The notes under the pieces were generated by a model that did no database searches, had not been told where the DNA came from, and saw only the letters and a program-made list of their open reading frames with translations. From Escherichia phage vB_EfeM_pEP20, in sequence record OQ743992: DNA of 64,000 nucleotides. One strand, written 5' to 3'. This document shows positions 1 to 64,000 of the stretch, piece by piece. How positions within the stretch are numbered: position 1 is the stretch's first letter; every line of letters begins with the position of its first letter. A program made the position numbers and the translations under genes.

Positions 1-997
1 GATTAGCATTCTGCTCTTTATCAATTTCCATCTTCTTAATCATATACTTCAAAGGTGGTTCTTTAGGAGCTACAAAATCTCTGGGAATGCCAAACATATC
101 ATACAGTGTGGCAGCATTATAGTAAACCCACTCATGAAGAAGCTTTGTATTTAACCCAACTACAGCACGTCCTTCGGAGAAGATATAATACGACCATTTC
201 TCTTCACTTTCAACTACTTCATCTAAGATTACTTTAATCTCTGGAAGAATTTGTTGGAAAGCTTTTTGCCACTCATCATCTCTTAAAGTTTCTTTTAAAA
301 CTTCAATATCAATTTTAGTGTGAAGGATTTCGTCAAGCATAATCTTCTGGACAGCTTGAGCAATACCTTGAAATTTATCTTGAGCATCAAGTGCAAAAGT
401 ACATGCAAAGGATGCCATAAAAGAAATACCTTCAAGTGCAGTCACTGCAAATAGACCTTTTAGAATCACTTTATGGAAGTGCAAAGGGTCTTTATCCAGA
501 AGTGAGTCACGGACATAACTCAGTCGATAGTTTATACCTTCATCCAGCAATTCTTCAAGAACACGATTCACAGTTTTTAATCGGTCTTGTACAGCAATGT
601 TCTGGTTAATCTCATCTAAGATTGTTTCAGGATTTTTAATACACTGTCTTACAATCTCCGAGTAAGTAAGAGCATGTAGGTTTTCAATCTCAGACTGCTT
701 CATAATTGCAGTTGCATAAATGTCATCAGAGATGAATGGTGCAAAGGCAAACGCTAAGCTCTTAGCAACTTGGGTATCTGCTTCCCACTGCCACTTAAGA
801 ATCTCAAGCATTACACCTGACATTGATGCTGGTACACTCTCAAAATCAAGACGTGATTGTTCAAAAGGGAACTCATCTTCTGACCAGTCTTGTGCTTTTT
901 GTTGTTTATATAGCTCAAAGATTTTTGGGTAGTGCTTATTAAGTGAGTCGAATGTTTTTCTCTCACCACCTAAAAAGATTGGGTGTTGGTTAATCAT
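1..997 (-). CDS. nrdB: ribonucleotide reductase class Ia small subunit (NrdB); C-terminus cut by window edge
   Basis: Minus-strand translation from ATG at 997 (MINQHPIFLGG...) is open to position 1 and shows NrdB di-iron signatures (LHALTYSE, ALEGISFMASFACTFAL, DEILH). Start overlaps the upstream ORF stop (ATGA). Not in the ORF track because it is truncated. Confidence 0.85.
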   Translation of the reverse strand, partial: MINQHPIFLGGERKTFDSLNKHYPKIFELYKQQKAQDWSEDEFPFEQSRLDFESVPASMSGVMLEILKWQWEADTQVAKSLAFAFAPFISDDIYATAIMKQSEIENLHALTYSEIVRQCIKNPETILDEINQNIAVQDRLKTVNRVLEELLDEGINYRLSYVRDSLLDKDPLHFHKVILKGLFAVTALEGISFMASFACTFALDAQDKFQGIAQAVQKIMLDEILHTKIDIEVLKETLRDDEWQKAFQQILPEIKVILDEVVESEEKWSYYIFSEGRAVVGLNTKLLHEWVYYNAATLYDMFGIPRDFVAPKEPPLKYMIKKMEIDKEQNAN

Positions 998-1335
998 AGC
1001 GTGATTTCTCCTTTCTTTATCATCTCTAAGGCTTGTTTTCTGTCTAAAACTTCCCAATTTTCTTTGTTAAACATGTCATAAGGTCTTGCATAGATTTTAC
1101 CATCTGCTGTAGAGATGTAAGAGACACCATCGACCCATGAGTCATCATTTTGTTTTATCATCACATCTGTGCTACTTACATAGTACAGTGTTTTCCGAGG
1201 TTTGTGGAGCAAGTATATGGGTCTCTCATGTTTTTCTATTAAGTCTTTCATAGTTTCTCCAAAGTTAATTTTAGAGGGTCTTTTACGACCCTCATAGTTA
1301 TTAAAACTAAACACCACAACCCTCGCAATAAGCAT
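994..1335 (-). CDS. hypothetical protein (113 aa) between nrdA and nrdB
   Basis: Track ORF with start/stop overlaps to both neighbours; no recognisable motif. Confidence 0.5.
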   Translation of the reverse strand: MLIARVVVFSFNNYEGRKRPSKINFGETMKDLIEKHERPIYLLHKPRKTLYYVSSTDVMIKQNDDSWVDGVSYISTADGKIYARPYDMFNKENWEVLDRKQALEMIKKGEITL

Positions 1336-3541
1336 CTTGCAGTGCAGATTTACCTACACCAATGCGACTGTTAAGGTAGTACATGGTTTTCATACCTACT
1401 GAGTTGGCATAAATCATGTACTTCAAAGCTTGAGCTAATGATACCTTCTTAGCTTTTGCGTAGTCAACATAGAAATCTGAAGAGATAGCTTGACCAGTGA
1501 ACTTTTGAACAATTGCATAACAATCAATCAGGTCAAAGGTGTCAATATCCCAAGCAATTTCATAGACATACTTCAACTCTTCGTAATCTGGAACAATAAA
1601 TAGTACGTTACCAGTTGCAGACTTTTTAGTTAAAATAAAGTCACGAATTGGATACAAGCCGTTTGTCGTATTAGTTGCCAGTGAAGAACTCTCATTAGGC
1701 ATGTAAGCTTCTAATACAGAGTTACGGATTCCACCATTTTCTTTAATACGTTGTGCTAAGTCATCCCAATCATAACGAAGTTTTGCATCATGCTTCTCAT
1801 CAATCTTCCTGTTAGCTGTCTTCTGAGGAACCCAACCTTCAGGATACTTCGTGAACTGCATATACTCAGGTACACCACGCTCTTTAGCAAGTCTTAAAGA
1901 AGCTTCGTGTAAGTAGTAAGAGTGCATTTCAGCAAGTTCATGAAGCTTCGTCTTACCTGCTCTTGAAGAATAGTTCACGTAGTTTTTTGCAAGGTAATGA
2001 GCCACATTTGTAAGGCCAATCCCAACAGAGCGACGCTTCTGAACATGGTTGCGCATCGACGGATACGGATAATCCATAAGGTCAATAACGGAGTCAACCA
2101 TTGCAAGAGCATAATAAGCAACGTCAGCGTATTCATCTTCTGAAATTCTCCCTGCAACCAAACTAGCTAGGAAGCAAAGAGCTACCTCACCATCCTCTTT
2201 CACAGCATCATCTCTGTAAAGGTCTGTCTCTTTCTCAAAGCCATACACTGGCAACACAATTTCCATACAAAGATTTGACATCTTCAAAGGCTCTTTGAAT
2301 GGTGTATGTGTGTTTGCATTATTTGTGAAGAATGGATACACACGACCTGTTGCATAACGCTGCTGGATAAACAGTTTAGCAATTTCACGAGCCTTTACTC
2401 GTCTGTGCTTAACACCTGAATGTACTGCGTGACCAACTGCCATAGCAAACTCATCAGCAGATGCTGTGTAGAACATGTCATAGAGTCTTGGTGCATCCTT
2501 GTAAGAGAATAGCAACCAGTCTGTATCATATTGAACGCACTGCCAGAAATAATCATTTGTACCAAATGAGTAGTCCATCTCGTTAATACGTTTAGAAGGA
2601 ACCGTTGTAGGGTGCTTCAAACGCAGTAAATCTTCAATCTGCGGGTCTAGAGCAGTGTAGAAGTTGTTAGCTGAACCACCACGGCTCTTCTGTTTGTTTG
2701 CCTCTACAGATGAACGTACAAGCTTGTAATAAGGCAGTTTACCCATATGCTCAATAGTATTTTGACGGATACCATCACCAATAGTGCGAGTCTCCATCAG
2801 CATTCCAATACCAGCTTGCTTTGTGGTCATGTCATAGGCAACCTTTGCGGCAATACCTAGAGATTCAGCAGTATCATTCGCTTTAATCAAACAGCATGAC
2901 GCATAACCTGATTTAGTAGCTCTTAAACCATTCAGATAAGGCGTAGGAGCATTAATCTTCAGGTCAGATAGGTAAGTGTACAGCTTAATAACATCTTGTA
3001 GTCTACGGTGCTTTGGTTGCTTCTCAAAGGCTTTCATAGCCATACCCATAAACATAAACTGTGGTGACTCAAAAAGTCTTCCCGTTTTAATATCACGGAT
3101 ACCATACTTGTCTCTAAACTGTTTCAACACTGCATAGCCGTAAGATATATCTTTTGAGTGCACAATGTACCCTTGCAGATATTCAAGTTCTTCCTGAGAA
3201 TAGTCCATCTTCTCCCAAAGTCCTGCTCTCTCCATATTTTTAACGAAGGTAACCAGCGTAGGAACCTTAGTAAAGCCTCCAAAGGCTTCTTTGTAGATAA
3301 TACCCAGAAGTAGCCGTCCAGCCATGTCTGAGTACTCTTGGGTTTGTTTATCAACACAAACATCAATCATGGCTTGGTGCATCTCTTTTGTAGTGCAACC
3401 CTCGTAGACACGCTTCATGGCTTCCATAGTGACTTCTGACCAGATAATTCCACGCTTGTCTGCCCATGATGCCCACTTATTAAGTCTTTCTGGGTCAAAG
3501 CTTACTACTGTACCGTTTGATTTTTTAATTGTCTTAATCAT
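1307..3541 (-). CDS. nrdA: ribonucleotide reductase class Ia large subunit (NrdA)
   Basis: 744 aa ORF with the catalytic NLCMEIVLP motif and C-terminal CEGC tail typical of class I RNR alpha. Confidence 0.9.
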   Translation of the reverse strand: MIKTIKKSNGTVVSFDPERLNKWASWADKRGIIWSEVTMEAMKRVYEGCTTKEMHQAMIDVCVDKQTQEYSDMAGRLLLGIIYKEAFGGFTKVPTLVTFVKNMERAGLWEKMDYSQEELEYLQGYIVHSKDISYGYAVLKQFRDKYGIRDIKTGRLFESPQFMFMGMAMKAFEKQPKHRRLQDVIKLYTYLSDLKINAPTPYLNGLRATKSGYASCCLIKANDTAESLGIAAKVAYDMTTKQAGIGMLMETRTIGDGIRQNTIEHMGKLPYYKLVRSSVEANKQKSRGGSANNFYTALDPQIEDLLRLKHPTTVPSKRINEMDYSFGTNDYFWQCVQYDTDWLLFSYKDAPRLYDMFYTASADEFAMAVGHAVHSGVKHRRVKAREIAKLFIQQRYATGRVYPFFTNNANTHTPFKEPLKMSNLCMEIVLPVYGFEKETDLYRDDAVKEDGEVALCFLASLVAGRISEDEYADVAYYALAMVDSVIDLMDYPYPSMRNHVQKRRSVGIGLTNVAHYLAKNYVNYSSRAGKTKLHELAEMHSYYLHEASLRLAKERGVPEYMQFTKYPEGWVPQKTANRKIDEKHDAKLRYDWDDLAQRIKENGGIRNSVLEAYMPNESSSLATNTTNGLYPIRDFILTKKSATGNVLFIVPDYEELKYVYEIAWDIDTFDLIDCYAIVQKFTGQAISSDFYVDYAKAKKVSLAQALKYMIYANSVGMKTMYYLNSRIGVGKSALQDAYCEGCGV

Positions 3542-3557
3542 TTTTGAATCCTACAGG

Positions 3558-3581
3558 TGAAAAGAGCCTCCGAAGAGGCTC
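3558..3581 (-). terminator. rho-independent terminator/attenuator upstream of nrdA
   Basis: Minus-sense hairpin GAGCCTC-TTCG-GAGGCTC followed by TTTTCACC, then the nrdA RBS. Confidence 0.5.
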
Positions 3582-3587
3582 CCTAGT

Positions 3588-3962
3588 TTAAATCTTGAAA
3601 ATTTGCTCATTCTGCCACATATCGTAAAACTTATCACTTACTTTTGTGACTGAAGAAGTGTGCATACAATTCAGTAAGAACCATGAGGATGTATTATCCT
3701 CCATAAGTGTTTCAAGTTTTTGTGTGGCATTCACATCCATGTCTGAAACAACGTAATTACCTCGCATCTTGCAAACAATTCTTCCAAACAAGATTGCACT
3801 TCTACCTCTTCGGTCGTCACAGTACATAACTGTGTCTCCGTGCTTAACATCTTGTCCGATACTATCAACACCTAATTTAGCACCTGAGATAATGTCATCA
3901 TAAGATAACTTTTTTTGCTTTAGACACGGTATTTCTCCAAGTTTCTTTTTAGATATAGCCAA
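3588..3962 (-). CDS. hypothetical protein (124 aa)
   Basis: Track ORF in a same-strand gene string. Confidence 0.5.
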   Translation of the reverse strand: MAISKKKLGEIPCLKQKKLSYDDIISGAKLGVDSIGQDVKHGDTVMYCDDRRGRSAILFGRIVCKMRGNYVVSDMDVNATQKLETLMEDNTSSWFLLNCMHTSSVTKVSDKFYDMWQNEQIFKI

Positions 3963-4252
3963 CCATAGTCAGTTCTTTCTACACCCATGAAGAGTGGAGC
4001 CATTACAACTTTACCAAAAGTATTCCTGTGTTGACAGATTTCAAAAGAATACTCTTTCTCAATATCAATCCCGTATTTGTATAGGACTGCTTTTAAAACT
4101 TGTTCATTATCCAGAAGTGTATCTGGAGTCTCACCATACTTCTCAAGTAACGGGTCATTCATAAACACCGTCATAGAGATATTGTAGTTTGAGAAGTGGC
4201 TCTTCTGAGCCACACCTTCTTTATTAATGTTCTGTGAATCCATTATAACCAA
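3920..4252 (-). CDS. hypothetical protein (110 aa)
   Basis: Track ORF, tightly packed with neighbours. Confidence 0.5.
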   Translation of the reverse strand: MVIMDSQNINKEGVAQKSHFSNYNISMTVFMNDPLLEKYGETPDTLLDNEQVLKAVLYKYGIDIEKEYSFEICQHRNTFGKVVMAPLFMGVERTDYGWLYLKRNLEKYRV

Positions 4253-4979
4253 CCCCTTTTAACCAGCACTTCAGGTTATTAGCATCATAATTCAGTTTCG
4301 GGTATGAGGTTACATGGAACTGCTCACCATCATAGTAGACAATATCTGCAATCCATAGTCCGTTCTCTTTACAGAAATCTTTATCTGCTTTAGAGGTAAT
4401 TGGATTAACTTCTACAAAACCATCTACACCCAAATCCTTTAAGCTACATACAATACCTTTGCAGATAACGCATGTATCAGATACTACCACAAAAAGTTCT
4501 TGGCTTTCAAGTTCTACAATGTATTCACCAAGTTGAACTTTAGGGAGATTTGATTGCTTCATAATCTTCCCATCGGCTGCACGGGCAATCGCATACCACT
4601 CTTTACCATCAACTACTGACATTCTGATGATACACTCTTGACCAGTACGCTTCTCAATATCTGCAAGACGTTTTAAAGCTTCTTCATAGTCGTCTGTGTA
4701 CTTCAGGTCATTATTATGGCAAACAGCTTCCATAGCACCATTGTGGTCATGTTGTGACAGATAAATTAGACCGTCAAGAACATATTGCAAATCTGCCTGA
4801 GCATCCAGTGTCTCAATGGGGTCTTTCTCTTCAATTGCTTTTACAAGCTCTTTTGCTTCTTCAAGCATACACAGAGACTGGGATTTCAAAGATTCCCAAT
4901 ACTCATCACTGTAAGGTTGCTTTTGGGTGTTTCCGCAACGAAGATTCCAGTTTTTTACTGATTCTCTTGAGTTAAACAT
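4224..4979 (-). CDS. hypothetical protein with glutaredoxin/NrdH-like CxxC C-terminal region
   Basis: 251 aa; C-terminal VVVSDTCVICKGIVCSLKDLGVDGFVEV resembles a redoxin CxxC module; sits in the RNR neighbourhood. Confidence 0.45.
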   Translation of the reverse strand: MFNSRESVKNWNLRCGNTQKQPYSDEYWESLKSQSLCMLEEAKELVKAIEEKDPIETLDAQADLQYVLDGLIYLSQHDHNGAMEAVCHNNDLKYTDDYEEALKRLADIEKRTGQECIIRMSVVDGKEWYAIARAADGKIMKQSNLPKVQLGEYIVELESQELFVVVSDTCVICKGIVCSLKDLGVDGFVEVNPITSKADKDFCKENGLWIADIVYYDGEQFHVTSYPKLNYDANNLKCWLKGVGYNGFTEH

Positions 4980-5217
4980 TCGGACTCCTTAAAAATCTAT
5001 TAACTTTTAGCTCTCGTGTTTCAATATATTCCAGATGCTCACGTAACTCTTGACGTTTAAGCATTAGGTGCTGCATTTGAGATTCAACAGCTTCAACTTC
5101 TTTAATTATTGACTCTCTGGCATTTGCAAGAATGCGCTCAAGTTCTTCAATCTTGCTGTCAACCTTTGCTACATGGCTCACAGCTTTACTTTTGTTAAAC
5201 ATTTTATTCTCTCTCAA
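4972..5217 (-). CDS. hypothetical coiled-coil protein (81 aa)
   Basis: Track ORF rich in E/L/R/K heptad-like sequence. Confidence 0.45.
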   Translation of the reverse strand: MRENKMFNKSKAVSHVAKVDSKIEELERILANARESIIKEVEAVESQMQHLMLKRQELREHLEYIETRELKVNRFLRSPNV

Positions 5218-5223
5218 TAGTTA

Positions 5224-5721
5224 TCAAGCACAGTTTGATTTCATTACCTTATGGATTCTTTTTTCAGCATCTTCATAAGTTTCTTTAGTAATAAACTTAA
5301 TTGCTGCAATATTGGCATTGTAGAAGAGTCTGAGCTTAGAGTCAATCCTTTTTGTCATGACATCGAATTTATGTTGAAGGTTTGCTTCGCCATAAACTAG
5401 ACCACCTTTCGTGTAGTAGGTTTGGATAATGTAAAAGTCAAAAAATTCTTTTCCAAAGCTCTCAATATCCTTTTTAATATACTCAGAAGAAGTCTCATAA
5501 GTCATCCAATCACTCTCCTTAGTGACTACCTTCTTCCGAGTCTTACCAGCAACTTTTCTTTTGGTCACACTATTAAGCTGTTTCTTTCCGATATAATATT
5601 GTCCGGTTTTCTTACAGTGTACTAAATAGACAAAGCCAAAATGTTTAGTGGGGTCAACTTCCCCACATAAAGATACCCAATGACCATAGGTAGGACAATT
5701 GCCAAATCCTTTAATCTTCAT
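5224..5721 (-). CDS. putative GIY-YIG family endonuclease (free-standing homing-endonuclease-like)
   Basis: N-terminal FGFVYLVHCKKTGQYYIGKK fits the GIY-(10-11 aa)-YIG pattern, followed by a basic region. Confidence 0.5.
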   Translation of the reverse strand: MKIKGFGNCPTYGHWVSLCGEVDPTKHFGFVYLVHCKKTGQYYIGKKQLNSVTKRKVAGKTRKKVVTKESDWMTYETSSEYIKKDIESFGKEFFDFYIIQTYYTKGGLVYGEANLQHKFDVMTKRIDSKLRLFYNANIAAIKFITKETYEDAEKRIHKVMKSNCA

Positions 5722-6751
5722 TCATACACGGCTCCCAATTATATTTCTTAAAAGAGAAATTATCTTTTGGATTTCTCTCTTGATATGCTATCCAGAAATG
5801 CTGCTCCATTAACTCTAATGGTGTCTTTGTGATAGTCTGTCCATCCCATGATACATAGGTGTATGACTCTTTTTTAGCATAGAGTTCATAGATAGCATCA
5901 AGGCACTCTTTATAGGTCTCTTTACCATCTAAAGCATTCATCACAGCTACTTTACCAGCACCTTTAAGGCCGAAGTAGTTATCTGCATTATCCCCAGCAA
6001 CAGCCTGATAACACAAGAATTTAAAACCTACACCAACTGTTTTTGCAGCTTTTGGTTTTGATTTGATAGGACAATCCCAGATATCTCCAACATTATTGTC
6101 AGCAATAAAAATTAGTGGTGACTTCTCATAGGTCATATCAATACAATAAGTCCCTTCAGCTTGTCGAAGGTCTTTGTCAATACTCATAAGAGCAGCCTTC
6201 TTACCCATCTTTTCAGCTTTAGCAATTACGATGGAGTCGGCTTCGAAGCCTCCCTTTAAGAGCTTGAACTCTGGTCTTGACAGAAGATATTCACGACAAG
6301 CAACTAAGTGTGTTGGTGTGACAGCATCTTTACGGTTACCTTGATATTGGTGCTCAAGACCTTTCACGTCTTTATGTTTATGTACACCTTTCTCTGTTAA
6401 GTAACCTACCCAAGTTCTTTCTTTACCAACAACCTTAAGCCATTCCTGAAGAACCTGCTGAGTAGCCATGATAGCTTCTTTTTCACTCTTAGCTTCTTTC
6501 CAAGTCTGTCTTTCCCATTCATCTTCATCAAATGCTAGGCCAAGCTCTTCTACAAGGATTCTCTGGTCTGCTAACCATCTTGCAGCATCTTTTGCATTAT
6601 CAAATGGTTCAGATTCTTCTGCTGTGAGTTTATTGACATATTTATATTTTGCTTTCTCAACTACACAAGCACCTTTATAGGCAATACTATCAGAGTCAAT
6701 AAAGACATGTGTAACTGAATCGGGAAGTTTTGTTAGCGTATACTTCTCCAT
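5711..6751 (-). CDS. 5'-3' exonuclease / flap endonuclease (FEN family)
   Basis: 346 aa with acidic N-terminal cluster (HVFIDSDS) and H3TH-like CYQAVAGDNADNYFGLKGAGKVAVMNAL, as remembered for phage T5 D15-type exonuclease. Confidence 0.75.
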   Translation of the reverse strand: MEKYTLTKLPDSVTHVFIDSDSIAYKGACVVEKAKYKYVNKLTAEESEPFDNAKDAARWLADQRILVEELGLAFDEDEWERQTWKEAKSEKEAIMATQQVLQEWLKVVGKERTWVGYLTEKGVHKHKDVKGLEHQYQGNRKDAVTPTHLVACREYLLSRPEFKLLKGGFEADSIVIAKAEKMGKKAALMSIDKDLRQAEGTYCIDMTYEKSPLIFIADNNVGDIWDCPIKSKPKAAKTVGVGFKFLCYQAVAGDNADNYFGLKGAGKVAVMNALDGKETYKECLDAIYELYAKKESYTYVSWDGQTITKTPLELMEQHFWIAYQERNPKDNFSFKKYNWEPCMNED

Positions 6752-6813
6752 TGTGACTCTCCATATGAAAAAGCCCCATACTAAGTACAGGGCTTTAAAG
6801 TAACTTTTAGAGA

Positions 6814-7671
6814 TTAGTCTTCTGTATCGAAGTCTTCATCTCCTTCGTCATCTGGGTCTGGCAAGTCTTCGTCGTCACCATCATCAGAATCATTCGAAGG
6901 TTTGTGGTCTTTTGCGTCTTCTTCAGTGATTTCACCGTTATCTTCAACACCATCAAGACCAAGCATAGCCAGTTCGTCTTCATCCAGTTCAGGTTCGCCA
7001 TTAGCACCGTTACCACCAGTGTAAGGTACAAGGGTATCAATGATAAACTGTTCCTGAATAGGTTTTGTCAGAACATTGTTCTCAAAGGTGTAGAAGTGAG
7101 TAGAAAGAATCACACTACCAAAAGAACCATTACCAACTGCAATATCTGGATGAATTACATCATAGTTCTTGTCATCTTCATGCTTATCAGATGCTTGAGC
7201 TTTGATTTTCTTCATCGGCTGTTTAACAGCTACACGCTTACCATTTACTTCTTCAATCAGCATTACAGGGAATGACTGTTTAGCTGTCCACACAGCACCA
7301 TCTTTATAAGCTGCTGCACGACTTACTTTCAAGATGTAGTAAGTGTCTGCTTCAAAAGGTGGTTTGCAACCAAACTTCTCTTCGAAGTCATCTGCATCAA
7401 CTGCTTCAGTAGTAACTTTATCCCAACCTTCTGGGTTTTTCTTAGACTTAGTGAACTCTTTAAACAGCTTGTTACCATCTTCTGCCAGAATTGAAACACT
7501 ATAGTTGCAGTCTTTTCCTGGGAATTTCTTATCAATGGATTTACCTTTTCCCGGACGTGGTGAAGTGTTCAGGTAATAAAACCAAACATCTTTCAGCAGG
7601 TAACGCAGAGTTTGACGTTCAGTACCATTGTACTTCTCTACCGGAGCTTTCATTTTAACAACTTTAGACAT
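6814..7671 (-). CDS. single-stranded DNA-binding protein (putative)
   Basis: 285 aa ending in a strongly acidic tail (DDGDDEDLPDPDDEGDEDFDTED), the hallmark of phage/bacterial SSB C-termini; located among replication genes. Confidence 0.6.
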   Translation of the reverse strand: MSKVVKMKAPVEKYNGTERQTLRYLLKDVWFYYLNTSPRPGKGKSIDKKFPGKDCNYSVSILAEDGNKLFKEFTKSKKNPEGWDKVTTEAVDADDFEEKFGCKPPFEADTYYILKVSRAAAYKDGAVWTAKQSFPVMLIEEVNGKRVAVKQPMKKIKAQASDKHEDDKNYDVIHPDIAVGNGSFGSVILSTHFYTFENNVLTKPIQEQFIIDTLVPYTGGNGANGEPELDEDELAMLGLDGVEDNGEITEEDAKDHKPSNDSDDGDDEDLPDPDDEGDEDFDTED

Positions 7672-7743
7672 TATTTAAACCTCTATCTCAATTTATGAAG
7701 AGTACCAATTCTAATTTGTTGATACTCTATTGTCAAACATTAA

Positions 7744-7893
7744 TTACTGGAAGTTGTGCTTATCTTTAGAAGCTGCTTTACGTGCAGTTTTTCCAGTTCT
7801 TACACGCTTCTCTTCATAGTATTTTGCTGGTTTTCCAGCAGTGGCTTTTAAGGAATCCCCAAAAACTTTTTCAAATGCTTTAGAGTGTTTCAT
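7744..7893 (-). CDS. small basic hypothetical protein (49 aa)
   Basis: Hand-found ORF (MKHSKAFEKVFGDSLKATAGKPAKYYEEKRVRTGKTARKAASKDKHNFQ) below the track cut-off; start overlaps the next gene. Confidence 0.3.
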   Translation of the reverse strand: MKHSKAFEKVFGDSLKATAGKPAKYYEEKRVRTGKTARKAASKDKHNFQ

Positions 7894-8183
7894 GATATTC
7901 TCCGATATACTTGATATTCAAACACATTTTCTTTAATTATAAACAGCCAACCAATATTATGTCGAGGTATAGTAATAGTGACTGTTATTATACTGTGATG
8001 GAACTTTTCTTCTACCTCAACGCCTCCATCACATTTCATGTAGAGCATTCTATAGAACCTATCAACCTTTGTCAAACACTCTTCCTGAAATTCATTTAAA
8101 CTTTTTTCTTCAAAGAAGGGTATGAACCCCTCTCTTTTATAACTATCACTCAGTTTCGAATGGGCAGTCATCTGCATCCTCAC
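7890..8183 (-). CDS. hypothetical protein (97 aa)
   Basis: Track ORF. Confidence 0.4.
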   Translation of the reverse strand: MRMQMTAHSKLSDSYKREGFIPFFEEKSLNEFQEECLTKVDRFYRMLYMKCDGGVEVEEKFHHSIITVTITIPRHNIGWLFIIKENVFEYQVYRRIS

Positions 8184-10137
8184 TTAATACAGGTGGAATC
8201 GTTGAGCTTTGACGCTGCTCTTCAGTATAAACTTCACCAGTCTCACGGTCAAACACTTCATCCTCGTAATGAGGTAAGGAGTCATCATAATGGTCTTCAG
8301 CTTCACCAATACCAAACTGTTGACGAATATTCTCTGCTGCACCATCAATGTCAACACCACACCCAGAAGCTTTGATAAGACGTCCTGTGTCTGGATTGTA
8401 CCAAGTATGACCAGCGATACCTGTTGACTTACCATGACGACGACACTTAGTTAACTTGATTTTTGTCAAGTTTTTCTTAACAGGGTCTGGGTCAACCTTG
8501 TTACGCATTAACAGAATGTTGTTCATGGAAATCTGGAAGTATGCACCAGAACCCTTAATGTCCTCTTCAGAGATATCTCCACCTTCAGAGTTAGCTTTCT
8601 GACCACCTGCACTCTTACGAACGTGACAGACGTTAACCTGTGCATACTGATAGCGTTTGCAACGACGCAGTAGTTCAGACAAAACTTCCTCTTCATCAGT
8701 ATCAGAACGTGACAGAGCCAACGTAATAGGGTCAAGAATAATAATCTTACAGTCTAAACTGTTAACAAGATAGTCAACAAATTCCAGCAGGTTATCTTGG
8801 TCAATTGCCCCTTGATGGTCAACGATATGGATACGACGGCCTTTAGATAGTTCTGCGTGTGCTTCCTTCAATTCATCCCAATCACGTTCGTCATAAGGAA
8901 TCTCAGAAATCTGCTTGCTTAGGTGAATTGCACAGAGCATCTCCATCAACTCTTCATAGGTGTCTTCTACAGGAATTACACCGATATTGTAATCAGTTTC
9001 TTTCCAAGCTGAATAAATCATCTCACGAGTGTAAGCTGACTTACCTACTGAAGATGGTGCTGCAATAGTTGTAATCTCACCTAAACCATAACCACCATAA
9101 GTCAGCCTGTTCAAATCCCCGAAAGATTCTGGGAAAGGAATCAATGGAATCTGACCACGATTCTTCATTGCCTCAAAACCATCTGCAAAGTTCTTGATAC
9201 CAGCAGGACAGTAACGAGGTGCATTGTAGATACGCTGCTTAAATCCTTCCAGAACTGTGTCTTTCTCTTTATAGAACTTTGTCCACCATTCATTAAGGTC
9301 TTTTACACCTTCTGGATACTGGAACAAACGAACCTTCTCAATAGGTAAGATGCCAGCAGCCTCTTTTGTTGCTTTAGCACCTGCTTCATCGTTATCAAAG
9401 CACAAGTAAATCTCATCAAATGATGTGATGTACTGATAGTTGTCTTTGATAGACTTAATGTTTGCACCTGATGGAACAGATACGTGACAGTAATTCTTAC
9501 GACGAGACTTATCTTTAATTGCCAGAGAAGTCATGTAGATAGCTGTCGCACATTCCATCTCACCTTCCCAGATGAATAGTCGGTTCCCACCTTCTGGAGC
9601 AATCCATGAACCGAACATTGCCAGTTCACCTTTAATATCTCCAACACCACCTGAAAAGTCTTTTAACTTACCACGTAGGTGTTCTTTTGGATGGTCTTCT
9701 GGGTAACGGTGACGAACACGGTAACCAACATGTTCTAGCTTGCCATCTTCATTACGTTTGTAAGTCGGATAGAAATGTGCATCAATTTCACCGTCACTAT
9801 CAATGTCAACCTTAATACCTAAACGCTCAAGGACTTTTGCAGGAATCTTCCTGTCTTTCAAATCCATTGCTTCTAGGTTTTCTTTTACATCATCTAAATC
9901 CATTCCACGGAAAGTACGGTTTTTATTATCTGAACCAGTAGAATAAGTGCTCACGATTTGTCCTTTATCAAAATCCCACTCTGGGAAACCTTTGTTACAG
10001 CTAAAGCAAGTCATCGAATAAGAACCATCGTCATGATGGTAGATTGAACCCGCATCTGATGAACCACAACGTGGACATGCACAATGACCAATAAACTGAC
10101 CAGCCTCTTTCAATTTACGACCTTTAGACATTAGCAC
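8146..10137 (-). CDS. DNA primase-helicase (zinc ribbon + primase + DnaB-like helicase)
   Basis: 663 aa; N-terminal CPRCGSSD...CFSCNKG zinc ribbon, central primase-like region, C-terminal P-loop (APSSVGKSAYT) in a DnaB/gp4-like helicase region. Confidence 0.8.
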   Translation of the reverse strand: MLMSKGRKLKEAGQFIGHCACPRCGSSDAGSIYHHDDGSYSMTCFSCNKGFPEWDFDKGQIVSTYSTGSDNKNRTFRGMDLDDVKENLEAMDLKDRKIPAKVLERLGIKVDIDSDGEIDAHFYPTYKRNEDGKLEHVGYRVRHRYPEDHPKEHLRGKLKDFSGGVGDIKGELAMFGSWIAPEGGNRLFIWEGEMECATAIYMTSLAIKDKSRRKNYCHVSVPSGANIKSIKDNYQYITSFDEIYLCFDNDEAGAKATKEAAGILPIEKVRLFQYPEGVKDLNEWWTKFYKEKDTVLEGFKQRIYNAPRYCPAGIKNFADGFEAMKNRGQIPLIPFPESFGDLNRLTYGGYGLGEITTIAAPSSVGKSAYTREMIYSAWKETDYNIGVIPVEDTYEELMEMLCAIHLSKQISEIPYDERDWDELKEAHAELSKGRRIHIVDHQGAIDQDNLLEFVDYLVNSLDCKIIILDPITLALSRSDTDEEEVLSELLRRCKRYQYAQVNVCHVRKSAGGQKANSEGGDISEEDIKGSGAYFQISMNNILLMRNKVDPDPVKKNLTKIKLTKCRRHGKSTGIAGHTWYNPDTGRLIKASGCGVDIDGAAENIRQQFGIGEAEDHYDDSLPHYEDEVFDRETGEVYTEEQRQSSTIPPVLSEDADDCPFETE

Positions 10138-10324
10138 CTCTTCGTTGCAGTTCTGCCTTCAATCCATTTTCAATCTTGTCCAGTTCATGAATCTCATCTG
10201 CAATCTCTTTCCTTCGTGATTCAACTCTCTTAAGACGTTCAATCATTACCTCATTGGAAAGAGATGAGAGTTCCACTAAACGATGGTCAATAACCTTAAA
10301 ATTATCTTTTACTCTCATCTTCAT
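10124..10324 (-). CDS. hypothetical protein (66 aa)
   Basis: Track ORF, coiled-coil-like. Confidence 0.4.
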   Translation of the reverse strand: MKMRVKDNFKVIDHRLVELSSLSNEVMIERLKRVESRRKEIADEIHELDKIENGLKAELQRRGANV

Positions 10325-10332
10325 TCTCTCTT

Positions 10333-11076
10333 TTAAATTTTCAGGATAGCTCTTAGCTTACTTTCAAGGTCTGCAAGAGTACCATTATTATGGATAATGT
10401 CACGCGCATATTTGGTAGAAATTCCATTTTCTGAAACATGTGATGAAACCTTGTCCACATTGTCTCTTTTTACTTCAATAGTCTGGTGTGCAAATCTACT
10501 CAGCCACTCAGCTTCAGAGTCAAACCTTAAGTCACTGATTAAAACAACACCCTCTTGATTCATAAGTGAACAAGATTCAAAGAAGCGAGCCATTCGTTTT
10601 TCAAGGTCTTTAGCCCAGAATTTGTCACCCATAACTTTACGGATAACTTCGGTGCCCCAAATCTGTTGAATCTGTCTTGATGAGAATTTATACTTTTTAC
10701 TAAATCCAAGACGTGTTAATATGGTAGGTTTAGCAACCTTCTTCAGTTCCATAATTAATCGTCCTGTTAACTCTGACATAAGTTTGAAGTCCGTATGGTA
10801 ACGTTCGCCTCTGAAGGTAAACTCCATAGCTTCTGTAACTTTGAACAGGAGTTCAGAGTATGATAAATCAAAAACCTGTGGAATCTCTTTAGTTTCACCG
10901 TACAGGTCATTCCAAGTCAGGTCAAATATCTTTGATGCAGAGAGTTTAAGATTATCTGCATAGGCCATCACTTCAACATTGTAGCCGTACTCATCCTCTA
11001 AGATGTTCTTCACAATAGAACATGAAGTGTCTTTTCCAGAACGTGCCTTTCCAGTAAATGCAATAATATTACTCAT
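10333..11076 (-). CDS. deoxynucleoside monophosphate kinase (T4 gp1-like, putative)
   Basis: 247 aa; P-loop FTGKARSGKDT at N-terminus and overall layout resembling phage dNMP kinases (recalled). Confidence 0.65.
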   Translation of the reverse strand: MSNIIAFTGKARSGKDTSCSIVKNILEDEYGYNVEVMAYADNLKLSASKIFDLTWNDLYGETKEIPQVFDLSYSELLFKVTEAMEFTFRGERYHTDFKLMSELTGRLIMELKKVAKPTILTRLGFSKKYKFSSRQIQQIWGTEVIRKVMGDKFWAKDLEKRMARFFESCSLMNQEGVVLISDLRFDSEAEWLSRFAHQTIEVKRDNVDKVSSHVSENGISTKYARDIIHNNGTLADLESKLRAILKI

Positions 11077-11095
11077 TCTATCTCCCTTAATTACT

Positions 11096-11120
11096 AAAAA
11101 GCCCCCAACTAAGGAGGCTT
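11096..11120 (-). terminator. rho-independent terminator candidate (minus strand)
   Basis: Imperfect hairpin GCCCCC-AACTAA-GGAGGC, followed on the minus strand by TTTTT. Confidence 0.35.
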
Positions 11121-11137
11121 GTAAGATTTATAAAGAC

Positions 11138-11950
11138 TTAGTGCAGTTGGTCACTAGTAATCTGTGATTGCTCTTTTTCAGCCATAGCTGAGACTTGCTT
11201 CACAAAATCGTCACCAAAGTTAATGCGCAGTTTTTCTTCAATGATTGAAGCGCCAATGTTTACCAAAACATCATTGATTGCTTGCATACTGACACCACCA
11301 GTCATCTCCTCAACGAACTCAATGGTTACCCCCAACATCTGAGAAAGTTGGATTAGTGCAACGATATTCATCATTGTAGAGATAGCTGGAATCATCAGAG
11401 CAACCTTCACCTGTAGCGGTTCTACATCAGCTACAGAGTCATCTTTCACAGCTTCTGCTAAAGAGTCTTTAGTTTGCTGGATAATCTCTTTGATTCGTGG
11501 GTTTAACTCTTCTACACCCCAATCAAGTTTTTCATATCGTGACAGCTTCTCTTCCATTCGCTTCTCAAGAGCAGCCATAACAGCACTTGTTGACGAAATT
11601 AACAGGTCAACTAGCTCATCATAACCTAAGAGCAGTAGTGAGTCTTTTTCTTCAGAGGTCATGGCAATATAGTCATTTTTCTGCATCTCATAGAAAATGA
11701 ACTCTGCAAGAGCATCAACACCTACAACGATAGATGCTAAAGCAAGTGTTTTATCACACAGCATCATATTAACCTGTTCTGCAAAAGCACCGTTATCAGA
11801 CTTGTCTTTAGGCAAGTTATAGCTTGCAGGCATAAACTGTTCTGTGTAGTTGTTTCCACGAAGAATCATAGCCATGCTTTCTACGGCATTGATTAAGAAT
11901 GCTTCGCCAATACCTTTTTCTTCAAGCATCTGGTCTACAGTAGTGTTCAT
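11138..11950 (-). CDS. hypothetical protein (270 aa)
   Basis: Track ORF. Confidence 0.5.
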   Translation of the reverse strand: MNTTVDQMLEEKGIGEAFLINAVESMAMILRGNNYTEQFMPASYNLPKDKSDNGAFAEQVNMMLCDKTLALASIVVGVDALAEFIFYEMQKNDYIAMTSEEKDSLLLLGYDELVDLLISSTSAVMAALEKRMEEKLSRYEKLDWGVEELNPRIKEIIQQTKDSLAEAVKDDSVADVEPLQVKVALMIPAISTMMNIVALIQLSQMLGVTIEFVEEMTGGVSMQAINDVLVNIGASIIEEKLRINFGDDFVKQVSAMAEKEQSQITSDQLH

Positions 11951-11951
11951 A

Positions 11952-12374
11952 TTATTTCTCTCTCAGTTGGTTAAGTTTCTTTCTAGAACATTTTAAGTTT
12001 TCGGATGAAGAAAAGTCAAGTGTCTTTTCAGAACGTGGATAGTAATGTCTATCCCAAGAAGTTTCAACATCATTAATCAGTGACGCTAGATTACACAGGT
12101 CTGTACCACTTTGCAACCTCTTTTTAAGAGAATCTAGTAAAGCAACCGTGTCTTTAGCTTTACGTCTAGCTGTAGCAACATCTTTCATATGCTCAAATAC
12201 AGAGCATTTTAAGTCATCTTCGTAGTCTTCAGACAACTCTATTTCATGTTGTATATCAACCATTCTCCTGTGATGGTGAGCATATTCCCGTTGAGCAGCA
12301 ATGTCAAGTTCTTCCAACTTCTGCAAAGCCCTAACAAAGTCAGCTATGTCTGGGTGAACAAACATTTTCTGCAT
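11952..12374 (-). CDS. hypothetical protein (140 aa)
   Basis: Track ORF; first gene of the leftward block. Confidence 0.5.
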   Translation of the reverse strand: MQKMFVHPDIADFVRALQKLEELDIAAQREYAHHHRRMVDIQHEIELSEDYEDDLKCSVFEHMKDVATARRKAKDTVALLDSLKKRLQSGTDLCNLASLINDVETSWDRHYYPRSEKTLDFSSSENLKCSRKKLNQLREK

Positions 12375-12550
12375 GTAAGCCTCTTTTAAGTAACTATTAA
12401 GTTTTAATCTTTTATCTTAACGTATTCTATACGTTATACTTTAAAGCTTTTTAAAAGCTATTAAATAATCTTTTAAGAGTTTTAAAGTATCTGTATAGTT
12501 AAACTGTTAAGTAACCTTTTAAGTAAAAACCCACTTCGCAAAGATTAACA

Positions 12551-12572
12551 CCTTGTCAAGTACATTGTCAAC
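12551..12572. promoter_or_regulatory. conserved 22-mer CCTTGTCAAGTACATTGTCAAC (first copy) in divergent intergenic region upstream of DNA polymerase
   Basis: Tandem TTGTCAA half-sites 12 bp apart; TATAAT at 12581-12586. Confidence 0.45.
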
Positions 12573-12631
12573 TTGCTTTTTATAATTTTTTGCAGTAATG
12601 TATGAGGTTAATGATTTTAGAGGGAGTAAAA

Positions 12632-14815
12632 ATGGAAAACGTAGATTTTAAAAACTTACATTTAGTTGGTGATACAGAAACTGATGGTTTACTCCTTGAG
12701 TTCACTAAAGTACACGTAATGGCTTTCGCAGACTATAAATCTGACGATGAAGAGCCACCTGTATGGGTCTTTACAGATGAGCCTATCCTCGGTCACAAGT
12801 ATACCAAGTACATTAAGGGTGGTTTGCGTGAAGGTGTTGAGTTTGCGTTAAAGGCAAAACGGCTTTGCATCCATAATGGTCTGGGTTATGACTGGTGGGT
12901 TTTCAATCACATTGCACCTGATTTATGGAACTTTGATAATCCAAAGTGTAAGCCGTGGAGTAATTTCTTTCAGGATTCTCTTATCCAGTCTCGTGTTCAG
13001 TGGATGGATAGACCAACTCCAAAAGGCTATAAAGGTGCTCATGGCTTGGCAGCGTGGGGTGCTCGTGTTGGTGTTCGTAAACCAGAGATTGAACATTGGG
13101 GTGTGTGGAATGCAGAAATCTTCACTCGTGTTGTAGAAGATATCCGTATTAACGCCAAAACTAAACGTGCACTGGATAATGAATATCTCAAACTTAAGAA
13201 GTGTGGTATAGACACTTATGAAACCTATATGAGAGCTAAAGAAACATCTTTCTGGATGAGTCAACAAGCTATCAATGGTTGGAAAGCTGATAAAGAGCTT
13301 ATGGAGTTCCATGTAAAGGAACTTGACAAGTTGACTAATGAGCTTGCTTCAGAAGTTGAACCACATCTTCCTCCAACTATTAAGACCAAAGGTAAAGTCA
13401 CTGGAGAAGAGTTTGCAAAAGCTTGGAATGAATATGTTGAAACATTCGGTCATGCAGATGGACTGAAGAGAATTACAAAGTACCCTAAGACGAAGTATCG
13501 CCAACAGGTACGTAACGGTGAGATGCAGACATACGAAATCAAGCCATTTGGGAAGCCAACTACAAAGATTTTTAACATTGAAAAGCGGAATTGCTATACA
13601 CCAACCAACTCCGTAACTGGTGAAGAGTACAAGGAAGGTTTTGTAGCAATGAAGGATGCTCGTGCAATTTGCAATGAGTTGAATGCAAAGATTGGTAAGA
13701 AGTGCAAAGACTGGAAGCCAGTAAAAACAGTTAAAACTGTGAAGTACTATAACAGCCATGTTGTTAACCACTTTGAACTTGAGTCAAGTCGCTACACAGG
13801 TTTGATTGATGCACCATATACACCAATTGAGTTCGAAGTTTCTCGTATGACTCAGGTAGCAGTTGTTAAAGACTACTTGAAATCAGTTGGTTGGATTCCA
13901 GATGACTGGAACTACAAGAAAGACTCAGATGGTCGTCCTGTTAAGGTTTGTCGCTTCAAAGACAACAAAAAGATGATTACAAAACATCCTAAGTGGGATG
14001 AGATGGTGGAACGGTGTGGTTTGAGTTATGTTGAACACGAAGGTGTCCAGTACATTGAACATAACTGGTCTGTTAAGAAGTACACAGATTTGCTTGAGCC
14101 TTGCTTAATCCGTACTTCACCAAAACTTACTGAATCATCTTATGACACGATTGAAGGTGAGCTTGGACAGAAGATTGCGAAATACTATACTTTGATGCAC
14201 CGACGTAGAACTATTGAGAACTCAAAAGATGATGAAAAAGGTTGGTTGAACCAGATTCGTCCTGATGGTCGCCTTAGTGCTGGTGCAATGGTGTTTGGTA
14301 CTTCAACTGGACGTATGACACAATATGGTATTGTAAACGTGCCGTCTGGTGCTGCTGTCTATGGAGCACCTATGAGGGAGGTCTGGACTTGTGAAGAAGG
14401 TACTAATATTGTTTCAGCCGACATGAATAGCGCCCAACTTGTGCTACTGTGTAACTTTATGGGCGATAAAGATTTCACTAAAGCGGTGACAGAGGGTAAA
14501 GAAGAGGTTGAATTTGTCAAACAAGAGGATGGTAGATACTATTGCAAACATTTTGACCAGTATCTAAACCCAGCTATTGACAAGTATTTACATTATGATT
14601 CTGAAAATGACTTATACGTGGTGTACTCAGGGACTGATGCACACACTTTGAATAGTATCTACTTCAGTCTTAATAAAGAGGAAGACATCTTGACATGTCG
14701 AGCTACTCAGGATACAAGTCTTCTTCAAGAAATTAGTAAAGGTCGTAAGAAAGCCAAAAATGGCATCTATGCGTCAGTGGCGCATGTAAAACGTTGTGAA
14801 TTGCTGGAAGCCTAA
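12632..14815 (+). CDS. DNA polymerase (family A), N-terminal segment: 3'-5' exonuclease domain and polymerase domain up to the O-helix
   Basis: ATG at 12632 preceded by AGGGAG. Exo motifs (LVGDTETDGL, HNGLGYDWW). Ends in RKKAKNGIYA, the first half of the PolA O-helix; the reading frame then runs into a stop. Confidence 0.8.
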   Translation: MENVDFKNLHLVGDTETDGLLLEFTKVHVMAFADYKSDDEEPPVWVFTDEPILGHKYTKYIKGGLREGVEFALKAKRLCIHNGLGYDWWVFNHIAPDLWNFDNPKCKPWSNFFQDSLIQSRVQWMDRPTPKGYKGAHGLAAWGARVGVRKPEIEHWGVWNAEIFTRVVEDIRINAKTKRALDNEYLKLKKCGIDTYETYMRAKETSFWMSQQAINGWKADKELMEFHVKELDKLTNELASEVEPHLPPTIKTKGKVTGEEFAKAWNEYVETFGHADGLKRITKYPKTKYRQQVRNGEMQTYEIKPFGKPTTKIFNIEKRNCYTPTNSVTGEEYKEGFVAMKDARAICNELNAKIGKKCKDWKPVKTVKTVKYYNSHVVNHFELESSRYTGLIDAPYTPIEFEVSRMTQVAVVKDYLKSVGWIPDDWNYKKDSDGRPVKVCRFKDNKKMITKHPKWDEMVERCGLSYVEHEGVQYIEHNWSVKKYTDLLEPCLIRTSPKLTESSYDTIEGELGQKIAKYYTLMHRRRTIENSKDDEKGWLNQIRPDGRLSAGAMVFGTSTGRMTQYGIVNVPSGAAVYGAPMREVWTCEEGTNIVSADMNSAQLVLLCNFMGDKDFTKAVTEGKEEVEFVKQEDGRYYCKHFDQYLNPAIDKYLHYDSENDLYVVYSGTDAHTLNSIYFSLNKEEDILTCRATQDTSLLQEISKGRKKAKNGIYASVAHVKRCELLEA

Positions 14816-15575
14816 GTCTGTAAAGATATGGTAATCAGCAGCGAAGTCTCTGTTAGGACTCCTAAAACAAAGGAGAGAGACAATGGCAGGTTACGAAGAG
14901 AGATTATGCACTGAGTGTGGTACGGAGTTTAAACCATATCAATACAATCAGAAACGGTGCAGAAGTTGTGTATTAAAGTTTGACAGAAGGGCAGAACACA
15001 GGGTTCTTACTAAGAAATGCCCTAGTTGTGAGAAGGTGTTCATGCCGAGAACAGCAAGGCAAGTTTATTGTTCGTCACATTGCGGTGAGAAAGGTAGAGT
15101 TAAGAATTACTACCTAAGAACATATGGATTGGAAAGAGGAGAGGTTGAGGCTCTACTCCGTGACTGTGATTACAAATGTCAAATTTGTGGCGGTGAAGGT
15201 TTTATCATGAATGGTTCACGACACAAGGCTAAACTTGTTGTTGACCATGACCATAAAACCGGAAAGGTAAGAGGTATGTTATGCCACAATTGCAACAGAG
15301 CTTTGGGGTTGCTTGCAGATAGTGTTGATAACATGCAAAGAGCAATTGACTATCTAAGCAAATGATATAACTATAGAGATTCCTAACAGAGAAACGTTCA
15401 GAGACTATCGAAAAGCATACTTAACGTATGAACTGAGTAGAGTAGGGTGGTAAGCTAATGACCATTCCCAAGTGCAACGGTAGTATTACTACTACGTGAT
15501 ATAGTCCGACACTCCGTAGAAATGCGGAGAAGTTCATAAGAGAACTGGTACACCTTGCGAGTGTATTGACCAGAT
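14774..15575 (+). mobile_element. intervening sequence in the DNA polymerase gene carrying an HNH endonuclease ORF; probable self-splicing group I intron (boundaries approximate)
   Basis: O-helix is split: exon 1 ends ...KNGIYA, exon 2 resumes VLFGAGDEKFAK. The second part has no RBS or ATG. The inserted ORF has its own RBS. Confidence 0.55.
14883..15365 (+). CDS. HNH homing endonuclease
   Basis: 160 aa; cysteine-rich N-terminus and the HNH core VVDHDHKTGKVRGMLCHNCNRALG; RBS AAAGGAGAGAGA upstream. Confidence 0.8.
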   Translation: MAGYEERLCTECGTEFKPYQYNQKRCRSCVLKFDRRAEHRVLTKKCPSCEKVFMPRTARQVYCSSHCGEKGRVKNYYLRTYGLERGEVEALLRDCDYKCQICGGEGFIMNGSRHKAKLVVDHDHKTGKVRGMLCHNCNRALGLLADSVDNMQRAIDYLSK

Positions 15576-16133
15576 GTATTGTTCGGTGCAGGTGATGAGA
15601 AGTTTGCTAAGACGATTAAAGCATCTACAACTGAGGAAGGTGCTTTAACTAAGCAAACATACTTTGTACGTCTCCCTAAAATTAAGAAGCTGCTGGATAA
15701 TTTAGAAGCAGACTTCAAAGCCACTAAGAAGGCTCTTGAAGAGGTATTTGGTAAGACTGCCGCAATCTCTAAAGGGGGTTTTGTAAAGGTTGCTGGAGCT
15801 TGGTTGTGGTGTAAATCTCCACATAAGTTATTGAATTATTTGCTTATGGGTTCTGAAAGTCAGGTTCAGAATGAAGCCATCAACCTTGCTTGTAGAAGAA
15901 CTTGTGAAGAGGGTCTTACAAAGTTGAATGGTCGAAAACCAGCTATTGGCGCTAGATTGCTTTTAGCATATCACGATGAGAATAGTTGGGAGTGCCCAGA
16001 AGACATGACGCAGGATGTTAAAGCAGTAATTGACTGGATGTATGGTCAAGCGTCAAGAAATTTAGGGCTTAAGAAAGAAACGCTTGTTACGGGCACTGGT
16101 AAGGTTGGTAAAAGCTGGCTTGAAGTACACTAA
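15576..16133 (+). CDS. DNA polymerase (family A), C-terminal segment (second half of O-helix to motif C)
   Basis: Frame opens after a stop at 15567-15569 with VLFGAGDEKFAKTI and includes the motif C-like LLAYHDE; the track start at 15579 is a non-ATG codon. Confidence 0.75.
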   Translation, partial: VLFGAGDEKFAKTIKASTTEEGALTKQTYFVRLPKIKKLLDNLEADFKATKKALEEVFGKTAAISKGGFVKVAGAWLWCKSPHKLLNYLLMGSESQVQNEAINLACRRTCEEGLTKLNGRKPAIGARLLLAYHDENSWECPEDMTQDVKAVIDWMYGQASRNLGLKKETLVTGTGKVGKSWLEVH

Positions 16134-16194
16134 TTAGTATTGACAAGGTGCTCATGGAAGAGTACCTTATACAATATCTTGTATAGGAGGACAT

Positions 16195-16413
16195 ATGACA
16201 CTTTCAGAGATTGAAGTTCAGTTGCAATGTGCAGGTTATTCTCAAAAAGAGATTGAAGGGATGTTTATTGTTCTTTGCAGTAGCTGTAGGAATTTGAAGG
16301 TAAACCCTGAAGTTCTACGTAGAGTAGATATCTTTATTGCTGGAGGTAAAATCGCAAAAGATAAGACAGGCTACTTAAAAGGTGAGCGTGTAAATATTGA
16401 GAGTTTACTATGA
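16195..16413 (+). CDS. hypothetical small protein (72 aa), paralog of 16616-16828
   Basis: RBS AGGAGG then ATG; shares the C-terminal GKIAKDKTGYLKGERVNIE motif with the downstream paralog. Confidence 0.5.
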   Translation: MTLSEIEVQLQCAGYSQKEIEGMFIVLCSSCRNLKVNPEVLRRVDIFIAGGKIAKDKTGYLKGERVNIESLL

Positions 16414-16619
16414 GCCACCGTGGAAGAACCCATGCAGCAATGATGAAAGGTGCTTCAAAGGAAACTATCAAGAACCGTAAGCAGAAGTTGTTTGAGAGAA
16501 TGAACAGGCTAATTGACAATTCATCTCTTTCAGGTTCTGAGAAGGTTTTCTTGAAAGGTAATCTGAAAAGCATTGCACAAGAACTTATTGATATTGAATA
16601 TTGGAGACATCAAAAATGA
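16410..16619 (+). CDS. hypothetical protein (69 aa)
   Basis: Track ORF with ATGA overlap to the upstream gene. Confidence 0.45.
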   Translation: MSHRGRTHAAMMKGASKETIKNRKQKLFERMNRLIDNSSLSGSEKVFLKGNLKSIAQELIDIEYWRHQK

Positions 16620-16828
16620 CACTTGCAGACGTTATTCAGCAACTTCACGATAATTGCTACACTCCAGAGTTGATTCAAGAGATGCTTATTGTGGTGATGC
16701 CTAGTAAGTTCGTAAAAGGTTTTAATAGTGAATCTTTAAAGTCTGCGCATATCCTTATTGTTGACGGTAAGATTGCAAGAGACCGCACAGGAGTCCTTAA
16801 GGGTGAACGTATCAGTATTGACCTCTGA
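16616..16828 (+). CDS. hypothetical small protein (70 aa), paralog of 16195-16413
   Basis: ATG at 16616 after GGAGA; C-terminus GKIARDRTGVLKGERISID matches the paralog. Confidence 0.5.
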   Translation: MTLADVIQQLHDNCYTPELIQEMLIVVMPSKFVKGFNSESLKSAHILIVDGKIARDRTGVLKGERISIDL

Positions 16829-16845
16829 GTATTGGGAACACCAAA

Positions 16846-17001
16846 ATGAAACGCAAAGTAAAATTATTTAGTTTATATGGGAGAGTCGGTAAAGGTTTTG
16901 ATTGGCAACTGCTACGCTCAGATGTTAAAAGCAACGAATTAGCACAACTCATCATAAACTACCGGCGTACATACAGAGAAGTAGAACATCGTGAACAATA
17001 A
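16846..17001 (+). CDS. small basic hypothetical protein (51 aa)
   Basis: Hand-found ORF MKRKVKLFSLYGRVGKGF... below the track cut-off. Confidence 0.3.
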   Translation: MKRKVKLFSLYGRVGKGFDWQLLRSDVKSNELAQLIINYRRTYREVEHREQ

Positions 17002-17016
17002 AACAGGAGATGTGTT

Positions 17017-17253
17017 ATGTGGAAAGCAGTAATTACACTTGGTGTTATTTTTCTAACTGGCTGCAACCCTTCTTATGAAGATAAGAATGCTTCTTATAGC
17101 CTCCCACCAGAAATGCAAGATTGTAAGGTCTATAAGTTACATGGTGATGCCATAAGCAGAGATATTGTTGTTGTCAGATGTCCAAACTCTCAAACAACAA
17201 CATCTTATAGCTATGGCAAAAATGGTCAATCACACACTACTGTTATTGAGTGA
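17017..17253 (+). CDS. putative lipoprotein (78 aa)
   Basis: Signal peptide with lipobox (VIFLTGC); RBS AGGAGA upstream. Confidence 0.5.
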   Translation: MWKAVITLGVIFLTGCNPSYEDKNASYSLPPEMQDCKVYKLHGDAISRDIVVVRCPNSQTTTSYSYGKNGQSHTTVIE

Positions 17254-17263
17254 GGTTTTCAAG

Positions 17264-17470
17264 ATGGAAGTCCTAGTAAACTATATCTATTGTTATGATG
17301 TTGTTCACTCCACTACAACCGTAGCTCAACGTAATCCAATCGTCCCACGAGAAGGTGAGTTGGTTCGCATCGAGGGTTGGACTTACACTGTGGGAAGCAT
17401 CATTCATAAGTTTGATGTTGCTGGTGATGTTCAAGTTATCGACGTAGAGATTGGTGGTAAGAGAAAATGA
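17264..17470 (+). CDS. hypothetical protein (68 aa)
   Basis: ATG at 17264 chosen over the overlapping longer track ORF (17165). Confidence 0.45.
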   Translation: MEVLVNYIYCYDVVHSTTTVAQRNPIVPREGELVRIEGWTYTVGSIIHKFDVAGDVQVIDVEIGGKRK

Positions 17471-17658
17471 ACAAAGAAGACAAGCATAAAAATGCTGTAC
17501 GAACTCCTGATGGAAAGGTTCAATCCTTCATCCTGACAGTTGGTGGAAAGCCGTTTCGTTGCCACTGCGGAGCAAACTGTTTTCATAAACCAGATAAAAA
17601 TGACTTAGAGCTTTACGCATGTAATGCTTGCAATACTTGGTATCACTCAGAGGAATAA
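17467..17658 (+). CDS. hypothetical cysteine-rich (zinc-finger-like) protein
   Basis: 63 aa with CHCGANC...CNAC cysteine pairs. Confidence 0.45.
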   Translation: MNKEDKHKNAVRTPDGKVQSFILTVGGKPFRCHCGANCFHKPDKNDLELYACNACNTWYHSEE

Positions 17659-17659
17659 A

Positions 17660-18763
17660 ATGACAATACTGTACAAACAAAATAAAGACGGCTCTTTTAA
17701 CGTCTGGTCATGCGTTGCTGTAGGTGACAAAGTTATTACAACCTACGGTAAAGAAAATGGCAAGATGATGTTTGAAGAGTACACAGTAGAACCGAAAAAC
17801 ATCGGTAAAAAGAATGAGCGTAACGCTGAACAGCAAGCTCTCTTTGAAGTTGCTGCTAAGTATAAAAAGCAAGTTGACCGCAAAGGCTATGCTTACACAA
17901 AAGAGTCTGCACAGAATACTGAGAAGGTAGGTGTGCAGCTTGCTCATGATGCTGCAAAGGTTAGTCATGCAAAGTATTTGAAATTCCCTGCTGATGCTCA
18001 ACCGAAGCTTGATGGTGTCCGTTGTAGGATTTCGAGGCACTTAAGCATTGGTAGTGTATTTACAGCATACTCTCGTGAGAATACTGTTTATAAAATCCCT
18101 ACTGAACTAATACCTGACATTATGGCAATGTTAAGGCTCCACAAAGATGTTGATGAATTTGATGGAGAGATTTATGCTCATGGGTGGGACTTAGAAGATA
18201 TCGTCTCCATGATTAAAAATGAAGACAATCCTGACAGACACTTGCTCAAGTTTTACTGGTACGATATCTGTGACAGTACTAAGACGTGGCCTGAGCGTAG
18301 AGATATTATTGAGACTTCACCACTGAATGACTTTAGAGACGGCTGTAAAGTTGTTCCTGTTAAGTCTCGTCGTGTAAATTCTTGGGAAGAGTTTGATGAA
18401 GCTCATGATAAGTGGGTTGAAGCCAAGTTTGAAGGTGCAATGTACCGTTCAATCTCTGAAGACTCCTTCTATGAGTGTTGTCACCGTTCATACTTCTTGA
18501 TTAAGCACAAGAAGATGCACACTGAAGAGTTTAAAGTGACTGGTGTAAAGACTGATAAGCGTGGTCATGGCAAGTTCGTTGTAGAGACTCTTCCTAACGT
18601 CTTTGTAGATGTCTCATGGAAGACTACTCATGAGAAGAAACAGTATCTTGCTGAACATCCTGAAGAGTTTATCGGGAAACCTTTGACGGTTCAGTTCCAG
18701 AAGATGACTCGTAAAGGTTCTTTACAGTTCCCTGTTGGCCTCGTTATACGAGATTATGAATAA
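17660..18763 (+). CDS. ATP-dependent DNA ligase (putative)
   Basis: ATG at 17660 after GAGGAA; contains KLDGVR, matching the ligase adenylation motif KxDGxR; about 367 aa like small phage ligases. Confidence 0.65.
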   Translation: MTILYKQNKDGSFNVWSCVAVGDKVITTYGKENGKMMFEEYTVEPKNIGKKNERNAEQQALFEVAAKYKKQVDRKGYAYTKESAQNTEKVGVQLAHDAAKVSHAKYLKFPADAQPKLDGVRCRISRHLSIGSVFTAYSRENTVYKIPTELIPDIMAMLRLHKDVDEFDGEIYAHGWDLEDIVSMIKNEDNPDRHLLKFYWYDICDSTKTWPERRDIIETSPLNDFRDGCKVVPVKSRRVNSWEEFDEAHDKWVEAKFEGAMYRSISEDSFYECCHRSYFLIKHKKMHTEEFKVTGVKTDKRGHGKFVVETLPNVFVDVSWKTTHEKKQYLAEHPEEFIGKPLTVQFQKMTRKGSLQFPVGLVIRDYE

Positions 18764-18769
18764 AAGTTG

Positions 18770-18797
18770 TTGACATAGAAAATTTGGTGAGTATACT
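18770..18797 (+). promoter_or_regulatory. sigma70-like promoter candidate
   Basis: TTGACA (18770-18775), 16-nt spacer, TATACT (18792-18797), just downstream of the ligase stop. Confidence 0.45.
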
Positions 18798-18839
18798 GAG
18801 CAGCATAAACCAACTGGTACTCACCAGCATCACTTAAGA

Positions 18840-19140
18840 ATCTTTAAGAGGGGTTTTTAAGTGAGGTATGGTAAGGCGCGGTGAGGTCAGGTAATGTGAT
18901 GTTTGGTTTGGTGCGGTGATGTGCTGTCCGGTAATGTCCGGTGCGGTAAGGTATGGGTAGTTAGTCTCAGCTACATTAAAATGAAACTTACCTTTTTAAA
19001 AGGTCTTTAAGAGGGTTTTTTAATAAGGTCTGGTGTAGTAGGGTTGGGCATGGTATAGTCCGGTGTGGTGTGGCACGGTATGGGTGGATGGTAGTAGCCA
19101 CGTTAAAAATCTACCAAGTTTCTAAAGAGTCTTCTGTTGA
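18840..19140. repeat. GGT-periodic repeat block R1 with conserved flanking modules
   Basis: About 300 bp non-coding with GG spaced every 6-8 nt and conserved modules (AAGGTCTTTAAGAGGGTTTTT header, GGTATGGGTAGTTAGTCTCAGCTACATTAAAATGA tail) shared with R2. Confidence 0.6.
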
Positions 19141-19173
19141 GGGTTCTTTACAAACAACTTAACAATCAACTAA

Positions 19174-19779
<606 letters not shown>

Positions 19780-19781
19780 TT

Positions 19782-20222
19782 ATGAATACAAAAGCATTAG
19801 CAGCAAAGTTTAGTTACGGTGACACTGTATCACATTCTGAGATGGACACCTTCTTAGGTATTGTGAAGCCAACTTATCAAGGCGACATTGTTAAGTACGA
19901 AGATGAAATGAAGGCTTATGCACTTACACGTCTAAACCGACTTGAGAAGTTTATTGAGAAGCTTCTTAAAGAAGAGAAGATTTATCTGGTTGCTTCAATG
20001 GGTGTTGGTTATCGTGTGGTTGAACCTAAACATCAAGCAACTATTGCAAAACGTAAAATGTCTGGTAAGATTGGTCGAGCTTTAAAGCAAGCCACTCAAG
20101 CTATTGAGAATGTGAACACTATGGAACTTAGCCATCAAGAACGCTCACGACTGATTGAACAGCAAAACCACTTAGCTGCTATGAAAGCTAACATTAACAA
20201 GCAACGTAGAAAACCTTTCTAA
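19782..20222 (+). CDS. hypothetical protein (146 aa)
   Basis: Track ORF 3 nt after the upstream stop. Confidence 0.5.
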   Translation: MNTKALAAKFSYGDTVSHSEMDTFLGIVKPTYQGDIVKYEDEMKAYALTRLNRLEKFIEKLLKEEKIYLVASMGVGYRVVEPKHQATIAKRKMSGKIGRALKQATQAIENVNTMELSHQERSRLIEQQNHLAAMKANINKQRRKPF

Positions 20223-20230
20223 GTTGACTA

Positions 20231-20257
20231 GGTAGCCTCTTCGGAGGCTCCTTTTTA
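20231..20257 (+). terminator. rho-independent terminator
   Basis: Hairpin AGCCTC-TTCG-GAGGCT followed by CTTTTT. Confidence 0.6.
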
Positions 20258-20259
20258 AA

Positions 20260-20520
20260 AGGTCTTTAAACAGGGTCTTTTAATAAGGTGCGGTGCTGTC
20301 CTGTTCTGTAGTGTCTGGTAAGACCTAGTAATGTTCGGTCAGGTATGGGTAGTTAGTCTCAGCTACATTAAAATGAGACTTACATCACTTAAGAGTCTTT
20401 TAAGAGGGTTTTTAAGTGAGGTGTGGCACGGTAATGTTAGGTAGGGTCAGGTCAGGTCAGGTGAGGTAAGGTAAGGTAATGTATGGAAGGATGGCAGTAG
20501 CCTTATAAAAAATCTGCCAA
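20260..20520. repeat. GGT-periodic repeat block R2 (second copy of the R1 module family)
   Basis: Same headers and tails as R1 in swapped order, with GGTCAGGTCAGGTCAGGTGAGGTAAGGTAAGGTAATG. Confidence 0.6.
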
Positions 20521-20537
20521 ATAAGCTATAAAATCTG

Positions 20538-20566
20538 TTGACAAGTCAGGTGTTATAGCCTATTTT
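20538..20566 (+). promoter_or_regulatory. sigma70-like promoter candidate
   Basis: TTGACA (20538-20543), 17-nt spacer, TATTTT; precedes gene at 20611. Confidence 0.35.
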
Positions 20567-20610
20567 TATACTCAATGTAATACAAAATTTAATATAGCTT
20601 TGAGGTTATT

Positions 20611-20994
20611 ATGAAAAAGGTTTTATTAGCCGCTGCAATGGTTATGGCAATGAATTTACCAGTCAATGCAACAGAACTTCCAAATGTAGACTTATCAGGT
20701 GTTCCAGAAGACACTTGTCAGATTGTTAAAGGTGTTGCTTTGGCTAATGGTGAGTTACTTAAACCAATCTCTGAAGAGTCTTTAACAGAGATGACTGACA
20801 AGGTAACTGACTATCAGTATCGTGTTCTTGGAGAGTATTTCCTGCAATCTGCAAATATTAAAGAAAAGCACCATGATGATATTGATGTACAGACTATGCT
20901 TAATCATCGTATTCAGTTTAAAGAAGATTTGATGCAAAAAGCTATGTATGGTGTTGAGTATTTCTTAGAAAACAGAAGCTGCACAGGTATTTGA
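20611..20994 (+). CDS. hypothetical secreted protein (127 aa)
   Basis: N-terminal signal peptide MKKVLLAAAMVMAMNLPVNA. Confidence 0.5.
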   Translation: MKKVLLAAAMVMAMNLPVNATELPNVDLSGVPEDTCQIVKGVALANGELLKPISEESLTEMTDKVTDYQYRVLGEYFLQSANIKEKHHDDIDVQTMLNHRIQFKEDLMQKAMYGVEYFLENRSCTGI

Positions 20995-20995
20995 T

Positions 20996-21208
20996 ATGGC
21001 TCTTAAAAAGTTACATCCCAGAAGCGGTTATGGTAAGATAATTGATGATACAGATGGCTTTACAGTCTTTACAGTTATCTGTCAAGATGATTCACAGATT
21101 GAGAAGACTCTTGATGATTATCTTAACGATGTACGTGAAAAGGTTAGGGCTACAAACATAGATTCATTGATTGACACTTCACGTAAACGGAAGAAGAAAG
21201 ATGAATGA
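20996..21208 (+). CDS. hypothetical protein (70 aa)
   Basis: Track ORF. Confidence 0.4.
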   Translation: MALKKLHPRSGYGKIIDDTDGFTVFTVICQDDSQIEKTLDDYLNDVREKVRATNIDSLIDTSRKRKKKDE

Positions 21209-21500
21209 GGTTTTTGACCCTTATGCTCCACAAGATGGTTGGGAGGCTGACAGAGAGGCTGAAATGGAGAGTTATATTTGTCCAATGGATGTAGACGAAA
21301 TGAGAGATTTCGTTGCACATCGTTTTAAGAGAGAGATTAAATCCAGAGGTCTTTCTCAAGAGCAAGTTGCTAAAATTTGTGGTATCTCTCAGGCTCGTGT
21401 ATCCAACATAATTAATCTCACTGGTAATGTCTCTCTTGAGTTTATGTTGGAAGTATGTGAAAAATTTGGTGTTAATTTTAATTTAAGGCTGGCAGATTAA
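21201..21500 (+). CDS. putative helix-turn-helix DNA-binding protein
   Basis: ATG at 21201; LSQEQVAKICGISQARVSNIIN resembles an XRE-type HTH. Confidence 0.5.
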   Translation: MNEVFDPYAPQDGWEADREAEMESYICPMDVDEMRDFVAHRFKREIKSRGLSQEQVAKICGISQARVSNIINLTGNVSLEFMLEVCEKFGVNFNLRLAD

Positions 21501-21501
21501 T

Positions 21502-21861
21502 ATGAAACGTGAAAACATTATCCACTCTGAAAACTTCGCATTAGGTTTTTATGGTGTACCGACTCACCTTGAAAAGTATTATGGTGTGAAGATTCTTTCC
21601 AATCTCATTATGGCTTACAAAGATGGTAAGATTAAGCATACTGAGAAGAAACGTGTCATGGGTTATATGGCTGTAGGTTCAGCAATCTCTAACATTAAGC
21701 TGGAAACAACTAGCAGTCAGATTGTAAAAGACCACTTCATCAAAGAGCTTTACCAGAATCTTGATGGTGTAGATGTTCAGGCTGTTTGGCTGGATGTTGA
21801 TGGTCACAACTACACAAGTTTCGTTTTCAAAAACGATGACATTAAGTGTCTGTTCCCATAA
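21502..21861 (+). CDS. hypothetical protein (119 aa)
   Basis: Track ORF. Confidence 0.45.
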   Translation: MKRENIIHSENFALGFYGVPTHLEKYYGVKILSNLIMAYKDGKIKHTEKKRVMGYMAVGSAISNIKLETTSSQIVKDHFIKELYQNLDGVDVQAVWLDVDGHNYTSFVFKNDDIKCLFP

Positions 21862-21874
21862 TAGGTGATTAACT

Positions 21875-22390
21875 ATGATTGATATCTACTTACAAGATGC
21901 TCATGCAGATTTCCTTAAAGCGATGCTTAAAAAGTTTATGGCTTCACAGTATGAGAATGAAGCATCTTTTAAAATAGTTACATGTGGCGATGAAGCTGGT
22001 TTTGTTGAGATTGAACATGAAGGTTCTGGAAAGACTGTTTGTAAGTTACCGGATAGCATGTTCTCTAGCACATTCTTAACAAAGAATAGCATAAATGTTA
22101 AGCTTGTGCCTCAGATTGAAACATACTCTGGTACAGATTACCCTAAAGGTTTTAAGTCACTGATGAAGTACTTCTTAGATGTCTTTGTGAGTAATCTTCT
22201 GAGAGAGGTAAAAGAAAGTCGTACAGTGTTGACTGTAGAGAATATGGGAGGCACTATTAGGGTTACTTCTGACTGTTTTGTTATGAGCCTCTTCGACTTC
22301 GTTCCTAAGAACTTTGATGGTATTCTGGATGAAGAAGACGACTGTGTAGACTTTATATTGGTTCTTGAGCCAGTTTTTGAGGTTAAATAG
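21875..22390 (+). CDS. hypothetical protein (171 aa)
   Basis: Track ORF. Confidence 0.45.
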   Translation: MIDIYLQDAHADFLKAMLKKFMASQYENEASFKIVTCGDEAGFVEIEHEGSGKTVCKLPDSMFSSTFLTKNSINVKLVPQIETYSGTDYPKGFKSLMKYFLDVFVSNLLREVKESRTVLTVENMGGTIRVTSDCFVMSLFDFVPKNFDGILDEEDDCVDFILVLEPVFEVK

Positions 22391-22651
22391 ATGAAAATTG
22401 AACACTGCTATGAGTCTGATGGAACACCTATCCGTTGTCCACATTGTGGATGTACAGACTTGCAAGGTGAGGTAAGTGAAATAGTAAACGGTCATATCGC
22501 TGAAGAGAGTACAAGGTGTACAGGGTGTAATGAAATTATCGCTTTCTGGGCCTATGGTTCATACCAACCGTCTCCACATTTTATCTACCATCGTAGTAAA
22601 GCTGTGAAGATTGTTATCAACTGGTTTATTAAGAAAGGATTTACAAAATGA
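22391..22651 (+). CDS. hypothetical zinc-ribbon protein (86 aa)
   Basis: CPHCGC ... CTGCN cysteine pairs. Confidence 0.45.
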   Translation: MKIEHCYESDGTPIRCPHCGCTDLQGEVSEIVNGHIAEESTRCTGCNEIIAFWAYGSYQPSPHFIYHRSKAVKIVINWFIKKGFTK

Positions 22652-23193
22652 TTAAATTAATCTTTGCAAGTGGTGAAAATGGGGAGTTTGGTACTCCAAC
22701 TGGTATGCCGTGGCCTAGACATAAACAGGACATGCAAGAATTTAAGAGACTCACTAAAAACAACTTAGTGGTAATGGGTAATGAGACTTTTAAGACTCTG
22801 GGTAGTAAACCTTTACCAGAACGTGCAAACCTAATCTTAACAAACTCTGTACCATACTTAGGTATAGACTTTGGCAAAGATGATGTAATGTATGCTAAGA
22901 CCAGTAAAGAGTCTTTTGGAGCATTTTTGAAGTATCTTGACAGCTCTATTGATGAAGATGTCTTTGTAATTGGTGGTGCAGGTATCCTTGTCAATGCTTT
23001 ACCGTATGCTGATGTAGTGTTCCATACAGTTTTCCATAAAGTTACTGAAGAGGCCACTGTTCATTTACCTTTTGAAAACTTCTTTGAAAAGTTGTATGAT
23101 AACCGTGTATTTACAAAGGTACAGTCAAAACCATCAGAGGATGGTAAAGCAACTTTTGAAATTTATGTTCCACAAGTAAAAGGACACTTTTGA
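22648..23193 (+). CDS. dihydrofolate reductase
   Basis: 181 aa with DHFR signatures (GMPW, VVMGNETFKTL, VIGGAGIL). Confidence 0.8.
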   Translation: MIKLIFASGENGEFGTPTGMPWPRHKQDMQEFKRLTKNNLVVMGNETFKTLGSKPLPERANLILTNSVPYLGIDFGKDDVMYAKTSKESFGAFLKYLDSSIDEDVFVIGGAGILVNALPYADVVFHTVFHKVTEEATVHLPFENFFEKLYDNRVFTKVQSKPSEDGKATFEIYVPQVKGHF

Positions 23194-23194
23194 T

Positions 23195-24094
23195 ATGTCA
23201 CAAGCAGATTCAAGTTATAAAAATATCCTGAACCATGTTTTATCAGTTGGTGAACTGCGTACTACACGAACTGGAGATGTTATCTCTGCATTTGCTCCAC
23301 CTCAGTTTCGTTTTGATATGCGAACTGGTTTCCCGCTCTTAACATCTAAACAGGTGTTTACACGGCAAGTTATTGGGGAAGCTCTATGGTTCCTGAACGG
23401 TGAGAATAAGCTGGGTGAACTTCGTTACCGTACTTGGGGTGAAAATGACGGAGAACGCTGGACTATCTGGTCAGATGATTTTAAACGCTGGTTAAGCTCT
23501 AACTATTCTTCTGAACAAGATTGGTTAGAGGATGCAGGTGGAAGAATCTACGGAGTTCAGTGGAGAAACTTTGAAGGTCATAATGGTTGTGTTGTAGACC
23601 AGTTAGAGACCTTAGTAACGAAGATGAAGGGTGATATCACAGACCGTTACATGCTTGTTAATGCTTGGAATGCAGCAGATATTGCAGCAAACTTAATGGC
23701 TCTAGCACCTTGTCATGTTCTGTTTCAGATTTATATCACTAACGAGGGTGAAGTTGACTTACAATGGTATCAGCGTTCTGTAGACACCTTTTTAGGACTT
23801 CCGTTTAATATTGCATCTTATGGATTTATTCTGGAAGTTCTTTGTAAGATGACTGGATACACTCCACGGTACTTGATAGGTGTTTTTGGAGATACTCAGA
23901 TTTATCAGAATCATATGAAGCAGGTTTATGAACTGATGAACAATGAAGAGTTTCATGCACCGACTTTTGAGATTGGTTTACAGCTTAACACTTTAAGTGA
24001 CTTAAAACATCTCACTGCAAGTGACTTTATCGGTGGTATTAACAATTACCAACATGCAGGAAAGATTGAAGCACCTTTGTCAGTAGGTAAATAA
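23195..24094 (+). CDS. thyA: thymidylate synthase
   Basis: 299 aa with RTGDVISAF, ALAPCHVLFQIYI (active-site Cys) and DTFLGLPFNIASYG. Confidence 0.85.
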   Translation: MSQADSSYKNILNHVLSVGELRTTRTGDVISAFAPPQFRFDMRTGFPLLTSKQVFTRQVIGEALWFLNGENKLGELRYRTWGENDGERWTIWSDDFKRWLSSNYSSEQDWLEDAGGRIYGVQWRNFEGHNGCVVDQLETLVTKMKGDITDRYMLVNAWNAADIAANLMALAPCHVLFQIYITNEGEVDLQWYQRSVDTFLGLPFNIASYGFILEVLCKMTGYTPRYLIGVFGDTQIYQNHMKQVYELMNNEEFHAPTFEIGLQLNTLSDLKHLTASDFIGGINNYQHAGKIEAPLSVGK

Positions 24095-24096
24095 AA

Positions 24097-24132
24097 CAAA
24101 AAAAAAAAAAAGGCTCCCGTAAAAAGGAGCCT
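24097..24132. terminator. bidirectional rho-independent terminator between convergent blocks
   Basis: A14 run, then hairpin AGGCTCC-CGTAAAAA-GGAGCCT; read from the minus strand the hairpin is followed by a long T run. Confidence 0.65.
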
Positions 24133-24138
24133 TAAACT

Positions 24139-24510
24139 TTACTTTTCAGTATTCTTTGTGTTCTTTTCAGTAATAGCTTGGAGAGCTGATACTGATTGAG
24201 CCAGATTGTTCACACTATCAGAGAATTTATCAAGAGTCTTAGTAAGTTTTGCGTTCTCACCCTTAACATTCTCTAACTGAACTTTCTGGTTCTCCATCCC
24301 TAGCTGAAGCAGCCTCATATCAGACTGTAAATCACGAATAGCTGAATAATTACTTTTGGAATAATTATCTAACTGCTGTAACTTTGTTGTGATAGACACT
24401 TCTTGTTTACCATCCGAAACTTGCATGGTGGTATACATCCCAATAACACTAAAAATACCAACTACAATTGCACCAATATTATTTTTAAAAGCTTCCTCTA
24501 GCCACTTCAT
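24139..24510 (-). CDS. hypothetical membrane-anchored coiled-coil protein (123 aa)
   Basis: N-terminal hydrophobic segment then coiled coil; function not assignable. Confidence 0.45.
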   Translation of the reverse strand: MKWLEEAFKNNIGAIVVGIFSVIGMYTTMQVSDGKQEVSITTKLQQLDNYSKSNYSAIRDLQSDMRLLQLGMENQKVQLENVKGENAKLTKTLDKFSDSVNNLAQSVSALQAITEKNTKNTEK

Positions 24511-24704
24511 TTATTCTCCCCCTTAAAAGCTTTTTCTAAGTTATCTACGAACTCATCATCAATAGGTGTGTCTGTTTTACTAGCAAGATATCTTGCAAGC
24601 CTAAAGAACACTTTCTCAATCATGTATTCACTTAGAAGGGATAAAATGAGTTTCCAGAAGAAGCTACCTAGATTTTTTAGAAGAATTGCTAGGATTGTAG
24701 GCAT
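24507..24704 (-). CDS. hypothetical small membrane protein (65 aa)
   Basis: Hydrophobic N-terminal segment. Confidence 0.4.
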   Translation of the reverse strand: MPTILAILLKNLGSFFWKLILSLLSEYMIEKVFFRLARYLASKTDTPIDDEFVDNLEKAFKGENK

Positions 24705-24783
24705 TTAATCACCTCATCAGCCAAGATGGTGAGAATACCCATAAAGAATATTAACACCATCTTAACAATCAGTCAACAAGGGA

Positions 24784-27141
24784 TTAAGCAGTTCTTACCC
24801 AAGCCATTAACTTATAGAACTGGTTAGTAACACTAAATGCTGAACCAGAACCAGTACCACCTGTGTTACCGCTAACTGTGTGGCTGTGAGCACCAATACC
24901 AACAGTGTGCGCGTGGTTGCCAGTTGTGTTGGTTACACCTGTCCAAGTTCTTGACGCGTGGAAATCAGCAGCAGCACCGTAAGTGAAGTCAGAGCCTGTG
25001 AAGCCATGTGAAGCCTGAGCACTACCCATCTGAAACGCACCGCCCGCAGTGTAGAATGCACTGTTATCACTTCTGAACCAACCAACCACACCAGAAATCT
25101 CCATGTTACCTCTATCGTGAGCATGGTTGCCAGTCGTATTTGTCGCCTTAGTACCATAATCAAATGATGAAGTGGTAGAAGAGAAACTATGCGTGTGTGA
25201 AGGTAAGTTACCAACAGATAACGTTACAGAGTCTGAACCCCCAGTTGTAGCAACATCTGAACCGTTTGCTGCTGCAATTCTAATAGTTCTACCAACACCA
25301 TTATTCAGGTACGTCCAAGTTAGACCAGGAAGTGCTGTATTAGGGTTAACATTACTGTTAAACCACGTCACAATACCTACTGGATAGATTTTATTCAGGT
25401 CTGTAGAGTTACTAATTGCTTCTGCAATCTTCTGGTCAGTTTCAGCTTTAGTGTATGCACCAATCTCTGAAGGGGTAGGTTTCTGAGCTTCAGTGTAAAC
25501 CTTAGACCATTCAACCTCAAAGCCAAGTGTGTCTCTGGCTGACCTGTACCACATCCCACCATTTTTCGATTCAAATCTTAATTGTGCAGATGGTGTTAGA
25601 GCTTTCGCATTAGAGGCCATGTGCAAGACTAAACGGTTTTGCCCGCTAGATTTTGTCTCAAGATAGATTCCTGAGGGTTGGTCCCAAGCCACACCACCAG
25701 CAGCCTCGGTCTTCGAAGCTCTGAATGCTGACCAGAAATACTTTGAATCGGCTTCGGCTTTACCGTAATACCTTGCATCAAAGTTTGTGAAGTTGCTAGG
25801 TTGTACTTGACCACCAATTACTAAGTTTGCATTAATTGATACTTCGGAACCAATGCTTAGGCTTTTACCAGTTTTATAGTTATACAAACTAACAGTGTCA
25901 CTACCGTCGTCATTGCCAACATACCACCTATTCGTTCCATCATAATCCTTACCCCTAATGTAAAGTGCGGCGGTTGATTTTCCTTGTAACACGAGAGCTT
26001 CACCATTAGTGTTAATAACCTGCTTTGCAGTGAACGTGTTACTTCCATTAGTTCTTGCAATCGTACTTAATGTTGCTGCCGGAATATATCTAGAGTCGAT
26101 GTTAGCCCAATCTGAAGGTTGAACTTGACCAGTGATTCTGACATTTTTATTTGCTGATACTCCAGCAGCATCTAAGACCAAAGAGGTGTTAGTGGTGTAG
26201 TTGTAGATAGTTACACCATCACCTGAGCTACCTTTACCAAAATACCATAAGTTCCCGCCTTCATAATCTTTTGCAAGTAGATACAGGGATTCGTTTGCTG
26301 ATGCACATTGCAATGTGATAGCAGCAGCATTCGAGATAACACTCATAGTCCTAAATGTATTAGCACCTGTAAAAGTGTTATTACCAGCTAACTGTGCAAA
26401 TCTCTGATTAGCGACTGTCTGAGTAAAGTATCTAGCATCTAAGTTAGAGAAATCTGAAGGTTGGACTTGACCAGTGATTCTAAGTGACTTATTAAATGCT
26501 GCTGTTGCATCAAGGGTTAACATTGCACCAGTAGCATGATTGTACAAATATACATTAGTACTGTTTGCATTTCCCTGTCCAACATACCAAGTTTGCTGGT
26601 TATTAGAATCTCTACCTTGAATATATGAAGCACCTGCATTGGTTGCCTTCTTAAGAGTTAACTGCTCACCATCAGTTACGATTGCTTGCCTAATGCTGAA
26701 GTTATTTGTGACAGCAAGCCTTGCATATCTTGCATCATTCTCTTCATTAGTTCTCATACCAAGTTCATTAGGGCTTGGTTTATTCAAAGTATGATAAACA
26801 GTTGCCGACCTTGAAGCATCTGCAATAGTGAGTTTAAGACCATTTGAGTTAATTTTAAAAGTCTTTAAAATATCCCCAATAGTAATCTCAGAAGAATCTG
26901 TTGGGTCAAATACAGCCTTACCACCGTAAAGTAACTTGACAATACCTAAATCCCCCGTCATAGTGCTCCCAGCAATCTGAACAAACCTTTCTAGTTTGAA
27001 GGAAGCTAAGAAGTCTTGATAGGTCATTCTACGGTCTTCGTCGCCCAACATTTCAGGTCTTTTCTTAACTCTGATGTGCAATAGGTCTTCTGAACGAATT
27101 GTGTCGATTGAGTTTAATTGACTCAATTTGTAATCTGCCAT
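24784..27141 (-). CDS. tail fiber protein with three internal repeats and His-box C-terminal domain
   Basis: 785 aa; about 80-aa triplicated repeat (..LYNxxTGxxL...RITGQVQPSDxxNxDxRY); C-terminal GNHAH/GAHSH boxes. Confidence 0.7.
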   Translation of the reverse strand: MADYKLSQLNSIDTIRSEDLLHIRVKKRPEMLGDEDRRMTYQDFLASFKLERFVQIAGSTMTGDLGIVKLLYGGKAVFDPTDSSEITIGDILKTFKINSNGLKLTIADASRSATVYHTLNKPSPNELGMRTNEENDARYARLAVTNNFSIRQAIVTDGEQLTLKKATNAGASYIQGRDSNNQQTWYVGQGNANSTNVYLYNHATGAMLTLDATAAFNKSLRITGQVQPSDFSNLDARYFTQTVANQRFAQLAGNNTFTGANTFRTMSVISNAAAITLQCASANESLYLLAKDYEGGNLWYFGKGSSGDGVTIYNYTTNTSLVLDAAGVSANKNVRITGQVQPSDWANIDSRYIPAATLSTIARTNGSNTFTAKQVINTNGEALVLQGKSTAALYIRGKDYDGTNRWYVGNDDGSDTVSLYNYKTGKSLSIGSEVSINANLVIGGQVQPSNFTNFDARYYGKAEADSKYFWSAFRASKTEAAGGVAWDQPSGIYLETKSSGQNRLVLHMASNAKALTPSAQLRFESKNGGMWYRSARDTLGFEVEWSKVYTEAQKPTPSEIGAYTKAETDQKIAEAISNSTDLNKIYPVGIVTWFNSNVNPNTALPGLTWTYLNNGVGRTIRIAAANGSDVATTGGSDSVTLSVGNLPSHTHSFSSTTSSFDYGTKATNTTGNHAHDRGNMEISGVVGWFRSDNSAFYTAGGAFQMGSAQASHGFTGSDFTYGAAADFHASRTWTGVTNTTGNHAHTVGIGAHSHTVSGNTGGTGSGSAFSVTNQFYKLMAWVRTA

Positions 27142-27187
27142 TATAAATTTTCCTCTTAAAAGGGGCTACAAAGCCCCTGTAAAGAAA

Positions 27188-28363
27188 TTAAGCTGTTCTC
27201 TGCCATACATATACGACAAAAGATGGCTGCTCAACACTGAAAGCTTGACCACCACCCACAGAACCAGATGTCCCTGAGTGTGTATGTTCAGAGTTAGAGA
27301 CAGTAACAGTACCCGTATGACTGTGTGAACCAATATTAACAGTGTGGCTATGAGCACCAATTGCAACAGTATGGCTATGAGCACCAGATGATGCAGTTGT
27401 GCCTGAGAAGCTATGGGTGTGAGCACCTGCTAAATCAGTATAAATATTATTATCAATCCCAGCATAAGCAGATGCAGTAATAGCATTTGACCCACTTCTA
27501 TCATTACCCCTCAGTGGTACTCTATGGTTATGGTTACCATCATTACTTGTCGTGCCGCTAAACGTATGAGTGTGAGCACCAGCACTATTAGTCGTTTTTG
27601 TACCGTAATCAAAAGTTGATGTACTTTTTGAACCATAATCAAAACTAGAGATAGATACGCTTGCAGAGTGTGTGTGACCACCACCTGTTAGATAGATAGA
27701 GTGAGTATGTGCTGGTAAATTATTATTTGTTAATGCTACAGTCTGAGAACCAAACGTTGAACCAACAGGTCTAGAATCTGTATCATAACCAACTAGTGCT
27801 CTACCTTTAGAAACTAACTCCCAAGTACCTCCACAAAGCAAGTAAGTGGATGGGTTAGCAGAGTTAACAGATAGATGAATAGTCCCTACTGGATATGATG
27901 CTTGAATAGCTTTGTATAAATTATTCACTGCTCTCGCGGTAGCGTACTTATCAGCATCTTCGTTGTACAGGTTAGATGTTGTCCAGTTCTGAACATTACT
28001 TAAACCGACCTGTGCTTTAGTTGTATTGTGTGGGTTACTTTTGTCGTCAATATGCTGCTGAATTAAGTTATTCACTTCATCTGACGACATAATTTGTAGA
28101 TTAGCTCTTGCCTCAGCAACATTTACAATGTCTGACAAGTTATTAGCTGCAACTAATTGAAGAGAGTTAATAACATTATCAAGACCTACTTGTGATTTAG
28201 TTACACCATGAGGGTTATTCCTCAAAGATGCGTGAGGTGATAACAACTGTTCAAGCGTACATCTTTTATCCTCAACACCTTGCTTAAGATGGAAGATATC
28301 ACTCAAATCAATTGGTAAGGCCGCTTGTGGCAAGGCACTAATTTGAATTTCACCTACTGCCAT
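27188..28363 (-). CDS. tail fiber protein (paralogous His-box C-terminal domain)
   Basis: 391 aa; dense HTHS/HSHT boxes toward the C-terminus and the same terminal ...AFSV...RTA as the larger fiber. Confidence 0.7.
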   Translation of the reverse strand: MAVGEIQISALPQAALPIDLSDIFHLKQGVEDKRCTLEQLLSPHASLRNNPHGVTKSQVGLDNVINSLQLVAANNLSDIVNVAEARANLQIMSSDEVNNLIQQHIDDKSNPHNTTKAQVGLSNVQNWTTSNLYNEDADKYATARAVNNLYKAIQASYPVGTIHLSVNSANPSTYLLCGGTWELVSKGRALVGYDTDSRPVGSTFGSQTVALTNNNLPAHTHSIYLTGGGHTHSASVSISSFDYGSKSTSTFDYGTKTTNSAGAHTHTFSGTTSNDGNHNHRVPLRGNDRSGSNAITASAYAGIDNNIYTDLAGAHTHSFSGTTASSGAHSHTVAIGAHSHTVNIGSHSHTGTVTVSNSEHTHSGTSGSVGGGQAFSVEQPSFVVYVWQRTA

Positions 28364-28365
28364 TA

Positions 28366-28668
28366 TTAAGCTCCTACATATTCATATGTGTAAAGGTTTC
28401 TTGTACTTGTTGATGCAGTCCCAGTCTCAGACTTAATCAGATTCCAGCCATTAGCCACTAAATCTGGTTGCTCGGTTGCATATGAGCGAACTTCACCAAC
28501 AGTGCCATTTACTTTATTCAGCAGGTAGTTGATAATATAGTTGAACCACTGTCTACCCATAGGCTCACCCTTTAAAAGACCTGTCTCTTGAATTTCTGGT
28601 GGTGGTAAAACTTTTAACTGATTACCATCAGTATCCACTTCATTTGTAGACCAATTTAAAACTGCCAT
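28366..28668 (-). CDS. hypothetical tail protein (100 aa)
   Basis: Position in the tail module. Confidence 0.45.
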
Positions 28669-29522
28669 TAAGAATTTCCTTCTTGTTGTGATTTATCTTT
28701 TCTGCCTTTGACAATTTGTGCAACCTCAGCCATGATTCCATATGCACCACCTGCAACAGCTTCTTTACCAACGATGAAATATCCACTATTATTAGACCTA
28801 TCTACAGTCATGTAATCATCACTCTGTGAGTTTGCTGTTCTGTCAACCTTAAAGTAACCATCAATAACACCAGTATCTGCAAGACTACCTACTAAGTTAG
28901 ACTCCAGAGAGCCACCAGCGTTATTTGTGACAAGACCTCTGTTAGCATCAGTTACAAACCAGTTCTCTTTATCATCCACAATAGCAAGTGCTGAATCAGC
29001 AACCTCTACAGGTGTCCAAGCAGTCCCCTTTAAAGTAACATCTCTTAAGATAACAGCAGAACCAGTGGTTGTTGCAGAAATCTTTGATAGCGTATATGCA
29101 GCATCAAGAACGTTTTTTCTGGTGTTAATACGGATAACGATACCACCAGTCTTAGGAGTAATATGCTCAAAAATCTGAGAGAAAGTTGCACCATATAGCG
29201 TCATAATTGCTTTTTGCAAGAATGTTGGAGTAGTGTCAGAGCGTCTTAGGAAGATTTGGATATAAAGCATAGCTCTATATGTTTCATCATCAGCACCTAA
29301 AGGTCTAGGAACTTTAATCAGTGAGCCAATATTATCAAGTTGTTGGCCTACTGACGTCCTAATATTTCTCTCTGTGTGCATCTGCCAGCAAACATCCTCT
29401 AATGTTTGTAACTCATCAGTGATTGCTTTCAAGATACTTGTGTAGATAAACTTATCTTTAAACTGTGTTACAGTTCGTTCATCAAGTGTTTTGTAATAAA
29501 CACTATCAATCTTTTCAAACAT
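28668..29522 (-). CDS. hypothetical tail/baseplate protein (284 aa)
   Basis: Position in the tail module. Confidence 0.5.
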
Positions 29523-29524
29523 TA

Positions 29525-30993
29525 TTACTCCTTAGTGATGGTATACTGGCTACTTTCCCAAACAGTATATTGGTCACCGTCAACAGTAATTCTTGCTGTA
29601 GTATACTGCCCGTCACTAGGTGGAACTGATTGGTTATTTGATAATGCTACTTTAACTTCATTAATCTCAATACCTTTAATTACGTCATAGATATGTCCAT
29701 AGGTTCTGTTAGGGATAACATCATTACCAACCTTAAGAGTTCTTCCGTAGGCATTAATACCTTGTACAATGCTGTCTCTGATATCCTCTTCAGGGATTGT
29801 CAAGCTTTCTTCATCATATAAAGAGTAAGAGACTTTAACAAATGCGTATTTTGGTGTTGGTCTGCTGAAATAAATATTATGTGCCAAACCACCTAAATCA
29901 TGGGCTGTACCAAAAATTGAGCCATAAGCCCTAATACCAGCAGGTTTTGTATCCCAGATTGCTTGAGCTACATTATCATTTTGACCACCAACTACGACAA
30001 TCTTAAAAGATTTTGGTGGGAGACCTTCTGAGTTTGTCTCTTCAGTATCATTTTCAACACCTGAAGCATCTGAGACACCTTGAACTCTTTTAACAGCAGC
30101 TACAATTGCATCTAAAGTCCCTACACCAGTAACTGCTAAGGATTCTAAATATCTCTGTCTAAGTTCTGTGTCAGTTTCTTCGTTTCTACCAGTTGTTAAG
30201 TCATATCTGTTATAAATACTGTCAAGACCATCAACAGTTGTCTCAATCTCAATAAGCGTACCAGCCAAAGCAGGGGTAGCACCCACCTCTTCAGCTACTA
30301 CATCTGAAATAGTTGTAATTTTTGTAAAGGTCAGAAATGTTGTCGCAGTGACAACCATAGGGTTTGTTCTGGCAATGATATCACCCTCATCTTTATAGAC
30401 TCTCAATGATGCTCCATCATTAATGACTTCTGCCTTTGCTACAATACCACCATTAATAGCTTCTGCTAATTTTGTTAGAAGTGTGGTGATTGTGTCTGAT
30501 GAGGTTGGTTTATATGAGAAAATGACGTTATCAATAATAATAACATAATCTGCATCAGTTCGTAAAGAGTTAACTTCAAGGACAGCTTCAACACAATATG
30601 ATGGGGTTAGGGTAATGTTGTTAACTGGATAAAAGATATTTCCGGCAGTACTTCTTAATCTTGTTGTTGAAGGAATGGTAGCACCAGTCGTTCCAGTAAA
30701 CTCTACCTGACCTCTTGTTGCCTGTGCAACATATCTATATACAGCATTTAAAGCTGTAATATCATCAAGGTTAAAGCCTTCGGCCTTGTCAATTGTTCCA
30801 CCGTCATAGACTTCTGATAGAATCTCATGGGTATCTGCTAAAGACCTTGCAATTGAAGCTAGGAAGAGTCCTAATTGACTATCTTCAGAAACGTCAAGGT
30901 TTGGTGAAATATCTCTAAGAAGTCTTGATTTGATATTATCAAAAATCTCCTGATATCTTAGAGTTTGTAATCCTGTTGTAGTTAGTCCTGCCA

Positions 30994-30994
<1 letters not shown>
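29525..30994 (-). CDS. putative baseplate structural protein (489 aa)
   Basis: Size and position between baseplate-sized genes and fibers; no motif confirmed. Confidence 0.5.
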
Positions 30995-36378
<5,384 letters not shown>

Positions 36379-36379
<1 letters not shown>

Positions 36380-36618
36380 TACATTTTTCCTGCTCTTCTA
36401 AGTTCGTTGTAAGCAATTTCCTCTTTATACGACCTCTGAATTTCAAGAAATTGTCTCAATGATAATAAATCAGAGAATGTCATAGCAAAGAGTTGGTCAA
36501 GTGTTTCTTTACACCCTTCCATACCATAAATAGCAAGCACAAATTTCATCTCGTCTGCTTCTTCATAGGTTGCCTCTACAGCAGCATCAGTTAGTGGTGT
36601 CTGTAGAGTGTTACCCAT
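36379..36618 (-). CDS. putative tail assembly chaperone (79 aa)
   Basis: Small acidic ORF between chaperone-position gene and tape measure. Confidence 0.4.
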
Positions 36619-36620
36619 GT

Positions 36621-37019
36621 TTACTGAGAAGTTAGGCTTTTGAAAATGCTTGCTTCGAAAAAACTTCCGAAGTTTGCCTCCAGCGCAAATGCTAAGTAAT
36701 CAATAAATTCACCATAGTTTGCTTGGAAGTATGTATCAATATTAAGTGGGAAGTCATCAACAGTTGCCCCTTGAAATAGCAGGGTAGCCATTTCTTCAAG
36801 GTTAATTTCTTCAATTCTGTCAAAACAAGCCTCAACAAGTTCTTTAAATGGAACCATTGGAACTTCTTTCTTATCTTTATCAGTCAGACTTGATAGCATC
36901 TGTGCAAAAGTTGGAACAACAATTTTACCCAACTTCATAGACATCTTAATACCATCTCTTGCCCCAAGCAGAACGATATTTACTTTCTTACCATTAATTA
37001 CTCTAGCTTCTGTTTTCAT
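36621..37019 (-). CDS. putative tail assembly chaperone (132 aa)
   Basis: Position between tube and tape measure. Confidence 0.45.
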   Translation of the reverse strand: MKTEARVINGKKVNIVLLGARDGIKMSMKLGKIVVPTFAQMLSSLTDKDKKEVPMVPFKELVEACFDRIEEINLEEMATLLFQGATVDDFPLNIDTYFQANYGEFIDYLAFALEANFGSFFEASIFKSLTSQ

Positions 37020-37040
37020 TGTGATTCCTTAATACTTTTA

Positions 37041-37080
37041 AAAGAAACAAAAAAGGGGAAGACCTTTTAAAGTCTCCCCC
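37041..37080 (-). terminator. rho-independent terminator (minus strand)
   Basis: Imperfect GGGGAAGACC/GGTCTCCCCC hairpin; on the minus strand it is followed by a T-rich run. Confidence 0.45.
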
Positions 37081-37092
37081 TTATAGGATTTA

Positions 37093-37539
37093 TTAAACAC
37101 TTGACGCTGGAATTGTAGAAGTGTAGTCTAGCTTCTCACAACCAAAAATCCAAGTTTTAGAGTTCTGGTCACGACCAAGTTCAATCTGAGGTAGTTCCTG
37201 CAACCAAGCATTAATACCGGTTGCCAGAACAGAGCCTGATGGGTCGTAGATTACGAAGTTAGAAGAGATATCTTCTTCAAGTTCCATATTGTCTTGTTTA
37301 GCTTGAATTGCAGAAAGCATCTGATTAGAGAGAGAAGTCTGCATTAGCTCAATCTCAATAGTACCTGTCTTGTCTGCATTTCTTGTCAGAGCAACCTGAC
37401 CACCCGCACCTACAACTGGTGTGATAAGTGGTGATGTTCTCTGTAGACGTAAGAATGAATCTGGAGCAAAGCCTTCAATAGCAATGCCGTTCCAGCTACA
37501 TACAACGTCTTTAGGGGAATATTGCTGATACATAGCCAT
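37093..37539 (-). CDS. tail tube protein (putative)
   Basis: 148 aa directly downstream of the sheath gene. Confidence 0.55.
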   Translation of the reverse strand: MAMYQQYSPKDVVCSWNGIAIEGFAPDSFLRLQRTSPLITPVVGAGGQVALTRNADKTGTIEIELMQTSLSNQMLSAIQAKQDNMELEEDISSNFVIYDPSGSVLATGINAWLQELPQIELGRDQNSKTWIFGCEKLDYTSTIPASSV

Positions 37540-37554
37540 TCCAATTTACCTCTA

Positions 37555-38907
37555 TTATTCGTAAGCCACTGTACCTTTCAAGTCAACATCCAAGATAGCC
37601 CCTGCTAAGATACCTGAGAAGGTAACATCTTTCAGGATACGAGCTTTCTTGTCTGCTAAAGCAACTTGAGAGGCTTTAGGAACATTAACTGTGTAAGATG
37701 ACAGGAAGTTTCTGTTGACTGCTCTTTGTAGAGAGGTTTCAATGACTTGACGAATACGGGTAATACCAGTATCATCATAAGTAATCTTACCACCCTTCTG
37801 GTTAATTAGCAAGTCTCTCAGAGAAGTTTTCAGGTCTGATTCTAACCAGTCAACACCACGGATGATATCAATCCATTCCCCACCAGAAGTAATCCCTCTA
37901 CGAACCACTGGAACACCACCATCAAGGTCAATAAAGTTACAGTGACGTGCATCTAAAGCTGACTTCTGAATACTTGTCAGAGGTCTCTGATTAGATGGTT
38001 GTAGAGAAGCAGCTACACCAGTTAACTGTGCGTTACCCCAAGCAATTGAACCTGCATCATATGGAGCACCATAAGCAATGTATGCCATTTCTGGATAGTC
38101 TTCTGCTGCTGTGTGATGCCACAAGCAAACGGTACGAGTGTACTGACTCTTAGCAAGCTGTGCTGGAACATCATTTGAACTAGCTAATTCTGTACCTTGC
38201 AGTGCTGTTACATCAGAGTTAGCTGTAAAGAAAATCTTCTTACGAGCTTGAATCTCAGAAGCCATTGCTAAGACAAACTGTTGAGTTCTGTCTTCTGCTG
38301 CAATGAAATACCAGTCAGTTGAATAAGCTTCAATAGCTGCCAGAGCAGTCGATGCTGTGTCAGCAGTTGTACTTGCAATTGACACTGTTTGTGCTGTAGT
38401 AGTAACCTTCACGAAGTCGTTCACACCAGCTTTGGTGATTACCATTGTTGCTGAACCGCCAGCACCAGTTACATTGACAGTGACCTTATCTTTAATTGTT
38501 GGGTCAGCTTCAATCTGTGTTTTGAACTGCTGTAGCACTTTCTCAGCGGTATCTGATGTCTGTGCTGTATACTGGAATGGCTGGGAAACTCCACCGCTCA
38601 CAGCTACAGTTAAAGAATAATCTGTGCTCTCAGCAACCTCATCAGGAATTGATACAGTGTACTGCATAGCACGTCTACCAATATAAAGCTGGGTTACTTT
38701 AGGAGTCTGACTCCAAAGTTGTTTAGCAGCCTTATATGCAGCAGAGTTTTCATCGAAATCTTCAGCAACTTCAGTTAAGGAAGTGTAACCACGGACTCTT
38801 TCTTCAAAGTTATCTGTTGAAGCTAAAAATAGTGGTAGCCCAAAACCTTCTCTTGTAGTTCCTGCGGTGTTCAATGTAATATCTACATTAACAATTGGAT
38901 TCCACAT
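37555..38907 (-). CDS. tail sheath protein (putative)
   Basis: 450 aa, size and position canonical for a contractile-tail sheath. Confidence 0.65.
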   Translation of the reverse strand: MWNPIVNVDITLNTAGTTREGFGLPLFLASTDNFEERVRGYTSLTEVAEDFDENSAAYKAAKQLWSQTPKVTQLYIGRRAMQYTVSIPDEVAESTDYSLTVAVSGGVSQPFQYTAQTSDTAEKVLQQFKTQIEADPTIKDKVTVNVTGAGGSATMVITKAGVNDFVKVTTTAQTVSIASTTADTASTALAAIEAYSTDWYFIAAEDRTQQFVLAMASEIQARKKIFFTANSDVTALQGTELASSNDVPAQLAKSQYTRTVCLWHHTAAEDYPEMAYIAYGAPYDAGSIAWGNAQLTGVAASLQPSNQRPLTSIQKSALDARHCNFIDLDGGVPVVRRGITSGGEWIDIIRGVDWLESDLKTSLRDLLINQKGGKITYDDTGITRIRQVIETSLQRAVNRNFLSSYTVNVPKASQVALADKKARILKDVTFSGILAGAILDVDLKGTVAYE

Positions 38908-39507
38908 TTATTTTACCCCTTTGGAGTCTACATCTAGATGGATAGTGTATTCTGGTGGCTCTTGCCCTTCTTCGTAAGCTAATTCACCATCAACAATGAC
39001 ACGCTCAATAATACTTCCACGTTCATCCTTCAGGACTGAATTTTTTACAAGAGTTACAACAAGAGGCGCAGAATTTTCGAAATCTGTATTAAGATAAGTA
39101 TAGTCATTTGGGATAGCTCCAGTGTCTAAAACTGTAGCTCCCGTCTCTTCAAGAATTAAATCCCTGACTGAACTCATCTCTAATCGTTGTTTAAGCTCAA
39201 GCATGATGCTGTGAGCACCTTTACCATTCACCGTAATTAGTACAGGAATCTGAAAAGCAATTCTGTAGCAAACTACATCATCCTCAACAAACTTATCAAG
39301 AACCCAACCATAAGGTGTTGCAGCATCTTGACAATATACGGTAATAAATGGCTGGTCAGGTTTTAAACCTTTGTCATTTGAGTTATCAGAAGGGTAATCC
39401 CTAATTACATTTGGTCTATTATTTTTATCACGAGCTAGTCTGTGACCAATAACATCCACTAAGGTTCTAACTAGACCTTTTTCAAGTTCTGCTGTTTCTA
39501 ACTGCAT
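38908..39507 (-). CDS. hypothetical head-tail joining/tail completion protein (199 aa)
   Basis: Position between capsid and sheath genes. Confidence 0.45.
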   Translation of the reverse strand: MQLETAELEKGLVRTLVDVIGHRLARDKNNRPNVIRDYPSDNSNDKGLKPDQPFITVYCQDAATPYGWVLDKFVEDDVVCYRIAFQIPVLITVNGKGAHSIMLELKQRLEMSSVRDLILEETGATVLDTGAIPNDYTYLNTDFENSAPLVVTLVKNSVLKDERGSIIERVIVDGELAYEEGQEPPEYTIHLDVDSKGVK

Positions 39508-39883
39508 TCATTTTATCCCTTCTAATAATGATATATTCATAATGGGACGTATGGGCTAATTGCTGTGACCAATCCATAGTCATAAATACTTCATACTCAT
39601 GACCATCAATCATAACAATATCAGACTCATTCCACTCTACATCATCTGAAGTTCTAAGTTTATATGTAGTATACAGGATTCTTGTATCGGTAAGTCTAAT
39701 ACCTTCCGGTAAAGCAATCTGTGTACCATTCTTTACAGAACCTTTGATATATGGCTGGATATTACCTTTACAGTTAACCTCTACAATATCTTGTGAAGCT
39801 ACCCAATCACCATCATCATTGTAATAACCATCTTCAGAGGCTTTGCGCTTTACTACAAAGCTGTGTCTGTTTAAGAGTCTCAT
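39482..39883 (-). CDS. hypothetical head-tail protein (133 aa)
   Basis: Position. Confidence 0.45.
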   Translation of the reverse strand: MRLLNRHSFVVKRKASEDGYYNDDGDWVASQDIVEVNCKGNIQPYIKGSVKNGTQIALPEGIRLTDTRILYTTYKLRTSDDVEWNESDIVMIDGHEYEVFMTMDWSQQLAHTSHYEYIIIRRDKMNAVRNSRT

Positions 39884-40362
39884 TTTTTAATACCCTTCTT
39901 AGTAGAAATTTTATAAGCAAGGTTATCCCTTAAGTCACCTGTCTCAACAAGAGGTGCATTAAAGCCTTTTTTCTTGACTGTGGAAGGTGCGTTAGGAGGG
40001 AGGATAGCAGAATTACCAAAACCTCTTTTAATTGCCTTTTGAGCATTCTTTGCAAATGCTTCTAGGGTATTTGAAGGGTCTGTGTTGAGACTGCTAAGTT
40101 GCTTATATAGATTCTTCTTAGTCTGCTCTAACAAGGTCTGTCTGTTTAGCATCATAGTGATTTCAAACAACCTACGATATACTTTACCAGAAGCTGAGGG
40201 AACCCCAATAACTTCTTGCAAATACATTAAAGCAGGATAAGAAAAACCAGAGCTATGTTGACCTTGTTCTTGAAAATACCCAACTTGAGCATTAGCCGTT
40301 TGCAAGTTCTTCATAGCCCCGACTAATTTTGCTCTAGCGGGGTGAATAACCCTTTTAACCAT
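39880..40362 (-). CDS. hypothetical head-tail protein (160 aa)
   Basis: Position. Confidence 0.45.
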   Translation of the reverse strand: MVKRVIHPARAKLVGAMKNLQTANAQVGYFQEQGQHSSGFSYPALMYLQEVIGVPSASGKVYRRLFEITMMLNRQTLLEQTKKNLYKQLSSLNTDPSNTLEAFAKNAQKAIKRGFGNSAILPPNAPSTVKKKGFNAPLVETGDLRDNLAYKISTKKGIKK

Positions 40363-40811
40363 TATTCATCTCGCTCGATAATAAATACGCCATTAACACG
40401 GTTGCAGTAATCTCTGCCTTCGTATCTGGCAGCATCACCATATTCTGTGTATTTCTTGACAGAGCAAGGATTCTGACGACGCATATCAATATCGCACTGG
40501 TTAATACCACCTGCATAGGGTAGTCCTGAAACAGAGCTTTTAACAAGGTCGTCATAAACAGCTTTAAGAGATTTGAATCTGGAAGAGTTACGTAAATAAA
40601 CACCACCAACCTTCTCATCTCCCATCTTGGCTACTTGAAAGAGTAAATATTTAAGAGCTTTGATGGCTGCTTTCTTTTCATCCTTTCCAGATTCTAGATA
40701 GAACCACTCTAGCACAGACTGTTCAATAAGAATTTCATCATTATTGGTGTCTGTGCAGAGGATTCTTACTCTATCAAGAGGGTTATTGGCTGGGTCGCCT
40801 GTATAACACAT
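40362..40811 (-). CDS. hypothetical head completion/connector protein (149 aa)
   Basis: Position immediately after the major capsid gene. Confidence 0.45.
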   Translation of the reverse strand: MCYTGDPANNPLDRVRILCTDTNNDEILIEQSVLEWFYLESGKDEKKAAIKALKYLLFQVAKMGDEKVGGVYLRNSSRFKSLKAVYDDLVKSSVSGLPYAGGINQCDIDMRRQNPCSVKKYTEYGDAARYEGRDYCNRVNGVFIIERDE

Positions 40812-40832
40812 TCATAACCCTCCTTAAGAATA

Positions 40833-41939
40833 TTAGTCTGGTTTAGCGTCAGAACGAACGTCTACCAGCAACTGAGGACGTGTGCAGTATGGTAGCATGT
40901 AAGAGTGAGCTTCAAAGTCAATACCTTCGTCACGGTCTTTTTCGTATTCGAATACGTACAGTTCCTGACCAAGTGTATTTGCATAACCCATCTTAGGACA
41001 TGGACCATATGCCACTTCGAAGATGTTGTTTGCTTCACCCAACATAGAGACGTTAGGGAAAGCATGACCTACACCAACAGTTGCTGCTACGCTGTCAATG
41101 CTCACCAGAGTGTGAACCTTACCACGCTTGTCTTTGAACTTACCGTTGTACTGGACAAACTTAACACCACCGTAGTAGAAAGTGTTCATGTGAGCCTGAA
41201 CGCCGTCAGTACCACCAGTTCTCAGAGAACCAGTAATCTGTTGCCAAGCCAGCGGAGTCTGCTGTGCAAGATAAGCGTCACGAATCTTAGGATGCTTAAC
41301 CAGTTTGCTGAAGAATAAACGGTCAACAACTACGTGAATTTCTTCACCGTTGATTACAGTGCCAGTCTTAGCTTCGTCTTCCATGTGCATACGCAGTTCT
41401 TCAATAGAAGCGTCGATGTCAGCATTAGGGTTGTCAAGGTCGAAGTAAACAGTCTTCTTCTCAACGTCGAACTGCTTGTACAGGTCAGCATACAGAGTAC
41501 CACGAGCATCAACAACTTTACCCTTCAGAGCTTGCATAAACAGGAACTCACGAGTAATATCGAACTTGGTACGAATCTTCATCAGCTTCTTAGCACGTAC
41601 TACAGCTTCAGTAGTCAGTTCGTTTGCAGTGCCTGGCTGACGTACACCCTGAATTTCATCAGGAGTAATGCTTTCAACTTCTTTGAAGTACATCATTGGG
41701 AAGCTGATTTGACGAACACGCTCAGGTGCGCTAGTCTCTGCTTTACGGCTATCACGGTCTACCGCATCAAGCAAGCTAACATCCCAATCAGTCAAATCCA
41801 TAAGGAAAGTAGTTTGGGTGATTGGTGCTGAACGGAACAGACCTAAGTTGGAAATATACCCATAAGTATTTGGGATAGACTGGACTTCACCAGTCAGGTC
41901 AGCAAGGAAAAATCTGCTTTTTTCAGAATTAGTCAACAT
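40833..41939 (-). CDS. major capsid protein (lambda gpE-like)
   Basis: 368 aa following protease and decoration genes; C-terminal ...MLPYCTRPQLLVDV recalls the lambda E C-terminus. Confidence 0.7.
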   Translation of the reverse strand: MLTNSEKSRFFLADLTGEVQSIPNTYGYISNLGLFRSAPITQTTFLMDLTDWDVSLLDAVDRDSRKAETSAPERVRQISFPMMYFKEVESITPDEIQGVRQPGTANELTTEAVVRAKKLMKIRTKFDITREFLFMQALKGKVVDARGTLYADLYKQFDVEKKTVYFDLDNPNADIDASIEELRMHMEDEAKTGTVINGEEIHVVVDRLFFSKLVKHPKIRDAYLAQQTPLAWQQITGSLRTGGTDGVQAHMNTFYYGGVKFVQYNGKFKDKRGKVHTLVSIDSVAATVGVGHAFPNVSMLGEANNIFEVAYGPCPKMGYANTLGQELYVFEYEKDRDEGIDFEAHSYMLPYCTRPQLLVDVRSDAKPD

Positions 41940-41972
41940 TGTAAAATTCTCCAGAATGTCTTATTATTGTTA

Positions 41973-42350
41973 TTACAGGCCAGTTGGTACGAAATCGATA
42001 CCTTTAGCAGCCAGAGCTGTCTTGACTGCGGCAGCATCAACACCTGACTCAAGAGTAAGCAGGTCTTTTAGTTCTGCGTCGCGGTAAATACCAACAACTT
42101 TCAACTGACCGTGGTAAGACAGTTGCAGGTCTGCATAGAAGTTAACGATACATACCGAATCAGCCTGAGCTTCTTGCCCTGCTGTAACTTTAGTACCGTC
42201 TGCCTTCAGAACCTCACCTACACGATATTCTGTAGATGCCTGTGGGGTGTACTCTTTACGAGAGTGGCCTGTTGGGGTAACCTGTTCCCAAAGAATGATA
42301 TCATTCAGAGGTTCTCTTTTACCTAACTTAGTAAAACCTTGATATGCCAT
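41973..42350 (-). CDS. putative head decoration protein
   Basis: 125 aa between protease/scaffold and major capsid genes. Confidence 0.45.
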   Translation of the reverse strand: MAYQGFTKLGKREPLNDIILWEQVTPTGHSRKEYTPQASTEYRVGEVLKADGTKVTAGQEAQADSVCIVNFYADLQLSYHGQLKVVGIYRDAELKDLLTLESGVDAAAVKTALAAKGIDFVPTGL

Positions 42351-42361
42351 TATTGTGTTCC

Positions 42362-43708
42362 TTATTTGATAAGAGATTTTAGAGCATTCTGGAGAGCCAG
42401 TTTGCGTTGTTCAGCGGTGTCTTCGGAAGCATTCTTAGCTGGTTCTTTTTCTTCTTCAACTAAATCAGCTTCGCCGTCATTACCCACTTCTTCCATAGCG
42501 TTGGAATGTTCAAGAACAGCACCAGCAGTTTCTTTCAGCTTGGTAATTTCTGATTCTTTTTCTTCCATTGCAGAAGCATGGGACGCGATAGTTTCATTAA
42601 GTTTCTGGTTAGCACCTTCCATAGCATTCATAAACAGAACACTCAGAGGGTTATCAAGACCAGCACCTAAAATAGTCGTTGCAGCTTCTTTTGCATCAAA
42701 TCCAAAAGCTTCAGCAGAAGCAGAAATCTTATTAGTCAAATCTGACAAAGCAGCTTCCTGTTCTTTAGCTTTCATTTGAGCAACCTGAAGACGCAAAGCT
42801 TCTAGTTCTTGCTTTTCTTGTTCAGTCATTTCTTCACCTGAATTGTTAACGTTTAAACTTACAGGAGCCTCTTCAGAACCTTGTAAGTAATTTAAGAAAT
42901 CATCTTGAGACATGATTGAGTTAATTAAACCAAGTTCAAGAGCTTCCTGAGCAGAATAAACATTCGCCTCAGTATTCTTTACAGCTTCTTCAGAGAGATT
43001 ACGAGATTCAGCTACAAAACCTGTAAAGGTTGCGTAGGTATCATTAATTCTCTTTTGAAGTCTTTCTTTGCTTTCTTCTGAAAGTGCTTGGAATGGTGAA
43101 CCCATACCTTTAAACTCACCAGCTTTGATGACGTTAATTGTTACGCCATTCTTTTCAAATGCCTTAGTTAATTCCTGATGAACCATGATTACACCAATAG
43201 AACCAACATCTGCATCTGGTGATGCAATAATTTCTTCAGCAGAAGATGCAAGAGCATATGCAGCGGAACAAGCGAACTCATCTACATAAGCAATAATTTT
43301 CTTTTGGCCTCTTGAAGCCATAATGTGACGTGCTAATTCAAAGCAACCTGAAGCTTCACCACCACCAGAATCAATGTGCAGAACAATAGTCTTGATTGAC
43401 TCATCTGCTAAAGCTTCGTCAAAGCCTCTGCGTAAACCTTCATAAGAGCTTAAACCACCTGTGCACATTGCATCAATGAATGTCATACGATGAGTTAAAC
43501 CACCCATAATAGGGATAATGGCAATATCATCTTTTACTTTTAAAAGACTTCTTGCTTCACCTTTGGGTTTATCAAAGTTTACTGCTGCTTGGACATCACC
43601 CAGCAATCTGTTATTCACATAAGTTGCTGCTGAGTGAGCTAATGATTCAGTGGCTAGTAAAGGTTGGTTGAATAATCTATCAGCAAGTCTGAAGATATTC
43701 GAACTCAT
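42362..43708 (-). CDS. prohead protease (S49/ClpP-like) fused to scaffold-like coiled-coil domain
   Basis: 448 aa; ...HIDSGGGEASG... and ...DEFACSAAYALASSA... resemble S49 peptidase motifs; C-terminal half is E/K/A-rich coiled coil. Confidence 0.7.
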   Translation of the reverse strand: MSSNIFRLADRLFNQPLLATESLAHSAATYVNNRLLGDVQAAVNFDKPKGEARSLLKVKDDIAIIPIMGGLTHRMTFIDAMCTGGLSSYEGLRRGFDEALADESIKTIVLHIDSGGGEASGCFELARHIMASRGQKKIIAYVDEFACSAAYALASSAEEIIASPDADVGSIGVIMVHQELTKAFEKNGVTINVIKAGEFKGMGSPFQALSEESKERLQKRINDTYATFTGFVAESRNLSEEAVKNTEANVYSAQEALELGLINSIMSQDDFLNYLQGSEEAPVSLNVNNSGEEMTEQEKQELEALRLQVAQMKAKEQEAALSDLTNKISASAEAFGFDAKEAATTILGAGLDNPLSVLFMNAMEGANQKLNETIASHASAMEEKESEITKLKETAGAVLEHSNAMEEVGNDGEADLVEEEKEPAKNASEDTAEQRKLALQNALKSLIK

Positions 43709-43719
43709 TTTTACTCACC

Positions 43720-44052
43720 CTATTTGTTTAAATCTACAGAGACTGAAGAGATAACATAGATACCTTCTTCAGCAAAGAATTGAGGTTTGCTAAGAGCACC
43801 AGTTGCCACGCATTTATCGTTAGCATCCCACAAGCTATAGTGTGAGACCGTTGCAGAAGCTGGAACAGTAATGTTAACTGTGTCTTCTGAGGCAATTAAG
43901 CCATTATCCGGTTCAGAAAAATAAATAGCCACTGGCTGAGTAACCTTATTTGCTGTAGGGTCTGCCGTTGGGTCTACATTGTGTAAAATAATAGTCGTTG
44001 GGGTTAGCGTGGCGAGGATTTTATTCTTACCATCAATAGTTAATGTTCCCAT
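43720..44052 (-). CDS. hypothetical protein (110 aa)
   Basis: Track ORF in head module. Confidence 0.45.
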   Translation of the reverse strand: MGTLTIDGKNKILATLTPTTIILHNVDPTADPTANKVTQPVAIYFSEPDNGLIASEDTVNITVPASATVSHYSLWDANDKCVATGALSKPQFFAEEGIYVISSVSVDLNK

Positions 44053-44552
44053 TAATTAAACCTTACTTTTTGTTTAAGGACTGTTGAATGGTTACCAGAT
44101 TCATCTACCACATTTACAATCATATCATATACTTTACCTTTGACAAGTACTTTGTAATCATTTTGTGAAAAAATGTATTCAAGTCTGTTTGTTTCTTTAT
44201 TAACTGTCATTGGAGATTGAAATGCAGTGTCGAGGGTAATGAAAGCGGCTTCAATGCTATTAACATTGATACGTTTATTCTCGCAGTTATATAACTTTAC
44301 ACCCAAAAGGCATGAACTGTCAAATGGAATTTTAACAATTTCACTACAATTTCCTGAAATAAACGGTTTACCACTCATTGGTGCATCAAGTAACCTACAA
44401 ATAGTGAAAACGTCAGAGATTCCACCATCACTAACATAACCTGAAAGGCTGACCCTTGAGCCAGCCTCTACAGATAACTTATCAGTAATGATAAGGACAC
44501 CCCTATACGAATGCACTCGTGTAGCATTTGAAATAGAGATAACTTCAGCCAT
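44052..44552 (-). CDS. hypothetical protein (166 aa)
   Basis: Track ORF in head module. Confidence 0.45.
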   Translation of the reverse strand: MAEVISISNATRVHSYRGVLIITDKLSVEAGSRVSLSGYVSDGGISDVFTICRLLDAPMSGKPFISGNCSEIVKIPFDSSCLLGVKLYNCENKRINVNSIEAAFITLDTAFQSPMTVNKETNRLEYIFSQNDYKVLVKGKVYDMIVNVVDESGNHSTVLKQKVRFN

Positions 44553-46027
44553 TATTTATTTGCCTTATTTGCTGTGCTTGGGTCTTTCGCTGAAGGTGTC
44601 TTTGCAGTACCTTCTCCAGCGGTCTTATAACCATCTCCTGAACGGCTTTGGCTATTTGGAGAAAGCTTTTCAGATACTGGCTGAGACTCATCAGCAGGAG
44701 GAAGACCAATATGCTCTCTAAGTTTGTTAGATAGCTCTTTGTCAACTTCCAAAGCACCTACTGCAACAGTCTTCTGAATATAAGAACCAATTGCTTCAAG
44801 GTCTGGAGTTTCGATATCATCATATGTGATTTGTACATGTTCTTCATCATCCCACATATTAAGAGCATAAGTCTGTGCAACTAAATCACGGTTAATTACG
44901 TTCTTAATTTGCTTCAGCAGAATATCTACTGACATGGCTAATAGGCTTGTCTTAGAATCTGCAAGAGAGAATGAACCATATTTTGACTGACCCATAGCAA
45001 GAACATCTGACATGAATGCCATCATAATCTGCTTGGAATATCTATCAATAATAGAACCTGTATCATATGCTTTAGCACCCTGTCTAGAAACTAATGAGAA
45101 CTCAAAGATATCCTCTTTAGTATCTGGGTCGATATATCTAGGCCAGATTAAACCTGCTCTGTCATTAGCAATCATATCATTAACAACAGTTTTGCAGTAT
45201 TGTACGAAAGCTTTCTTTTCAGGTTCTGCATTTTCATCCAGATAATCTGGAGGTAAACCAATCTTTGGCATACCCACTAAGTCTCTTGAAACACCAACAG
45301 CTTCATACTCTTCAATCTGTACCTTATACTTCCACGGTACATAAGCGTTAAGCAATGGTGAACGACCTTCTGGGTTACCATACTCATCGTCATACTTAAA
45401 CAGCATGAATTTAGCTCGTGGAAGTTTTCTTGTTAGTGGTCTTTCTCCAAGATTAATTGCTCCAGCAATATGTGAAACATTTCTCAGATTTTGTCTGACA
45501 CCAGTAACTTTTCTAAAGTCTTCGTCAAAATACCACTTATCAAGTGTTGACTGGTTTCTGATTGGTAATTTAGCCCACCCAATTAGACCATCATCAAATT
45601 TTGACTGGTACTTTCCTTTTTTACCCTGACGTTTCTTATAAACCTTTTCGTTAACACAGAACCCATAAGTGCAGAATGACATTACAGAGTTAATAAAATC
45701 TGCCCAATCATGCTCCATGTCATCCATTAAAGAATTAAAGAAGTCTGCTCTTTCAAGCATTTTAGGGTCTTGCTCTTTTCCCTTTGGAGGTACGAATCTC
45801 CAGTTGACTTTTCTGACAAACATCTTAATAATATTTACAGATGCTGCTACAGCAGGGTCACGCATCATTAATTGGAAAGTTTTAATACTTTCGGGGAACC
45901 TTAGTGCCTGACGAGGTTCTTCATAGATTCTACCATTCTTAACCTTCAGACCCAAAGAACCTACTTCACCCATTCTAAATGGTGGTAAGCTTTCTTGTGT
46001 TTCTGTAATTTCTGCCATTCTTCTCAC
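44552..46027 (-). CDS. portal protein (putative)
   Basis: 491 aa immediately downstream of large terminase. Confidence 0.65.
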   Translation of the reverse strand: MRRMAEITETQESLPPFRMGEVGSLGLKVKNGRIYEEPRQALRFPESIKTFQLMMRDPAVAASVNIIKMFVRKVNWRFVPPKGKEQDPKMLERADFFNSLMDDMEHDWADFINSVMSFCTYGFCVNEKVYKKRQGKKGKYQSKFDDGLIGWAKLPIRNQSTLDKWYFDEDFRKVTGVRQNLRNVSHIAGAINLGERPLTRKLPRAKFMLFKYDDEYGNPEGRSPLLNAYVPWKYKVQIEEYEAVGVSRDLVGMPKIGLPPDYLDENAEPEKKAFVQYCKTVVNDMIANDRAGLIWPRYIDPDTKEDIFEFSLVSRQGAKAYDTGSIIDRYSKQIMMAFMSDVLAMGQSKYGSFSLADSKTSLLAMSVDILLKQIKNVINRDLVAQTYALNMWDDEEHVQITYDDIETPDLEAIGSYIQKTVAVGALEVDKELSNKLREHIGLPPADESQPVSEKLSPNSQSRSGDGYKTAGEGTAKTPSAKDPSTANKANK

Positions 46028-46034
46028 CTAGCTA

Positions 46035-47651
46035 TCAACGTCTAAGCCCCTCATATGGGTTTCCTCTCACTAAGTCTGTGTGAGCACCCATTGATGGTGG
46101 CTTGAATAATTTAACTTCATTAAGACTGTTGAAAGCATCACTGGTAGCATCCACTTGGTCATCTTTAGTTTTACCATCACCACAAAAACCTTCAAGTTCT
46201 TGGAAATAAGCTTCGTTCCAACTACCTCTCAAGACTTTTACAAGTCCAGCTTCAGAAGCAGCAGAAAACCCCGCAAAGCGGGTAACTTTATCTTTATTTG
46301 TTGGTTTAGCTCTTGCGCGATAACCTTTCTCGGCAAGTTTCCTGATGAGGGATGTTGCATAGGATTTACCAGCAGCGCCTGGGTCTTGAGGGATAAAAAT
46401 ACCAGTTCGCTTACCGTCACTTTCAGCAGTCAAATTAATTTGTGTTTCGACTCCAGAGGGTCTATCTCTAAATCTTACTACATCAATGATATAATAGCAA
46501 CCGTCTTTTTTAGATTTACCCATCTTAACACCCGCTGTCCAGTCTGGGTTAGGGTTAATTTCAGATGGTAAAGTCGCTGCTAAGTCCCATGCTCTGACAT
46601 CAAATACGTCTTCTGGGAGTGAATCAACAATCTCACACCACTGTCTTTGCCAATAGTTTGAACCTTCTGCACGAGCCTTCCAGTTACCGAAACGAAGTCT
46701 TGCAACGTTTACAGGTGTGTTGTTTTCCAACTTACCACGATATTTAGGTTCTAAGAAGTCAAGAATTGGGTTATCATCAATCGTACCAGAGATGAAGGTG
46801 TATGTTTGAGGAATCTCAAGAGGGAACATTTCAAGAATCTTGTCTCTCTCCCAATCAGAAACCATCACACCATCATTCATAACATACCAACGAATACGAC
46901 CGCACTTCTCAGGGTCTGGGTAACCTTCTTCATCTAAGAAAGGCTCTACCCAATCATAAATGAAGTGGTCTCTATCTGGGTTCATAGAAATCTTCATGTA
47001 TGAGTCACTTTCAGCACCAGAACGTAGACGAGTCTGTAGGTATGAAATCTGTGAAGCAGAGAAGTGTGTACCTTCGTCAAAGTAGATAGCTGAGTATTCA
47101 ATACCCTGATGACCTTCAGCGTGCTTTTCAAGTTCTAGGTAGGTAAACTTGATAGTTGCCCCAGAAGGGAATGTGATAGTCATCTTCTGCTCATGAGGAA
47201 CCCCACCAAACTTACCAAATAGTTTCTTTGCAGCAGGCCATAAACCACCTTGTAACTGTGTTGTATTTTGACGGAAATATACAGCATTATAGTTAGGGTC
47301 TTCAATAAACCTTAAAGAGTCCATTAATAATGCAGCAGTTTTACCAGCACCAGCAGCACCACCATAGAGAACCAAGTCAGCATTAGTATTTAAAAAGACC
47401 TCTTGAGAACCCGGCTGAGGGGCTACATAGTTCTTATCAGTCATCAATTTGAAGATAAGTCTAACTTGGTCTGGTGTGTATCTTAATAAAGTCAGAATTT
47501 GAGTTGGAAGGAATTTAGAGGGGTCTTTACCGTATGATTTGATAATTTCTTTTACTTCATCAGGAAGCCCCAACTCTCCAGCTAGGACTTTCCTAACATC
47601 TTCCACTCGCTTCTGCTTAATAGCATTTAAGTCCATTAAGCACCTCCGCAA
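46035..47651 (-). CDS. terminase large subunit
   Basis: 538 aa; Walker A LYGGAAGAGKT, Walker B-like AIYFDEGTH, C-terminal nuclease-like acidic motifs. Confidence 0.85.
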   Translation of the reverse strand: MRRCLMDLNAIKQKRVEDVRKVLAGELGLPDEVKEIIKSYGKDPSKFLPTQILTLLRYTPDQVRLIFKLMTDKNYVAPQPGSQEVFLNTNADLVLYGGAAGAGKTAALLMDSLRFIEDPNYNAVYFRQNTTQLQGGLWPAAKKLFGKFGGVPHEQKMTITFPSGATIKFTYLELEKHAEGHQGIEYSAIYFDEGTHFSASQISYLQTRLRSGAESDSYMKISMNPDRDHFIYDWVEPFLDEEGYPDPEKCGRIRWYVMNDGVMVSDWERDKILEMFPLEIPQTYTFISGTIDDNPILDFLEPKYRGKLENNTPVNVARLRFGNWKARAEGSNYWQRQWCEIVDSLPEDVFDVRAWDLAATLPSEINPNPDWTAGVKMGKSKKDGCYYIIDVVRFRDRPSGVETQINLTAESDGKRTGIFIPQDPGAAGKSYATSLIRKLAEKGYRARAKPTNKDKVTRFAGFSAASEAGLVKVLRGSWNEAYFQELEGFCGDGKTKDDQVDATSDAFNSLNEVKLFKPPSMGAHTDLVRGNPYEGLRR

Positions 47652-47657
47652 ATAGAA

Positions 47658-47858
47658 TTATTCAGAGTCTGTAGCAGTCTCTTCTTTCTTAACTTCGAAC
47701 TTTGCATCAACAGCGTCAAGAAGTGCATCCATAGAGGCTTCTTTGATATCAATACCTGTTGCTACAGATAATCTGTCTGCAATTGCCATGATAGTGTTCT
47801 GCATAAATTCTAGCTTTTTGTTAGCTTCATAAAGTTCTTTATAAACGGTCTCGCTCAT
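47658..47858 (-). CDS. hypothetical small protein upstream of terminase (66 aa)
   Basis: RBS GGAGAAAA then ATG; too small to call terminase small subunit. Confidence 0.45.
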   Translation of the reverse strand: MSETVYKELYEANKKLEFMQNTIMAIADRLSVATGIDIKEASMDALLDAVDAKFEVKKEETATDSE

Positions 47859-47894
47859 TATGTTTTCTCCAAATAATTAACCATGTTTCTCCTT

Positions 47895-47918
47895 AAAAAA
47901 GACGGTACAGAGACCGTC
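47895..47918 (-). terminator. rho-independent terminator (minus strand) between tRNA array and structural block
   Basis: Hairpin GACGGT-ACAGAG-ACCGTC, followed on the minus strand by TTTTTT. Confidence 0.5.
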
Positions 47919-48080
47919 AAGGAGAAACCACAATGTACGTCAGAGACATACTGTATAAGTCTTCTTATAAAGTATAACTCTGTAAAAAAGCCCTGTCTAA
48001 AAATACTCTTCGGTAGCGAAAGGAAGAATACTTATAGCAGGGCATTATTATTATTTTAATTGAGAGAGAGTAAAATAACT

Positions 48081-48156
48081 TGGAGAATCCGAAGGGACTC
48101 GAACCCTTATAAACCTGTTTTGCAGACAGGCACATAGCCATTTCTGTCACGGATTC
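48081..48156 (-). tRNA. tRNA-Cys (anticodon GCA)
   Basis: Hand-folded: perfect 7-bp acceptor, anticodon loop CTGCAAA, T-arm AAGGG-TTCGAGT-CCCTT, discriminator U, CCA encoded. Confidence 0.75.
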
Positions 48157-48160
48157 AAAT

Positions 48161-48253
48161 TGGAGGAAGATACCAGACTTGAACTGATACACCGATTTCT
48201 CAGCTACTGGCAGTTTAGCAAACTGCTCCCTTACCTTTTAGGGTTAATCTTCC
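48161..48253 (-). tRNA. tRNA-Ser (anticodon GCT), class II
   Basis: Perfect acceptor GGAAGAT/ATCTTCC, anticodon loop TTGCTAA, about 20-nt variable arm, T-loop TTCAAGT. Confidence 0.75.
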
Positions 48254-48254
48254 A

Positions 48255-48989
48255 TTATTTCTGTAATGCGTTCTTCATTTCTGGTGTTGCAATAGTGTCA
48301 ATTACACCAGTTTTACAAGCATCATCAAACCAGTCTGGTAAGATACCTGCTAAGAACCCATTGATATTCGTTTTAAGGTACTCTGCAATAAGGGCAGCTT
48401 CTTCTTCAATCATCTGCACAACTTCATCTGCATAAGCTGTAATCTTTGAGATACCTTCATTAATCTTGCTAACAGCTTGGTTAGCTAAATCAGAAATAGT
48501 ATCAAGACCTTTATCAATAGCATCTTGTAAGTCACTTAATACATCGTTAACACCGTCTAGTGCACTGTTAATTGTGTCAATAGCTTTTTGACCATATTCT
48601 GTAGCAACACCCATAATACCACTAAATGGTGTACAACCAACTTGCTCTCCTGCTGCACCCATAACATTGGAATATCCTTTTGCTACCTGCATACGTGATG
48701 AAAACTCATCAATGGACTTTTGACCGTAATCTGTCAGTGTCTTAGTGGTTGATGTAGTGCTTGTCAGACTCGTTGTAAAGCTGTTAAGCAGAACTGTTGT
48801 AAGTCCAGCGGCAACAAGTTTATCCTTTATTGTAGGGTCTGTTACAGAGCTAATAGAGCTTACAAGTGATGTAGAGGCAGCTACGGTTCCACCGAGAACT
48901 GCTGCACCAGTAATAAGGGGATTAGAAAACCCTCTACCGGTTTTTAAGAGACCAAAAATCTCCTTACCTTGTTCTGTCATCTCTTTCAT
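48255..48989 (-). CDS. hypothetical protein with hydrophobic segment and coiled-coil region, embedded in the tRNA array
   Basis: Start taken at ATG 48989 (MKEMTEQ...) behind AAAGGTG; the longer track start would overlap a tRNA-like gene. Confidence 0.45.
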   Translation of the reverse strand: MKEMTEQGKEIFGLLKTGRGFSNPLITGAAVLGGTVAASTSLVSSISSVTDPTIKDKLVAAGLTTVLLNSFTTSLTSTTSTTKTLTDYGQKSIDEFSSRMQVAKGYSNVMGAAGEQVGCTPFSGIMGVATEYGQKAIDTINSALDGVNDVLSDLQDAIDKGLDTISDLANQAVSKINEGISKITAYADEVVQMIEEEAALIAEYLKTNINGFLAGILPDWFDDACKTGVIDTIATPEMKNALQK

Positions 48990-49005
48990 TAAGCACCTTT
49001 GAAAT

Positions 49006-49080
49006 TGGTAGTTCAGTGGGATTTGAACCCTCTTCTCATGTTTTTCAGACACGCGCTTTAACCATATAAGCTACTTGGAC
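49006..49080 (-). tRNA. tRNA-like gene with Phe-type anticodon arm (GAA); acceptor stem does not pair, possible pseudo-tRNA
   Basis: Good D-arm (GCTT/AAGC) and anticodon arm (loop CTGAAAA), T-loop TTCAAAT, but 5' GTCCAAG cannot pair with 3' TGAACTA. Confidence 0.35.
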
Positions 49081-49087
49081 TATAAAT

Positions 49088-49163
49088 TGGGGTGACCTAC
49101 GGGATTTGAACCCGTATAGACCATGTTCACAGCATGGGTCATTACCATTTATGATAAGGCCAC
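49088..49163 (-). tRNA. tRNA-His (anticodon GTG)
   Basis: Acceptor GTGGCCT/AGGTCAC, D-stem TCAT/ATGA, anticodon loop CTGTGAA, T-arm ACGGG-TTCAAAT-CCCGT. Confidence 0.7.
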
Positions 49164-49194
49164 ATTTAAGGACTCTCGTAAGAATCCTTAGAAG

Positions 49195-49270
49195 TGGCAG
49201 CGGCATAAGGATTTGAACCTTAATAAGACAGCTTCAGAGACTGCTGCATTGCCAGTTATGCTATACCGCT
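49195..49270 (-). tRNA. tRNA-Gln (anticodon CTG)
   Basis: Acceptor AGCGGTA/TGCCGCT, D-stem GCAT/ATGC, anticodon loop CTCTGAA. Confidence 0.6.
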
Positions 49271-49275
49271 AAATT

Positions 49276-49354
49276 TGGTACTCCATATCGGATTCGAACC
49301 GATACATAACACAGATTTTAAGTCTGGCCTCTCTGCCAATTGGAGTAATGGAGC
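49276..49354 (-). tRNA. tRNA with Leu-type anticodon TAA but short variable arm (atypical)
   Basis: Acceptor GCTCCAT/ATGGAGT, perfect T-arm ATCGG-TTCGAAT-CCGAT, Leu-like D-loop AATTGGCAGAG, anticodon loop CTTAAAA, discriminator A, variable region only about 7 nt. Confidence 0.5.
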
Positions 49355-49356
49355 AT

Positions 49357-49432
49357 TGGCGGGGGATGCTGGAATTGAACCAGCTTCTTCGATTTCAAAG
49401 ACCGAGGTTTTAACCTTGTAAACTAATCCCCT
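49357..49432 (-). tRNA. tRNA-Gln (anticodon TTG)
   Basis: D-stem GTTT/AAAC, anticodon arm TCGGT-CTTTGAA-ATCGA, T-arm GCTGG-TTCAATT-CCAGC; first acceptor pair mismatched. Confidence 0.6.
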
Positions 49433-49440
49433 TTAAATCT

Positions 49441-49998
49441 TTACTTTCTTAGTGGATGAATAAAGAATGCCAACATAACTCTTTCCCTTGAGAATGCTCT
49501 TTCTTCTGGGACAACACTTTTTAGTTTCCATCCAATATAAATTCTCCAGTAAAACTGTTTACCAAAGACTTTAATTGATGGGATAAAAGCGAATAATCCC
49601 CAAGCATTACTGTTCCACATTAGGAGATAACCAGTCTGATTATCTTCAGGGTCAGAACTTACGTTGATATTACCTTTCCACTTAGTAACATCTTTTACAT
49701 CTCTTCCTAATACATGGTAAGAGAAGTTATAAGCTTTGTTTCTCCAGAGCCATCCAACTCTCTGCATATAAACACCAAGCTTACCAATCTTTCTAATCTT
49801 AGCCCATCTCTCAACGTGGCCTTTGTCACCATCAATCGGGTTGTCATAGGTCTCCATCCATCTGAATCCAAAAGGTAGATGCCCTTTCTTCTCGCTGTAG
49901 AATGGAACCACAAATGGTGCTAAGATTACTGCTAAGATTGCTGCAAATGGTTCTAGCAAAGCTAGGAAAATCCATGAAGCATATTTTAAATATCTCAT
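49441..49998 (-). CDS. hypothetical membrane protein (185 aa) inside tRNA array
   Basis: N-terminal hydrophobic helices (IFLALLEPFAAILAVILAPFVVPF). Confidence 0.45.
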   Translation of the reverse strand: MRYLKYASWIFLALLEPFAAILAVILAPFVVPFYSEKKGHLPFGFRWMETYDNPIDGDKGHVERWAKIRKIGKLGVYMQRVGWLWRNKAYNFSYHVLGRDVKDVTKWKGNINVSSDPEDNQTGYLLMWNSNAWGLFAFIPSIKVFGKQFYWRIYIGWKLKSVVPEERAFSRERVMLAFFIHPLRK

Positions 49999-50237
49999 CG
50001 TCTAATCCTTGTAAGGAGATAAGTGTTATTATTTGTTTCTGAGTTTTCTGGTAACATTGTCTCAAAATTGACACTTTTAAGTTGTCTTCCACCAAAGTAA
50101 TGACCAATAAATTTTTCTACTCTTATTGGGTCGCATTCCCAGCCGACTTTCAAGAAAATGTGGGTATCTATAGTGGGAACCCTTACAAACTCAACACTAT
50201 TGGAATTTTCATGTTCAACGACTATTAATGTTTGCAT
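49995..50237 (-). CDS. hypothetical protein (80 aa) inside tRNA array
   Basis: Track ORF with overlap to downstream gene. Confidence 0.4.
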   Translation of the reverse strand: MQTLIVVEHENSNSVEFVRVPTIDTHIFLKVGWECDPIRVEKFIGHYFGGRQLKSVNFETMLPENSETNNNTYLLTRIRR

Positions 50238-50245
50238 AAATCCCT

Positions 50246-50321
50246 CTTACTTAATTGGCGCAGGATAAGGGATTCGAACCCCTATTAACAGCTTCGTAGA
50301 CTGTTGCTCTATCCATTTGAA
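50246..50321 (-). tRNA. tRNA-Arg (anticodon ACG)
   Basis: Perfect acceptor GCAGGAT/ATCCTGC, anticodon loop CTACGAA, T-loop TTCGAAT. Confidence 0.7.
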
Positions 50322-50326
50322 CTAAT

Positions 50327-50404
50327 CCTGCAAAATTGGTGTTCCAAGACGGATTCGAACCGTCACTAGTACAAGGTTTGAGCTTGCATCCTCTGCCAAT
50401 TGGG
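50327..50404 (-). tRNA. tRNA with Leu-type anticodon CAA but short variable arm (atypical)
   Basis: Acceptor GTTCCAG/TTGGAAC, Leu-like D-loop AATTGGCAGAG, anticodon arm GCAAG-CTCAAAC-CTTGT, perfect T-arm GACGG-TTCGAAT-CCGTC, discriminator A, 6-nt variable region. Confidence 0.5.
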
Positions 50405-50405
50405 A

Positions 50406-50480
50406 TACTGGAACATGGTACTCACTAAAGGACTTGAACCTTTTTCTTCATCTTGTAAGGGTGATGTTTTACCATATAAA
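50406..50480 (-). tRNA. tRNA-Val (anticodon TAC)
   Basis: Acceptor ACTCGCT/AGTGAGT, D-stem GTTT/AAAC, anticodon loop CTTACAA, T-arm AAAGG-TTCAAGT-CCTTT. Confidence 0.65.
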
Positions 50481-50577
50481 CTAAGCGAGTGTGAAAAGAG
50501 GTCTGAAGTTGTGCCGCTAACTCAACTCCGTGGAATTTGTTACGGTCTTCAGTTGACTCAAAGCGGTCTTTCACTTG

Positions 50578-50653
50578 ACCTCTAAATTGGTGCTCCCACA
50601 AGGATTCGAACCCTGATAAGTTGCTTACAAGGCAACCGTAATAGCCAATTATA
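50578..50653 (-). tRNA. tRNA-Thr (anticodon TGT)
   Basis: Acceptor GCTCCTA/TGGGAGC, anticodon arm GTTGC-CTTGTAA-GCAAC, T-loop TTCGAAT. Confidence 0.65.
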
Positions 50654-50660
50654 CGATAGG

Positions 50661-50735
50661 AGCATTAATTTGGAGCATCCAGAGGGAATCGAACCCTCAA
50701 CCTCAGTTTGGAAGACTGTAATTTTCCCGTTTAAA
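50661..50735 (-). tRNA. tRNA-Gly (anticodon TCC)
   Basis: Perfect acceptor GCATCCA/TGGATGC, anticodon loop CTTCCAA, T-arm GAGGG-TTCGATT-CCCTC. Confidence 0.7.
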
Positions 50736-50741
50736 CTATGG

Positions 50742-50817
50742 ATGCACTAATTGGTGGAGTCACTGAGAATTGAACTCAGTTCCCAAGTTTGCAAAACTCG
50801 AATTTTAACCATATAAA
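50742..50817 (-). tRNA. tRNA-Ala (anticodon TGC)
   Basis: Acceptor GGGGTCA/TGACTCC with the G3-U70 pair, anticodon loop TTTGCAA, T-arm CTGAG-TTCAATT-CTCAG. Confidence 0.75.
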
Positions 50818-50824
50818 CTATGAC

Positions 50825-50900
50825 CCCCATTGTTTGGTACAGGTGGATGGAATTGAACCCATCGTCTTACTGATTAAGAGTCAGCCGCATAACCATTTTG
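50825..50900 (-). tRNA. tRNA-Lys (anticodon CTT)
   Basis: Acceptor GCAGGTG/CACCTGT, anticodon arm GCTGA-CTCTTAA-TCAGT, T-stem GATGG/CCATC. Confidence 0.6.
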
Positions 50901-50907
50901 CTACACC

Positions 50908-50984
50908 TGCATTAATTTGGTACACCTAGAGAGATTCGAACTCACACTGAGCAGATTCTAAGTCTGCTGCCTCTACCAGTTGGG
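50908..50984 (-). tRNA. tRNA with Leu-type anticodon TAG but short variable arm (atypical)
   Basis: Acceptor GCACCTA/TAGGTGT, Leu-like D-loop CAACTGGTAGAG, perfect anticodon arm GCAGA-CTTAGAA-TCTGC, T-loop TTCGAAT, discriminator A, 5-nt variable region. Confidence 0.5.
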
Positions 50985-51249
50985 CTATAGGTGCATTAAA
51001 TCTTTTTAGAGAACTTCTAAGAACCTAAGCAACAAGGTTCCACAACAAGCTGTAATAACCTTAGAAGCCCTCTAAAAAGACCTAAATAGGTCTTTGCATA
51101 GTCTTGTTTAATCCGGTGACTAGAACCTTTGGAGAGCTTGATATTATCTCTTCTCCGTGACACCTACTAGGTGCTTTATCAGTGTGTACGACAATACACG
51201 AGGGATAAACCGAAAATGCGAGCAAGCATGGACGGTATAAATCTTATTA

Positions 51250-51339
51250 GGCGGTAAGTAAAGGAGTCGAACCCTCACCGTATCTCTACAGTGGCAACTG
51301 TTTTCAAGACAGTTTGGCTACCATTAGCCGCTACCTACC
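51250..51339 (-). tRNA. tRNA-Ser (anticodon TGA), class II
   Basis: Acceptor GGTAGGT/ACTTACC, perfect anticodon arm ACTGT-CTTGAAA-ACAGT, 20-nt variable arm, T-loop TTCGACT; CCA not fully encoded. Confidence 0.65.
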
Positions 51340-51352
51340 CCTAATAAGACTT

Positions 51353-51435
51353 TGGCATGGGACGGAGGAGTTGAACCACTTTGAAACGGTTTTGGAGGCC
51401 GTTGCTCATGCCTTAGAGTCTTAACATCGTCCCAT
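51353..51435 (-). tRNA. tRNA-like gene with Trp-type anticodon loop (CCA) and expanded 5' D region (atypical)
   Basis: Perfect 7-bp acceptor ATGGGAC/GTCCCAT with discriminator G and CCA; loop CTCCAAA on stem ACGG/CCGT; about 8 extra nt before the D-arm and a weak T-stem. Confidence 0.4.
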
Positions 51436-51587
51436 ACTTTAATTCGAAGCTTACCGTATTTTCGCAACACTGTAAAGCCCCTTCTCAGATTATTTACATG
51501 TTCTGGAAAACATGAGATACAGACCACCTCCTTACACGGAGACCCGATAAGGTCGTCTAAGCAATCTGCTAACTATTTGGCACACCC

Positions 51588-51664
51588 TACAGGATTCGAA
51601 CCTGTAACTAACGATTTAGAAGACCGTTGCTCTATCCAATTGAACTAAGGGTGCATTAATCTTT
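51588..51664 (-). tRNA. tRNA-Arg (anticodon TCT)
   Basis: Acceptor GCACCCT/AGGGTGT, D-stem GTTC/GAGC, anticodon arm ACGGT-CTTCTAA-ATCGT, T-arm ACAGG-TTCGAAT-CCTGT. Confidence 0.7.
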
Positions 51665-51991
51665 AAAGACTCTCTTAGAAAGCCCTTAAAGATGCCCACC
51701 TTATTAATCATACCGTGGGCTAGTACGCCAAATTCTTTGATGAGGGATTGGAAGACCTCACTGGTGTTTAGCCTATCAAGCTACTGCCAGAAAAACATTG
51801 TCGTTTGCATTTATTTTAAATTTGCAAAATAGACGCTACGCAACGAAAACTATTCAGAATATGTACAACAAATTTCCCCACATTGTGTTACGTCTAACGC
51901 TCATGTATTGGTGTTTGAATTATACATATTATGAATCATTTTTAGTTACTATAAAGCGGTCACATCTCAATGTCAACAACTTTATTGAAAT

Positions 51992-52067
51992 TGGTGCTGG
52001 TAGGTGGAATCGAACCACCGATATTCCCTTATCAGGGGAGTGTTATAACCTTCTTAACTATACCAGC
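51992..52067 (-). tRNA. tRNA-Ile (anticodon GAT)
   Basis: Perfect acceptor GCTGGTA/TACCAGC, D-stem GTTA/TAAC, anticodon loop CTGATAA, T-arm GGTGG-TTCGATT-CCACC. Confidence 0.7.
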
Positions 52068-52068
52068 T

Positions 52069-52145
52069 TGGAGGTTCAGATGGGAATCGAACCCACATTC
52101 ATAGGGCTTATGAAACCCCTGCATTACCTTATCTGCGACTGAACC
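52069..52145 (-). tRNA. tRNA-Met (anticodon CAT)
   Basis: Acceptor GGTTCAG/CTGAACC, anticodon arm with three consecutive G-C pairs and loop TTCATAA, T-arm GTGGG-TTCGATT-CCCAT. Confidence 0.65.
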
Positions 52146-52149
52146 ATAT

Positions 52150-52225
52150 TGGTAGAAGTAGAGGGATTCGAACCCATCGCCTGTCAGATTAAAAGTCTGC
52201 CGCATCACCATTCTGCTACACTTCC
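52150..52225 (-). tRNA. tRNA-Lys (anticodon TTT)
   Basis: Acceptor GGAAGTG/TACTTCT (two G-U pairs), anticodon loop CTTTTAA, T-loop TTCGAAT with a weak stem. Confidence 0.55.
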
Positions 52226-52229
52226 ATTA

Positions 52230-52373
52230 AATTATCTTTGTAGATAAGCTACCCAGACTTGCTTAAGGTCTGTAGCGATGTGCCTTTTTGGGTTTAAATC
52301 TAGAATTTACCCTTTCACCCTTTGTGGTCGCATACTCACAGGTAAGCTTAATAACTTATCTACAAAGATAATT
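52230..52373. repeat. 19-bp perfect inverted repeat (AATTATCTTTGTAGATAAG) enclosing about 106 bp
   Basis: Arms at 52230-52248 and 52355-52373 are exact reverse complements; the enclosed sequence holds hairpin CCCAGAC-TTGCTTAAG-GTCTG. Confidence 0.6.
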
Positions 52374-52374
52374 A

Positions 52375-52506
52375 CCAGACCGTTGTTTATCATCTTAAGT
52401 GCTACCATTACACCAACTCGACATCTGCCGAGTGAAGGAATCGAACCTTCGCCTTTTCTTTACCGGAGAAATAGATTGTTTAAAGTTTGCTGTAAACGGT
52501 CTTCTG
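52375..52506 (-). ncRNA. candidate Y-RNA-like ncRNA U1 with embedded tRNA-like module (YrlA-like architecture)
   Basis: Minus-sense 5' CAGAAGACCGUUUACAGCAAAC ... ACGGUCUGG 3' with termini pairing (AGACCGU/ACGGUCU); interior has hairpin UUUCU-CCGGUAA-AGAAA, T-arm GAAGG-UUCGAUU-CCUUC, closed acceptor-like hairpin ACUCGGC-AGAU-GUCGAGU, D-arm GUG-UAAUGGUAG-CAC. Confidence 0.5.
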
Positions 52507-52519
52507 TAAATTTGTTGAG

Positions 52520-52604
52520 CCAGACCAAGTTTTAAATTTTTCAAAATTAAATTGGCTTGAAATTTTAAGTAACTTGCTGAATTTGGTCTTCTGCTCCTTT
52601 AAAG
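52520..52604 (-). ncRNA. candidate Y-RNA-like ncRNA U2
   Basis: Minus-sense 5' CAGAAGACCAAAUUCAGCAAG ... UUGGUCUGG 3'; terminal stem AGACCAA/UUGGUCU covaries with U1/U3. Confidence 0.45.
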
Positions 52605-52690
52605 AATACTCGTAAGAACTCTTTAAGGGAGGGGCTAAATAGCCCTCTCAAACATCATTTTGAAATACTTATTATAATTTGGCGGTTACG

Positions 52691-52768
52691 AAGGGATTCG
52701 AACCCTCATCATCTCCCGTGACAGGGGAGTATTTTAACCAGATTAAACTACATAACCTTCATTTGGTG
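52691..52768 (-). tRNA. tRNA-Asp (anticodon GTC)
   Basis: Acceptor GGTTATG/CGTAACC, perfect anticodon arm CTCCC-CTGTCAC-GGGAG, T-loop TTCGAAT. Confidence 0.7.
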
Positions 52769-52774
52769 TGCCGT

Positions 52775-52862
52775 GTAGGAGTCGAACCTACCGAGTCTTA
52801 ATGACAAGGGATTTACAGTCCCCACCGCTACCATCTACGGGATAACGACACATTTAAATTTG
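52775..52862 (-). tRNA. tRNA-Tyr (anticodon GTA), class II
   Basis: Acceptor GTGTCGT/ACGGCAC, anticodon loop CTGTAAA, long variable arm, T-arm GTAGG-TTCGACT-CCTAC. Confidence 0.65.
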
Positions 52863-52871
52863 GCGGTTAGT

Positions 52872-52948
52872 CAGGGATTCGAACCCTGTGCCATTCGCTT
52901 AACAGGCGACCGCACATACCTTATGTGCTTCCTAACCTTAATACATTG
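52872..52948 (-). tRNA. tRNA-Asn (anticodon GTT)
   Basis: D-stem GCAC/GTGC, anticodon loop CTGTTAA, T-arm CAGGG-TTCGAAT-CCCTG; last acceptor pair mismatched. Confidence 0.65.
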
Positions 52949-52959
52949 CCAGACCGTGT

Positions 52960-53020
52960 TTTTTCTTTTATCCACAAAAAAGTAGTTTGTTGCTGAATAC
53001 GGTCTTCTGCAAAATTGGAG
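52960..53020 (-). ncRNA. candidate Y-RNA-like ncRNA U3
   Basis: Minus-sense 5' CAGAAGACCGUAUUCAGCAAC ... CACGGUCUGG 3'; internal hairpin CUUUUUU-GUGGAU-AAAAGA. Confidence 0.45.
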
Positions 53021-53026
53021 GCGGGT

Positions 53027-53103
53027 GCAGGAGTCGAACCTGCCGATACCATGCTAATGAGACATGTGAGACGCCCTTTCTCTATACCCGCAATTCTTAA
53101 TGA
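53027..53103 (-). tRNA. tRNA with anticodon CAT (second Met, or Ile2 if lysidine-modified)
   Basis: Anticodon arm CATGT-CTCATTA-GCATG, T-arm GCAGG-TTCGACT-CCTGC; first acceptor pair mismatched. Confidence 0.6.
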
Positions 53104-53114
53104 CCAGACCAAAT

Positions 53115-53187
53115 CTCTTCTTTGTCCGATTTCGTGTCAGATGAATAAGCTTAAGTTTGCTGTAATTGGTCTTCTGTCAAAACTGGC
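53115..53187 (-). ncRNA. candidate Y-RNA-like ncRNA U4
   Basis: Minus-sense 5' CAGAAGACCAAUUACAGCAAAC ... UUGGUCUGG 3'; same conserved 5' core and covarying terminal stem as U2. Confidence 0.45.
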
Positions 53188-53194
53188 GTTCCAG

Positions 53195-53272
53195 AAGGGA
53201 TTTGAACCCTCAAATATCCACTTTGAAAGAGTGGTGACTTTACCATTTTGTCTACTGGAACATTAATTTGGT
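53195..53272 (-). tRNA. tRNA-Glu (anticodon TTC)
   Basis: Perfect acceptor GTTCCAG/CTGGAAC, perfect anticodon arm CCACT-CTTTCAA-AGTGG, T-loop TTCAAAT. Confidence 0.7.
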
Positions 53273-53279
53273 CTCTGTT

Positions 53280-53356
53280 GGAGGACTTGAACCTCCGGCC
53301 TTACCGCCCCAAACGGAACGCTCTACCAAGCTGAGCTAAACAGAGATAAACTTTTC
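53280..53356 (-). tRNA. tRNA-Pro (anticodon TGG)
   Basis: Perfect acceptor CTCTGTT/AACAGAG, D-stem GCTC/GAGC, anticodon loop TTTGGGG, T-arm GGAGG-TTCAAGT-CCTCC. Confidence 0.7.
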
Positions 53357-53475
53357 AAACTCTATGTAACCACTTTAACATTATTTTTTAGTGGTTGTCA
53401 AGAACTTTTTTTAAAATATTTTTCAGTATCTTAGAAAAGCTCTCATTTCGTTTCTATGTAGAACATATTAAAGGG

Positions 53476-53501
53476 TATTAAACACATTGTCAATACCCTT
53501 T
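53476..53501 (-). terminator. hairpin downstream of the Ro60-like gene (terminator or promoter-overlapping operator)
   Basis: Minus-sense GGGTATT-GACAATGTGTTT-AATACCC followed by TTTAATAT; the same stretch contains TTGACA, so it may be a promoter for the tRNA array instead. Confidence 0.35.
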
Positions 53502-53511
53502 TTAAAACTTT

Positions 53512-54927
53512 TTACCAGATGTAACGGTCAATCATTACTGCTTTGAGCATTACGCTGATTGGGTCAAACTTCTCACCACCGAGCAGAGCTTTTAAAGTGG
53601 CTGGAGAGAACCCTGATACCATTGCTACACCGTTATCCTTAACAGACACTTCGCAAGTACCATTACGGTTTGCTAAGTACCAGAATACCAGTTGTGGCAT
53701 TTCGTATCCAGCTTTTTTGTACTTACTACGAATTGCTTCAAAGTTTGTACGACCATTTGCACCATCAACCTGATTGAACTCCATATCAGAGAAGATGATA
53801 AGCTTACTTGGCATATCTTTCTGAGTCAAGTTGTTTCTCTTACCTGTCTCAAGAATACGGTCAAAAGCTGCTTGTAAGTTAGTTGAGCCATATTCAACAT
53901 GACGCATCACCTGACGATGACGGTTTTTCAAATCACCACTCAGTTCGATGAAATGAGGGTTTGTTGAATAAACCATTAACTCATTCTTAAAGCAACCCGT
54001 ATTGCGTTCTGCTACATACAAGGCAAGGGATACACCAATATCAAGGGCAGTGATTGAACCAAGATTCACCCAAGACATTGAGCTTGAAACATCAGTCATA
54101 CACAGGATGTTCTCACCTTCTGCCATCCAGTTTGGTAGTGCTTTCCACTGCTCATTAGCCACATCTGCATTACCATACTTAATAGATTTAATCACATCGT
54201 ATGGGTAAACAGCACCAGCGTTAATCTTAACCTCACCCTTTGAGAGTGACTCGATGTAAGCTTTGTAACGTTCCCCATCTTTACGGTTAAAGAGTTTTTG
54301 GTAACGTGCAGTAGCGAGTGAAGGAATCTTGCTGTAGTCAATCTTACCAAACTCATTAGCAGAGATTTTTTGCTCAACCGTATCAGACAGTGCAGATAAC
54401 AGTGTGCGATACTCCTTCTCACTTAAGTTTGCAAACTTACAGAAACGTTTTACAAACTGTTTGTGGCGTGGTTTTACTCGTGGTAACCACTTAGCCGCTA
54501 AACCTGCTGTTGCAGGGTCTAGTAATGCTGCTTCTAAATGTTTGAAGGCATCTGTCTCAAAACGAGTGCCTACGAAGATTTTGAAGTCATCAAAACGACC
54601 AAGTTCTGCAATCTTATCCATAATGCGAAGAACCTGTGTAGGTTCTAAAACTTTATCTTCAATCGCTTGAAGTAAAACAGTTCGGAAAGCTTTACGCTCA
54701 CCCATACCTTCTCGTACATCTCGCATATGCAGTAAAATACGAACTGCAACATCAACATCCTCACGCAAAGCTTTGTAGAACAGGTCTGGTAAGATTTCTA
54801 CATTGCTACGGCTTGAGCCAGCGGCTTTGTAAAAGTCTACCAGAGCAGACATTGATGAAGTATGGTTTACAGCACCATTTTCAGTTCGACCTGCATGAAG
54901 GTGCGCATGTTTAAATAACTCGCTCAT
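53512..54927 (-). CDS. Ro60-like protein (TROVE-like helical N-terminal region + von Willebrand A domain with MIDAS motif)
   Basis: 471 aa; helical N-terminal 260 aa, then DVSSSM MIDAS motif and a C-terminal region that aligns from memory with the Ro60 vWA domain (DVSASM...LGSI, GSTN vs GGTD, IFSDME vs VFTDNE). Confidence 0.5.
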   Translation of the reverse strand: MSELFKHAHLHAGRTENGAVNHTSSMSALVDFYKAAGSSRSNVEILPDLFYKALREDVDVAVRILLHMRDVREGMGERKAFRTVLLQAIEDKVLEPTQVLRIMDKIAELGRFDDFKIFVGTRFETDAFKHLEAALLDPATAGLAAKWLPRVKPRHKQFVKRFCKFANLSEKEYRTLLSALSDTVEQKISANEFGKIDYSKIPSLATARYQKLFNRKDGERYKAYIESLSKGEVKINAGAVYPYDVIKSIKYGNADVANEQWKALPNWMAEGENILCMTDVSSSMSWVNLGSITALDIGVSLALYVAERNTGCFKNELMVYSTNPHFIELSGDLKNRHRQVMRHVEYGSTNLQAAFDRILETGKRNNLTQKDMPSKLIIFSDMEFNQVDGANGRTNFEAIRSKYKKAGYEMPQLVFWYLANRNGTCEVSVKDNGVAMVSGFSPATLKALLGGEKFDPISVMLKAVMIDRYIW

Positions 54928-55007
54928 ATTTTACTCTCTTCTCTCATTGTTGTTTGATGTGACAGACTTTAGAGCAACTTTGTAGAGTCTGTCAACACCT
55001 TTTAAAA

Positions 55008-55379
55008 TTATTTTTTAAGAGTCGCTACAGCAGAGAACGTTGGTTTGTTATCTGTCTGAGGCTGACCACCATTATCAGGGGTCTTCTTAGTGTCTGCTGC
55101 AATTGCTTTCATCTCACCTGCTGAGTGTGTCATGATAGTTTTACCAGCTTCCATCATCGACTTTAGGTTTACATCGTCAGTCGTCAAACCAAACTCTGCA
55201 AGCTTAGCAGCATCCCTTGTAACAATCGCCTCAAACAACTTTGCAGCAAACTCAGCAGAATTATCAATGGTCAGTTGAGCTTTTACGAGAGAGCTTTTGT
55301 TACGTGAGCCTTTCGGTCTTCCAGATGGGTTTCCGGACTGGCCTTTTTTAAACTGGCCTTTGTTTGTTCTGTTTTTCAT
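55008..55379 (-). CDS. hypothetical basic protein (123 aa)
   Basis: Track ORF with Gly/Lys-rich N-terminus (GNPSGRPKGSRNK). Confidence 0.45.
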   Translation of the reverse strand: MKNRTNKGQFKKGQSGNPSGRPKGSRNKSSLVKAQLTIDNSAEFAAKLFEAIVTRDAAKLAEFGLTTDDVNLKSMMEAGKTIMTHSAGEMKAIAADTKKTPDNGGQPQTDNKPTFSAVATLKK

Positions 55380-55508
55380 TGGTATGCCTCTTATAAGACC
55401 TCTTAAAAGGCTTTTAAGATAAAAGATAGATATCCAGAAAGATATCTGTTTAAATAGCCTTTTTAGAGGAACCTTTTAAGTTATCTTCTAAGTATTTATA
55501 AGCCTACA

Positions 55509-55530
55509 CCTTGTCAAGTACTTTGTCAAC
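55509..55530. promoter_or_regulatory. conserved 22-mer CCTTGTCAAGTACTTTGTCAAC (second copy) in divergent intergenic region
   Basis: Matches 12551-12572 at 21 of 22 positions; reverse complement carries two TTGACA boxes. Confidence 0.45.
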
Positions 55531-55620
55531 AACTTTTTTAACTTGCAATAGTTCTTGACTTGTTGTATGGATTACTGTACCATCTTACTTAAAGCTGTAG
55601 GTCTGCCTTGTTCTACAAAG

Positions 55621-55790
55621 GAGACTTAATGAGAAAATCAAATAAACCGAAGAAAGGTAAGAATACCAATCACTGCAAGGAATCAAAAAGGGTAGAGTTA
55701 ATCTACTATTCATCCTCTGAAATTGGTCTGTACCTGTTCTTTCAAAATTACAGAAGACAAGAGGATTATCTATGTGTAGTTCCCAATTAG
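55621..55790 (+). CDS. hypothetical small basic protein
   Basis: ATG at 55621 after AAGGAGA; shorter than the track ORF. Confidence 0.3.
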
Positions 55791-56005
55791 AAATCGCAGA
55801 TATTATAGATTTATATCAAACTGCAAAGAGTCATGGCTATATAACCTCAATTGGAAAGAATAGTCACTATGATGCTTTGACTGGAATGTATTTCAGGGCA
55901 ATGGCTCAATCTAGTGAACAACACTTAATGGTTTCTTCCAGTGAGTTTACTTCGTTTCTCTATTGCAGCAAAATTATAAATCGCAGGAGAACTGAAAAAT
56001 GTTAA
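55772..56005 (+). CDS. hypothetical protein (77 aa)
   Basis: Track ORF. Confidence 0.4.
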   Translation: MCSSQLEIADIIDLYQTAKSHGYITSIGKNSHYDALTGMYFRAMAQSSEQHLMVSSSEFTSFLYCSKIINRRRTEKC

Positions 56006-56589
56006 CAGTAAGTTTTAATTACAATAGTGATGGTTCTGTATCAATTAATTCACCATATGCAAATGACCTACTTAAAGAGCTAGTCAACCAGTGTGATAGA
56101 GGTCTTCACTATGTTCAAAATTCTTTTAAACAGAAGACTATTGCTAATAACTTGATGCGTGTAACAGTGACGACATCGAATCCAAATTATGACTTTGATA
56201 GTGAAAGTCCGTACTCATTAGTTGCACTTGGAGAGAGCAGCCAATTCAAACTTGTTTGCCACGACTCAGAAACATTCCTTAAGGTATTTTCCAACCTTAT
56301 CCATAATAATAAGTATAGTTACGTTGATGGTAGTGTAAACTTCTATCCAGCAAACTATACATGTTTGTTGGTTGATAATATGAGGAAAAGTAAGCAAGAG
56401 CCTACAGAAATTTCATTTGATGTGAACTCTAGTCCAGACGCAGAAACAAGTAAGAACTTTGATATGAGTTACGCATTGTCACTCAGTAAGAAATCCGAGT
56501 TCATTGATTATGTCAATGGATTTGGTTTTAAGTTTGATGAGAGTATGAATCTTAAAAAACTTAAGAACCTACTTAAGACCAAAGCTTAA
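55999..56589 (+). CDS. hypothetical protein (196 aa)
   Basis: Track ORF followed by a terminator-like hairpin. Confidence 0.5.
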   Translation: MLTVSFNYNSDGSVSINSPYANDLLKELVNQCDRGLHYVQNSFKQKTIANNLMRVTVTTSNPNYDFDSESPYSLVALGESSQFKLVCHDSETFLKVFSNLIHNNKYSYVDGSVNFYPANYTCLLVDNMRKSKQEPTEISFDVNSSPDAETSKNFDMSYALSLSKKSEFIDYVNGFGFKFDESMNLKKLKNLLKTKA

Positions 56590-56597
56590 GTGTGAAT

Positions 56598-56620
56598 AGG
56601 GGCTGATGCCCCTTTAACTA
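56598..56620 (+). terminator. rho-independent terminator candidate
   Basis: Hairpin AGGGGC-TGAT-GCCCCT followed by TTAACTATTT. Confidence 0.45.
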
Positions 56621-56636
56621 TTTATAAGGATATTTA

Positions 56637-57008
56637 ATGAAAGCTAAGAGTGCAAAAGACTTTTATTGCTTCCTACAATCCTATATCAATTCCGTGCAAA
56701 ATGGTGAAAGGTACAACCTTAATGATGTTATCCCAACACCTTTGACATGGAGACTCAGTAAATGGCCTGAAGAAGATATTACACCAACAAGCGAACAACG
56801 TACCTACAAACCTGAAATCAATATTCCAGATTCTGAGAATCTATTATATCCAATGTTCCATATTGTTGGTCTTGGAAGATTCCTTATGGATATCCAGTAT
56901 GTAATTGGTAAAGGTTATAAGGTTAAAGGCGTTGTTGTTGGTGATGTATCTCCGCATCACAAAGGTTATTTTAGACTAAACGCACATTTAGAGGCTAAAA
57001 AGAAATGA
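56637..57008 (+). CDS. hypothetical protein (123 aa), paralog of the N-terminal domain of the next gene
   Basis: Shares layout and motifs with residues 1-120 of the 57005-58138 product. Confidence 0.5.
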   Translation: MKAKSAKDFYCFLQSYINSVQNGERYNLNDVIPTPLTWRLSKWPEEDITPTSEQRTYKPEINIPDSENLLYPMFHIVGLGRFLMDIQYVIGKGYKVKGVVVGDVSPHHKGYFRLNAHLEAKKK

Positions 57009-58138
57009 TTAAAGCAAAGACTTACCCAGACTTCAAAGAGTTTGTGAAGGGCTTCATTGCAAATGTAAAGGCTGGTAAGAGATATGATTTTAGAACATAT
57101 CAAGAGGCTATTTTACCACTCACCTATAGTTCGTATTGGCCTGAAGCTGATATTGCAGAAGTTAAGAAGTTTGACTACAACCCAGACTATAAAGTCCCAT
57201 TTAGTGATGAGTTGCTTTACAGTGTTGGTGCTCAAATGAGAACTTCTGACTTCTTCATGGACTTACAATATGCAATTATCAATGGTAAAGACGTTGATAC
57301 AGTTTATTGTGAATGGCTGGCAAGAGTTAAACCATTCTCAATGTTGAATGCTAAGTTGAAGGATGCTATCAAGCCACCAGCAATTACTCAGCAACCAACA
57401 GGTCAAACAGTCAATGAGGGTGGCACACTTACTCTAAGCATTCTAGCAACTAACGCCACTGGATATCAGTGGAAAAAGGATGGTGAGGACATCCCTAGTG
57501 CCAATTCTGCAACTTATACAAAACAGTCAGTAGCACCTTCTGACGCTGGTGCATACACTTGTGTTGTATCTGGAGAGGGTGGAACAAGTGTTACCTCAGA
57601 TGCAGCAACAGTGACTGTGAACGCACTACCTGTGATTACCAAGCAACCTTCTAACCAGACTATTAATGAAGGTGGAAACATCAACTTAGCAGTTACTGCA
57701 ACTGGTGCAACTGGCTACCAATGGAAGAAAGATGGTTCTGACATTCCTTCAGCTACAAATGCTACCTATAGCAAGTCTGGTGCTCTGCCAGTAGATGCAG
57801 GTTCATACACTTGCGTTGTAACAGGTGCAGGTGGCTCTGTAACGTCTAACGCTGCAACAGTTACTGTGAATGCACTTCCAGTAATCACTCAACAGCCAAC
57901 CAATCAAGAAATCAATGAAGGTGAGACCTTAACACTGAATGTTGTGGCAACAGGTGCAACGGGTTACCAGTGGAAGAAAGGTGAGGAAGATATCCTCGAT
58001 GCAACCGCTGCAACTTACACTAAAGAAGGTGCAACCGCTGCTGATTCGGGAAGCTACACCTGTGTAGTTACTGGTGCAGGTGGCTCTGTCACATCTAACG
58101 CAGCAACAGTTACAGTTAGTCCAGTAGGAGGGGCATAA
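57005..58138 (+). CDS. protein with three tandem immunoglobulin-like (I-set-like) repeats
   Basis: Three copies of about 85 aa each containing ATGYQWKKDG ... D(A/S)G(A/S)YTCVV(T/S)GAGG ... ATVTV. Confidence 0.6.
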   Translation: MIKAKTYPDFKEFVKGFIANVKAGKRYDFRTYQEAILPLTYSSYWPEADIAEVKKFDYNPDYKVPFSDELLYSVGAQMRTSDFFMDLQYAIINGKDVDTVYCEWLARVKPFSMLNAKLKDAIKPPAITQQPTGQTVNEGGTLTLSILATNATGYQWKKDGEDIPSANSATYTKQSVAPSDAGAYTCVVSGEGGTSVTSDAATVTVNALPVITKQPSNQTINEGGNINLAVTATGATGYQWKKDGSDIPSATNATYSKSGALPVDAGSYTCVVTGAGGSVTSNAATVTVNALPVITQQPTNQEINEGETLTLNVVATGATGYQWKKGEEDILDATAATYTKEGATAADSGSYTCVVTGAGGSVTSNAATVTVSPVGGA

Positions 58139-58602
58139 TGCAACTCTCAAGAAAAGGTTTAGATGCTATTAAGTTCTTCGAGGGTCTGGAGTTAGAGGCT
58201 TACGAAGATTCTGCCGGAATCCCAACAATCGGGTATGGGACAATCCGTATTGACGGAAAACCTGTTAAGATGGGTATGAAGATTACCGCTGAACAAGCTG
58301 AACAGTATCTTCTCGCAGATGTTGAAAAGTTCGTTGCAGCAGTGAACAAAGCCATCAAGGTTCCAACTTCTCAGAACGAGTTTGATGCACTTGTAAGTGA
58401 AACATACAACATTGGCATTACAGCTATGCAGGACTCTACATTTATCAAGCGCCACAATGATGGTAATAAGGTAGGTTGTGCAGAAGCTATGCAATGGTGG
58501 AACAAGGTTACAGTCAAAGGTAAGAAGGTCACTTCAAACGGCCTGAAAAACAGACGTAGAATGGAAGCTGACATTTATCTTGACAGCGTATATCCAAAGT
58601 AA
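58138..58602 (+). CDS. endolysin (GH24 lysozyme family)
   Basis: 154 aa; FEGLELEAYEDSAGIPTIGYGT matches the T4/lambda-type lysozyme catalytic E-D-T region; RBS GGAGGGG. Confidence 0.8.
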   Translation: MQLSRKGLDAIKFFEGLELEAYEDSAGIPTIGYGTIRIDGKPVKMGMKITAEQAEQYLLADVEKFVAAVNKAIKVPTSQNEFDALVSETYNIGITAMQDSTFIKRHNDGNKVGCAEAMQWWNKVTVKGKKVTSNGLKNRRRMEADIYLDSVYPK

Positions 58603-58612
58603 TATCTTCATA

Positions 58613-58645
58613 GGCTCCTTCTGGAGCCTTTTTTTTTTTTTTTTT
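58613..58645 (+). terminator. strong rho-independent terminator
   Basis: Hairpin GGCTCC-TTCT-GGAGCC followed by a long uninterrupted T run. Confidence 0.8.
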
Positions 58646-58664
58646 ATTTTCTAAGGAGAAAACT

Positions 58665-59063
58665 ATGAAACTTTGGGCTGATGACGTTGGGACTTTTAAG
58701 TACACTCGCAATGGCTCAATGGTGAGAATCATTGGGAGTAACATTGTTACAATTGGTGATAGAGTGCACACAATGTTCACTGTTGAGTTAGCTGAACTCT
58801 CACCTATTGAATCTGCTAACAACGGCCTGTTCAAGTTTGAGACTTACCATGTAAATGAACACGGGCAGTTTAATACTCTAGGGGAAAGTGGCCTTGATAT
58901 TATTTCAGAACACCCCTTGACAAGAGAGCAGCTTGCGAGTTACTATAAAACAGTTCTTGAAAGGACTTTGGCAACACATGAGCATGAGGCCAGATACCAC
59001 ATAGAACGATGTGAAGTTTTAAGAGCAAAAATCGAACAAGCAGAGAGAGGTTTTTATGAATAA
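58665..59063 (+). CDS. hypothetical protein (132 aa)
   Basis: Track ORF after RBS AAGGAGA. Confidence 0.5.
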   Translation: MKLWADDVGTFKYTRNGSMVRIIGSNIVTIGDRVHTMFTVELAELSPIESANNGLFKFETYHVNEHGQFNTLGESGLDIISEHPLTREQLASYYKTVLERTLATHEHEARYHIERCEVLRAKIEQAERGFYE

Positions 59064-59451
59064 TAATAGTCATATCCACGTTAAAGTTGATGTCAGTCGT
59101 TACAGCGAAAATGAAGAATTAGACCTGCAAGATGCTCTTCTCTTTGAGAAGAATGGTAATCCCCATTTGCATTTTGAAGGTACAAACACATATCTCCACA
59201 GATGCCGAGATGATGCAGATGGTTGCCCTGTTTTTGCTTGGTATAATTTAGAGTTTCCACTTTATGCCATCCACTACCCAGATGGTGGAGAAGACTGGAC
59301 AACTCAATCAATCTTTGATGAGCTTAACGGTATTCCAGTTGAGCAAGAAGAGCAGGAGCCTATTGAGCTGACCTTCACCTTCGTCAAAGAAGAGGCGGTT
59401 GGTGATTTGTCAGTAACTGAAGCTATTCAGGTAACACAGGTCATTCGTTAA
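59056..59451 (+). CDS. hypothetical protein (131 aa)
   Basis: Track ORF. Confidence 0.5.
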   Translation: MNNNSHIHVKVDVSRYSENEELDLQDALLFEKNGNPHLHFEGTNTYLHRCRDDADGCPVFAWYNLEFPLYAIHYPDGGEDWTTQSIFDELNGIPVEQEEQEPIELTFTFVKEEAVGDLSVTEAIQVTQVIR

Positions 59452-59744
59452 TGAGTAAAGTGCAGGTTGTTTTCCCTATTTGTGACTTCTCACTAGAGCG
59501 TGAACTTGACCTGTACGAAGAAATTACTGACGAAATTATCTGGTCTGTTGTAGAAGAGGCTATCAAGAAACTGTATGGTGGCCTCTTAAATCCATCAAGT
59601 AAAAAGCTCAACACTAAACAAGTAGCTGATACGTACACTTCATATGATGCCTACAACAAACCTTTTGAGAATACCTGCTTTGACCTTATGGTAGGTAATA
59701 ATAAAGTCAACTATTTCTTCGTCAGAGAGTTTAACGATGAGTAA
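59451..59744 (+). CDS. hypothetical protein (97 aa)
   Basis: Track ORF. Confidence 0.45.
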   Translation: MSKVQVVFPICDFSLERELDLYEEITDEIIWSVVEEAIKKLYGGLLNPSSKKLNTKQVADTYTSYDAYNKPFENTCFDLMVGNNKVNYFFVREFNDE

Positions 59745-60081
59745 GCTCAATGTCACAGTGTACAAAAACTTCTCAGACATCAAAGAGTCTTTAACCAATA
59801 AGCTTGACATGCAACGGAAAAGACTCTTTTTAATGTATGACATTGATAACTACAACCACCCTAAAGAGTTTAATTACAAAGATGGTACAAAGGTTGTTGA
59901 ATTTGAAGATTCTGTAACGGTGTATGTCAAACATGACTTACCAGCAAAGTACATAGGGATGTTAGAGTACTATATATTCAAGCATACAGGTATGCGTGGT
60001 GAGTCTGTCAAGATATCTTCTATAGAAGTTTTTGAGAAACCTAACACACAACTTAAAAAGTATTTAATGAGGAAACTGTAA
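59737..60081 (+). CDS. hypothetical protein (114 aa)
   Basis: Track ORF. Confidence 0.45.
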   Translation: MSKLNVTVYKNFSDIKESLTNKLDMQRKRLFLMYDIDNYNHPKEFNYKDGTKVVEFEDSVTVYVKHDLPAKYIGMLEYYIFKHTGMRGESVKISSIEVFEKPNTQLKKYLMRKL

Positions 60082-60662
60082 TGTCAGAAGAACATGAGCA
60101 TATCCAACCAGAAGTTACATTAGTCAAACATTTCGGGAATGTAGAAGGCTGTGTAGCACTTTTTCAGACCAACATCAATTCCCCAGTCAAACTGTGCAAA
60201 TTGACGATAAACACCAACAATATCAGTGTATGTGTGAATGAAGAAGTCCAATACTTCAAATTCAATGATAAAGAGGTTGATGCTGCACTATTAAAATATA
60301 GAGCAAATCTTGAAAAAGATATTGACCATAAAGAGGTGGTAAGTCTCTTTGCAGACCTTCATAAGCTTCTTGATAAGGTTGAAAAAAGAACATACTACAT
60401 GAATAATGGCTCTATCATTACCACTATGATTTCACCATGTATCTCTGAGCCAATCTTCACAGATGATGGTGCTTACTACATCGTAGCTTCGGCAGTATCT
60501 GATTGGTGGTTAAAGAACAATGCCCTGAAAACAGTGATTGAGGCTATCAGAGAGCACATCCCTACATTCAGTCCGTGGAAAGGGAAAGGTGATGAATTTA
60601 TCGCACTATTGAGTGAAGAGAGTAACAAGCGTAGCGCATTACTGCCTAAAAAATACTCTTGA
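60081..60662 (+). CDS. hypothetical protein (193 aa)
   Basis: Track ORF. Confidence 0.5.
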   Translation: MSEEHEHIQPEVTLVKHFGNVEGCVALFQTNINSPVKLCKLTINTNNISVCVNEEVQYFKFNDKEVDAALLKYRANLEKDIDHKEVVSLFADLHKLLDKVEKRTYYMNNGSIITTMISPCISEPIFTDDGAYYIVASAVSDWWLKNNALKTVIEAIREHIPTFSPWKGKGDEFIALLSEESNKRSALLPKKYS

Positions 60663-60734
60663 CCGAATATACAATATTAACTATGATGGGAGCTATCGAG
60701 AGGTAGTTCCCTTTTTAGTTTCTGGAGAATAGAT

Positions 60735-61280
60735 ATGCCTAAAGTGAAAGAACACGATAAAATTATTTTGTATGTTAAACAGAACCCTTCAAAGAGTGTG
60801 GAGGCTGTTGTAACACATGTCTCGCACACTGGCACAGTTTATTTTCGACCACTGAAGAACTTAGACTTTGACATAACACAAAGCTACACATTTAGTACCT
60901 CTGCAAGACTGTGCGCAGGAACTGTTTACTCAACTGCTGAGATTGAGTCTTTAGCTTTCACAGGTGCTTACAAGGACTTTATCGGGATTGCTTTAAAGGG
61001 CTCTGAGGAATCTTTTAAATTTTTCATGGATGCTGCTAATGGTGGTCGTAGATATACCATTCCAGTCTTTAAGAAAGTTGATACAGAGATTGTCAACAAG
61101 TGCGAAGAAATTAGCAGTGACCTGAAGGAACTTAAAACATCTGTGCAGAATGCAATTTACATTATTGAAAAGAATCACTTAGAAGTTCTTTTCAGAGATA
61201 TGCTGAAAGCAGGGTTTACTCCAGACGAAATTACAAGAGAAACTCAACGTCAGTTCAGAAATGCTATGGTAAAAGAATGA
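60735..61280 (+). CDS. hypothetical protein (181 aa)
   Basis: Track ORF. Confidence 0.5.
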   Translation: MPKVKEHDKIILYVKQNPSKSVEAVVTHVSHTGTVYFRPLKNLDFDITQSYTFSTSARLCAGTVYSTAEIESLAFTGAYKDFIGIALKGSEESFKFFMDAANGGRRYTIPVFKKVDTEIVNKCEEISSDLKELKTSVQNAIYIIEKNHLEVLFRDMLKAGFTPDEITRETQRQFRNAMVKE

Positions 61281-61495
61281 AAAAACTAACTACAGTTGAA
61301 GACTACTACAAACTATCCCTGTTAGAACAGTATCGTAGAAGCCAGAATATCAGGAAATGCTACGGTAAACACGCTGAAGGTGACTTTTACCGTTGCTATG
61401 ATGCAGATTTAAAAGGTGTAACACCTAGAGGGAAAGTCCTGCAAAGACTTGTTGACCTTGAGTGGAACAAACGATTGAGAGGTGTTGGAAAATGA
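61277..61495 (+). CDS. hypothetical protein (72 aa)
   Basis: Track ORF. Confidence 0.45.
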   Translation: MKKLTTVEDYYKLSLLEQYRRSQNIRKCYGKHAEGDFYRCYDADLKGVTPRGKVLQRLVDLEWNKRLRGVGK

Positions 61496-61995
61496 TTTAC
61501 GAAGAAAGATACAAGATAGATTTTCAGGATACTCGCCATCAGACTTCTTTAAGAGTGACGAAACCAAATGGAGATACTGGTATCATAGCTCATTTTGGTG
61601 GTGATTATTGGTACGGTACAGGTTGCTTTGAAGGCTACAATAAAGAATATTTGAAAGCTTTCTACAGAGACTTTACAAATGACTACAACAGGGTTGTTGA
61701 CGAAAAGAATAAGTGTATTAAGCATGAATACCATGCCAGAGGTTGTCTGAATATTGCTATGATACTGGTTTTCTTCTTAGCAACATTACTAGCCGTCTCA
61801 GCAATCAGCTACATAGCTCAAGACTCGACTATTACACAGATTACTGCAAAGGTACATGCTATTTGGTACTTGTACGCTGTTCCTTTAGCTGGTATCATCA
61901 TCTCACTACTAAGATTCAGAGTTCATAAGAAACGACTTAAGGACTCTGAGGTTAAACTTGAAGAGGTAAGTAAAGAATGCAACCTACAATTATAG
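61492..61995 (+). CDS. hypothetical membrane protein
   Basis: ATG at 61492 after GAGGTG; two hydrophobic helices in the C-terminal half. Confidence 0.45.
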   Translation: MIYEERYKIDFQDTRHQTSLRVTKPNGDTGIIAHFGGDYWYGTGCFEGYNKEYLKAFYRDFTNDYNRVVDEKNKCIKHEYHARGCLNIAMILVFFLATLLAVSAISYIAQDSTITQITAKVHAIWYLYAVPLAGIIISLLRFRVHKKRLKDSEVKLEEVSKECNLQL

Positions 61996-62071
61996 CTGTA
62001 TGTGTTCGTTTTGCAATCGCTGAAATGATTAACAAGGCAATCTTGAAAGATGCTTATGGAGAAACTAAGTA

Positions 62072-62296
62072 ATGATTAAGACACCTGTACCAATTTTTGG
62101 ATTTCCTTCTATTGAAGAGTTCAAAGTTTATCTTGATAAAAACTTCTACAATGAGCAGCCTGTTACTCTGCTGAAGAGTGACTTATCAGAGCTTCTTGAT
62201 ATGGTTATCAAGGCAACTTCTGAGAAGGAACCTGAACAGAAAGCTGAGAAGAAGACTAGTAAGAAATCCGATAAGAAGGCTGAAAAGTCTGAGTAA
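62072..62296 (+). CDS. hypothetical protein (74 aa) with lysine-rich C-terminus
   Basis: Track ORF. Confidence 0.45.
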   Translation: MIKTPVPIFGFPSIEEFKVYLDKNFYNEQPVTLLKSDLSELLDMVIKATSEKEPEQKAEKKTSKKSDKKAEKSE

Positions 62297-62349
62297 TAAC
62301 TTGAGGGGTTACTTGATAGCCCCTTTGTAGAAACTTAGAAGGTAGCGAA

Positions 62350-62814
62350 ATGAAAATTAAAGAAGTCGTTCAAAAAGCCATGCTTAACAATTCAACTAAA
62401 CATGAAATGTACATAGAGATTTGTGATAAACTGAATTGTTCAAGACATGCTGCTAAGGTTCTTGTAAGTTGCTTTATCTGGGAATGCTCAGAGGCTTACA
62501 TGCAATATGTAGCGTTTGAAAGTTCTCACTTACTAGGTGATGTAGAAGTTGGTGAGAAGCTAAAAGAACCTGAGATGAAAACAGTTCCTAAAGTTGGTAA
62601 TGTATACCCTCTTAAAGACTTCAAGACTGGAAAGATTGTTGCAAAAGGTGTAGTAGAATCTGTTTATCACGATGGTAAATACTTACTTAAAATATTTGAG
62701 TATGATAGCCACTACACACACTTATGTGGGATTACATTCTTAGTAACAGAAGAAGACCTCATTAAGAACAACGGCAATAAGTTTGCAGTTCCAGCTTACC
62801 AAGTTTTACGATAA
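62350..62814 (+). CDS. hypothetical protein (154 aa)
   Basis: Track ORF. Confidence 0.5.
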   Translation: MKIKEVVQKAMLNNSTKHEMYIEICDKLNCSRHAAKVLVSCFIWECSEAYMQYVAFESSHLLGDVEVGEKLKEPEMKTVPKVGNVYPLKDFKTGKIVAKGVVESVYHDGKYLLKIFEYDSHYTHLCGITFLVTEEDLIKNNGNKFAVPAYQVLR

Positions 62815-62818
62815 TGGT

Positions 62819-63376
62819 ATGATAGATATGGAAAAAGATAACTTAAAAGAAGTTGAAGGCAACTACCTAGTCCTTGATTGGAGTGATGTGCAAGAAGCTC
62901 TCTCCAAAGAGAGTCTTAGCATACTAGAGCAACTTATCTTCTCAGTAAGGCATATCAGAGAAGTTAAAAATGGTAAAGAGCCATTAGAAGGAATCTTTGT
63001 AGAGAAGTCTTATCCGTTCTATGAAGACACTTTGCAGAAAGTTAAGATGTACTTTAAACAGAAGAATCGTAAAGCGGTCACTATGGTATCTCTTGGTGGA
63101 CAGAGCATGTCTGTGATGGAAGATATCAACCCTAAGAGACCGAGTAAAGGTGTTTGTATAAAAATCACAGGTCATGAAGAGTATATCTCAGTGGATGACT
63201 TTAGTTTATTCTGCAATGGTTCTTGTGTCTTTAATGGTTTTCACTATGATATCCGAGTGTACCCAATCAAGGGAGATGATATCATGATGCAGGTATTCGA
63301 TAATAACAATGGATTTACTCATTTTTATCAGACAACCAAGTCATCATTGAAAACAGTTCTGGAAACACTGATTTAA
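62819..63376 (+). CDS. hypothetical protein (about 185 aa)
   Basis: ATG at 62819 chosen; the track start at 62783 overlaps the upstream gene. Confidence 0.45.
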   Translation: MIDMEKDNLKEVEGNYLVLDWSDVQEALSKESLSILEQLIFSVRHIREVKNGKEPLEGIFVEKSYPFYEDTLQKVKMYFKQKNRKAVTMVSLGGQSMSVMEDINPKRPSKGVCIKITGHEEYISVDDFSLFCNGSCVFNGFHYDIRVYPIKGDDIMMQVFDNNNGFTHFYQTTKSSLKTVLETLI

Positions 63377-63385
63377 AATATCTTA

Positions 63386-63412
63386 AGAGCCTCCTTAATT
63401 GGGGGCTTTTTA
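63386..63412 (+). terminator. rho-independent terminator candidate
   Basis: Hairpin GAGCCTCC-TTAATT-GGGGGCT followed by TTTTTAATTTTT. Confidence 0.5.
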
Positions 63413-63479
63413 ATTTTTATAAAATTTTATCGGTTGTCCCAACCTCTGGGTCACCATCATATGTGAATAAAATATCTAT

Positions 63480-63760
63480 CCTTCTTAACAGCCTTCTTAA
63501 TCTTACTCTCTATATAGTTATATAGTACTATATAGTATCTTAGTAACTATCTAGTGGTCTTAATAGCCCCTCTGTATAACCCTTCTAAATAGCCTTCTAA
63601 CAAGCCCTCTAATAAGCCTTCTAAACAACCTATACAATCACCTTAACCACCTCTCTATAGCCTCTTAGAAGCCCCTATACACCTCTTAATCTCTATGTCA
63701 GCTATGTTACCCTCTATAGGTGTTCACTAGGTGTTACTAAGCCTCTATATAGACTGTTTT
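63480..63760. repeat. cluster of short direct repeats (iteron-like) in non-coding right edge
   Basis: CCTTCTTAA x2, TATATAGT x3, (A)GCC(T/C)TCTAA(N)A x4, CTCTATAG x3, followed by an AT-rich stretch. Confidence 0.55.
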
Positions 63761-64000
63761 AACAAACTTAACAGGAATATCTTTACAGACCTTATCTCAC
63801 AAGGTCTAACACGGTACTAACAAGGTATCTTATAAGCCTGTTTATACCTGTATTTTTAAAAGGCTGTATAGGTAATTATTCAGAATTTTAAAATTTTTAT
63901 AAAATAGGACTATCAAGTCATTTTTTAGGGTCTTTGAAGGAACTGAAAAATATCTGTAGAGTTGATTCGGTAGAATCTACCTCATGATGTATATCTGCTT

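Follow-up and report, generated by a model that had tools for sequence, protein, structure and literature searches.

A repeated 22-mer in the divergent intergenic regions of a Felix O1-like phage as a likely part of leftward host-type promoters with an invariant second TTGACA

Introduction

Strong sigma-70 promoters that combine an UP element with an extended -10 include rrnB P1 of Escherichia coli and the early promoters of T-even and T5-type phages. Direct repeats are a feature of other phage promoters, where those of lambda CII and P22 C1 straddle the -35 of PRE; CII promoters have a poor -35 and a poor -10, and the repeats keep a fixed 10-nt period. The motif at the CII and C1 sites is TTGC-N6-TTGC (PMC4837284). 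A different role for promoter-like hexamers is described for phage 82 PR', where, according to the passage of PMC3326312 that cites Perdue & Roberts 2010, a -35-like element of this late promoter of a lambdoid phage acts through sigma-70 region 4 to add an early pause at +14/+15.

Phages of the Felix O1 type are widely used in Salmonella typing and biocontrol, and how they start and time transcription was stated to be an open matter in the genome paper (PMC3185647). That paper describes four transcription units in a genome without a phage RNA polymerase and without known specificity modifiers (Whichard et al. 2010, PMC3185647), and it leaves open the problem of reading through many terminators (PMC3185647). 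The RT-PCR available for Felix O1 gives timing only (PMC3185647). Among the promoters predicted by Whichard et al. (2010, PMC3185647) is P41, given as TTGACA-N15-TATAGG at 21515–21541 of Felix O1, and a comparable sequence was not found by those authors in the region between genes 96 and 97 (PMC3185647).

The window analyzed here is a stretch of 64,000 nt from Escherichia phage vB_EfeM_pEP20 (OQ743992). An initial annotation had drawn attention to a 22-mer with tandem TTGTCAA boxes, present in two near-identical copies, and had proposed it as a shared operator or phage-specific promoter. In what follows, the two TTGACA hexamers that these boxes form on the minus strand are called the distal box and the gene-proximal box, and the leftward promoters predicted around them are called P_L1 and P_L2.

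Results

The window comes from a Felixounavirus, a Felix O1-like myovirus, with 96% identity to Escherichia phage JH2 (genome size 87.7 kb) over 6 kb, and its layout matches the four transcription units of Felix O1 (Table 1). Two divergent intergenic regions, IG1 and IG2, have their Felix O1 equivalents between genes 96 and 97 and between genes 40 and 41, respectively. The two regions are paralogous over ~150–200 nt, and the 25-mer that contains the 22-mer is their best conserved segment. Identity of at least 99% for IG1 and IG2 is found in ~180 of the ~255 phage records, against mostly 90–95% for the flanking 6 kb. The existence of two copies that agree at 21 of 22 positions, and their location in the two divergent intergenic regions, were both confirmed, and two matches to the 22-mer occurred in 0/100 dinucleotide-preserving shuffles of the window. 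The lone heptamer TTGTCAA is not enriched (28 observed vs 21.7 expected in the window); enrichment is seen for the tandem arrangement.

In minus-strand letters, the block at 12548–12572 reads GTTGACAATGTACTTGACAAGGTGT and the 22-mer reads GTTGACAatgtacTTGACAagg, which holds two exact sigma-70 -35 hexamers, TTGACA, 12 nt apart. TTGNCAA is an odd-length palindrome, and the strand was therefore assigned from its central base together with flanking sequence and geometry. A search of the complete JH2 genome at fixed spacing returned the two known copies, and a search with a variable gap returned a third, more diverged copy, which had been missed at fixed spacing because the gap there is 7 nt. It should be noted that the record of Salmonella phage Si3 (NC_041922.1, 84,419 bp) is linearised at or next to the IG2 22-mer, at about 55497–55509 of the window. 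Alignment of Si3 with IG2 ends at query position 130 (window 55509), where the record also ends, and the record contains a second place; a break in the assembly at the repeated k-mer is the probable cause.

Table 1. Coordinates of the repeated sequence, transcription units, intergenic regions and predicted promoter elements (window positions unless stated otherwise)
Feature	Position	Strand or direction	Description
22-mer CCTTGTCAAGTACATTGTCAAC	12551–12572	+	Exact match
Second 22-mer copy	55509–55530	+	21/22, single mismatch A->T at position 14
25-nt identical block ACACCTTGTCAAGTAC[A/T]TTGTCAAC	12548–12572 and 55506–55530		Contains the 22-mer
Replication and nucleotide-metabolism unit	1–12374	leftward	
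DNA polymerase block	12632–24094	rightward	
DUF5681, 26 tRNAs, virion genes	24139–55379	leftward	
Fourth unit	55629 onward	rightward	
IG1	12375–12631		Between 140-aa gene (start 12374, -) and DNA polymerase (start 12632, +)
IG2	55380–55628		Between DUF5681 gene (start 55379, -) and small ORF (55629, +)
Distal box, predicted -35 of P_L1	12566–12571	-	Top-scoring IG1 site; invariant in 29/29; promoter in GenBank KR014248
A-tract AAAAA within AAAAAGCAAG, UP-element-like	12577–12581	-	5–10 nt upstream of the P_L1 distal box
Inter-hexamer spacer ATGTAC (minus letters), IG1	12560–12565	-	Most variable columns of the region
Gene-proximal box within predicted P_L1 spacer	12554–12559	-	About -24 to -19; invariant
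Predicted extended -10 TGtTAATCT of P_L1	12542–12550	-	TAATCT = 12547–12542; 18 nt from the distal box
Predicted IG1 leader, ~160 nt	12375–12536	-	Rich in CTTAAAAG, predicted structured; predicted start
Distal box, predicted -35 of P_L2	55524–55529	-	Equals -35 of Felix O1 P41; sequence and prior annotation
A-tract AAAAAA upstream of P_L2 distal box	55534–55539	-	Segment AAAAAAGTTG
Gene-proximal box within predicted P_L2 spacer	55512–55517	-	Invariant in 28/28
Predicted -10 TAGGCT of P_L2	55501–55506	-	17 nt from the distal box; TG directly adjacent to TA
Predicted IG2 leader, ~115 nt	55380–55494	-	Predicted start
Candidate DNA polymerase promoter TTGCTT (12573–12578)-N17-TAATGT (12596–12601)	12573–12601	+	Footprint
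Best IG2 rightward candidate TTGACT-N17-TACCAT	55555–55583	+	Invariant in orthologues
Third tandem-TTGACA promoter module	JH2 87259–87277 (L003 43259–43277)	-	Between gp131 and gp130
Eight TTGACA sites with A-rich upstream segment and TAnnnT	7736, 12571, 51976, 53401, 53493, 55529	-	
	18770, 20538	+	

Judged from its sequence and surroundings, the 22-mer is likely to be the -35 and most of the spacer of a leftward host sigma-70 promoter that heads each minus-strand unit. The best sigma-70-like site of each region is the distal box paired with TAATCT (N18, TG) in IG1 or with TAGGCT (N17) in IG2, each scoring 11.4 bits with an approximate position matrix based on published sigma-70 compilations, and both sites rank within the best 30 of ~128,000 window positions. 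Eight of the 69 TTGACA hexamers in the window have an A-rich upstream segment and a TAnnnT at N16–18, and all eight are non-coding and co-oriented with downstream genes or tRNAs. Both distal boxes are included and are therefore members of the host-type promoter family of this phage. The A-tracts, within AAAAAGCAAG in IG1 and AAAAAAGTTG in IG2, lie 4 nt upstream of the distal box, and each site thus combines a consensus -35, a TAnnnT at N17 or N18, a non-coding co-oriented location, an A-tract and a TG. The -10 hexamers TAATCT and TAGGCT match TATAAT at only 3/6 positions, and a consensus promoter scan omitted both leftward promoters because it needs at least 4/6 in the -10.

The proposed minus-strand architecture would consist of an UP-like A-tract, 4 nt, the distal box, a spacer of 17–18 nt, TG with TAnnnT, and a long, conserved leader rich in CTTAAAAG. 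RNA polymerase would start near 12535–12536 in IG1 and near 55494 in IG2, P_L1 would drive the replication and nucleotide-metabolism unit from 12374, and P_L2 would drive the unit of DUF5681, tRNA and virion genes from 55379. Transcription start sites or RNA-seq start-site data were not found in the literature on Felixounavirus, Felix O1, wV8 and phiEa21-4, and all start sites given here are therefore inferred positions. P_L1 and P_L2 would also be early promoters. The predicted leaders are long, and a length of ~115–160 nt counts against the promoter reading.

A phage-specific promoter, one of the two possibilities in the initial annotation, was rejected: the motif is the host -35 consensus, it occurs in only three copies per genome, and neither a phage RNA polymerase nor a phage sigma factor is annotated in the complete JH2 genome. 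What stands of that proposal is that the 22-mer is regulatory and most likely promoter DNA. The MotA-box and the sites of sigma-32, sigma-54, FNR, IHF, ArcA and PhoP were judged a poor fit in spacing or sequence.

Further consensus promoters occur at 53380–53511, 51960–51990 and 54960–55000, all on the minus strand and facing the tRNA cluster and the 471-aa DUF7788/DUF2828 gene. These sites read TTGACA-N17/18-TAAAGT, TAATAT and TATAGT, each with an A-tract, and the site at 53493 shares sequence with a hairpin that Whichard et al. (PMC3185647) give as Felix O1 terminator t42.

Phylogenetic footprints were drawn from 29 IG1 and 28 IG2 sequences of IMG/VR, which cover Felixounaviruses, Moogleviruses and Suspviruses. 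The distal and gene-proximal TTGACA are unchanged in all 57 sequences, and no columns in the region vary more than the 4–5 bases that separate the two (GTACA, GTGCA, GCGCA, GTGTA, GTGAT, GTTAT and others in plus-strand letters). The -10 of IG1 is TG[T/G]TA[A/G]TCT (TGgTAGTCT in orthologues), an extended -10 pattern in which the base between TG and TA varies and the TG itself is kept. The IG2 variants TAGGCT, TAGCCT, TAAGTT and TAGTGT leave only T-A-n-n-n-T and the preceding TG fixed. In the A-tract region upstream of the distal box, CTTGCTTTTT is invariant in the 29 IG1 sequences.

These footprints bear on a plus-strand reading, in which TTGTCA would serve as a -35 (as in rrnB P1) or as an activator site that replaces the -35 upstream of TATAAT at 12581. 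The natural variants CTGTCAA and ATGTCAA destroy the plus-strand hexamer, while the minus-strand TTGACA is never altered. TTGTCA does match 5/6 of the -35 consensus, TATAAT lies 9 nt past the second box, IG2 offers TTGTCA (55523)-N18-TGcAATAGT at 8.6 bits, and a strong plus-strand sigma-70 promoter is not evident in IG1 (best 7.0 bits). The spacers from the two TTGTCA hexamers to TATAAT are, however, 10 and 22 nt, and the original remark that this spacing does not fit a plus-strand sigma-70 promoter was right. TATAAT sits in the A/T-rich segment upstream of the distal box and is replaced outside Felixounavirus (TGAAGA, TGAAAC, TGTGTC and others in Moogle- and Suspviruses), where the boxes are invariant. 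Further, plus-strand elements are not equally far from the 22-mer in IG1 and in IG2, with a 5-nt indel and different best promoters, and for the best rightward promoter candidates the difference is ~24 nt. A separate, footprinted rightward promoter candidate, TTGCTT-N17-TAnnGT, also adjoins the 22-mer, and the plus-strand reading is considered very unlikely.

The units served by the 22-mer are most likely the leftward and not the plus-strand ones, as suggested by the same leftward geometry in IG1 and IG2. The view that the 22-mer heads the plus-strand polymerase block had to be given up, with geometry constant only relative to the leftward elements. From its own footprint, the DNA polymerase block probably has a promoter that adjoins P_L1: across 29 sequences its hexamers are kept (TAnnGT) and its spacer is variable, and the Zyzzx equivalent reads TTGCAA-N17-TACTAT. 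This candidate scores ~4.9 bits by hand calculation with an approximate matrix, under the listing threshold of 5.0. IG1 would then consist of back-to-back promoters with -35 hexamers 1 nt apart. The 22-mer lies at about -60 to -81 from the best rightward candidate of IG2.

The Pho box is CTGTCAT-N4-CTGTCAT with an 11-nt period. The direct repeats with TGTCA resemble it, and in IG1 they end ~10 nt before the -10-like TATAAT, as would suit a host response-regulator site of OmpR/PhoB type that ties the polymerase block to host physiology. The period here is 12 nt (10–13 nt in homologues) instead of 11, the TATAAT at 12581 lacks conservation, and the conserved hexamer is TTGACA on the other strand; a Pho box-like site is thus regarded as extremely improbable.

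The third copy lies ~300 nt past the right end of the window (position 64000) and reads AAAAAAGTG-TTGACA-atccctc-TTGACA-ttgg-TAACTT. In 18 Felixounavirus contigs its hexamers and a TAAnnT are fixed and the inter-hexamer bases are variable. This third predicted promoter is internal and not the head of a unit, and the start of its transcript, cgagggggtttatctaaaagg, is similar to the one in IG1, cgaagtgggtttttacttaaaagg. The intergenic DNA of Hafnia phage Zyzzx is no longer alignable with the window; both divergent regions of this phage carry the tandem TTGACA, with gaps of 4 and 5 nt and TATTGT or TACTCT 17 nt from the distal box. The arrangement is simpler in other relatives, in which IG1 holds a single minus-oriented TTGACA: the Kolesnikviruses SE5 and Panisse have TACATT 17 nt downstream of it and Pectobacterium phage Arno18 has TAGGCT at the same distance. 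IG2 of Yersinia phage P778 holds TTGACA-N17-TAAAGT and an inverted TTGACA that serves the opposite strand.

Across three paralogues and across genera, the gene-proximal box always lies within the promoter spacer in the same orientation. A promoter spacer is normally free to vary, and the footprint indicates strong purifying selection on the gene-proximal box. An invariant TTGACA in the spacer is not expected of a plain promoter and therefore points to something more. In five homologous promoters, no -10 partner (TAnnnT at N15–19) was found for the gene-proximal box, and two overlapping tandem promoters are ruled out on this ground. The distance from the distal box to the -10 is 17–18 nt in all five, while the gap between the boxes floats (4, 5, 6, 6 and 7 nt, or 10, 11, 12, 12 and 13 nt from start to start).

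The lack of a -10 partner means that the gene-proximal box needs another explanation, and one candidate is an operator, in which a phage or host protein would bind both TTGNCAA boxes to switch the divergent promoters, as the main reason for conservation. Invariant boxes with freely varying bases between them are a classic two-half-site footprint, a bound protein would occlude both back-to-back promoters of IG1, and the phage encodes an Xre-type HTH protein (HTH_3, 21201–21497), the example named in the initial annotation as a candidate binding protein. The variable distance between the boxes, set against the steady position of the -10, argues against a fixed dimer operator, whose half-sites would have to keep a set geometry. 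Xre proteins mostly recognise inverted repeats, and the central bases of both boxes keep the direct, -35-like orientation in 57/57 sequences. The second box of Arno18 and of P778 is inverted and has its own -10 on the other strand. The homologues detected for the HTH_3 protein were confined to Felixouna-, Moogle- and Suspviruses, with no match at E<=1e-3 in the box-bearing Zyzzx, a comparison in which the HTH_3 protein was the sole candidate screened and small proteins diverge fast. An operator as the main reason for conservation is judged unlikely, and it could coexist with the promoter if the protein targets the gene-proximal box to shut off early transcription.

A second explanation retains the leftward promoter and assigns the gene-proximal box a role after initiation. 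It is conceivable, at a low probability similar to that of the operator, that the doubled TTGACA marks a distinct class of Ounavirinae promoters in which the gene-proximal box would engage sigma-70 region 4 after 10–13 nt as a programmed promoter-proximal pause or tether. A GGGUUU(U) stretch is common to the initial transcripts of IG1 (in the window and in Zyzzx) and of the third copy, around the predicted pause position. If this reading is true, a factor might be loaded at the pause, or the conserved GGGUUUU or CUUAAAAG leader RNA might act on polymerase, and a possible purpose would be transcription through the many terminators of units of 30–35 kb. Alternatively, an early shut-off protein whose specificity is like that of sigma region 4 could target the gene-proximal box.

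The two leaders are predicted to fold better than shuffled controls (z of -2.4 for IG1 and -2.9 for IG2), and the only hits in an Rfam scan of the window were tRNAs, the intergenic regions matching none of the known RNA families. Comparison of four sequences showed that the IG1 leader hairpin ACGUAU-ucu-AUACGU (12421–12435) has compensatory changes in Mooglevirus (AUGUAU...AUACAU), and base pairing is predicted between a CUCUU segment and the Shine-Dalgarno AGAGG of the gene starting at 12374. The octamer CTTTTAAG / CTTAAAAG occurs 18 times in the window vs 5.4 expected, and no shuffle reached 18. Clusters of three copies each lie in IG1 (12375–12540) and IG2 (55385–55480), and others at 18828–19035 and 20253–20482. 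A leftward (A)CTTAAAAG(G/A) stands at a similar distance after the tandem-TTGACA promoter in both divergent regions of the window, in those of Zyzzx and in the third JH2 copy. It could serve to bind a protein or to build hairpins in the leader RNA.

The direct repeats at 18828–19035 and 20253–20482 (~100–200 nt, 71–82% identical) carry degenerate GGT-rich runs (GGTAAGGTCAGGT...) beside CTTTAAGAGGG motifs. They flank ORFs that are absent from JH2, and strong TTGACA promoter-like sites lie near them (18770, 20538). Additionally, the 11-mer TTGACAAGGTG, which is identical to the gene-proximal box and its flank, has a third occurrence at 16140–16150 on the plus strand, in the non-coding gap 16134–16194. 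There the TTGACA is a stand-alone -35 with TACCTT 17 nt downstream, and this is possibly a related promoter in which the box is single.

Discussion

As a promoter the site is ordinary, and part of it had been annotated earlier. Felix O1 P41 begins at the distal box of the IG2 copy, the GenBank records of vB_EcoM_AYO145A and ASO1B carry 'promoter' features over these sites, and those of Escherichia phage vB_EcoM_AYO145A map to window 12571–12542 and 55529–55495 on the minus strand. P41 and the AYO145A features are consensus matches only and cover the same DNA as P_L1 and P_L2; P41 pairs its -35 with a -10 in the N15 register, whereas the TAnnnT footprinted here is at N17. Nothing comparable was reported for the 96–97 region by Whichard et al., and the twin in IG1 was therefore overlooked in that paper. 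What is new relative to prior annotation is the duplicate 22/25-mer, the TTGACA in the spacer, the third copy and the cross-genus footprint.

The divergent control regions of these phages now have a concrete layout, with back-to-back host-type promoters as its predicted core, and the strand of the motif is corrected to minus, that is, leftward. IG1 and IG2 are at least as conserved as the surrounding genes. The invariance of a second -35 box at variable spacing, across genera, is a feature that ordinary promoter models do not predict. Should the gene-proximal box control pausing, shut-off or antitermination, it would provide a simple new handle on the temporal regulation of phages; should it control none of these, the finding is an ordinary promoter.

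Among described systems, the sites of lambda CII and P22 C1 share with this locus the short TTG-containing direct repeats at the -35 region of a phage promoter. Unlike those sites, the hexamers here are the sigma-70 consensus, the period varies, and a CII-like gene is not annotated. Phage 82 PR', as far as it is described in the passage cited above, differs in that a -10-like pause element, a Q-type antiterminator and a Q-binding site were not identified here. In the features given in that passage the likeness is nonetheless threefold: a phage promoter has a second -35-like hexamer further downstream than its true -35, the offset of 10–13 nt between the boxes approximates the travel of polymerase at a pause of the 82 PR' type, and the initial transcript continues into a stretch rich in A/T or U (GGGUUUUU in IG1). 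The A-tract, the consensus -35, the spacer of 17–18 nt, the TG-n-TAnnnT and the position at the head of a unit are shared with rrnB P1 and the T-even and T5-type early promoters, as is the recognition by unmodified host polymerase that is predicted here. Unlike that type, P_L1 and P_L2 have a -10 that matches at 3/6 positions, with a recurrent TAnnCT, and carry a second perfect -35 hexamer within the spacer.

Follow-up and report, generated by a model that had tools for sequence, protein, structure and literature searches.

The family-A DNA polymerase gene of Escherichia phage vB_EfeM_pEP20 is broken by an 802-nt insert that is very probably a mobile, self-splicing group I intron of phage type IA2 with its own endonuclease, a reading in which splicing is deduced from the RNA fold and the essentiality of the polymerase. 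The window analysed, a 64,000-nt stretch of DNA (OQ743992), is a Felixounavirus genome to which Escherichia phage HK3 is 98.6% identical over the query. The polymerase gene lies at 12602-16133 and the insert at 14775-15576; all features described here are on the + strand. A whole-window Rfam search and the HK3 annotation revealed no other interrupted genes or introns in the 64 kb, and in the literature on Felix O1-like phages we found no experimental study, RNA or biochemical, of the polymerase intron.

Polymerase exons and definition of the splice junction

Exon 1 (12602..14774), defined by the open reading frame (ORF) list and Pfam DNA_pol_A, with its junction placed by BLAST, alignment and an automatic search, encodes the 3'-5' exonuclease region, the thumb, and the fingers as far as the O-helix, whose first half it includes. 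Its end reads ...GRKKAKNGIYA followed by a T, the first base of a Leu codon. The ORF itself spans 12602-14815, taking in 13 codons of the insert (SVAHVKRCELLEA) before it stops at the TAA of 14813-14815. Exon 2 (15577..16133), delimited using the ORF list, the spliced frame and alignment to intron-less genes and T7, opens with TA, completing the Leu codon, and continues with LFGAGDEKFAKTI..., motif C and the stop codon. As originally predicted, the second segment follows an in-frame stop (TGA, 15567-15569), past which the polymerase frame resumes; ahead of 15577 there is neither an ATG nor a Shine-Dalgarno sequence.

Deletion of 14775-15576 gives a 2730-nt reading frame of 909 aa, the same length as the uninterrupted polymerase gene of UAB_Phi87 (2730 nt, PMC4837284). 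At the junction the protein reads ...KNGIYA-L-LFGAGDEK, the Leu codon being divided as T/TA, where the original prediction had assigned Val from GTA; the predicted ligated-exon sequence is ...TATGCGT/TATTGTTC... (slash, junction). The spliced product scores 56.4 bits against Pfam DNA_pol_A PF00476 (cut-off 34.3), in a match spanning residues 690-905 and thus crossing the junction. Aligned to T7 polymerase, the spliced frame shows a gapless O-helix, in agreement with the proposal that a T7-like O-helix is rebuilt from the two segments, and the split codon corresponds to T7 F528 and E. coli Pol I L764.

The boundaries were fixed by three independent lines, whose agreement is far beyond chance. 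When the spliced junction was used as a BLAST query, matches broke exactly at base 200/201 in intron-bearing phages and ran uninterrupted in intron-less ones. Alignment of the intron-less KMM2 and KhF1 genes to the spliced polymerase gave zero gap at the junction. An automatic boundary search, with the rules that a U at -1 pair with a G in a 6-bp P1, that the 3' end be a G and that the O-helix motif be restored, returned 14775-15576 as its single solution. Comparison with intron-less polymerases, proposed beforehand as a check, thereby defined the junction to the base: the insertion placed at 14774-15575 from the letters alone was real, and its ends were one base off. At the same site, the intron-less alleles of KhF1 and pinkbiff read ...TATGCAC/TGCTGTTCGG... 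and ...TACGCCC/TGTTATTTGG..., respectively.

Ribozyme fold of the insert

The intron (14775..15576; 802 nt, IA2-like, without P2, last base the omega G at 15576) was delineated from Rfam, orthologues, folding and the boundaries above. P1 (14769..14785) joins the 5' exon sequence AUGCGU (14769-14774) to the internal guide GCGCAU (14780-14785) with 6/6 pairs, including a U.G pair at the 5' splice site (U14774.G14780). P1 covaries with the exon in related introns, reading AUGGGU/GCCCAU in Pakpunavirus and GACGUU/GGCGUC in a T7-like phage. The hallmarks of group I splice sites, namely the P1 U.G pair, the terminal G and restoration of the frame, are all present, and the solution is unique. Read by eye, CAGUG (14775-14779) and the first bases of exon 2 (UAUUG) could form P10.

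The 5' strand of P3, CGUUG (14792..14796), finds its partner CAACG beyond the ORF at 15475-15479, as supported by the covariation test below. The P4-P5-P5a domain (14802..14840), matching Rfam model positions 60-139, was obtained in minimum-free-energy folds and shows compensatory changes in P4 between lineages; its strands are P4 14802-07/14835-40, P5 14811-12/14830-31 and P5a 14816-19/14824-27, the last closed by a GUAA tetraloop. P6 (GCG) and the P6a 5' strand (UCUCUGUUAGGA) follow at 14841..14858, and their 3' strands, located by helix search and in the helix table described below, lie at 15381..15397 (P6a 15381-15392; P6 15395-15397), making P6a a 12-bp helix without mismatch. The endonuclease gene sits in the P6a loop. 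In the ORF-less copy of JLBYU28, P6a is shortened and kept, and at its base a double change has turned U-A into C-G.

The 3' half of the catalytic core (15403..15506) rests on the Rfam consensus, our own covariance model and covariation between lineages. It contains the P7 5' strand GACUA (15403-07), P7.1 (15416-20/15426-30), P7.2 (15446-51/15461-66), the P3 3' strand (15475-79), P8 (15480-85/15490-95), and J8/7 with the P7 3' strand, GAUAUAGUC (15498-15506). The Rfam consensus segments that characterize J6/7 and J8/7, GUUCAGAGACUA and GAUAUAGUC, are both matched in the intron. Peripheral 3' helices occupy 15512..15573, as judged from the ORF-less Rfam alignment, folding and the helix table: P9 (15512-18/15523-29, with a GAAA loop), P9.1 (15532-35/15542-45) and P9.2 (15545-53/15561-73). 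P7.1 and P7.2 lie between P7 and P3' and are joined by GAGUAGAGUAG, a GUA-containing segment, as in subgroup IA2; this assignment was made by inspection against a published description (PMC3428280), not with a subgroup-specific model.

P3 to P8, including the P3/P7 pseudoknot, were thus all located, and four sequences representing three lineages yield the helices under unconstrained folding; relative to shuffles, folding of the core has z = -3.9. The original prediction had named a search for P1-P9 elements as a check, and every core helix is present.

This intactness bears on the idea of a decayed, non-splicing intron, which would make the polymerase a pseudogene or leave only a truncated 737-aa exon 1 product. 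Unspliced RNA would indeed stop 13 codons into the intron. Nevertheless, none of the core helices has been lost, nor has the U.G pair or the terminal G, exon 2 is colinear with intron-less genes and kept under purifying selection, and the near-identical phage HK3 is annotated with one family-A polymerase only, while intron-carrying isolates are viable. We consider decay exceedingly unlikely, and a group I intron that would still splice remains our reading.

Rfam scores and covariation

Against Rfam RF00028 (gathering score 50), the window intron scores 24.6 bits for P4-P6 and 15.4 bits at full length, low values that we attribute to splitting of the match by the ORF-bearing insertion, ~520 nt long, in the P6a loop. 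The Rfam search of the entire window likewise gave group I matches below threshold only. The ORF-less orthologues of JLBYU28 and Mushroom, whose cores are 99% identical to that of the window intron, score 64.2 and 62.3 bits. A covariance model of our own, built from the 268-nt ORF-less form and run on 62 sources, gave 163 bits on 15323-15529, and every match was cut into 5' and 3' halves by the endonuclease ORF.

Felixounavirus copies of the intron are nearly identical, so covariation was drawn from distant relatives. A MAFFT alignment of the ORF-deleted cores of three lineages was rejected since it left the variable helices out of register, and a scripted helix-by-helix table was used instead. 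In this table of the Felix, Pakpunavirus and T7-like introns, every helix is paired with differing sequence, with three exceptions: P7 is the same in all three and therefore carries no covariation information, P9.1 is the same in two, and the T7-like intron has a single mismatch in P6. The helices thus covary between lineages, and the junction segments are constant. The covariance-model alignment, split by the ORF, could not reach the long-range P3, and an anchor-based test of cognate versus non-cognate pairing was therefore adopted, in which the 3' anchor was fixed and the control used the same 5' candidate sets. P3 paired 5/5 in 19 of 21 non-redundant related introns, compared with 5.8% of non-cognate combinations.

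These results weigh against a gene in pieces, the trans-acting split polymerase that had been put forward as the alternative. There, a free-standing endonuclease cassette would have divided the polymerase, and the halves would be translated apart and assemble in trans, as is reportedly the case for NrdA of the T4-like phage Aeh1, split by mobE. GenBank records of relatives do annotate two 'DNA polymerase' CDSs, the second starting from a TTG (15579 in the window), and the Mushroom announcement gives the polymerase as two genes (PMC4392139). However, this TTG is internal to the restored frame, the second segment offers neither Shine-Dalgarno sequence nor ATG, and the break lies mid-codon and mid O-helix, with the halves rejoining without a residue gained or lost. 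Moreover, the group I ribozyme fold of the spacer survives deletion of the endonuclease gene (268-nt form, Rfam 64 bits), a retention that insertion of a simple cassette would leave unexplained. We regard a split polymerase as highly improbable. The predicted layout of a group I intron with a homing endonuclease is favoured instead, given that the core helices were all found and the ORF-less orthologues lie above the Rfam threshold.

The intron-encoded endonuclease

The putative homing endonuclease gene (14883..15365, 160 aa) was identified by Pfam, a structure match and invariant residues. It lies in a frame other than that of the polymerase, with its own start, and its anticipated ribosome binding site was found as a Shine-Dalgarno sequence AAGGAG (14870..14875), 7 nt before the ATG. 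This sequence can pair with CUCCU just upstream in a predicted hairpin; we make no claim of regulation for it, as the CUCCU/AGGAG hairpin scores no better than shuffles (z = -0.98).

The sole Pfam domain above threshold is Endonuclease_7 (PF02945; E = 2.2e-19, 69.6 bits, cut-off 23.6). The N-terminal half has two CxxC...CxxC zinc-ribbon-like motifs, and the C-terminal half an Endo VII-type His-Me finger nuclease (DHDH...VRG...CHNCN), in which D121, H122, H124, R130 and N138 are invariant in an alignment of four lineages. Among solved structures the nearest is that of restriction enzyme Hpy99I (E = 1.7e-5), to whose active-site region the protein aligns. By these features the ORF is an intact nuclease of the Endo VII/'DHHRN' branch of the His-Me finger superfamily; an endonuclease had been correctly called, and its description as HNH does not hold in the canonical sense.

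The domain content also speaks to the possibility of an intein or other protein-level insertion, removed post-translation, for which a highly conserved catalytic motif would be the typical place. Pfam detects Endonuclease_7 alone in the ORF, with no Hint or intein domain, the ORF has its own start in another frame, and the in-frame stops at 14813-14815 (TAA) and 15567-15569 (TGA) bar read-through. We discount an intein entirely, in favour of an intron removed at the RNA level.

Proposed mechanism of splicing and homing

In the proposed mechanism, the polymerase gene would be transcribed as a single RNA, in which the intron would fold as a P1-P9 ribozyme. An external guanosine would attack after U14774, held in P1 by the U.G pair with the internal guide sequence, and the released exon 1 would then attack after the terminal G15576, ligating the exons. 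The predicted mRNA would encode a family-A polymerase of 909 aa whose O-helix is intact. The P6a loop, dispensable for folding, houses the endonuclease gene with its own ribosome binding site. In mixed infection, polymerase alleles free of the intron are the expected targets of the endonuclease, to be cut or nicked close to the insertion site, and recombinational repair from an intron-bearing genome would copy the intron together with a few tens of bases of flanking exon, that is, homing. We infer both the splicing activity and the endonuclease specificity in this scheme.

Distribution and probable footprints of homing

The intron is already known in sister phages, and the finding is correct, not new. 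The Endo VII-motif proteins of JH2, EC6 and FSL SP-010 have been listed as intron-encoded (Fang et al. 2018, PMC6083498), and an ORF-less intron has been described in Meda's DNA polymerase gene (PMC6486253). No introns were noted when the Felix O1 genome was first published (PMC3185647), and the polymerase gene of that strain is uninterrupted. The same intron occurs with the ORF in the Felixounaviruses JH2, EC6, FSL SP-010, HK3 and BPS15Q2, and without it in Meda, Mushroom, SPJ41, JLBYU28 and 35FD. These copies share gene, insertion site and phase with the window, at 96-99% identity in the core and 78-99% in the endonuclease. The differences are strain-level only, with a few synonymous changes in the flanking exon relative to HK3 and VpaE1, and the endonuclease gene of the window is intact, not decayed.

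Among ~300 phage records with this polymerase region, ~40 have the intron with the ORF and ~56 more the intron core only, and intron lengths of 802, 780, 311 and 268 nt form a series of ORF decay. The intron-bearing 35FD and JLBYU28 share their exon background with the intron-less pinkbiff and ESCO45, differing only within ~25 nt on the upstream side of the junction and 31 nt on its downstream side, and within this tract they have the window-type flank. The patchy distribution, the ORF-decay series and the ~25-31 nt of apparently co-converted flanking exon point to homing.

Comparison with related systems

Phage polymerase introns with His-Me finger endonucleases have reportedly been known since SPO1 (1990). 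The introns of SPO1, SP82, phi-e, Bastille, Pf-WMP3 and phiL7 (I-HmuI, I-HmuII, I-BasI, I-PfoP3I) are, like that of the window, IA2 introns in phage family-A polymerase genes; they encode His-Me finger (HNH) nicking endonucleases and sit in conserved finger-domain sequence. The Pf-WMP3 intron likewise lacks P2 (PMC3428280). Their sites, 674 and 676 in E. coli numbering, differ from 764 in the window, as do endonuclease family and domain order. Another polymerase intron, located in motif C (position 881 in E. coli Pol I), is also IA2 with P7.1/P7.2 and has its ORF in P6a with its own ribosome binding site; it encodes a canonical HNH enzyme, whereas the window intron at 764, in the O-helix, encodes one of Endo VII type.

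The C-terminal D-H-x-H...R...N nuclease domain is shared with the F-CphI/'DHHRN' family, Hpy99I and T4 endonuclease VII, and the window protein belongs to a family in the 'endonuclease clade' of Fang et al. (PMC6083498). F-CphI is free-standing beside a psbA intron and Hpy99I is a restriction enzyme, whereas the window endonuclease is intron-encoded. Pseudomonas phage ph0034, a Pakpunavirus, and T7-like Yersinia phages of the Berlin type have introns of homologous architecture and homologous endonucleases, the latter with 41% and 51% identity, respectively. The Pakpunavirus intron occupies the identical codon and phase, and that of the T7-like Yersinia phages is displaced 11 nt upstream, into the codon for T7 F524. 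The ORF of either intron extends into P6a/P7 sequence, whereas the Felix ORF stops before P6a closes.

More broadly, within a 17-nt stretch of the O-helix coding sequence of phage family-A polymerases, group I introns occupied by this one family of Endo VII-type endonucleases lie at four discrete positions, offset by 20, 25, 31 (the window) and 36 nt relative to the R..AK Arg codon. Members of the same family also stand free directly behind uninterrupted polymerase genes. At least one pair of near-identical contigs, L034 and L039, has the same intron core and endonuclease at two sites 16 nt apart, with exchange limited to the 3' end and the guide sequence. When insertion sites were set against a neighbour-joining endonuclease tree, its resolution was too poor to decide whether each site has a clade of its own. 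Possibly, and with more doubt than confidence on our part, this otherwise ordinary intron belongs to a wider, apparently undescribed pattern of endonuclease-intron assembly and intron retargeting ('collaborative homing').

Implications

The finding adds little to group I intron biology. If the wider pattern is real and unreported, it would provide a natural series recording endonuclease-intron assembly and retargeting, and 764 would be a polymerase insertion site additional to the published 674, 676 and 881. For Felixounaviruses, what dozens of GenBank records list as two 'DNA polymerase' CDSs and an 'endonuclease VII' would represent one intron-containing polymerase gene and an intron-encoded endonuclease, and the polymerase should carry a joined-CDS annotation of 909 aa. 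Felixounaviruses are candidates for therapy and biocontrol, and pangenome and phylogenetic studies of them are affected, since the intron, as a mobile marker, produces spurious differences in gene content. The Felix-type enzyme may serve as a convenient representative of Endo VII-type homing endonucleases, with natural target variants, in the form of intron-less alleles and co-converted flanks, already at hand for mapping its specificity.

Results

The polymerase frame that opens at 12602 runs to 14815, passing from ...GRKKAKNGIYA into SVAHVKRCELLEA and then a stop codon. It is followed by a 160-aa ORF at 14883-15365, preceded by AAGGAG, and after an in-frame TGA the polymerase frame picks up again (...LFGAGDEKFAKTI) with neither an ATG nor a Shine-Dalgarno sequence. 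The ORF list and the sequence thereby bear out the original prediction of an interrupted polymerase gene with an inserted ORF. When 12602-14774 is joined to 15577-16133, the polymerase frame is 2730 nt (909 codons) long, a length also reported for the uninterrupted polymerase gene of UAB_Phi87 (PMC4837284).

A 400-nt spliced junction, used as a BLAST query, matched most Ounavirinae polymerase genes in a single piece and split precisely at base 200/201 in genomes with the intron. Alignment with intron-less KMM2 and KhF1 was gapless across the junction (slash), where intron-less genes read GCC C/TG TTG or GCA C/TG CTG and the window reads GCG T/TA TTG, all encoding A-L-L. An automatic splice-site search was run under three requirements: a 6-bp P1 in which the U at -1 pairs with G, a G as the last intron base, and an R..AK...Y...YG motif made whole again by splicing. 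It returned 14775-15576 as its single solution. Because of the BLAST break, the gapless alignment and this single solution, the predicted boundaries (14774-15575) were shifted by one base to 14775-15576, and the junction residue, predicted to be Val, was corrected to Leu. The Pfam DNA_pol_A match of the predicted spliced protein spans the junction, and the protein aligns without gaps to the T7 polymerase O-helix (TRDNAKTFIYGFLYGAGDEKIG), with T7 F528 as the counterpart of the split codon. Under the standard equivalence of R518/K522/Y526/Y530 of T7 with R754/K758/F762/Y766 of E. coli Pol I, the split codon corresponds to Pol I L764. An intein was also considered, and was ruled out because of the stop codons.

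A Rfam search of the window gave two group I matches below the gathering score of 50, one to P4-P6 (24.6 bits) and one full-length (15.4 bits), in which the consensus segments of J6/7-P7, J8/7-P7' and P9 are aligned. We attribute the low scores to the large ORF-bearing insertion in the loop of P6a. Copies of this intron that naturally lack the ORF, in JLBYU28 (268 nt) and Mushroom (311 nt), scored 64.2 and 62.3 bits, and the core is 99% identical between the window and Mushroom. The helix map comprises P1 (14769-74 with 14780-85), which places a U.G pair at the splice site; P3 (14792-96 with 15475-79); P4; P5/P5a, capped by a GUAA loop; P6; a perfect 12-bp P6a (14847-58 with 15381-92) holding the ORF in its loop; P7 (15403-07 with 15502-06); P7.1, P7.2 and P8; P9 with a GAAA loop; P9.1 and P9.2; and the terminal G at 15576. 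P2 is absent; in this, and in having P7.1 and P7.2, the intron resembles the IA2 introns of phages PhiI, W31 and Pf-WMP3 (PMC3428280). With the ORF deleted, the core is much more stable than shuffled sequences (-83.6 kcal/mol, z = -3.9), and unconstrained folding recovered P3-P6a, P7.1, P7.2, P8, P9 and P9.1.

These features bear on two other readings. A polymerase split into two trans-acting polypeptides is unlikely, since the second half lacks initiation signals, the gene is interrupted within a codon inside the O-helix, and the spacer is still a ribozyme fold where the endonuclease gene is gone. It is likewise improbable that the intron is dead and no longer splices, as every splice determinant is intact and the near-identical phage HK3 has this gene as its sole annotated family-A polymerase.

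Escherichia phage HK3 shares 98.6% identity with the 2.2 kb around the intron; for JH2, BPS15Q2, VpaE1 and other members of Felixounavirus (Felix O1-like myophages of the Ounavirinae) the figure is 93-97%. The intron is nearly invariant across Felixounavirus, and relatives were therefore sought via the endonuclease. Homologous introns were found in a Pakpunavirus, Pseudomonas phage ph0034 (endonuclease 41% identical), at the identical codon and phase, and in a T7-like Yersinia phage (51%), at a site 11 nt upstream. In all three lineages P1 through P9.2 remain paired, except for one mismatched P6 position of the T7-like intron. P7 does not vary among them and P9.1 is identical in two, while the remaining helices differ in sequence and the joining segments are constant. 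The endonuclease has 449 relatives in IMG/VR. Among 21 non-redundant introns from such loci, the 5-bp P3 pairs at 5/5 positions in 19, its strands lying 500-700 nt apart across the ORF, compared with 5.8% for non-cognate 3' strands.

The HK3 record lists 'DNA polymerase', 'endonuclease VII' and 'DNA polymerase' in this order, and GenBank records of relatives (L001, L002, L003, L008) label the locus inconsistently. Exon 2 appears as its own CDS from TTG or as 'DNA polymerase subunit'; in EC6, 'DNA polymerase I' is the name given to the endonuclease ORF and 'hypothetical protein' the one given to the polymerase exons; and JLBYU28 has a 38-codon antisense ORF annotated within the intron. From polymerase stop to DNA ligase start (16134-17623) the window has ~1.5 kb, against ~0.5 kb in HK3. 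The extra DNA contains small ORFs, including two apparent paralogues of 72 aa (16195-16413) and 75 aa (16601-16828) with common stretches ...GGKIAKDKTGYLKGERV... and ...DGKIARDRTGVLKGERI.... Elsewhere, ARAGORN placed 26 clustered tRNA genes on the minus strand at 48081-53345, as is typical of Felix O1-like phages, 24 of them above the Rfam threshold. A weak tmRNA-like Rfam match at 51655-51844 (15.2 bits, threshold 47) had no ARAGORN call; Felix O1 encodes a tmRNA according to the Mushroom announcement (PMC4392139).

The endonuclease gene is intact in the window, and its product matches Pfam Endonuclease_7 (PF02945, E = 2e-19), with the restriction enzyme Hpy99I as nearest solved relative. D121, H122, H124, R130 and N138 are invariant across four lineages and are the counterparts of the D-H-H-R-N residues defining the Endo VII-motif homing endonuclease family proposed by Fang et al. 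2018 (PMC6083498). Two CxxC...CxxC motifs in the N-terminal half presumably serve DNA binding.

Of ~300 phage records that cover this part of the polymerase gene, ~40 carry both intron and ORF, ~56 more have just the intron core, and all others lack the intron. Intron lengths trace ORF decay from the intact 802 nt to 780 nt (VpaE1, with a match length of 458 nt, no multiple of three), 311 nt (Mushroom, retaining the final ORF codons) and 268 nt (JLBYU28 and 35FD). The latter two share their exon background with intron-less pinkbiff and ESCO45, but around the junction, for about 25 nt on its upstream side and 31 nt on its downstream side, they have the window-type sequence instead, covering synonymous sites and one Ser/Ala difference. 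This pattern matches the co-conversion tract expected of homing (general mechanism in PMC3984707) and is the clearest apparent sign of mobility. Within the opening 25 nt of exon 2 (15577-15601), HK3 and VpaE1, otherwise the nearest relatives, differ from the window at three synonymous sites (GGG GCT GGC against GGT GCA GGT), with one further synonymous difference in the next 25 nt; over the start of exon 2 the window agrees with Mushroom, JLBYU28 and EC6. Separate homing events or endonuclease target variation could account for this.

Introns with homologues of the endonuclease (loci L006-L088, from IMG/VR and phage records) occupy four discrete O-helix coding positions 5-6 nt apart. Counted from the Arg codon of R..AK, these lie at 20, 25, 31 and 36 nt (8, 18, 12 and 6 loci, respectively), the window intron (14775) being at 31; offsets 19 and 37 have one locus each. 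Most loci have a full 6-bp P1 and a restored O-helix motif. The family also occurs free-standing in many viral contigs (loci L021, L026, L045-L050, L055-L058, L060, L065, L068, L074, L078 and L087), directly behind uninterrupted polymerase genes with an intact O-helix and starting ~10-30 nt past the polymerase stop codon. Downstream of the first intron, covariance model and P3 test picked out a second group I-like element at L038:2902-2991 and L039:2918-2972 (L039 P3 candidate 2378/2913), which suggests that the same polymerase gene contains, or is followed by, a further intron.

Discussion

On sequence grounds, the original prediction correctly recognised a classical intron-plus-endonuclease arrangement, one already known and noticed in sister phages. 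The Felix O1 genome paper reported no introns (PMC3185647), and the polymerase gene of that strain is uninterrupted. The Mushroom announcement gave the polymerase as two genes (PMC4392139), the Meda announcement described a DNA polymerase gene holding an intron without HNH endonuclease (PMC6486253), and the SPJ41 paper listed two introns among non-coding RNAs (PMC9951933). Fang et al. 2018 counted JH2, EC6 and FSL SP-010 among the phages whose Endo VII-motif protein is intron-encoded (PMC6083498); the introns of these three are the same as the window's. We found no splicing or cleavage experiment on the Felixounavirus polymerase intron in the literature. Polymerase intron sites in print are 674, 676 and 881 in E. 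coli numbering (PMC3428280), in contrast to 764 here, and the searchable literature yielded no description of an O-helix intron hot spot.

The free-standing copies resemble the layout of free-standing endonuclease and intron site in the 'collaborative homing' model (PMC3984707). Within the wider family, L034:1200-2100 and L039:1180-2100 have exons ~97% identical and an almost identical intron core and endonuclease, yet the intron is inserted at offset 20 in one contig and 36 in the other, a shift of 16 nt. Their difference is confined to the intron ends, namely the guide sequence, P9.x region and 3' end, and the two guides, GAGGUCU and GAGGAAC, are each complementary to the 5' exon of their own contig. 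The pair looks like a case of modular exchange or retargeting of an intron.

What the first reader, a model, noticed from the sequence alone, without database searches (positions are those of the whole stretch)
24784..28363. Two adjacent tail-fiber paralogs with His-box C-terminal domains; the larger carries an internal triplication
Both fibers end with dense HxH boxes (GNHAH, GAHSH, HTHS) and the same terminal ...AFSV...RTA. The 785-aa fiber has three about 80-aa internal repeats. His-box distal fiber domains are associated with receptor binding in T-even-like fibers, so these two genes are the likely host-range determinants and may recombine with each other.
Basis: partly seen in the sequence, partly recalled or inferred. 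Interest (0 to 1): 0.4.

Follow-up and report, generated by a model that had tools for sequence, protein, structure and literature searches.

The report
Felix O1-type short and long tail fibres

Summary
ORFs 27188-28363(-) (391 aa) and 24784-27141(-) (785 aa) are exact matches to the two annotated tail fibre proteins of Escherichia phage vB_EfeM_pEP20, a Felixounavirus. By synteny with the baseplate proteins of PDB 9NDY they correspond to Bas63 gp26 (short fibre, STF) and gp27 (long fibre, LTF). The Bas63 cryo-EM paper (2025) describes both as carrying a T4 gp37-like collar-needle-head tip with HxH motifs.

I confirmed 9 HxH motifs in the STF and 4 in the LTF. They align in register with the T4 gp37 iron sites (2XGF: E 2.8e-27 and 1.1e-8). 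The shared C-terminal ...AFSV...RTA motif is also confirmed. The LTF has three repeats of 106-114 aa (34-42% identity; Pfam gp37_trimer x3).

Corrections:
- The His boxes are structural metal sites of the needle.
- The variable head sits between the descending and ascending His boxes.
- The chain folds back, so the C-terminus is not the distal end.
- The two genes share detectable sequence similarity only in the tip (32% identity).
- Their longest common DNA word is 12 nt, so mutual recombination has no substrate here. It has clearly happened in Felix O1, as noted in 2010.

The LTF is a cassette mosaic of known alleles. Novelty: already known. Interest is low.

The parts
27188..28363 (-). Short tail fibre (STF) gene, 391 aa; equivalent of Bas63 gp26 / Felix O1 gp76; identical to WHM53050.1 of phage vB_EfeM_pEP20
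   Evidence: ORF; PHROG 2097 tail fibre E 1.6e-138; exact protein look-up; gene order after the 9NDY homologues gp23-gp25
27929..28363 (-). STF N-terminal part (aa 1-145). Baseplate-binding domain plus helix-and-turn shaft with two NPHxxTKxQVGLxNV motifs (around aa 50-64 and 110-124). Conserved 72-100% per 25-residue bin (mostly 88% or more) among 11 relatives
   Evidence: Sliding identity; sequence; domain role taken from the Bas63 cryo-EM description
27710..27928 (-). STF collar domain (aa 146-218), T4 gp10_C / gp37 collar type
   Evidence: Pfam Gp10_C 69.1 bits, cut-off 27; phmmer to 2XGF and T4 gp10 structures
27524..27709 (-). STF descending needle strand (aa 219-280) with 4 HxH motifs (219, 230, 264, 278)
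   Evidence: aligned in register with T4 gp37 H883/H915/H929 motifs
27422..27523 (-). STF head (aa about 281-314). The His-free turn between the two needle strands, and the least conserved stretch of the STF: 84-88% in close alleles (except KEP2, 96-100%), 12-48% in most distant ones
27278..27421 (-). STF ascending needle strand (aa 315-362) with 5 HxH motifs (315, 329, 338, 347, 360)
27191..27277 (-). STF C-terminal return to the collar (aa 363-391), ending GGGQAFSVEQPSFVVYVWQRTA; counterpart of T4 gp37 ...NIAFNYIVRLA
   Evidence: Alignment with T4 gp37; chain topology
24784..27141 (-). Long tail fibre (LTF) gene, 785 aa; equivalent of Bas63 gp27 / Felix O1 gp77; identical to WHM53049.1 of phage vB_EfeM_pEP20
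   Evidence: ORF; PHROG 4277 full-length match, 1298 bits; exact look-up
26707..27141 (-). LTF N-terminal part (aa 1-145): attachment to the LTF platform and first shaft segment; 80-100% conserved within Felixounavirus, 52-80% in the two Mooglevirus relatives
   Evidence: role
26386..26706 (-). LTF repeat 1 (aa 146-252), Pfam gp37_trimer
26044..26385 (-). LTF repeat 2 (aa 253-366), Pfam gp37_trimer
25726..26043 (-). LTF repeat 3 (aa 367-472), Pfam gp37_trimer
25402..25704 (-). LTF fifth shaft domain (aa 480-580), Pfam gp37_C; related to residues 338-427 of the phage Mu tail fibre S chain in 8JU3
   Evidence: Pfam 52.6 bits; 8JU3 E 8e-18
25342..26091 (-). Recombinant cassette (codons about 351-600). 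This stretch is 83-100% identical in DNA to phage Andreotti but only 43-65% to phage Shy over codons 351-550. Shy matches the rest of the gene at 92-100%
25198..25386 (-). LTF collar domain (aa 586-648)
25117..25197 (-). LTF descending needle strand (aa 649-675) with 2 HxH motifs (649, 673)
24916..25116 (-). LTF head (aa about 676-742). Enlarged His-poor insert, the most variable part of the tip (12-32% identity to Felix O1, finno, REP12 and AYO145A alleles). Modelled with pLDDT below 50
24880..24915 (-). LTF ascending needle strand (aa 743-754) with 2 HxH motifs (743, 752)
   Evidence: these four HxH are invariant in 49 aligned tips
24787..24879 (-). LTF C-terminal return (aa 755-785), ending GSGSAFSVTNQFYKLMAWVRTA
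28366..28668 (-). Context: LTF platform protein (100 aa), the baseplate attachment point of the long fibre
   Evidence: PDB 9NDY chain S 'LTF platform protein (gp025)', E 7e-59, full length
28668..29522 (-). Context: baseplate wedge protein 1 (284 aa)
   Evidence: 9NDY chain J 'Wedge protein 1 (gp024)', E 2.8e-157
29525..30994 (-). Context: baseplate wedge protein 2 (489 aa, Baseplate_J); in Bas63 its D2 domain holds the STF
   Evidence: 9NDY chain H 'Wedge protein 2 (gp023)', 1015 bits; Pfam Baseplate_J; role

Best explanation
The two genes encode the two fibres of a Felix O1-like myovirus (Felixounavirus; the sequence is phage vB_EfeM_pEP20).

Anatomy. Each fibre is presumably a homotrimer (published for Bas63). 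An N-terminal domain plugs it into the baseplate: the short fibre on wedge protein 2, the long fibre on the 100-aa platform protein encoded just upstream. Each ends in a T4 gp37-type tip. The tip begins with a collar domain, after which the chain runs down as one strand of a six-stranded beta needle. It forms a small variable head at the far end and runs back up the needle to finish in the collar.

HxH motifs. Each HxH motif from the three chains would supply six histidines that hold one metal ion (iron in T4) on the needle axis. This gives up to 9 sites in the short fibre and 4 in the long one. The His boxes are therefore a structural rivet for the needle. The head between them is the likely contact surface for the lipopolysaccharide receptor.

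Long-fibre shaft. It is built from three homologous beta-rich repeats plus a fourth, different domain, joined by conserved linkers.

Variation. Among related phages the heads and each shaft cassette are exchanged independently by recombination. This phage's long fibre is one such mosaic.

Basis of each step:
- Shown here: homology, motif register, repeats, synteny, mosaicism.
- Taken from the literature: trimer state, attachment points, folding along the sheath.
- Inferred: metal binding, which residues touch the receptor, and the division of labour between the two fibres.
For: Identity:
- Exact matches to WHM53049.1 and WHM53050.1 of phage vB_EfeM_pEP20.
- 230 phage records match the locus, almost all Felixounavirus.
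- The flanking 20 kb is 97-98% identical to O157-infecting Felixounaviruses.

Synteny with the solved Bas63 baseplate (9NDY): gp23, gp24 and gp25 homologues lie immediately upstream.

Tip homology:
- STF residues 146-361 against the T4 gp37 tip 2XGF, E 2.8e-27.
- LTF residues 643-764, E 1.1e-8.
- A profile of 49 tips against 2XGF, E 2.2e-15.
- Pfam Gp10_C on both proteins (the LTF match is below the curated cut-off).
- HxH motifs align in register with the seven T4 motifs, with a His-free head between.

Repeats.

Variability:
- It peaks in the heads and shaft cassettes, while the N-termini, collars and C-terminal strands stay largely conserved.
- The DNA mosaic is Shy-like / Andreotti-like / Shy-like.

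Literature:
- Bas63 STF gp26 and LTF gp27 with collar-needle-head tips and HxH motifs.
- VpaE1 gp74 and gp75 C-termini homologous to T4 gp37.
- Felix O1 gp77 is a virion protein.
Against: - No fibre coordinates of any Felixounavirus are in the PDB copy searched. Metal binding and the trimer geometry therefore rest on the T4 analogy.
- The AlphaFold2 monomer of the LTF tip is mediocre (mean pLDDT 67; head below 50). Foldseek did not retrieve 2XGF.
- The Pfam Gp10_C score of the LTF is just below the curated cut-off (24.2 against 27 bits).
- Nothing here shows which fibre, or which part of it, binds the receptor.
- In a Salmonella Felixounavirus, variants that rose in frequency during host challenge mapped to LTF residues 497 and 534, in the fifth shaft domain and not the tip.
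Confidence: 0.9

Rival explanations
1. Host range of the long fibre is set mainly by the shaft cassettes (the three gp37_trimer repeats and the gp37_C domain), which act as lateral sugar-binding modules. On this view the tip head is a secondary or generic contact.
For: - The cassettes are replaced independently between phages with otherwise near-identical backbones. In phage Shy, LTF residues 351-550 drop to 32-60% identity while the flanks stay at 84-100%. In KEP2, repeat 1 alone drops to 32-40%.
- Variants that rose during host challenge of a Salmonella Felixounavirus lie at LTF residues 497 and 534, inside the gp37_C domain.
- That domain is related to part of the phage Mu tail fibre S protein.
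Against: - No binding data exist.
- The Bas63 authors treat these domains as a rod like that of T4 gp34.
- The heads are at least as variable as the cassettes.
- In T4 the tip is the established receptor contact (established knowledge; also stated).
Confidence: 0.25
2. The two fibres are redundant and recognise the same receptor, as a simple duplicate pair would.
For: - In Felix O1 the distal needle and head of the two fibres are about 92% identical (STF 250-315 against LTF 664-729). This suggests a single specificity there.
- Both tips belong to one family.
Against: - In this window the heads differ in length (about 34 against about 67 residues) and have no detectable similarity.
- The tips are only 32-42% identical overall.
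- The fibres differ in HxH number (9 against 4), in length and in attachment site.
Confidence: 0.12
3. The histidine boxes are themselves the receptor-binding or catalytic residues (a metal-dependent enzyme or lectin site), not internal structural metal sites.
For: The density of HxH motifs is striking, and HxH is used in some metalloenzyme sites (general knowledge).
Against: [quoted passage not shown]
- They are the invariant part of the tip family, with 8 invariant His in 49 sequences, whereas receptor contacts should vary.
- No enzyme family matched either protein.
Confidence: 0.03

Closest known systems
Bas63 (Escherichia phage JohannRWettstein) short tail fibre gp26 and long tail fibre gp27 (cryo-EM, Sci Adv 2025, PMC12609058)
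   Same: - Same genus.
- Same gene order after wedge 2, wedge 1 and the LTF platform.
- Same architecture: N-terminal baseplate-binding domain, shaft, then a collar-needle-head tip with HxH motifs.
   Different: - Different tip alleles. Bas63 is reported with 7 (STF) and 6 (LTF) di-histidine motifs; this phage has 9 and 4.
- The paper counts five beta-helix shaft domains in the LTF. Sequence analysis here finds three clear repeats plus the gp37_C domain, and no significant further copy.
- I could not retrieve the Bas63 fibre sequences for a direct alignment.
T4 long tail fibre distal subunit gp37, receptor-binding tip (PDB 2XGF)
   Same: - Collar, HxH needle, head, and a C-terminal strand ending hydrophobic-R-x-A.
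- Motifs are in register, with 50% (STF) and 38% (LTF) identity over 134-141 residues.
   Different: - T4 gp37 is 1026 aa and is one of four proteins in a jointed fibre. It needs the chaperones gp38 and gp57A (established knowledge).
- Here each fibre is a single protein, and no gp38-like gene follows.
- T4 has 7 HxH motifs in its tip.
- T4 gp37 does not match Pfam gp37_trimer or gp37_C, despite their names.
Felix O1 gp76 / gp77 and VpaE1 gp74 / gp75
   Same: - Orthologous pair, of 388/782 aa in Felix O1.
- C-terminal homology to T4 gp37 was reported in 2010 and 2015.
   Different: - Felix O1 has 9 and 6 HxH motifs.
- Its two genes share a near-identical head, with 51- and 32-nt exact DNA repeats. 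This window's pair does not.
T4 gp10 / gp12 C-terminal domains and the phage tail collar fold
   Same: The collar of both fibres matches Pfam Gp10_C and T4 gp10 structures.
   Different: gp10 is a baseplate protein without a His needle. Here the needle and head follow the collar, and the chain ends back at it.
Phage Mu tail fibre protein S (8JU3) and T7 gp17 C-terminal region (4A0T)
   Same: - LTF residues 482-573 match Mu S chain residues 338-427 (E 8e-18).
- The repeat core matches T7 gp17 chain residues 47-113 weakly (E 0.002).
   Different: These are single shaft or tip modules in otherwise unrelated fibres. Neither has the HxH needle.

Membership tests
T4 gp37-type receptor-binding tip (collar-needle-head) | Collar domain of the gp10_C / tail-collar type preceding the needle | tested here: met
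T4 gp37-type receptor-binding tip (collar-needle-head) | HxH motifs on a descending and an ascending strand, in register with the T4 motifs | tested here: met
   STF 4+5 and LTF 2+2 motifs align with T4 H883/915/929 and H966/980/989/998. Sequence match to 2XGF E 2.8e-27 and 1.1e-8
T4 gp37-type receptor-binding tip (collar-needle-head) | Variable His-poor head between the two strands, with the chain returning to a conserved C-terminal strand | tested here: met
   His-free inserts at STF 281-314 and LTF 676-742 are the least conserved bins. The C-terminal ...AF..V...R.A aligns with T4 ...IAFNYIVRLA
T4 gp37-type receptor-binding tip (collar-needle-head) | Intertwined homotrimer forming a six-stranded needle | tested here: inconclusive
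   Only a monomer could be modelled (pLDDT 67). Its needle strands are predicted as beta at pLDDT about 80, but their packing cannot be judged
T4 gp37-type receptor-binding tip (collar-needle-head) | Axial iron (or other metal) ions bound by the histidines | not testable with these tools
   Needs metal analysis or a structure
Felixounavirus STF/LTF pair (Bas63 gp26/gp27, Felix O1 gp76/gp77) | Position directly downstream of wedge 2, wedge 1 and the LTF platform genes | tested here: met
   Full-length matches to 9NDY chains H, J and S. Same order in 12 related loci (KEP2 by ORF finding)
Felixounavirus STF/LTF pair (Bas63 gp26/gp27, Felix O1 gp76/gp77) | Orthology to annotated fibres of recognised genus members | tested here: met
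   STF tip 93-98% identical in 38 listed records. LTF tip 80-97% identical in about 34 records. N-termini 80-100% within the genus. Exact match to phage vB_EfeM_pEP20
Felixounavirus STF/LTF pair (Bas63 gp26/gp27, Felix O1 gp76/gp77) | Presence in the virion | not testable with these tools
   Published for Felix O1 gp77 and for VpaE1; not tested for this phage
Pfam PF20744 gp37_trimer repeat | Match above the gathering score, three copies | tested here: met
   198.5 bits against a cut-off of 21.7, three stretches. Also three copies in the wV8, Felix O1 and finno LTFs

The most novel reading that the evidence does not exclude
The long fibre may be a modular, multivalent adhesin. On this reading each shaft cassette (repeats 1-3 and the gp37_C domain) binds surface sugars in its own right, and specificity is re-set by cassette shuffling at the conserved linkers. 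This phage's unique Andreotti-type replacement of repeat 3 plus gp37_C in an O157-type fibre would then be an adaptation to its own host. That host is probably Escherichia fergusonii, judging only from the 'Efe' in the phage name. Separately, exchange of heads between the two fibres, as in Felix O1, would toggle the phage between one and two tip specificities.
Probability: 0.2. Interest if true: 0.4.

Novelty: already known. Interest (0 to 1): 0.1.

Why it matters
These two genes are the obvious targets for predicting or engineering the host range of Felix O1-like phages, which are used for Salmonella and E. coli O157 typing and biocontrol. The practical additions from this re-analysis are:
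- a residue-level map for this phage (head segments, HxH sites, cassette boundaries);
- the finding that its long fibre is a recombinant of known cassettes;
- the finding that the two fibres carry different heads, which suggests two specificities.

None of this changes current understanding.

Tried and rejected
- N-terminal paralogy. A profile-profile comparison of the first 150 residues of the STF and LTF (12 phages each) gave probability 1.5%, E 0.034. There is no sequence evidence. The published claim of a shared fold there could not be tested.
- Extra repeats. An HMM of the three LTF repeats found no significant fourth or fifth copy in the LTF, the STF or T4 gp37. I therefore could not reproduce the 'five beta-helix domains' count from sequence.
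- Recombination substrate between the two genes in this window: rejected (12-nt longest word).
- Intragenic substrate among the three repeats: longest shared words are 17, 11 and 9 nt.
- Bas63 sequence. My guess at the accession (MZ501111) returned Bas51 WalterGehring. The link to Bas63 therefore rests on the PDB baseplate chains and on the paper.
- The T4 gp37 tip paper (PMC2996694) is not held, so head and needle boundaries were derived from the motif alignment.
- No paper on phage vB_EfeM_pEP20 was found.
- The first attempt at cross-paralog identities used a faulty motif anchor and was redone.
Full report
OBSERVATION. The 391-aa protein has 24 histidines, 18 of them in nine HxH motifs between residues 219 and 362. 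The 785-aa protein has four HxH motifs between residues 649 and 754. Residue shuffles give means of 1.4 and 0.24 motifs, and in 20,000 shuffles the maxima were 8 and 4. Both proteins end ...AFSV...W.RTA. The internal triplication is real. Pfam gp37_trimer matches three stretches (E 1.5e-59). Direct DNA repeats recur at spacings of 318 and 342 nt. My alignment of residues 146-252, 253-366 and 367-472 gives 34-42% pairwise identity with 26 invariant positions. The period is therefore 106-114 aa; 'about 80 aa' describes only the conserved core.

WHAT THE WINDOW IS. The locus matches 230 phage records, nearly all Felixounavirus (Felix O1-like myoviruses of Escherichia, Salmonella and Shigella). 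The adjoining 20 kb is 97-98% identical to O157-infecting members such as SME50, Shy and KEP2. An exact-sequence look-up shows that both proteins are WHM53049.1 and WHM53050.1 of Escherichia phage vB_EfeM_pEP20, annotated as tail fibre proteins. The three genes immediately upstream match, over their full length, the Bas63 baseplate chains in PDB 9NDY. These are wedge protein 2 (gp023; 1015 bits), wedge protein 1 (gp024; E 2.8e-157) and the LTF platform protein (gp025; E 7e-59). By gene order the 391-aa protein is the counterpart of Bas63 gp26, the short tail fibre (STF). The 785-aa protein is the counterpart of gp27, the long tail fibre (LTF).

THE TIPS. STF residues 146-361 match the crystal-structure sequence of the T4 gp37 receptor-binding tip (2XGF) with E 2.8e-27, and also match T4 gp10. 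LTF residues 643-764 match 2XGF with E 1.1e-8. A profile of 49 homologous tips raises this to 2.2e-15.

A multiple alignment with T4 gp37 puts the HxH motifs in register. T4 has three motifs on the way out (H883, H915, H929) and four on the way back (H966, H980, H989, H998). The STF has 4+5 and the LTF 2+2. Between the two runs lies a His-free stretch, at STF about 281-314 and LTF about 676-742. After the last motif both proteins, like T4 (...NIAFNYIVRLA), finish with a conserved hydrophobic strand.

As summarised in the Bas63 paper, the T4 tip has a collar, a six-stranded needle whose di-histidine motifs coordinate iron ions, and a head that contacts the receptor. The chain doubles back at the head and returns to the collar. 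It follows that the His boxes are structural, the head is the probable contact surface, and the shared C-terminal motif lies near the collar and not at the distal end.

The four LTF motifs are invariant in all 49 aligned tips, so they form the minimal core. HxH counts in that set range from 4 to 9, and the window's STF has the most.

THE LONG-FIBRE SHAFT. After a conserved N-terminal 145 residues come the three gp37_trimer repeats, followed by a gp37_C domain at residues 480-580. That domain is related to part of the phage Mu tail fibre S protein (E 8e-18), and the repeat core is weakly related to T7 gp17 (E 0.002). T4 gp37 itself matches neither Pfam family, so their 'gp37' names are misleading. 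All three LTF length classes examined (782-785, 843 and 848 aa) have three repeats. The triplication is therefore old and shared, not a feature of this phage. The longer forms carry a different, larger domain in place of most of gp37_C. An HMM of the three repeats finds no significant further copy.

VARIATION AND MOSAICISM. I aligned both proteins with those of 11 relatives. In the STF, the N-terminal half is 72-100% conserved. Identity falls lowest over residues 276-325, the head: 84-88% in all close alleles but KEP2, and as low as 12% in the most distant one.

In the LTF, the N-terminus, the inter-repeat linkers, the collar and the C-terminal strand are conserved within the genus. Each repeat core, the gp37_C domain and the head vary independently. 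KEP2, for example, is 92-100% identical over most of the protein, but only 32-40% in repeat 1 and 12-48% over residues 376-550. At the DNA level the window's LTF is Shy-like in codons 1-350 (92-100%), Andreotti-like in codons 351-600 (83-100%) and Shy/KEP2-like in codons 601-785 (one search gives 96% protein identity to Andreotti for residues 351-560). The LTF is a singleton at 90% clustering among about 15 billion proteins, whereas the STF sits in a 259-member cluster. The allele combination is thus unique, but every cassette is known.

DO THE TWO GENES RECOMBINE? Detectable similarity between them is confined to the tip (32% identity over 245 aligned columns, E 9e-19). The N-terminal 150 residues give no significant profile match. 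Their longest common DNA word is 12 nt, and the best local DNA alignment is 37 nt at 86%. There is no realistic substrate in this genome.

Across 12 phages, STF-LTF tip identity is 35-63%, with Felix O1 the outlier. In Felix O1, STF 250-315 and LTF 664-729 are about 92% identical. The genes share 270 nt at 81% identity, including a 51-nt exact word. This shows that head exchange between the two fibres has occurred in the family. The repeats were already reported in the Felix O1 genome paper. Some LTF tips (AYO145A, REP12) are 60-74% identical to T4 gp37, which points to exchange with T-even phages as well.

MECHANISM. By sequence and synteny (shown here) and by the Bas63 reconstruction (published), six STF trimers sit on wedge 2 and six LTF trimers on the gp25 platform, and both fold back along the sheath before infection. 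The remaining steps are inferred. Metal-riveted needles present two different heads to the cell surface. Felixounaviruses are generally held to target LPS and not protein receptors. Fibre binding then triggers the baseplate. Which fibre acts first, and whether the shaft cassettes also bind, is unknown. Variants that rose in frequency during host challenge of a Salmonella relative lie at LTF residues 497 and 534, in gp37_C, which keeps that alternative open.

COMPARISON AND VERDICT. The published record covers the main points:
- C-terminal homology of both fibres to T4 gp37 (2010 for Felix O1; 2015 for VpaE1).
- The variable middle region of the long fibre (2015).
- The full STF/LTF architecture with HxH counts and conservation mapping (2025).

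The proteins themselves are deposited and annotated. The finding is a correct reading of an already known feature. The only new items are this phage's motif counts (9 and 4), its residue-level map and its recombinant LTF.

Noticed in passing
window 27158-27178 (minus strand), between the STF stop and the LTF start: A 7-bp GC-rich hairpin (AGGGGCU UUGU AGCCCCU) followed by UUUU lies 9 nt after the STF stop codon and just before the LTF ribosome-binding site (AAGAGGAAAA). The homologous spot is annotated as a Rho-independent terminator in wV8 and AYO145A. It could attenuate read-through into the LTF gene. The simple terminator scan did not call it, and the fold z-score is only -1.6.
   Followed up: partly
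window 24139-24704 (minus strand) and 24110-24133: Two small overlapping ORFs follow the LTF: 65 aa and 123 aa, both with a hydrophobic N-terminal segment. Homologues of the 123-aa protein are annotated as holin in Sf14, Silverhawkium, finno and Andreotti. No tail-fibre chaperone gene (gp38- or Tfa-like) is present. A strong hairpin plus T-run at 24110-24133 ends this leftward operon, head-on with the thymidylate synthase and DHFR genes on the other strand.
   Followed up: partly
window 48081-53345 (minus strand): A cluster of 26 tRNA genes, more than the 22 reported for Felix O1.
   Followed up: no
L004 (Felix O1) 2276-2545 and 4735-5004: In Felix O1 the short and long fibre genes share 270 nt at 81% identity (51-nt exact word) and a roughly 92% identical distal needle and head. 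The two fibres probably present the same head there, unlike in this window. The DNA repeats were noted in the 2010 genome paper, but I found no discussion of what they imply for receptor use.
   Followed up: partly
L012 (AYO145A) and L011 (REP12), LTF tips: The LTF tips of AYO145A and REP12 are 74% (129 aa) and 60% (184 aa) identical to the T4 gp37 tip. This is far above the 36-50% seen for the other alleles and suggests fairly recent module exchange between Felixounavirus and T-even phages.
   Followed up: no
L006 (wV8), L003 (KEP2), L010 (finno), LTF residues about 476-640: The 843-849-aa LTF variants replace most of the gp37_C domain with a larger domain that no Pfam family matched (12% identity to the window over residues 476-525). 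Only the last 30 or so residues of gp37_C remain.
   Followed up: partly
Database hits: Felixounavirus-type fibre sequences turn up in records named Campylobacter phage A126 (43 kb), Staphylococcus phage SA1 and a partial 'Pseudomonas aeruginosa' protein (92% identity). These look like contaminated or mislabelled records, not real host jumps.
   Followed up: no
One search hits: The collar-needle-head tip module is widespread in prophage tail fibres of Erwinia, Mixta, Photorhabdus, Providencia, Serratia and Pragia. There it is joined to other N-terminal fibre domains (PF03406, PF12571), so it behaves as a mobile module across Enterobacterales.
   Followed up: no

What the first reader, a model, noticed from the sequence alone, without database searches (positions are those of the whole stretch)
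48081..53356. Large minus-strand tRNA array (about 27 genes) that would cover all 20 amino acids, with protein genes and ncRNA candidates interspersed
Counting the atypical genes, the array holds anticodons for all 20 amino acids, with second genes for Ser, Gln, Arg and Lys and two CAT-anticodon genes. Three protein-coding genes (48255-48989, 49441-49998, 49995-50237) and the U elements are embedded in it. Large arrays are known in Felix-O1-like and T5-like phages, so the existence is not novel, but the completeness and embedded content are worth documenting.
Basis: partly seen in the sequence, partly recalled or inferred. Interest (0 to 1): 0.4.

Follow-up and report, generated by a model that had tools for sequence, protein, structure and literature searches.

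The report
Phage tRNA array hiding Y-RNA-like genes
The stretch is the well-known tRNA gene cluster of a Felix-O1-type phage, but it also holds an unannotated odd tryptophan tRNA and four small RNA genes that look like partner RNAs of the Ro60-like protein encoded next door, a pairing that recurs in many unrelated phages.

Summary
ARAGORN minus-strand tRNA genes at 48081-53345 and none elsewhere in the window. They cover 19 amino acids; Trp is missing. Standard tools miss it, yet 8 of its 19 base pairs show compensatory changes across relatives. It is present in 235 phage records and unannotated in all 30 records listed.

The three embedded protein genes are confirmed. The window is a Felixounavirus, whose array and its codon-compensation rationale were published in 2010.

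The new part is the repeated "U elements" (U1-U4, 53179-52372). All share a covarying helix that starts AGR and ends YCU-G, followed on the 5' side by CAGCAA. U4 also carries a T arm, a closed acceptor-like hairpin and a D arm, the layout of bacterial YrlA Y RNAs.

The adjacent gene (53512-54927) has a Ro60 fold. Models trained only on distant phages recover U1-U4. The motif clusters within 1 kb of this gene family in 41 of 75 distant loci. One relative lacks both gene and elements.

No Rfam family or held paper describes this RNA family. Protein binding and function are inferred, not shown.

The parts
53512..54927 (-).
   Evidence: Pfam and PHROG hits. AlphaFold2 model has pLDDT 87.3 and pTM 0.88. 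The top 11 Foldseek PDB hits are all full-length Ro60/TROVE (2i91, 1yvr, 2nvo, 9kop, 9l5y; E 2e-7 to 6e-6, TMq up to 0.65). MIDAS residues D279, S281, S283, T349 and D381 are invariant in 43 homologues.
53465..53493 (-). promoter-like site (TTGACA-17-TAATAT) between the Ro60-like gene and the array
   Evidence: Consensus scan. Sites overall are no more frequent than in shuffles, so this is inference only.
53372..53401 (-). promoter-like site (TTGACA-18-TAAAGT, with TG) just upstream of tRNA-Pro
   Evidence: Consensus scan; inference only.
53269..53345 (-). tRNA-Pro(TGG)
   Evidence: ARAGORN; Rfam 57.7 bits.
53184..53261 (-). tRNA-Glu(TTC)
53100..53179 (-). U1, short Y-RNA-like element. Outer helix UGAC/GUCA, internal loop AGA versus G, inner helix AGACCAA/UUGGUCU, then UUACAGCAA.
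   Evidence: Fold. Model R1, trained only on distant phages, scores it 33.2 bits, E 2.1e-4. It fills the 91-nt gap between tRNA-Glu and the CAT tRNA.
53016..53092 (-). tRNA(CAT) no. 1. Atypical: U1.C72 mismatch and U at position 37.
   Evidence: ARAGORN. No Rfam hit. The Felix O1 homologue has a Cove score of 28.9.
52946..53012 (-). U2, short Y-RNA-like element. Outer helix UUGC/GCAA, inner helix AGACCGU/ACGGUCU, then AUUCAGCAA.
   Evidence: R1 scores it 36.6 bits, E 4.1e-5. It fills the 78-nt gap between the CAT tRNA and tRNA-Asn.
52861..52937 (-). tRNA-Asn(GTT)
52764..52851 (-). tRNA-Tyr(GTA), long variable arm
   Evidence: ARAGORN. Below the Rfam tRNA threshold.
52680..52757 (-). tRNA-Asp(GTC)
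52517..52596 (-). U3, short Y-RNA-like element. Outer helix GAGC/GCUC, inner helix AGACCAA/UUGGUCU, then AUUCAGCAA.
   Evidence: R1 scores it 38.4 bits, E 1.8e-5.
52372..52509 (-). U4, long YrlA-like element. Same closing module (UUAC/GUAA; AGACCGUU/AACGGUCU; UACAGCAA) enclosing a V-like hairpin, T arm, 7-bp acceptor-like stem closed by a tetraloop, and D arm. The tRNA-like domain lies at 52398-52450.
   Evidence: Fold; permuted-tRNA detector. Model R2, trained only on distant phages, scores it 57.9 bits, E 1e-8, full length. Rfam tRNA gives a partial 24.7 bits.
52150..52225 (-). tRNA-Lys(TTT)
52069..52145 (-). tRNA(CAT) no. 2, canonical
51992..52067 (-). tRNA-Ile(GAT)
51948..51976 (-). internal promoter-like site (TTGACA-17-TATAGT, 11 of 12 matches)
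   Evidence: Best-scoring site of the scan; inference only.
51578..51654 (-). tRNA-Arg(TCT)
51353..51435 (-). Atypical tRNA-Trp(CCA)-like gene. 7-bp acceptor stem (A1-U72), G73, encoded CCA, loop CUCCAAA. It has an invariant 10-nt connector GAUGUUAAGA before a 3-bp D stem and a 4-bp T stem.
   Evidence: ARAGORN mitochondrial mode only. Covariation across 10 relatives. Found in 235 phage records, with no tRNA feature over it in any of the 30 listed.
51250..51339 (-). tRNA-Ser(TGA); the only gene of the array without an encoded CCA
   Evidence: (33.2 bits).
50918..50994 (-). tRNA-Leu(TAG)
50835..50910 (-). tRNA-Lys(CTT)
50752..50827 (-). tRNA-Ala(TGC)
50671..50745 (-). tRNA-Gly(TCC)
50588..50663 (-). 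tRNA-Thr(TGT)
50416..50490 (-). tRNA-Val(TAC)
50337..50414 (-). tRNA-Leu(CAA)
50256..50331 (-). tRNA-Arg(ACG)
49995..50237 (-). embedded CDS, 80 aa, PHROG 14202, function unknown
   Evidence: annotated as CDS in relatives.
49441..49998 (-). embedded CDS, 185 aa, DUF7338 / PHROG 2143; labelled 'holin' in some records, untested
49357..49432 (-). tRNA-Gln(TTG)
49276..49354 (-). tRNA-Leu(TAA)
49195..49270 (-). tRNA-Gln(CTG)
49088..49163 (-). tRNA-His(GTG)
49006..49081 (-). tRNA-Phe(GAA)
48255..48989 (-). embedded CDS, 244 aa, DUF7217 / PHROG 2114, function unknown
48161..48253 (-). tRNA-Ser(GCT)
48081..48156 (-). tRNA-Cys(GCA), last gene of the array
47984..48043 (-). likely terminator of the array: GCCCTG...CAGGGC followed by TTTTTT
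   Evidence: Read from the sequence. Not flagged by the scan because the loop is long; inference.

Best explanation
This is the tRNA region of a Felixounavirus (Felix-O1-like myovirus). It contains two functional layers that are transcribed together.

Layer 1 is a set of 26 ordinary tRNA genes plus one atypical tRNA-Trp(CCA)-like gene. Nearly all encode their 3' CCA. They are made as multi-gene precursors from sigma-70-type promoters and cut out by host tRNA-processing enzymes. They supply decoders for the A/U-ending codons that this AT-rich phage uses far more than its host. As shown for other phages in the literature, they may also replace host tRNAs destroyed by defence nucleases.

Layer 2 is four small RNA genes, U1-U4, lying between tRNAs just downstream of a gene for a Ro60-fold (ring plus vWA) protein. 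They belong to a widespread phage RNA family that always travels with this DUF2828-type protein. The family has a basal helix that starts AGR and ends YCU-G, and a single-stranded CAGCAA exactly 10 nt from the start of the helix. The interior is either A-rich (U1-U3) or a tRNA-like domain without free ends (U4, YrlA-like).

The most likely working is that of Ro60/Y RNA particles. The conserved basal module docks on the Ro60-like ring. The variable module tethers or gates a second factor, such as a host exoribonuclease or a tRNA-handling enzyme. This gives the phage control over structured-RNA or tRNA turnover during infection and defence evasion.

Shown here: the genes, their structures and covariation, the fold of the protein, the co-occurrence of gene and elements, and their joint absence from one relative. 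Inferred: transcription and processing, RNA-protein binding, the tethered partner, and the biological role.
For: **Array.**
- 26 ARAGORN calls, all on one strand; 24 pass Rfam's gathering score.
- 97% identity to Felixounavirus genomes.
- 26 of 27 genes end in an encoded CCA.
- Codons cognate to the phage tRNAs are enriched against 46 E. coli genes: AGA 12x, CTA 3.3x, ACA 2.9x. Mean log2 ratio is +0.38 against -0.50, p = 0.016. This agrees with PMC3185647.

**Trp-like gene.**
- The cloverleaf is 98.4% paired, with 8 of 19 pairs compensatory across four genera; the shuffle and slid controls give 0.
- A1-U72, G73 and CCA match the E. coli TrpRS identity set (my own knowledge).

**Protein.**
- The model is confident, and its 11 best PDB matches are all full-length Ro60.

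**U elements.**
- All four copies share one fold, and the outer helix covaries between copies.
- A descriptor search gives 126 hits on the gene's strand, 9 on the opposite strand and about 5 per shuffle. Hits occur in 57 of 82 loci.
- Density is 0.55 and 0.37 per kb within 1 kb of the gene, against 0.014-0.06 per kb elsewhere. 41 of 75 distant loci have a hit within 1 kb.
- 21 loci with no tRNA nearby still carry the element.
- Models trained only on phages whose protein is 39-47% identical recover U3, U2 and U1 (E 1.8e-5 to 2.1e-4; next hit E 0.87). They recover U4 at E 1e-8.
- All 13 distant permuted-tRNA domains sit inside a CAGCAA-type closing helix.
- Eight Ounavirinae relatives that have the gene keep 3 short and 1 long element.
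- Phage Arno18 has the homologous array but neither the gene nor any element.

**Literature.**
- The V-T-AS-D order matches YrlA (PMC4201824).
- Bas63 gp130 lies directly upstream of that Felixounavirus's tRNA genes, so I take it by synteny to be the orthologue. It is described as Ro60-like and counters the Ppl defence. Its authors only guessed that 'some tRNA genes' might be Y RNAs (PMC11482910).
Against: No expression, processing or binding data exist for these RNAs.

The Ro60 relation is visible only at fold level. A sequence profile reaches Ro60 at E = 0.98 and Pfam TROVE is not hit.

The motif that bacterial and phage Y RNAs use for Ro60 (GNCGAA / CGAA) is absent from the closing module. 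Binding therefore cannot be transferred from known complexes.

The covariation counts on the training alignment of short forms are partly circular, because those sequences were selected for pairing.

About a third of distant loci show no element with my strict descriptor.

The window's Trp-like copy has a U.U mismatch in its 4-bp T stem, and one relative also breaks an anticodon-stem pair. Some copies may therefore be decaying. Promoter-like sites are no more frequent than chance.
Confidence: 0.7

Rival explanations
1. The U elements are cis-acting signals of the tRNA precursor. They would be processing hairpins (for RNase III or RNase E), attenuators or spacers, with no dedicated protein partner.
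For: They lie between tRNAs, U1 and U2 exactly fill their gaps, and they are hairpin-shaped. The array contains other long duplexes that look like RNase III substrates.
Against: The same motif sits next to DUF2828 genes in 21 loci that have no tRNA within 8 kb. It is absent from the homologous Arno18 array, which lacks the gene. A conserved single-stranded CAGCAA at a fixed distance, plus a complete tRNA-like domain, is not expected of a cleavage site.
Confidence: 0.08
2. The motif is a cis-regulatory element of the DUF2828 gene's own mRNA, for example an autoregulatory leader or trailer bound by the protein, rather than a free-standing small RNA.
For: In distant loci the highest density is within 1 kb upstream of the gene (0.55 per kb), which is where a 5' UTR element would lie.
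Against: In the window and in eight relatives the elements lie downstream, separated from the gene by promoter-like sites and two or more tRNAs. There are up to six copies per locus (L073). Some copies carry a tRNA-like domain of the kind seen in trans-acting YrlA RNAs.
Confidence: 0.12
3. The U elements are relics or targets of mobile DNA, such as homing-endonuclease sites or miniature repeats, or they are decayed tRNA pseudogenes.
For: HNH endonuclease genes are inserted at varying places in the array in relatives. U4 contains tRNA-derived arms.
Against: Helices covary while the motif stays fixed across phages whose proteins share only 39-47% identity. The strand is always that of the gene (126 against 9). 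The HNH insertions seen in relatives do not fall inside U elements.
Confidence: 0.04
4. The Trp-like gene is a non-functional pseudo-tRNA, so the array truly covers only 19 amino acids.
For: It is missed by ARAGORN's default and relaxed modes and by Rfam's tRNA model. It has a 10-nt connector, a 3-bp D stem, a 4-bp T stem with a U.U in the window, and a C.A at positions 31.39. UGG has no synonymous codon, so it gains nothing from codon-bias compensation.
Against: Compensatory changes occur in all four helices across four genera. The anticodon loop, G73, the CCA end and the odd connector are all invariant. It is retained even in Arno18. It encodes CCA like the functional genes around it.
Confidence: 0.3

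Closest known systems
Felix O1 / Ounavirinae tRNA gene clusters (Whichard et al. 2010, PMC3185647)
   Same: Same genus-level sequence (95-97% identity), the same gene order, and the same codon-compensation pattern (AGA, ACA, CCA, GCA, GTA and others).
   Different: The published description lists 22 tRNAs found by tRNAscan-SE, with no Trp. It says nothing about the spacer RNAs or the Ro60-like nature of the upstream gene.
YrlA / YrlB Y RNAs of bacteria and some phages, partners of Ro60 (Rsr) (Chen et al. 2014, PMC4201824)
   Same: Encoded beside a Ro60-fold protein. The ends pair into a stem. The long form has V, T, acceptor-like and D elements in that order with a closed acceptor (a tRNA mimic), while shorter paralogues lack the tRNA-like domain. 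Several copies occur per locus.
   Different: The protein is DUF2828/DUF7788, not Pfam TROVE. The conserved RNA module is AGR-helix-YCU-G plus CAGCAA, not GNCGAA(N)G. Here the genes are interleaved with real tRNAs. Binding and modification are untested.
Thermus phage phiLo Ro60 with Yrl1/Yrl2 (NAR 2025, PMC12135203)
   Same: A phage-encoded Ro60-fold protein with two or more adjacent small RNAs. The phiLo structure is among the fold matches (9l5y, 9kop).
   Different: The phiLo RNAs use the CGAA bulge motif and lie upstream of the gene. There is no tRNA array, and the sequence family is different.
Bas63 gp130 (PhageMaP preprint, PMC11482910)
   Same: Bas63 is a Felixounavirus, and gp130 lies directly upstream of its tRNA genes. 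By synteny it is the likely orthologue of ORF 53512-54927. It is reported as structurally Ro60-like and as a counter to the Ppl defence.
   Different: The authors suggested that some annotated tRNAs might be Y RNAs. Here the candidates are unannotated spacer elements, not the tRNAs, and they are defined by a motif shared across many phage lineages.
T4 tRNA-cluster stable RNAs (species 1 and 2; my own knowledge, not checked here)
   Same: Small non-tRNA RNAs co-transcribed and co-processed inside a phage tRNA cluster.
   Different: No Ro60-like partner is known for them. No sequence comparison was made.

Membership tests
Bacterial-type tRNA (for the 26 standard genes) | Cloverleaf recognised by tRNA detectors or a covariance model | tested here: met
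   ARAGORN finds 26 of 26. Rfam RF00005 at or above 29 bits finds 24 of 26. Tyr and CAT-1 fall below or are absent.
tRNA (for the Trp-like gene 51353-51435) | Four helices of the cloverleaf maintained in evolution | tested here: met
   98.4% of cells paired; 8 of 19 pairs changed on both sides; controls give 0.
tRNA (for the Trp-like gene 51353-51435) | Canonical dimensions (2-nt connector at positions 8-9, 4-bp D stem, 5-bp T stem) and detection by standard models | tested here: not met
   10-nt connector, 3-bp D stem, 4-bp T stem. ARAGORN default and -ps80 miss it. Rfam gives only tRNA-Sec at 21.3 bits, E 1.2.
tRNA (for the Trp-like gene 51353-51435) | 7-nt anticodon loop with U33 and a purine at 37, discriminator base and 3' CCA | tested here: met
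   The loop is CUCCAAA if C31.A39 closes the stem. G73 and CCA are encoded and invariant.
tRNA (for the Trp-like gene 51353-51435) | Aminoacylation and use in translation | not testable with these tools
   Needs acid-gel Northern blots or an in vitro TrpRS assay.
Ro60 / TROVE proteins (for ORF 53512-54927) | HEAT-repeat ring plus C-terminal vWA domain with a MIDAS site | tested here: met
   Full-length Foldseek matches to Ro60 only. DxSxS, T and D are invariant.
Ro60 / TROVE proteins (for ORF 53512-54927) | Sequence membership (Pfam TROVE PF05731) | tested here: not met
   Pfam gives DUF2828 + DUF7788 only. The profile against PDB reaches Ro60 at E 0.98.
Y RNA / YrlA | Encoded adjacent to a Ro60 orthologue | tested here: met
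   U1 starts 333 nt downstream of the gene. Density is about 6- to 40-fold higher within 1 kb of the gene than elsewhere in 75 distant loci. Gene and elements are both absent from Arno18.
Y RNA / YrlA | The 5' and 3' ends form a stem | tested here: met
   Folds. The helix differs in sequence in every phage.
Y RNA / YrlA | Conserved Ro-binding motif GNCGAA(N)G / GGUCCGA near the 5' end | tested here: not met
   The only GNCGAA in U1-U4 lies in the T stem of U4 and is not conserved in distant long forms. The conserved motif is AGR...CAGCAA...YCU-G.
Y RNA / YrlA | tRNA-like domain in the order V, T, acceptor-like stem-loop, D | tested here: met
   True of U4 and of 13 distant long forms, compared with PMC4201824 section 6. 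U1-U3 lack the domain, as YrlB does.
Y RNA / YrlA | Physical binding to the Ro60 protein; tRNA-type modifications | not testable with these tools
   Needs RIP/CLIP, EMSA and modification mapping.
Any Rfam 15 family | Score at or above the gathering threshold | tested here: not met
   Only tRNA in the window, and only tRNA and tmRNA in 8 distant loci.

The most novel reading that the evidence does not exclude
DUF2828-type Ro60-like proteins and their AGR/CAGCAA RNAs form a previously undescribed, widespread phage ribonucleoprotein. In Felix-O1-like phages it is built into the tRNA operon. Its tRNA-mimic member (U4) and A-rich members recruit or block host RNA-decay or tRNA-targeting enzymes. 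This would explain how the Bas63 orthologue defeats the Ppl defence, and would link phage tRNA arrays mechanistically to RNA-based counter-defence. The unannotated tRNA-Trp-like gene would then be a working, structurally deviant tRNA that completes a 20-amino-acid set.
Probability: 0.3. Interest if true: 0.8.

Novelty: new variant of a known kind. Interest (0 to 1): 0.58.

Why it matters
The tRNA array itself is textbook for this phage genus. Two things inside it are not annotated in the records examined.

**The Trp-like gene.** A conserved, structurally deviant tRNA-Trp-like gene is present in 235 deposited genomes. It would raise the coding set from 19 to 20 amino acids.

**The RNA family.**
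- A family of small RNAs accompanies a large family of Ro60-fold phage proteins: more than 2,300 protein clusters, with the motif found in 50 of 75 distant loci.
- This gives a concrete RNA partner, with a testable recognition motif, for a protein already shown genetically to counter a bacterial defence system.
- It extends the Ro60/Y RNA principle to a protein family that sequence methods do not link to Ro60.
- It shows that the spacers in phage tRNA clusters can hold genes of their own.

Tried and rejected
- **Rfam.** Gathering and E-value modes on the window and gathering mode on 8 distant loci found no family for the U elements. Weak tmRNA, permuted-tmRNA, miRNA and plastid-UTR hits in the gaps were treated as chance or as antisense tRNA matches.
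- **Strict motif.** AGAAGACC...GGTCTG matches only close Felixounavirus relatives, so it was replaced by a structure descriptor.
- **Sequence searches against PDB.** The protein alone found nothing. The profile found nothing significant. Only fold comparison links the protein to Ro60.
- **YrlA/CGAA motif.** It is not in the closing module.
- **Relaxed ARAGORN (-ps80).** The extra calls were rejected as artefacts: plus-strand Gln calls at 49079 and 49349, an undetermined call at 51990, and Arg(tct) at 49888-49962 inside the DUF7338 gene. The mitochondrial-mode 'Thr(ggt)' at 52426-52490 is the T/acceptor part of U4, not a tRNA.
- **R2 hits at 34.6 bits or lower in the window.** These are junctions of adjacent tRNAs (T arm of one, D arm of the next), a known false-positive class.
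- **A fifth element at 50505-50565 (CTGAAGACC...).** It does not fit the family and has no R1 hit, but it is a separately conserved structured spacer.
- **Covariation on alignment A3.** Recorded, but not used as independent evidence because the sequences were chosen for pairing.

Full report
**1. What is there**

ARAGORN finds 26 tRNA genes in the window. All lie on the minus strand between 48081 and 53345. Rfam's tRNA model confirms 24 at its gathering score. The two it misses are tRNA-Tyr (52764-52851, long variable arm) and the first CAT-anticodon gene (53016-53092).

There are two genes each for Ser, Gln, Arg and Lys, two CAT genes, and three Leu genes. That covers 19 amino acids, with no Trp.

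The three embedded ORFs are real genes:
- 48255-48989 is DUF7217.
- 49441-49998 is DUF7338.
- 49995-50237 is PHROG 14202.

All three are annotated as CDS in relatives.

Megablast places the region in Felixounavirus. It is 97% identical to Escherichia phage ZX4221, and 405 phage records match. The Felix O1 genome paper already reports 22 tRNAs, none for Trp, and explains them by codon compensation (PMC3185647).

I repeated the codon comparison with 56 window ORFs against 46 E. coli K-12 genes. Codons cognate to the phage tRNAs are enriched: AGA 12-fold, CTA 3.3, ACA 2.9, TCA 2.4, TTA 2.3 and CCA 2.2. The mean log2 ratio is +0.38 for cognate codons against -0.50 for the rest, with one-sided Mann-Whitney p = 0.016. 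The array as such is therefore real, ordinary for this genus, and already known.

**2. The 27th gene**

The gap between tRNA-Arg(TCT) and tRNA-Ser(TGA) holds an 83-nt sequence at 51435-51353. ARAGORN's default and relaxed modes miss it, but its mitochondrial mode calls it Trp(cca).

It reads AUGGGAC | GAUGUUAAGA | CUC-UAAGGCAU-GAG | C | AACGG-CCUCCAAAA-CCGUU | UCAAA | GUGG-UUCAACU-CCUC | C | GUCCCAU | G | CCA.

It is present in 235 phage records. None of the 30 listed records annotates a tRNA over it.

I aligned ten versions from Felixounavirus, Mooglevirus, Suspvirus and the unclassified Pectobacterium phage Arno18. In that alignment 98.4% of pair cells are standard pairs. Eight of 19 pairs carry changes on both sides: 4 of the 5 anticodon-stem pairs, 2 acceptor pairs, 1 D pair and 1 T pair. 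No shuffle reaches this, and structures with the 3' partner slid by 1-3 columns show none.

The anticodon loop, G73, the encoded CCA and the odd 10-nt connector are all invariant. A1-U72, G73 and CCA are the identity elements of E. coli tRNA-Trp (my own knowledge). Like 25 of the 26 standard genes, it encodes its CCA end.

It is therefore a conserved, structured, tRNA-derived gene. It fails the canonical dimensions: a 10-nt connector instead of 2, a 3-bp D stem, a 4-bp T stem and C.A at 31.39. In the window copy the T stem also has a U.U mismatch. Whether it is charged is open. I put roughly 0.5-0.7 on it being a working tRNA.

**3. The repeated spacer elements**

Four spacers carry CAGAAGACC...GGTCTGG (repeat families D13 and D14). 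All four fold the same way:
- a 4-bp outer helix that differs in each copy (UGAC/GUCA, UUGC/GCAA, GAGC/GCUC, UUAC/GUAA);
- an internal loop of AGA against G;
- an inner helix AGACC../..GGUCU;
- a single-stranded (U)(U/A)CAGCAA.

U1 (53179-53100) and U2 (53012-52946) exactly fill the gaps on either side of the first CAT tRNA. Ordinary 5' and 3' tRNA processing would therefore release them.

U4 (52509-52372) encloses a small hairpin, a perfect T arm (GAAGG-UUCGAUU-CCUUC), a 7-bp acceptor-like stem closed by a tetraloop, and a D arm. It looks like a tRNA whose ends have been moved to the anticodon side. This is the V-T-AS-D layout that Chen et al. described for YrlA, the tRNA-mimicking Y RNA of bacterial Ro60 (PMC4201824).

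**4. The neighbouring gene**

ORF 53512-54927 lies immediately upstream on the same strand. It is DUF2828 + DUF7788 and PHROG 850 'RNA-binding protein'. Sequence searches do not connect it to Ro60.

An AlphaFold2 model built on 43 homologues is confident (pLDDT 87.3, pTM 0.88). Its 11 best PDB matches are all full-length Ro60 proteins: Xenopus, human, Deinococcus Rsr and Thermus phage phiLo (E 2e-7 to 6e-6). After those come only isolated vWA domains. The MIDAS residues are invariant in the family.

A 2024 preprint on the Felixounavirus Bas63 reports that gp130 lies directly upstream of the tRNA genes, is structurally Ro60-like, and counters the Ppl defence. Its authors speculated that some annotated tRNAs might be Y RNAs (PMC11482910). 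By synteny I take gp130 to be the orthologue of this ORF.

**5. Test of the link in unrelated phages**

The protein family is large, with more than 2,342 clusters. I fetched 80 IMG/VR loci around homologues; 75 of them share only 39-47% identity with the window protein.

Five tests bear on the link.

- **Permuted-tRNA detector.** A detector for T arm, then acceptor hairpin, then D arm, excluding ARAGORN tRNAs, found 13 such domains in 9 distant loci, all on the gene's strand. Every one is enclosed by a helix followed by CAGCAA or a close variant.
- **Descriptor search.** The descriptor was an AGR-initiated helix of 6-11 bp, 1-4 nt, CAGCAA/CCGCAA/CAGCAT/CAGCAG, 3-200 nt, the 3' strand, then G. 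It gives 126 hits on the gene's strand, 9 on the other strand and about 5 per shuffle, in 57 of 82 loci. Hit density is 0.55 per kb in the 1 kb upstream and 0.37 per kb in the 1 kb downstream of the gene. Elsewhere it is 0.014-0.06 per kb, and it is 0 inside the gene. 41 of 75 distant loci have a hit within 1 kb. Of the 44 distant loci without any tRNA, 21 still have the element. The distance from the first A of the helix to CAGCAA is a constant 10 nt.
- **Covariance models trained only on distant phages.** The short-form model R1 (39 sequences) finds U3, U2 and U1 in the 64-kb window at E 1.8e-5, 4.1e-5 and 2.1e-4. The next hit has E 0.87. The long-form model R2 (13 sequences) has a structure that is 91% paired with 14 of 17 pairs compensatory. 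It finds U4 at 57.9 bits, E 1e-8. All lower hits are tRNA-tRNA junctions.
- **Close and mid-distance relatives.** Eight Ounavirinae phages that have the gene each keep three short elements and one long one.
- **A natural co-absence.** Pectobacterium phage Arno18 has a homologous tRNA array, including the Trp-like gene. Its whole genome has no Ro60-like gene (best tblastn E 0.096) and no element.

The elements therefore follow the protein gene, not the tRNAs.

**6. Comparison with what is known**

In architecture and genomic logic this is a Ro60/Y RNA module. As a family it is distinct:
- The protein is not a Pfam TROVE member.
- The RNA lacks the GNCGAA/CGAA motif of the bacterial and phage Y RNAs described so far.
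- Rfam 15 has no model that hits it, in the window or in eight distant loci.

Searches of the held literature for DUF2828, for YrlA with phage, and for Ro60 with phage tRNA found no description. That library is incomplete, so prior description elsewhere cannot be excluded.

**7. Mechanism, with status**

*Shown:* gene content, RNA structures with covariation, the protein fold, co-localisation, and the joint absence of gene and elements from one relative.

*Inferred:*
- Transcription starts from the promoter-like sites at 53493-53465, 53401-53372 and 51976-51948. It ends at the hairpin plus T-run at 48043-47984.
- Host tRNA-processing enzymes release the U RNAs.
- The conserved basal module docks on the Ro60-like ring.
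- The variable module, either an A-rich loop or a tRNA mimic, tethers or gates a second factor.

By analogy with Rsr-Y RNA-PNPase, and with phiLo Ro60, which attenuates host PNPase (PMC12135203), the partner may be a host exoribonuclease or a tRNA-handling enzyme. The outcome may be protection of phage RNAs and tRNAs, or evasion of a defence system such as Ppl.

*Rivals:* pure processing or terminator hairpins, a cis-regulatory element of the DUF2828 mRNA, mobile-element relics, and, for the Trp-like gene, a pseudogene. Each is weighed in its own section of this report.

**8. Verdict**

Its value lies in the embedded content:
- an unannotated deviant tRNA-Trp-like gene;
- four members of an apparently undescribed Y-RNA-like family paired with a Ro60-fold protein family that is widespread in phages.

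I rate this a new variant of a known kind, of moderate to good interest. It is directly testable, because a genetic phenotype already exists for the protein.

Noticed in passing
window 51250-51339 (-): tRNA-Ser(TGA) is the only gene of the array without an encoded 3' CCA; it ends ..GCC then UAA. It also has the lowest Rfam score (33.2 bits). The other 25 tRNAs and the Trp-like gene all encode CCA.
   Followed up: partly
window 53016-53092 (-): The first CAT-anticodon tRNA has a U1.C72 mismatch, which is initiator-like. It lacks the three G-C pairs in the anticodon stem and has U at position 37. Rfam does not hit it at all. It sits exactly between U1 and U2.
   Followed up: partly
window 50488-50590 (-): The 97-nt spacer between tRNA-Val and tRNA-Thr folds strongly (-29.9 kcal/mol, z -4.1). 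It is 96-100% identical even in Mooglevirus and Suspvirus, more conserved than the Trp-like gene is in those genera (86-95%). It is possibly another small RNA. It is not a member of the U family.
   Followed up: partly
window 52226-52375 (-) and 50995-51100 (-): Two very long near-perfect duplexes (24 bp closing about 100 nt, z -6.3; 27 bp, z -5.3) look like RNase III-type substrates. The first is found only in close Felixounavirus relatives.
   Followed up: partly
window 52253-52272 (-): A mini hairpin AGAC-CUUAAGCAA-GUCU-GG inside the long duplex resembles a minimal U element: the same AGAC/GUCU-GG base with AGCAA in the loop.
   Followed up: no
window 49165-49189, 51662-51686, 52599-52623: Three hairpins share a loop like UUCUUACGAG (repeat family D19). 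The equivalent of the first is annotated as a terminator in phage Michonne.
   Followed up: no
L002 5237-5665; L083 4968-5420: HNH homing endonuclease genes are inserted at different positions of the array in relatives: between Asp and Tyr in phiST56, and between Ser(TGA) and Leu(TAG) in Michonne. The window has none.
   Followed up: no
L059 13715-14132; L025 8605-9054: Two distant phage contigs that carry the DUF2828 gene also encode a tmRNA next to their tRNA arrays (Rfam 88 and 75 bits).
   Followed up: no
L015, L028, L044, L045, L066 (short elements listed): The A-rich interiors of many short elements repeat the pentamer AGCAA two or three times. This suggests that the single-stranded motif, not only the helix, is the recognised unit.
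   Followed up: no
L002 3854-3936; window 51353-51435: Some copies of the Trp-like gene carry destabilising changes: a U.U in the T stem in the window and in phiST56, and in phiST56 also a broken anticodon-stem pair. These could indicate relaxed selection in part of the genus.
   Followed up: partly
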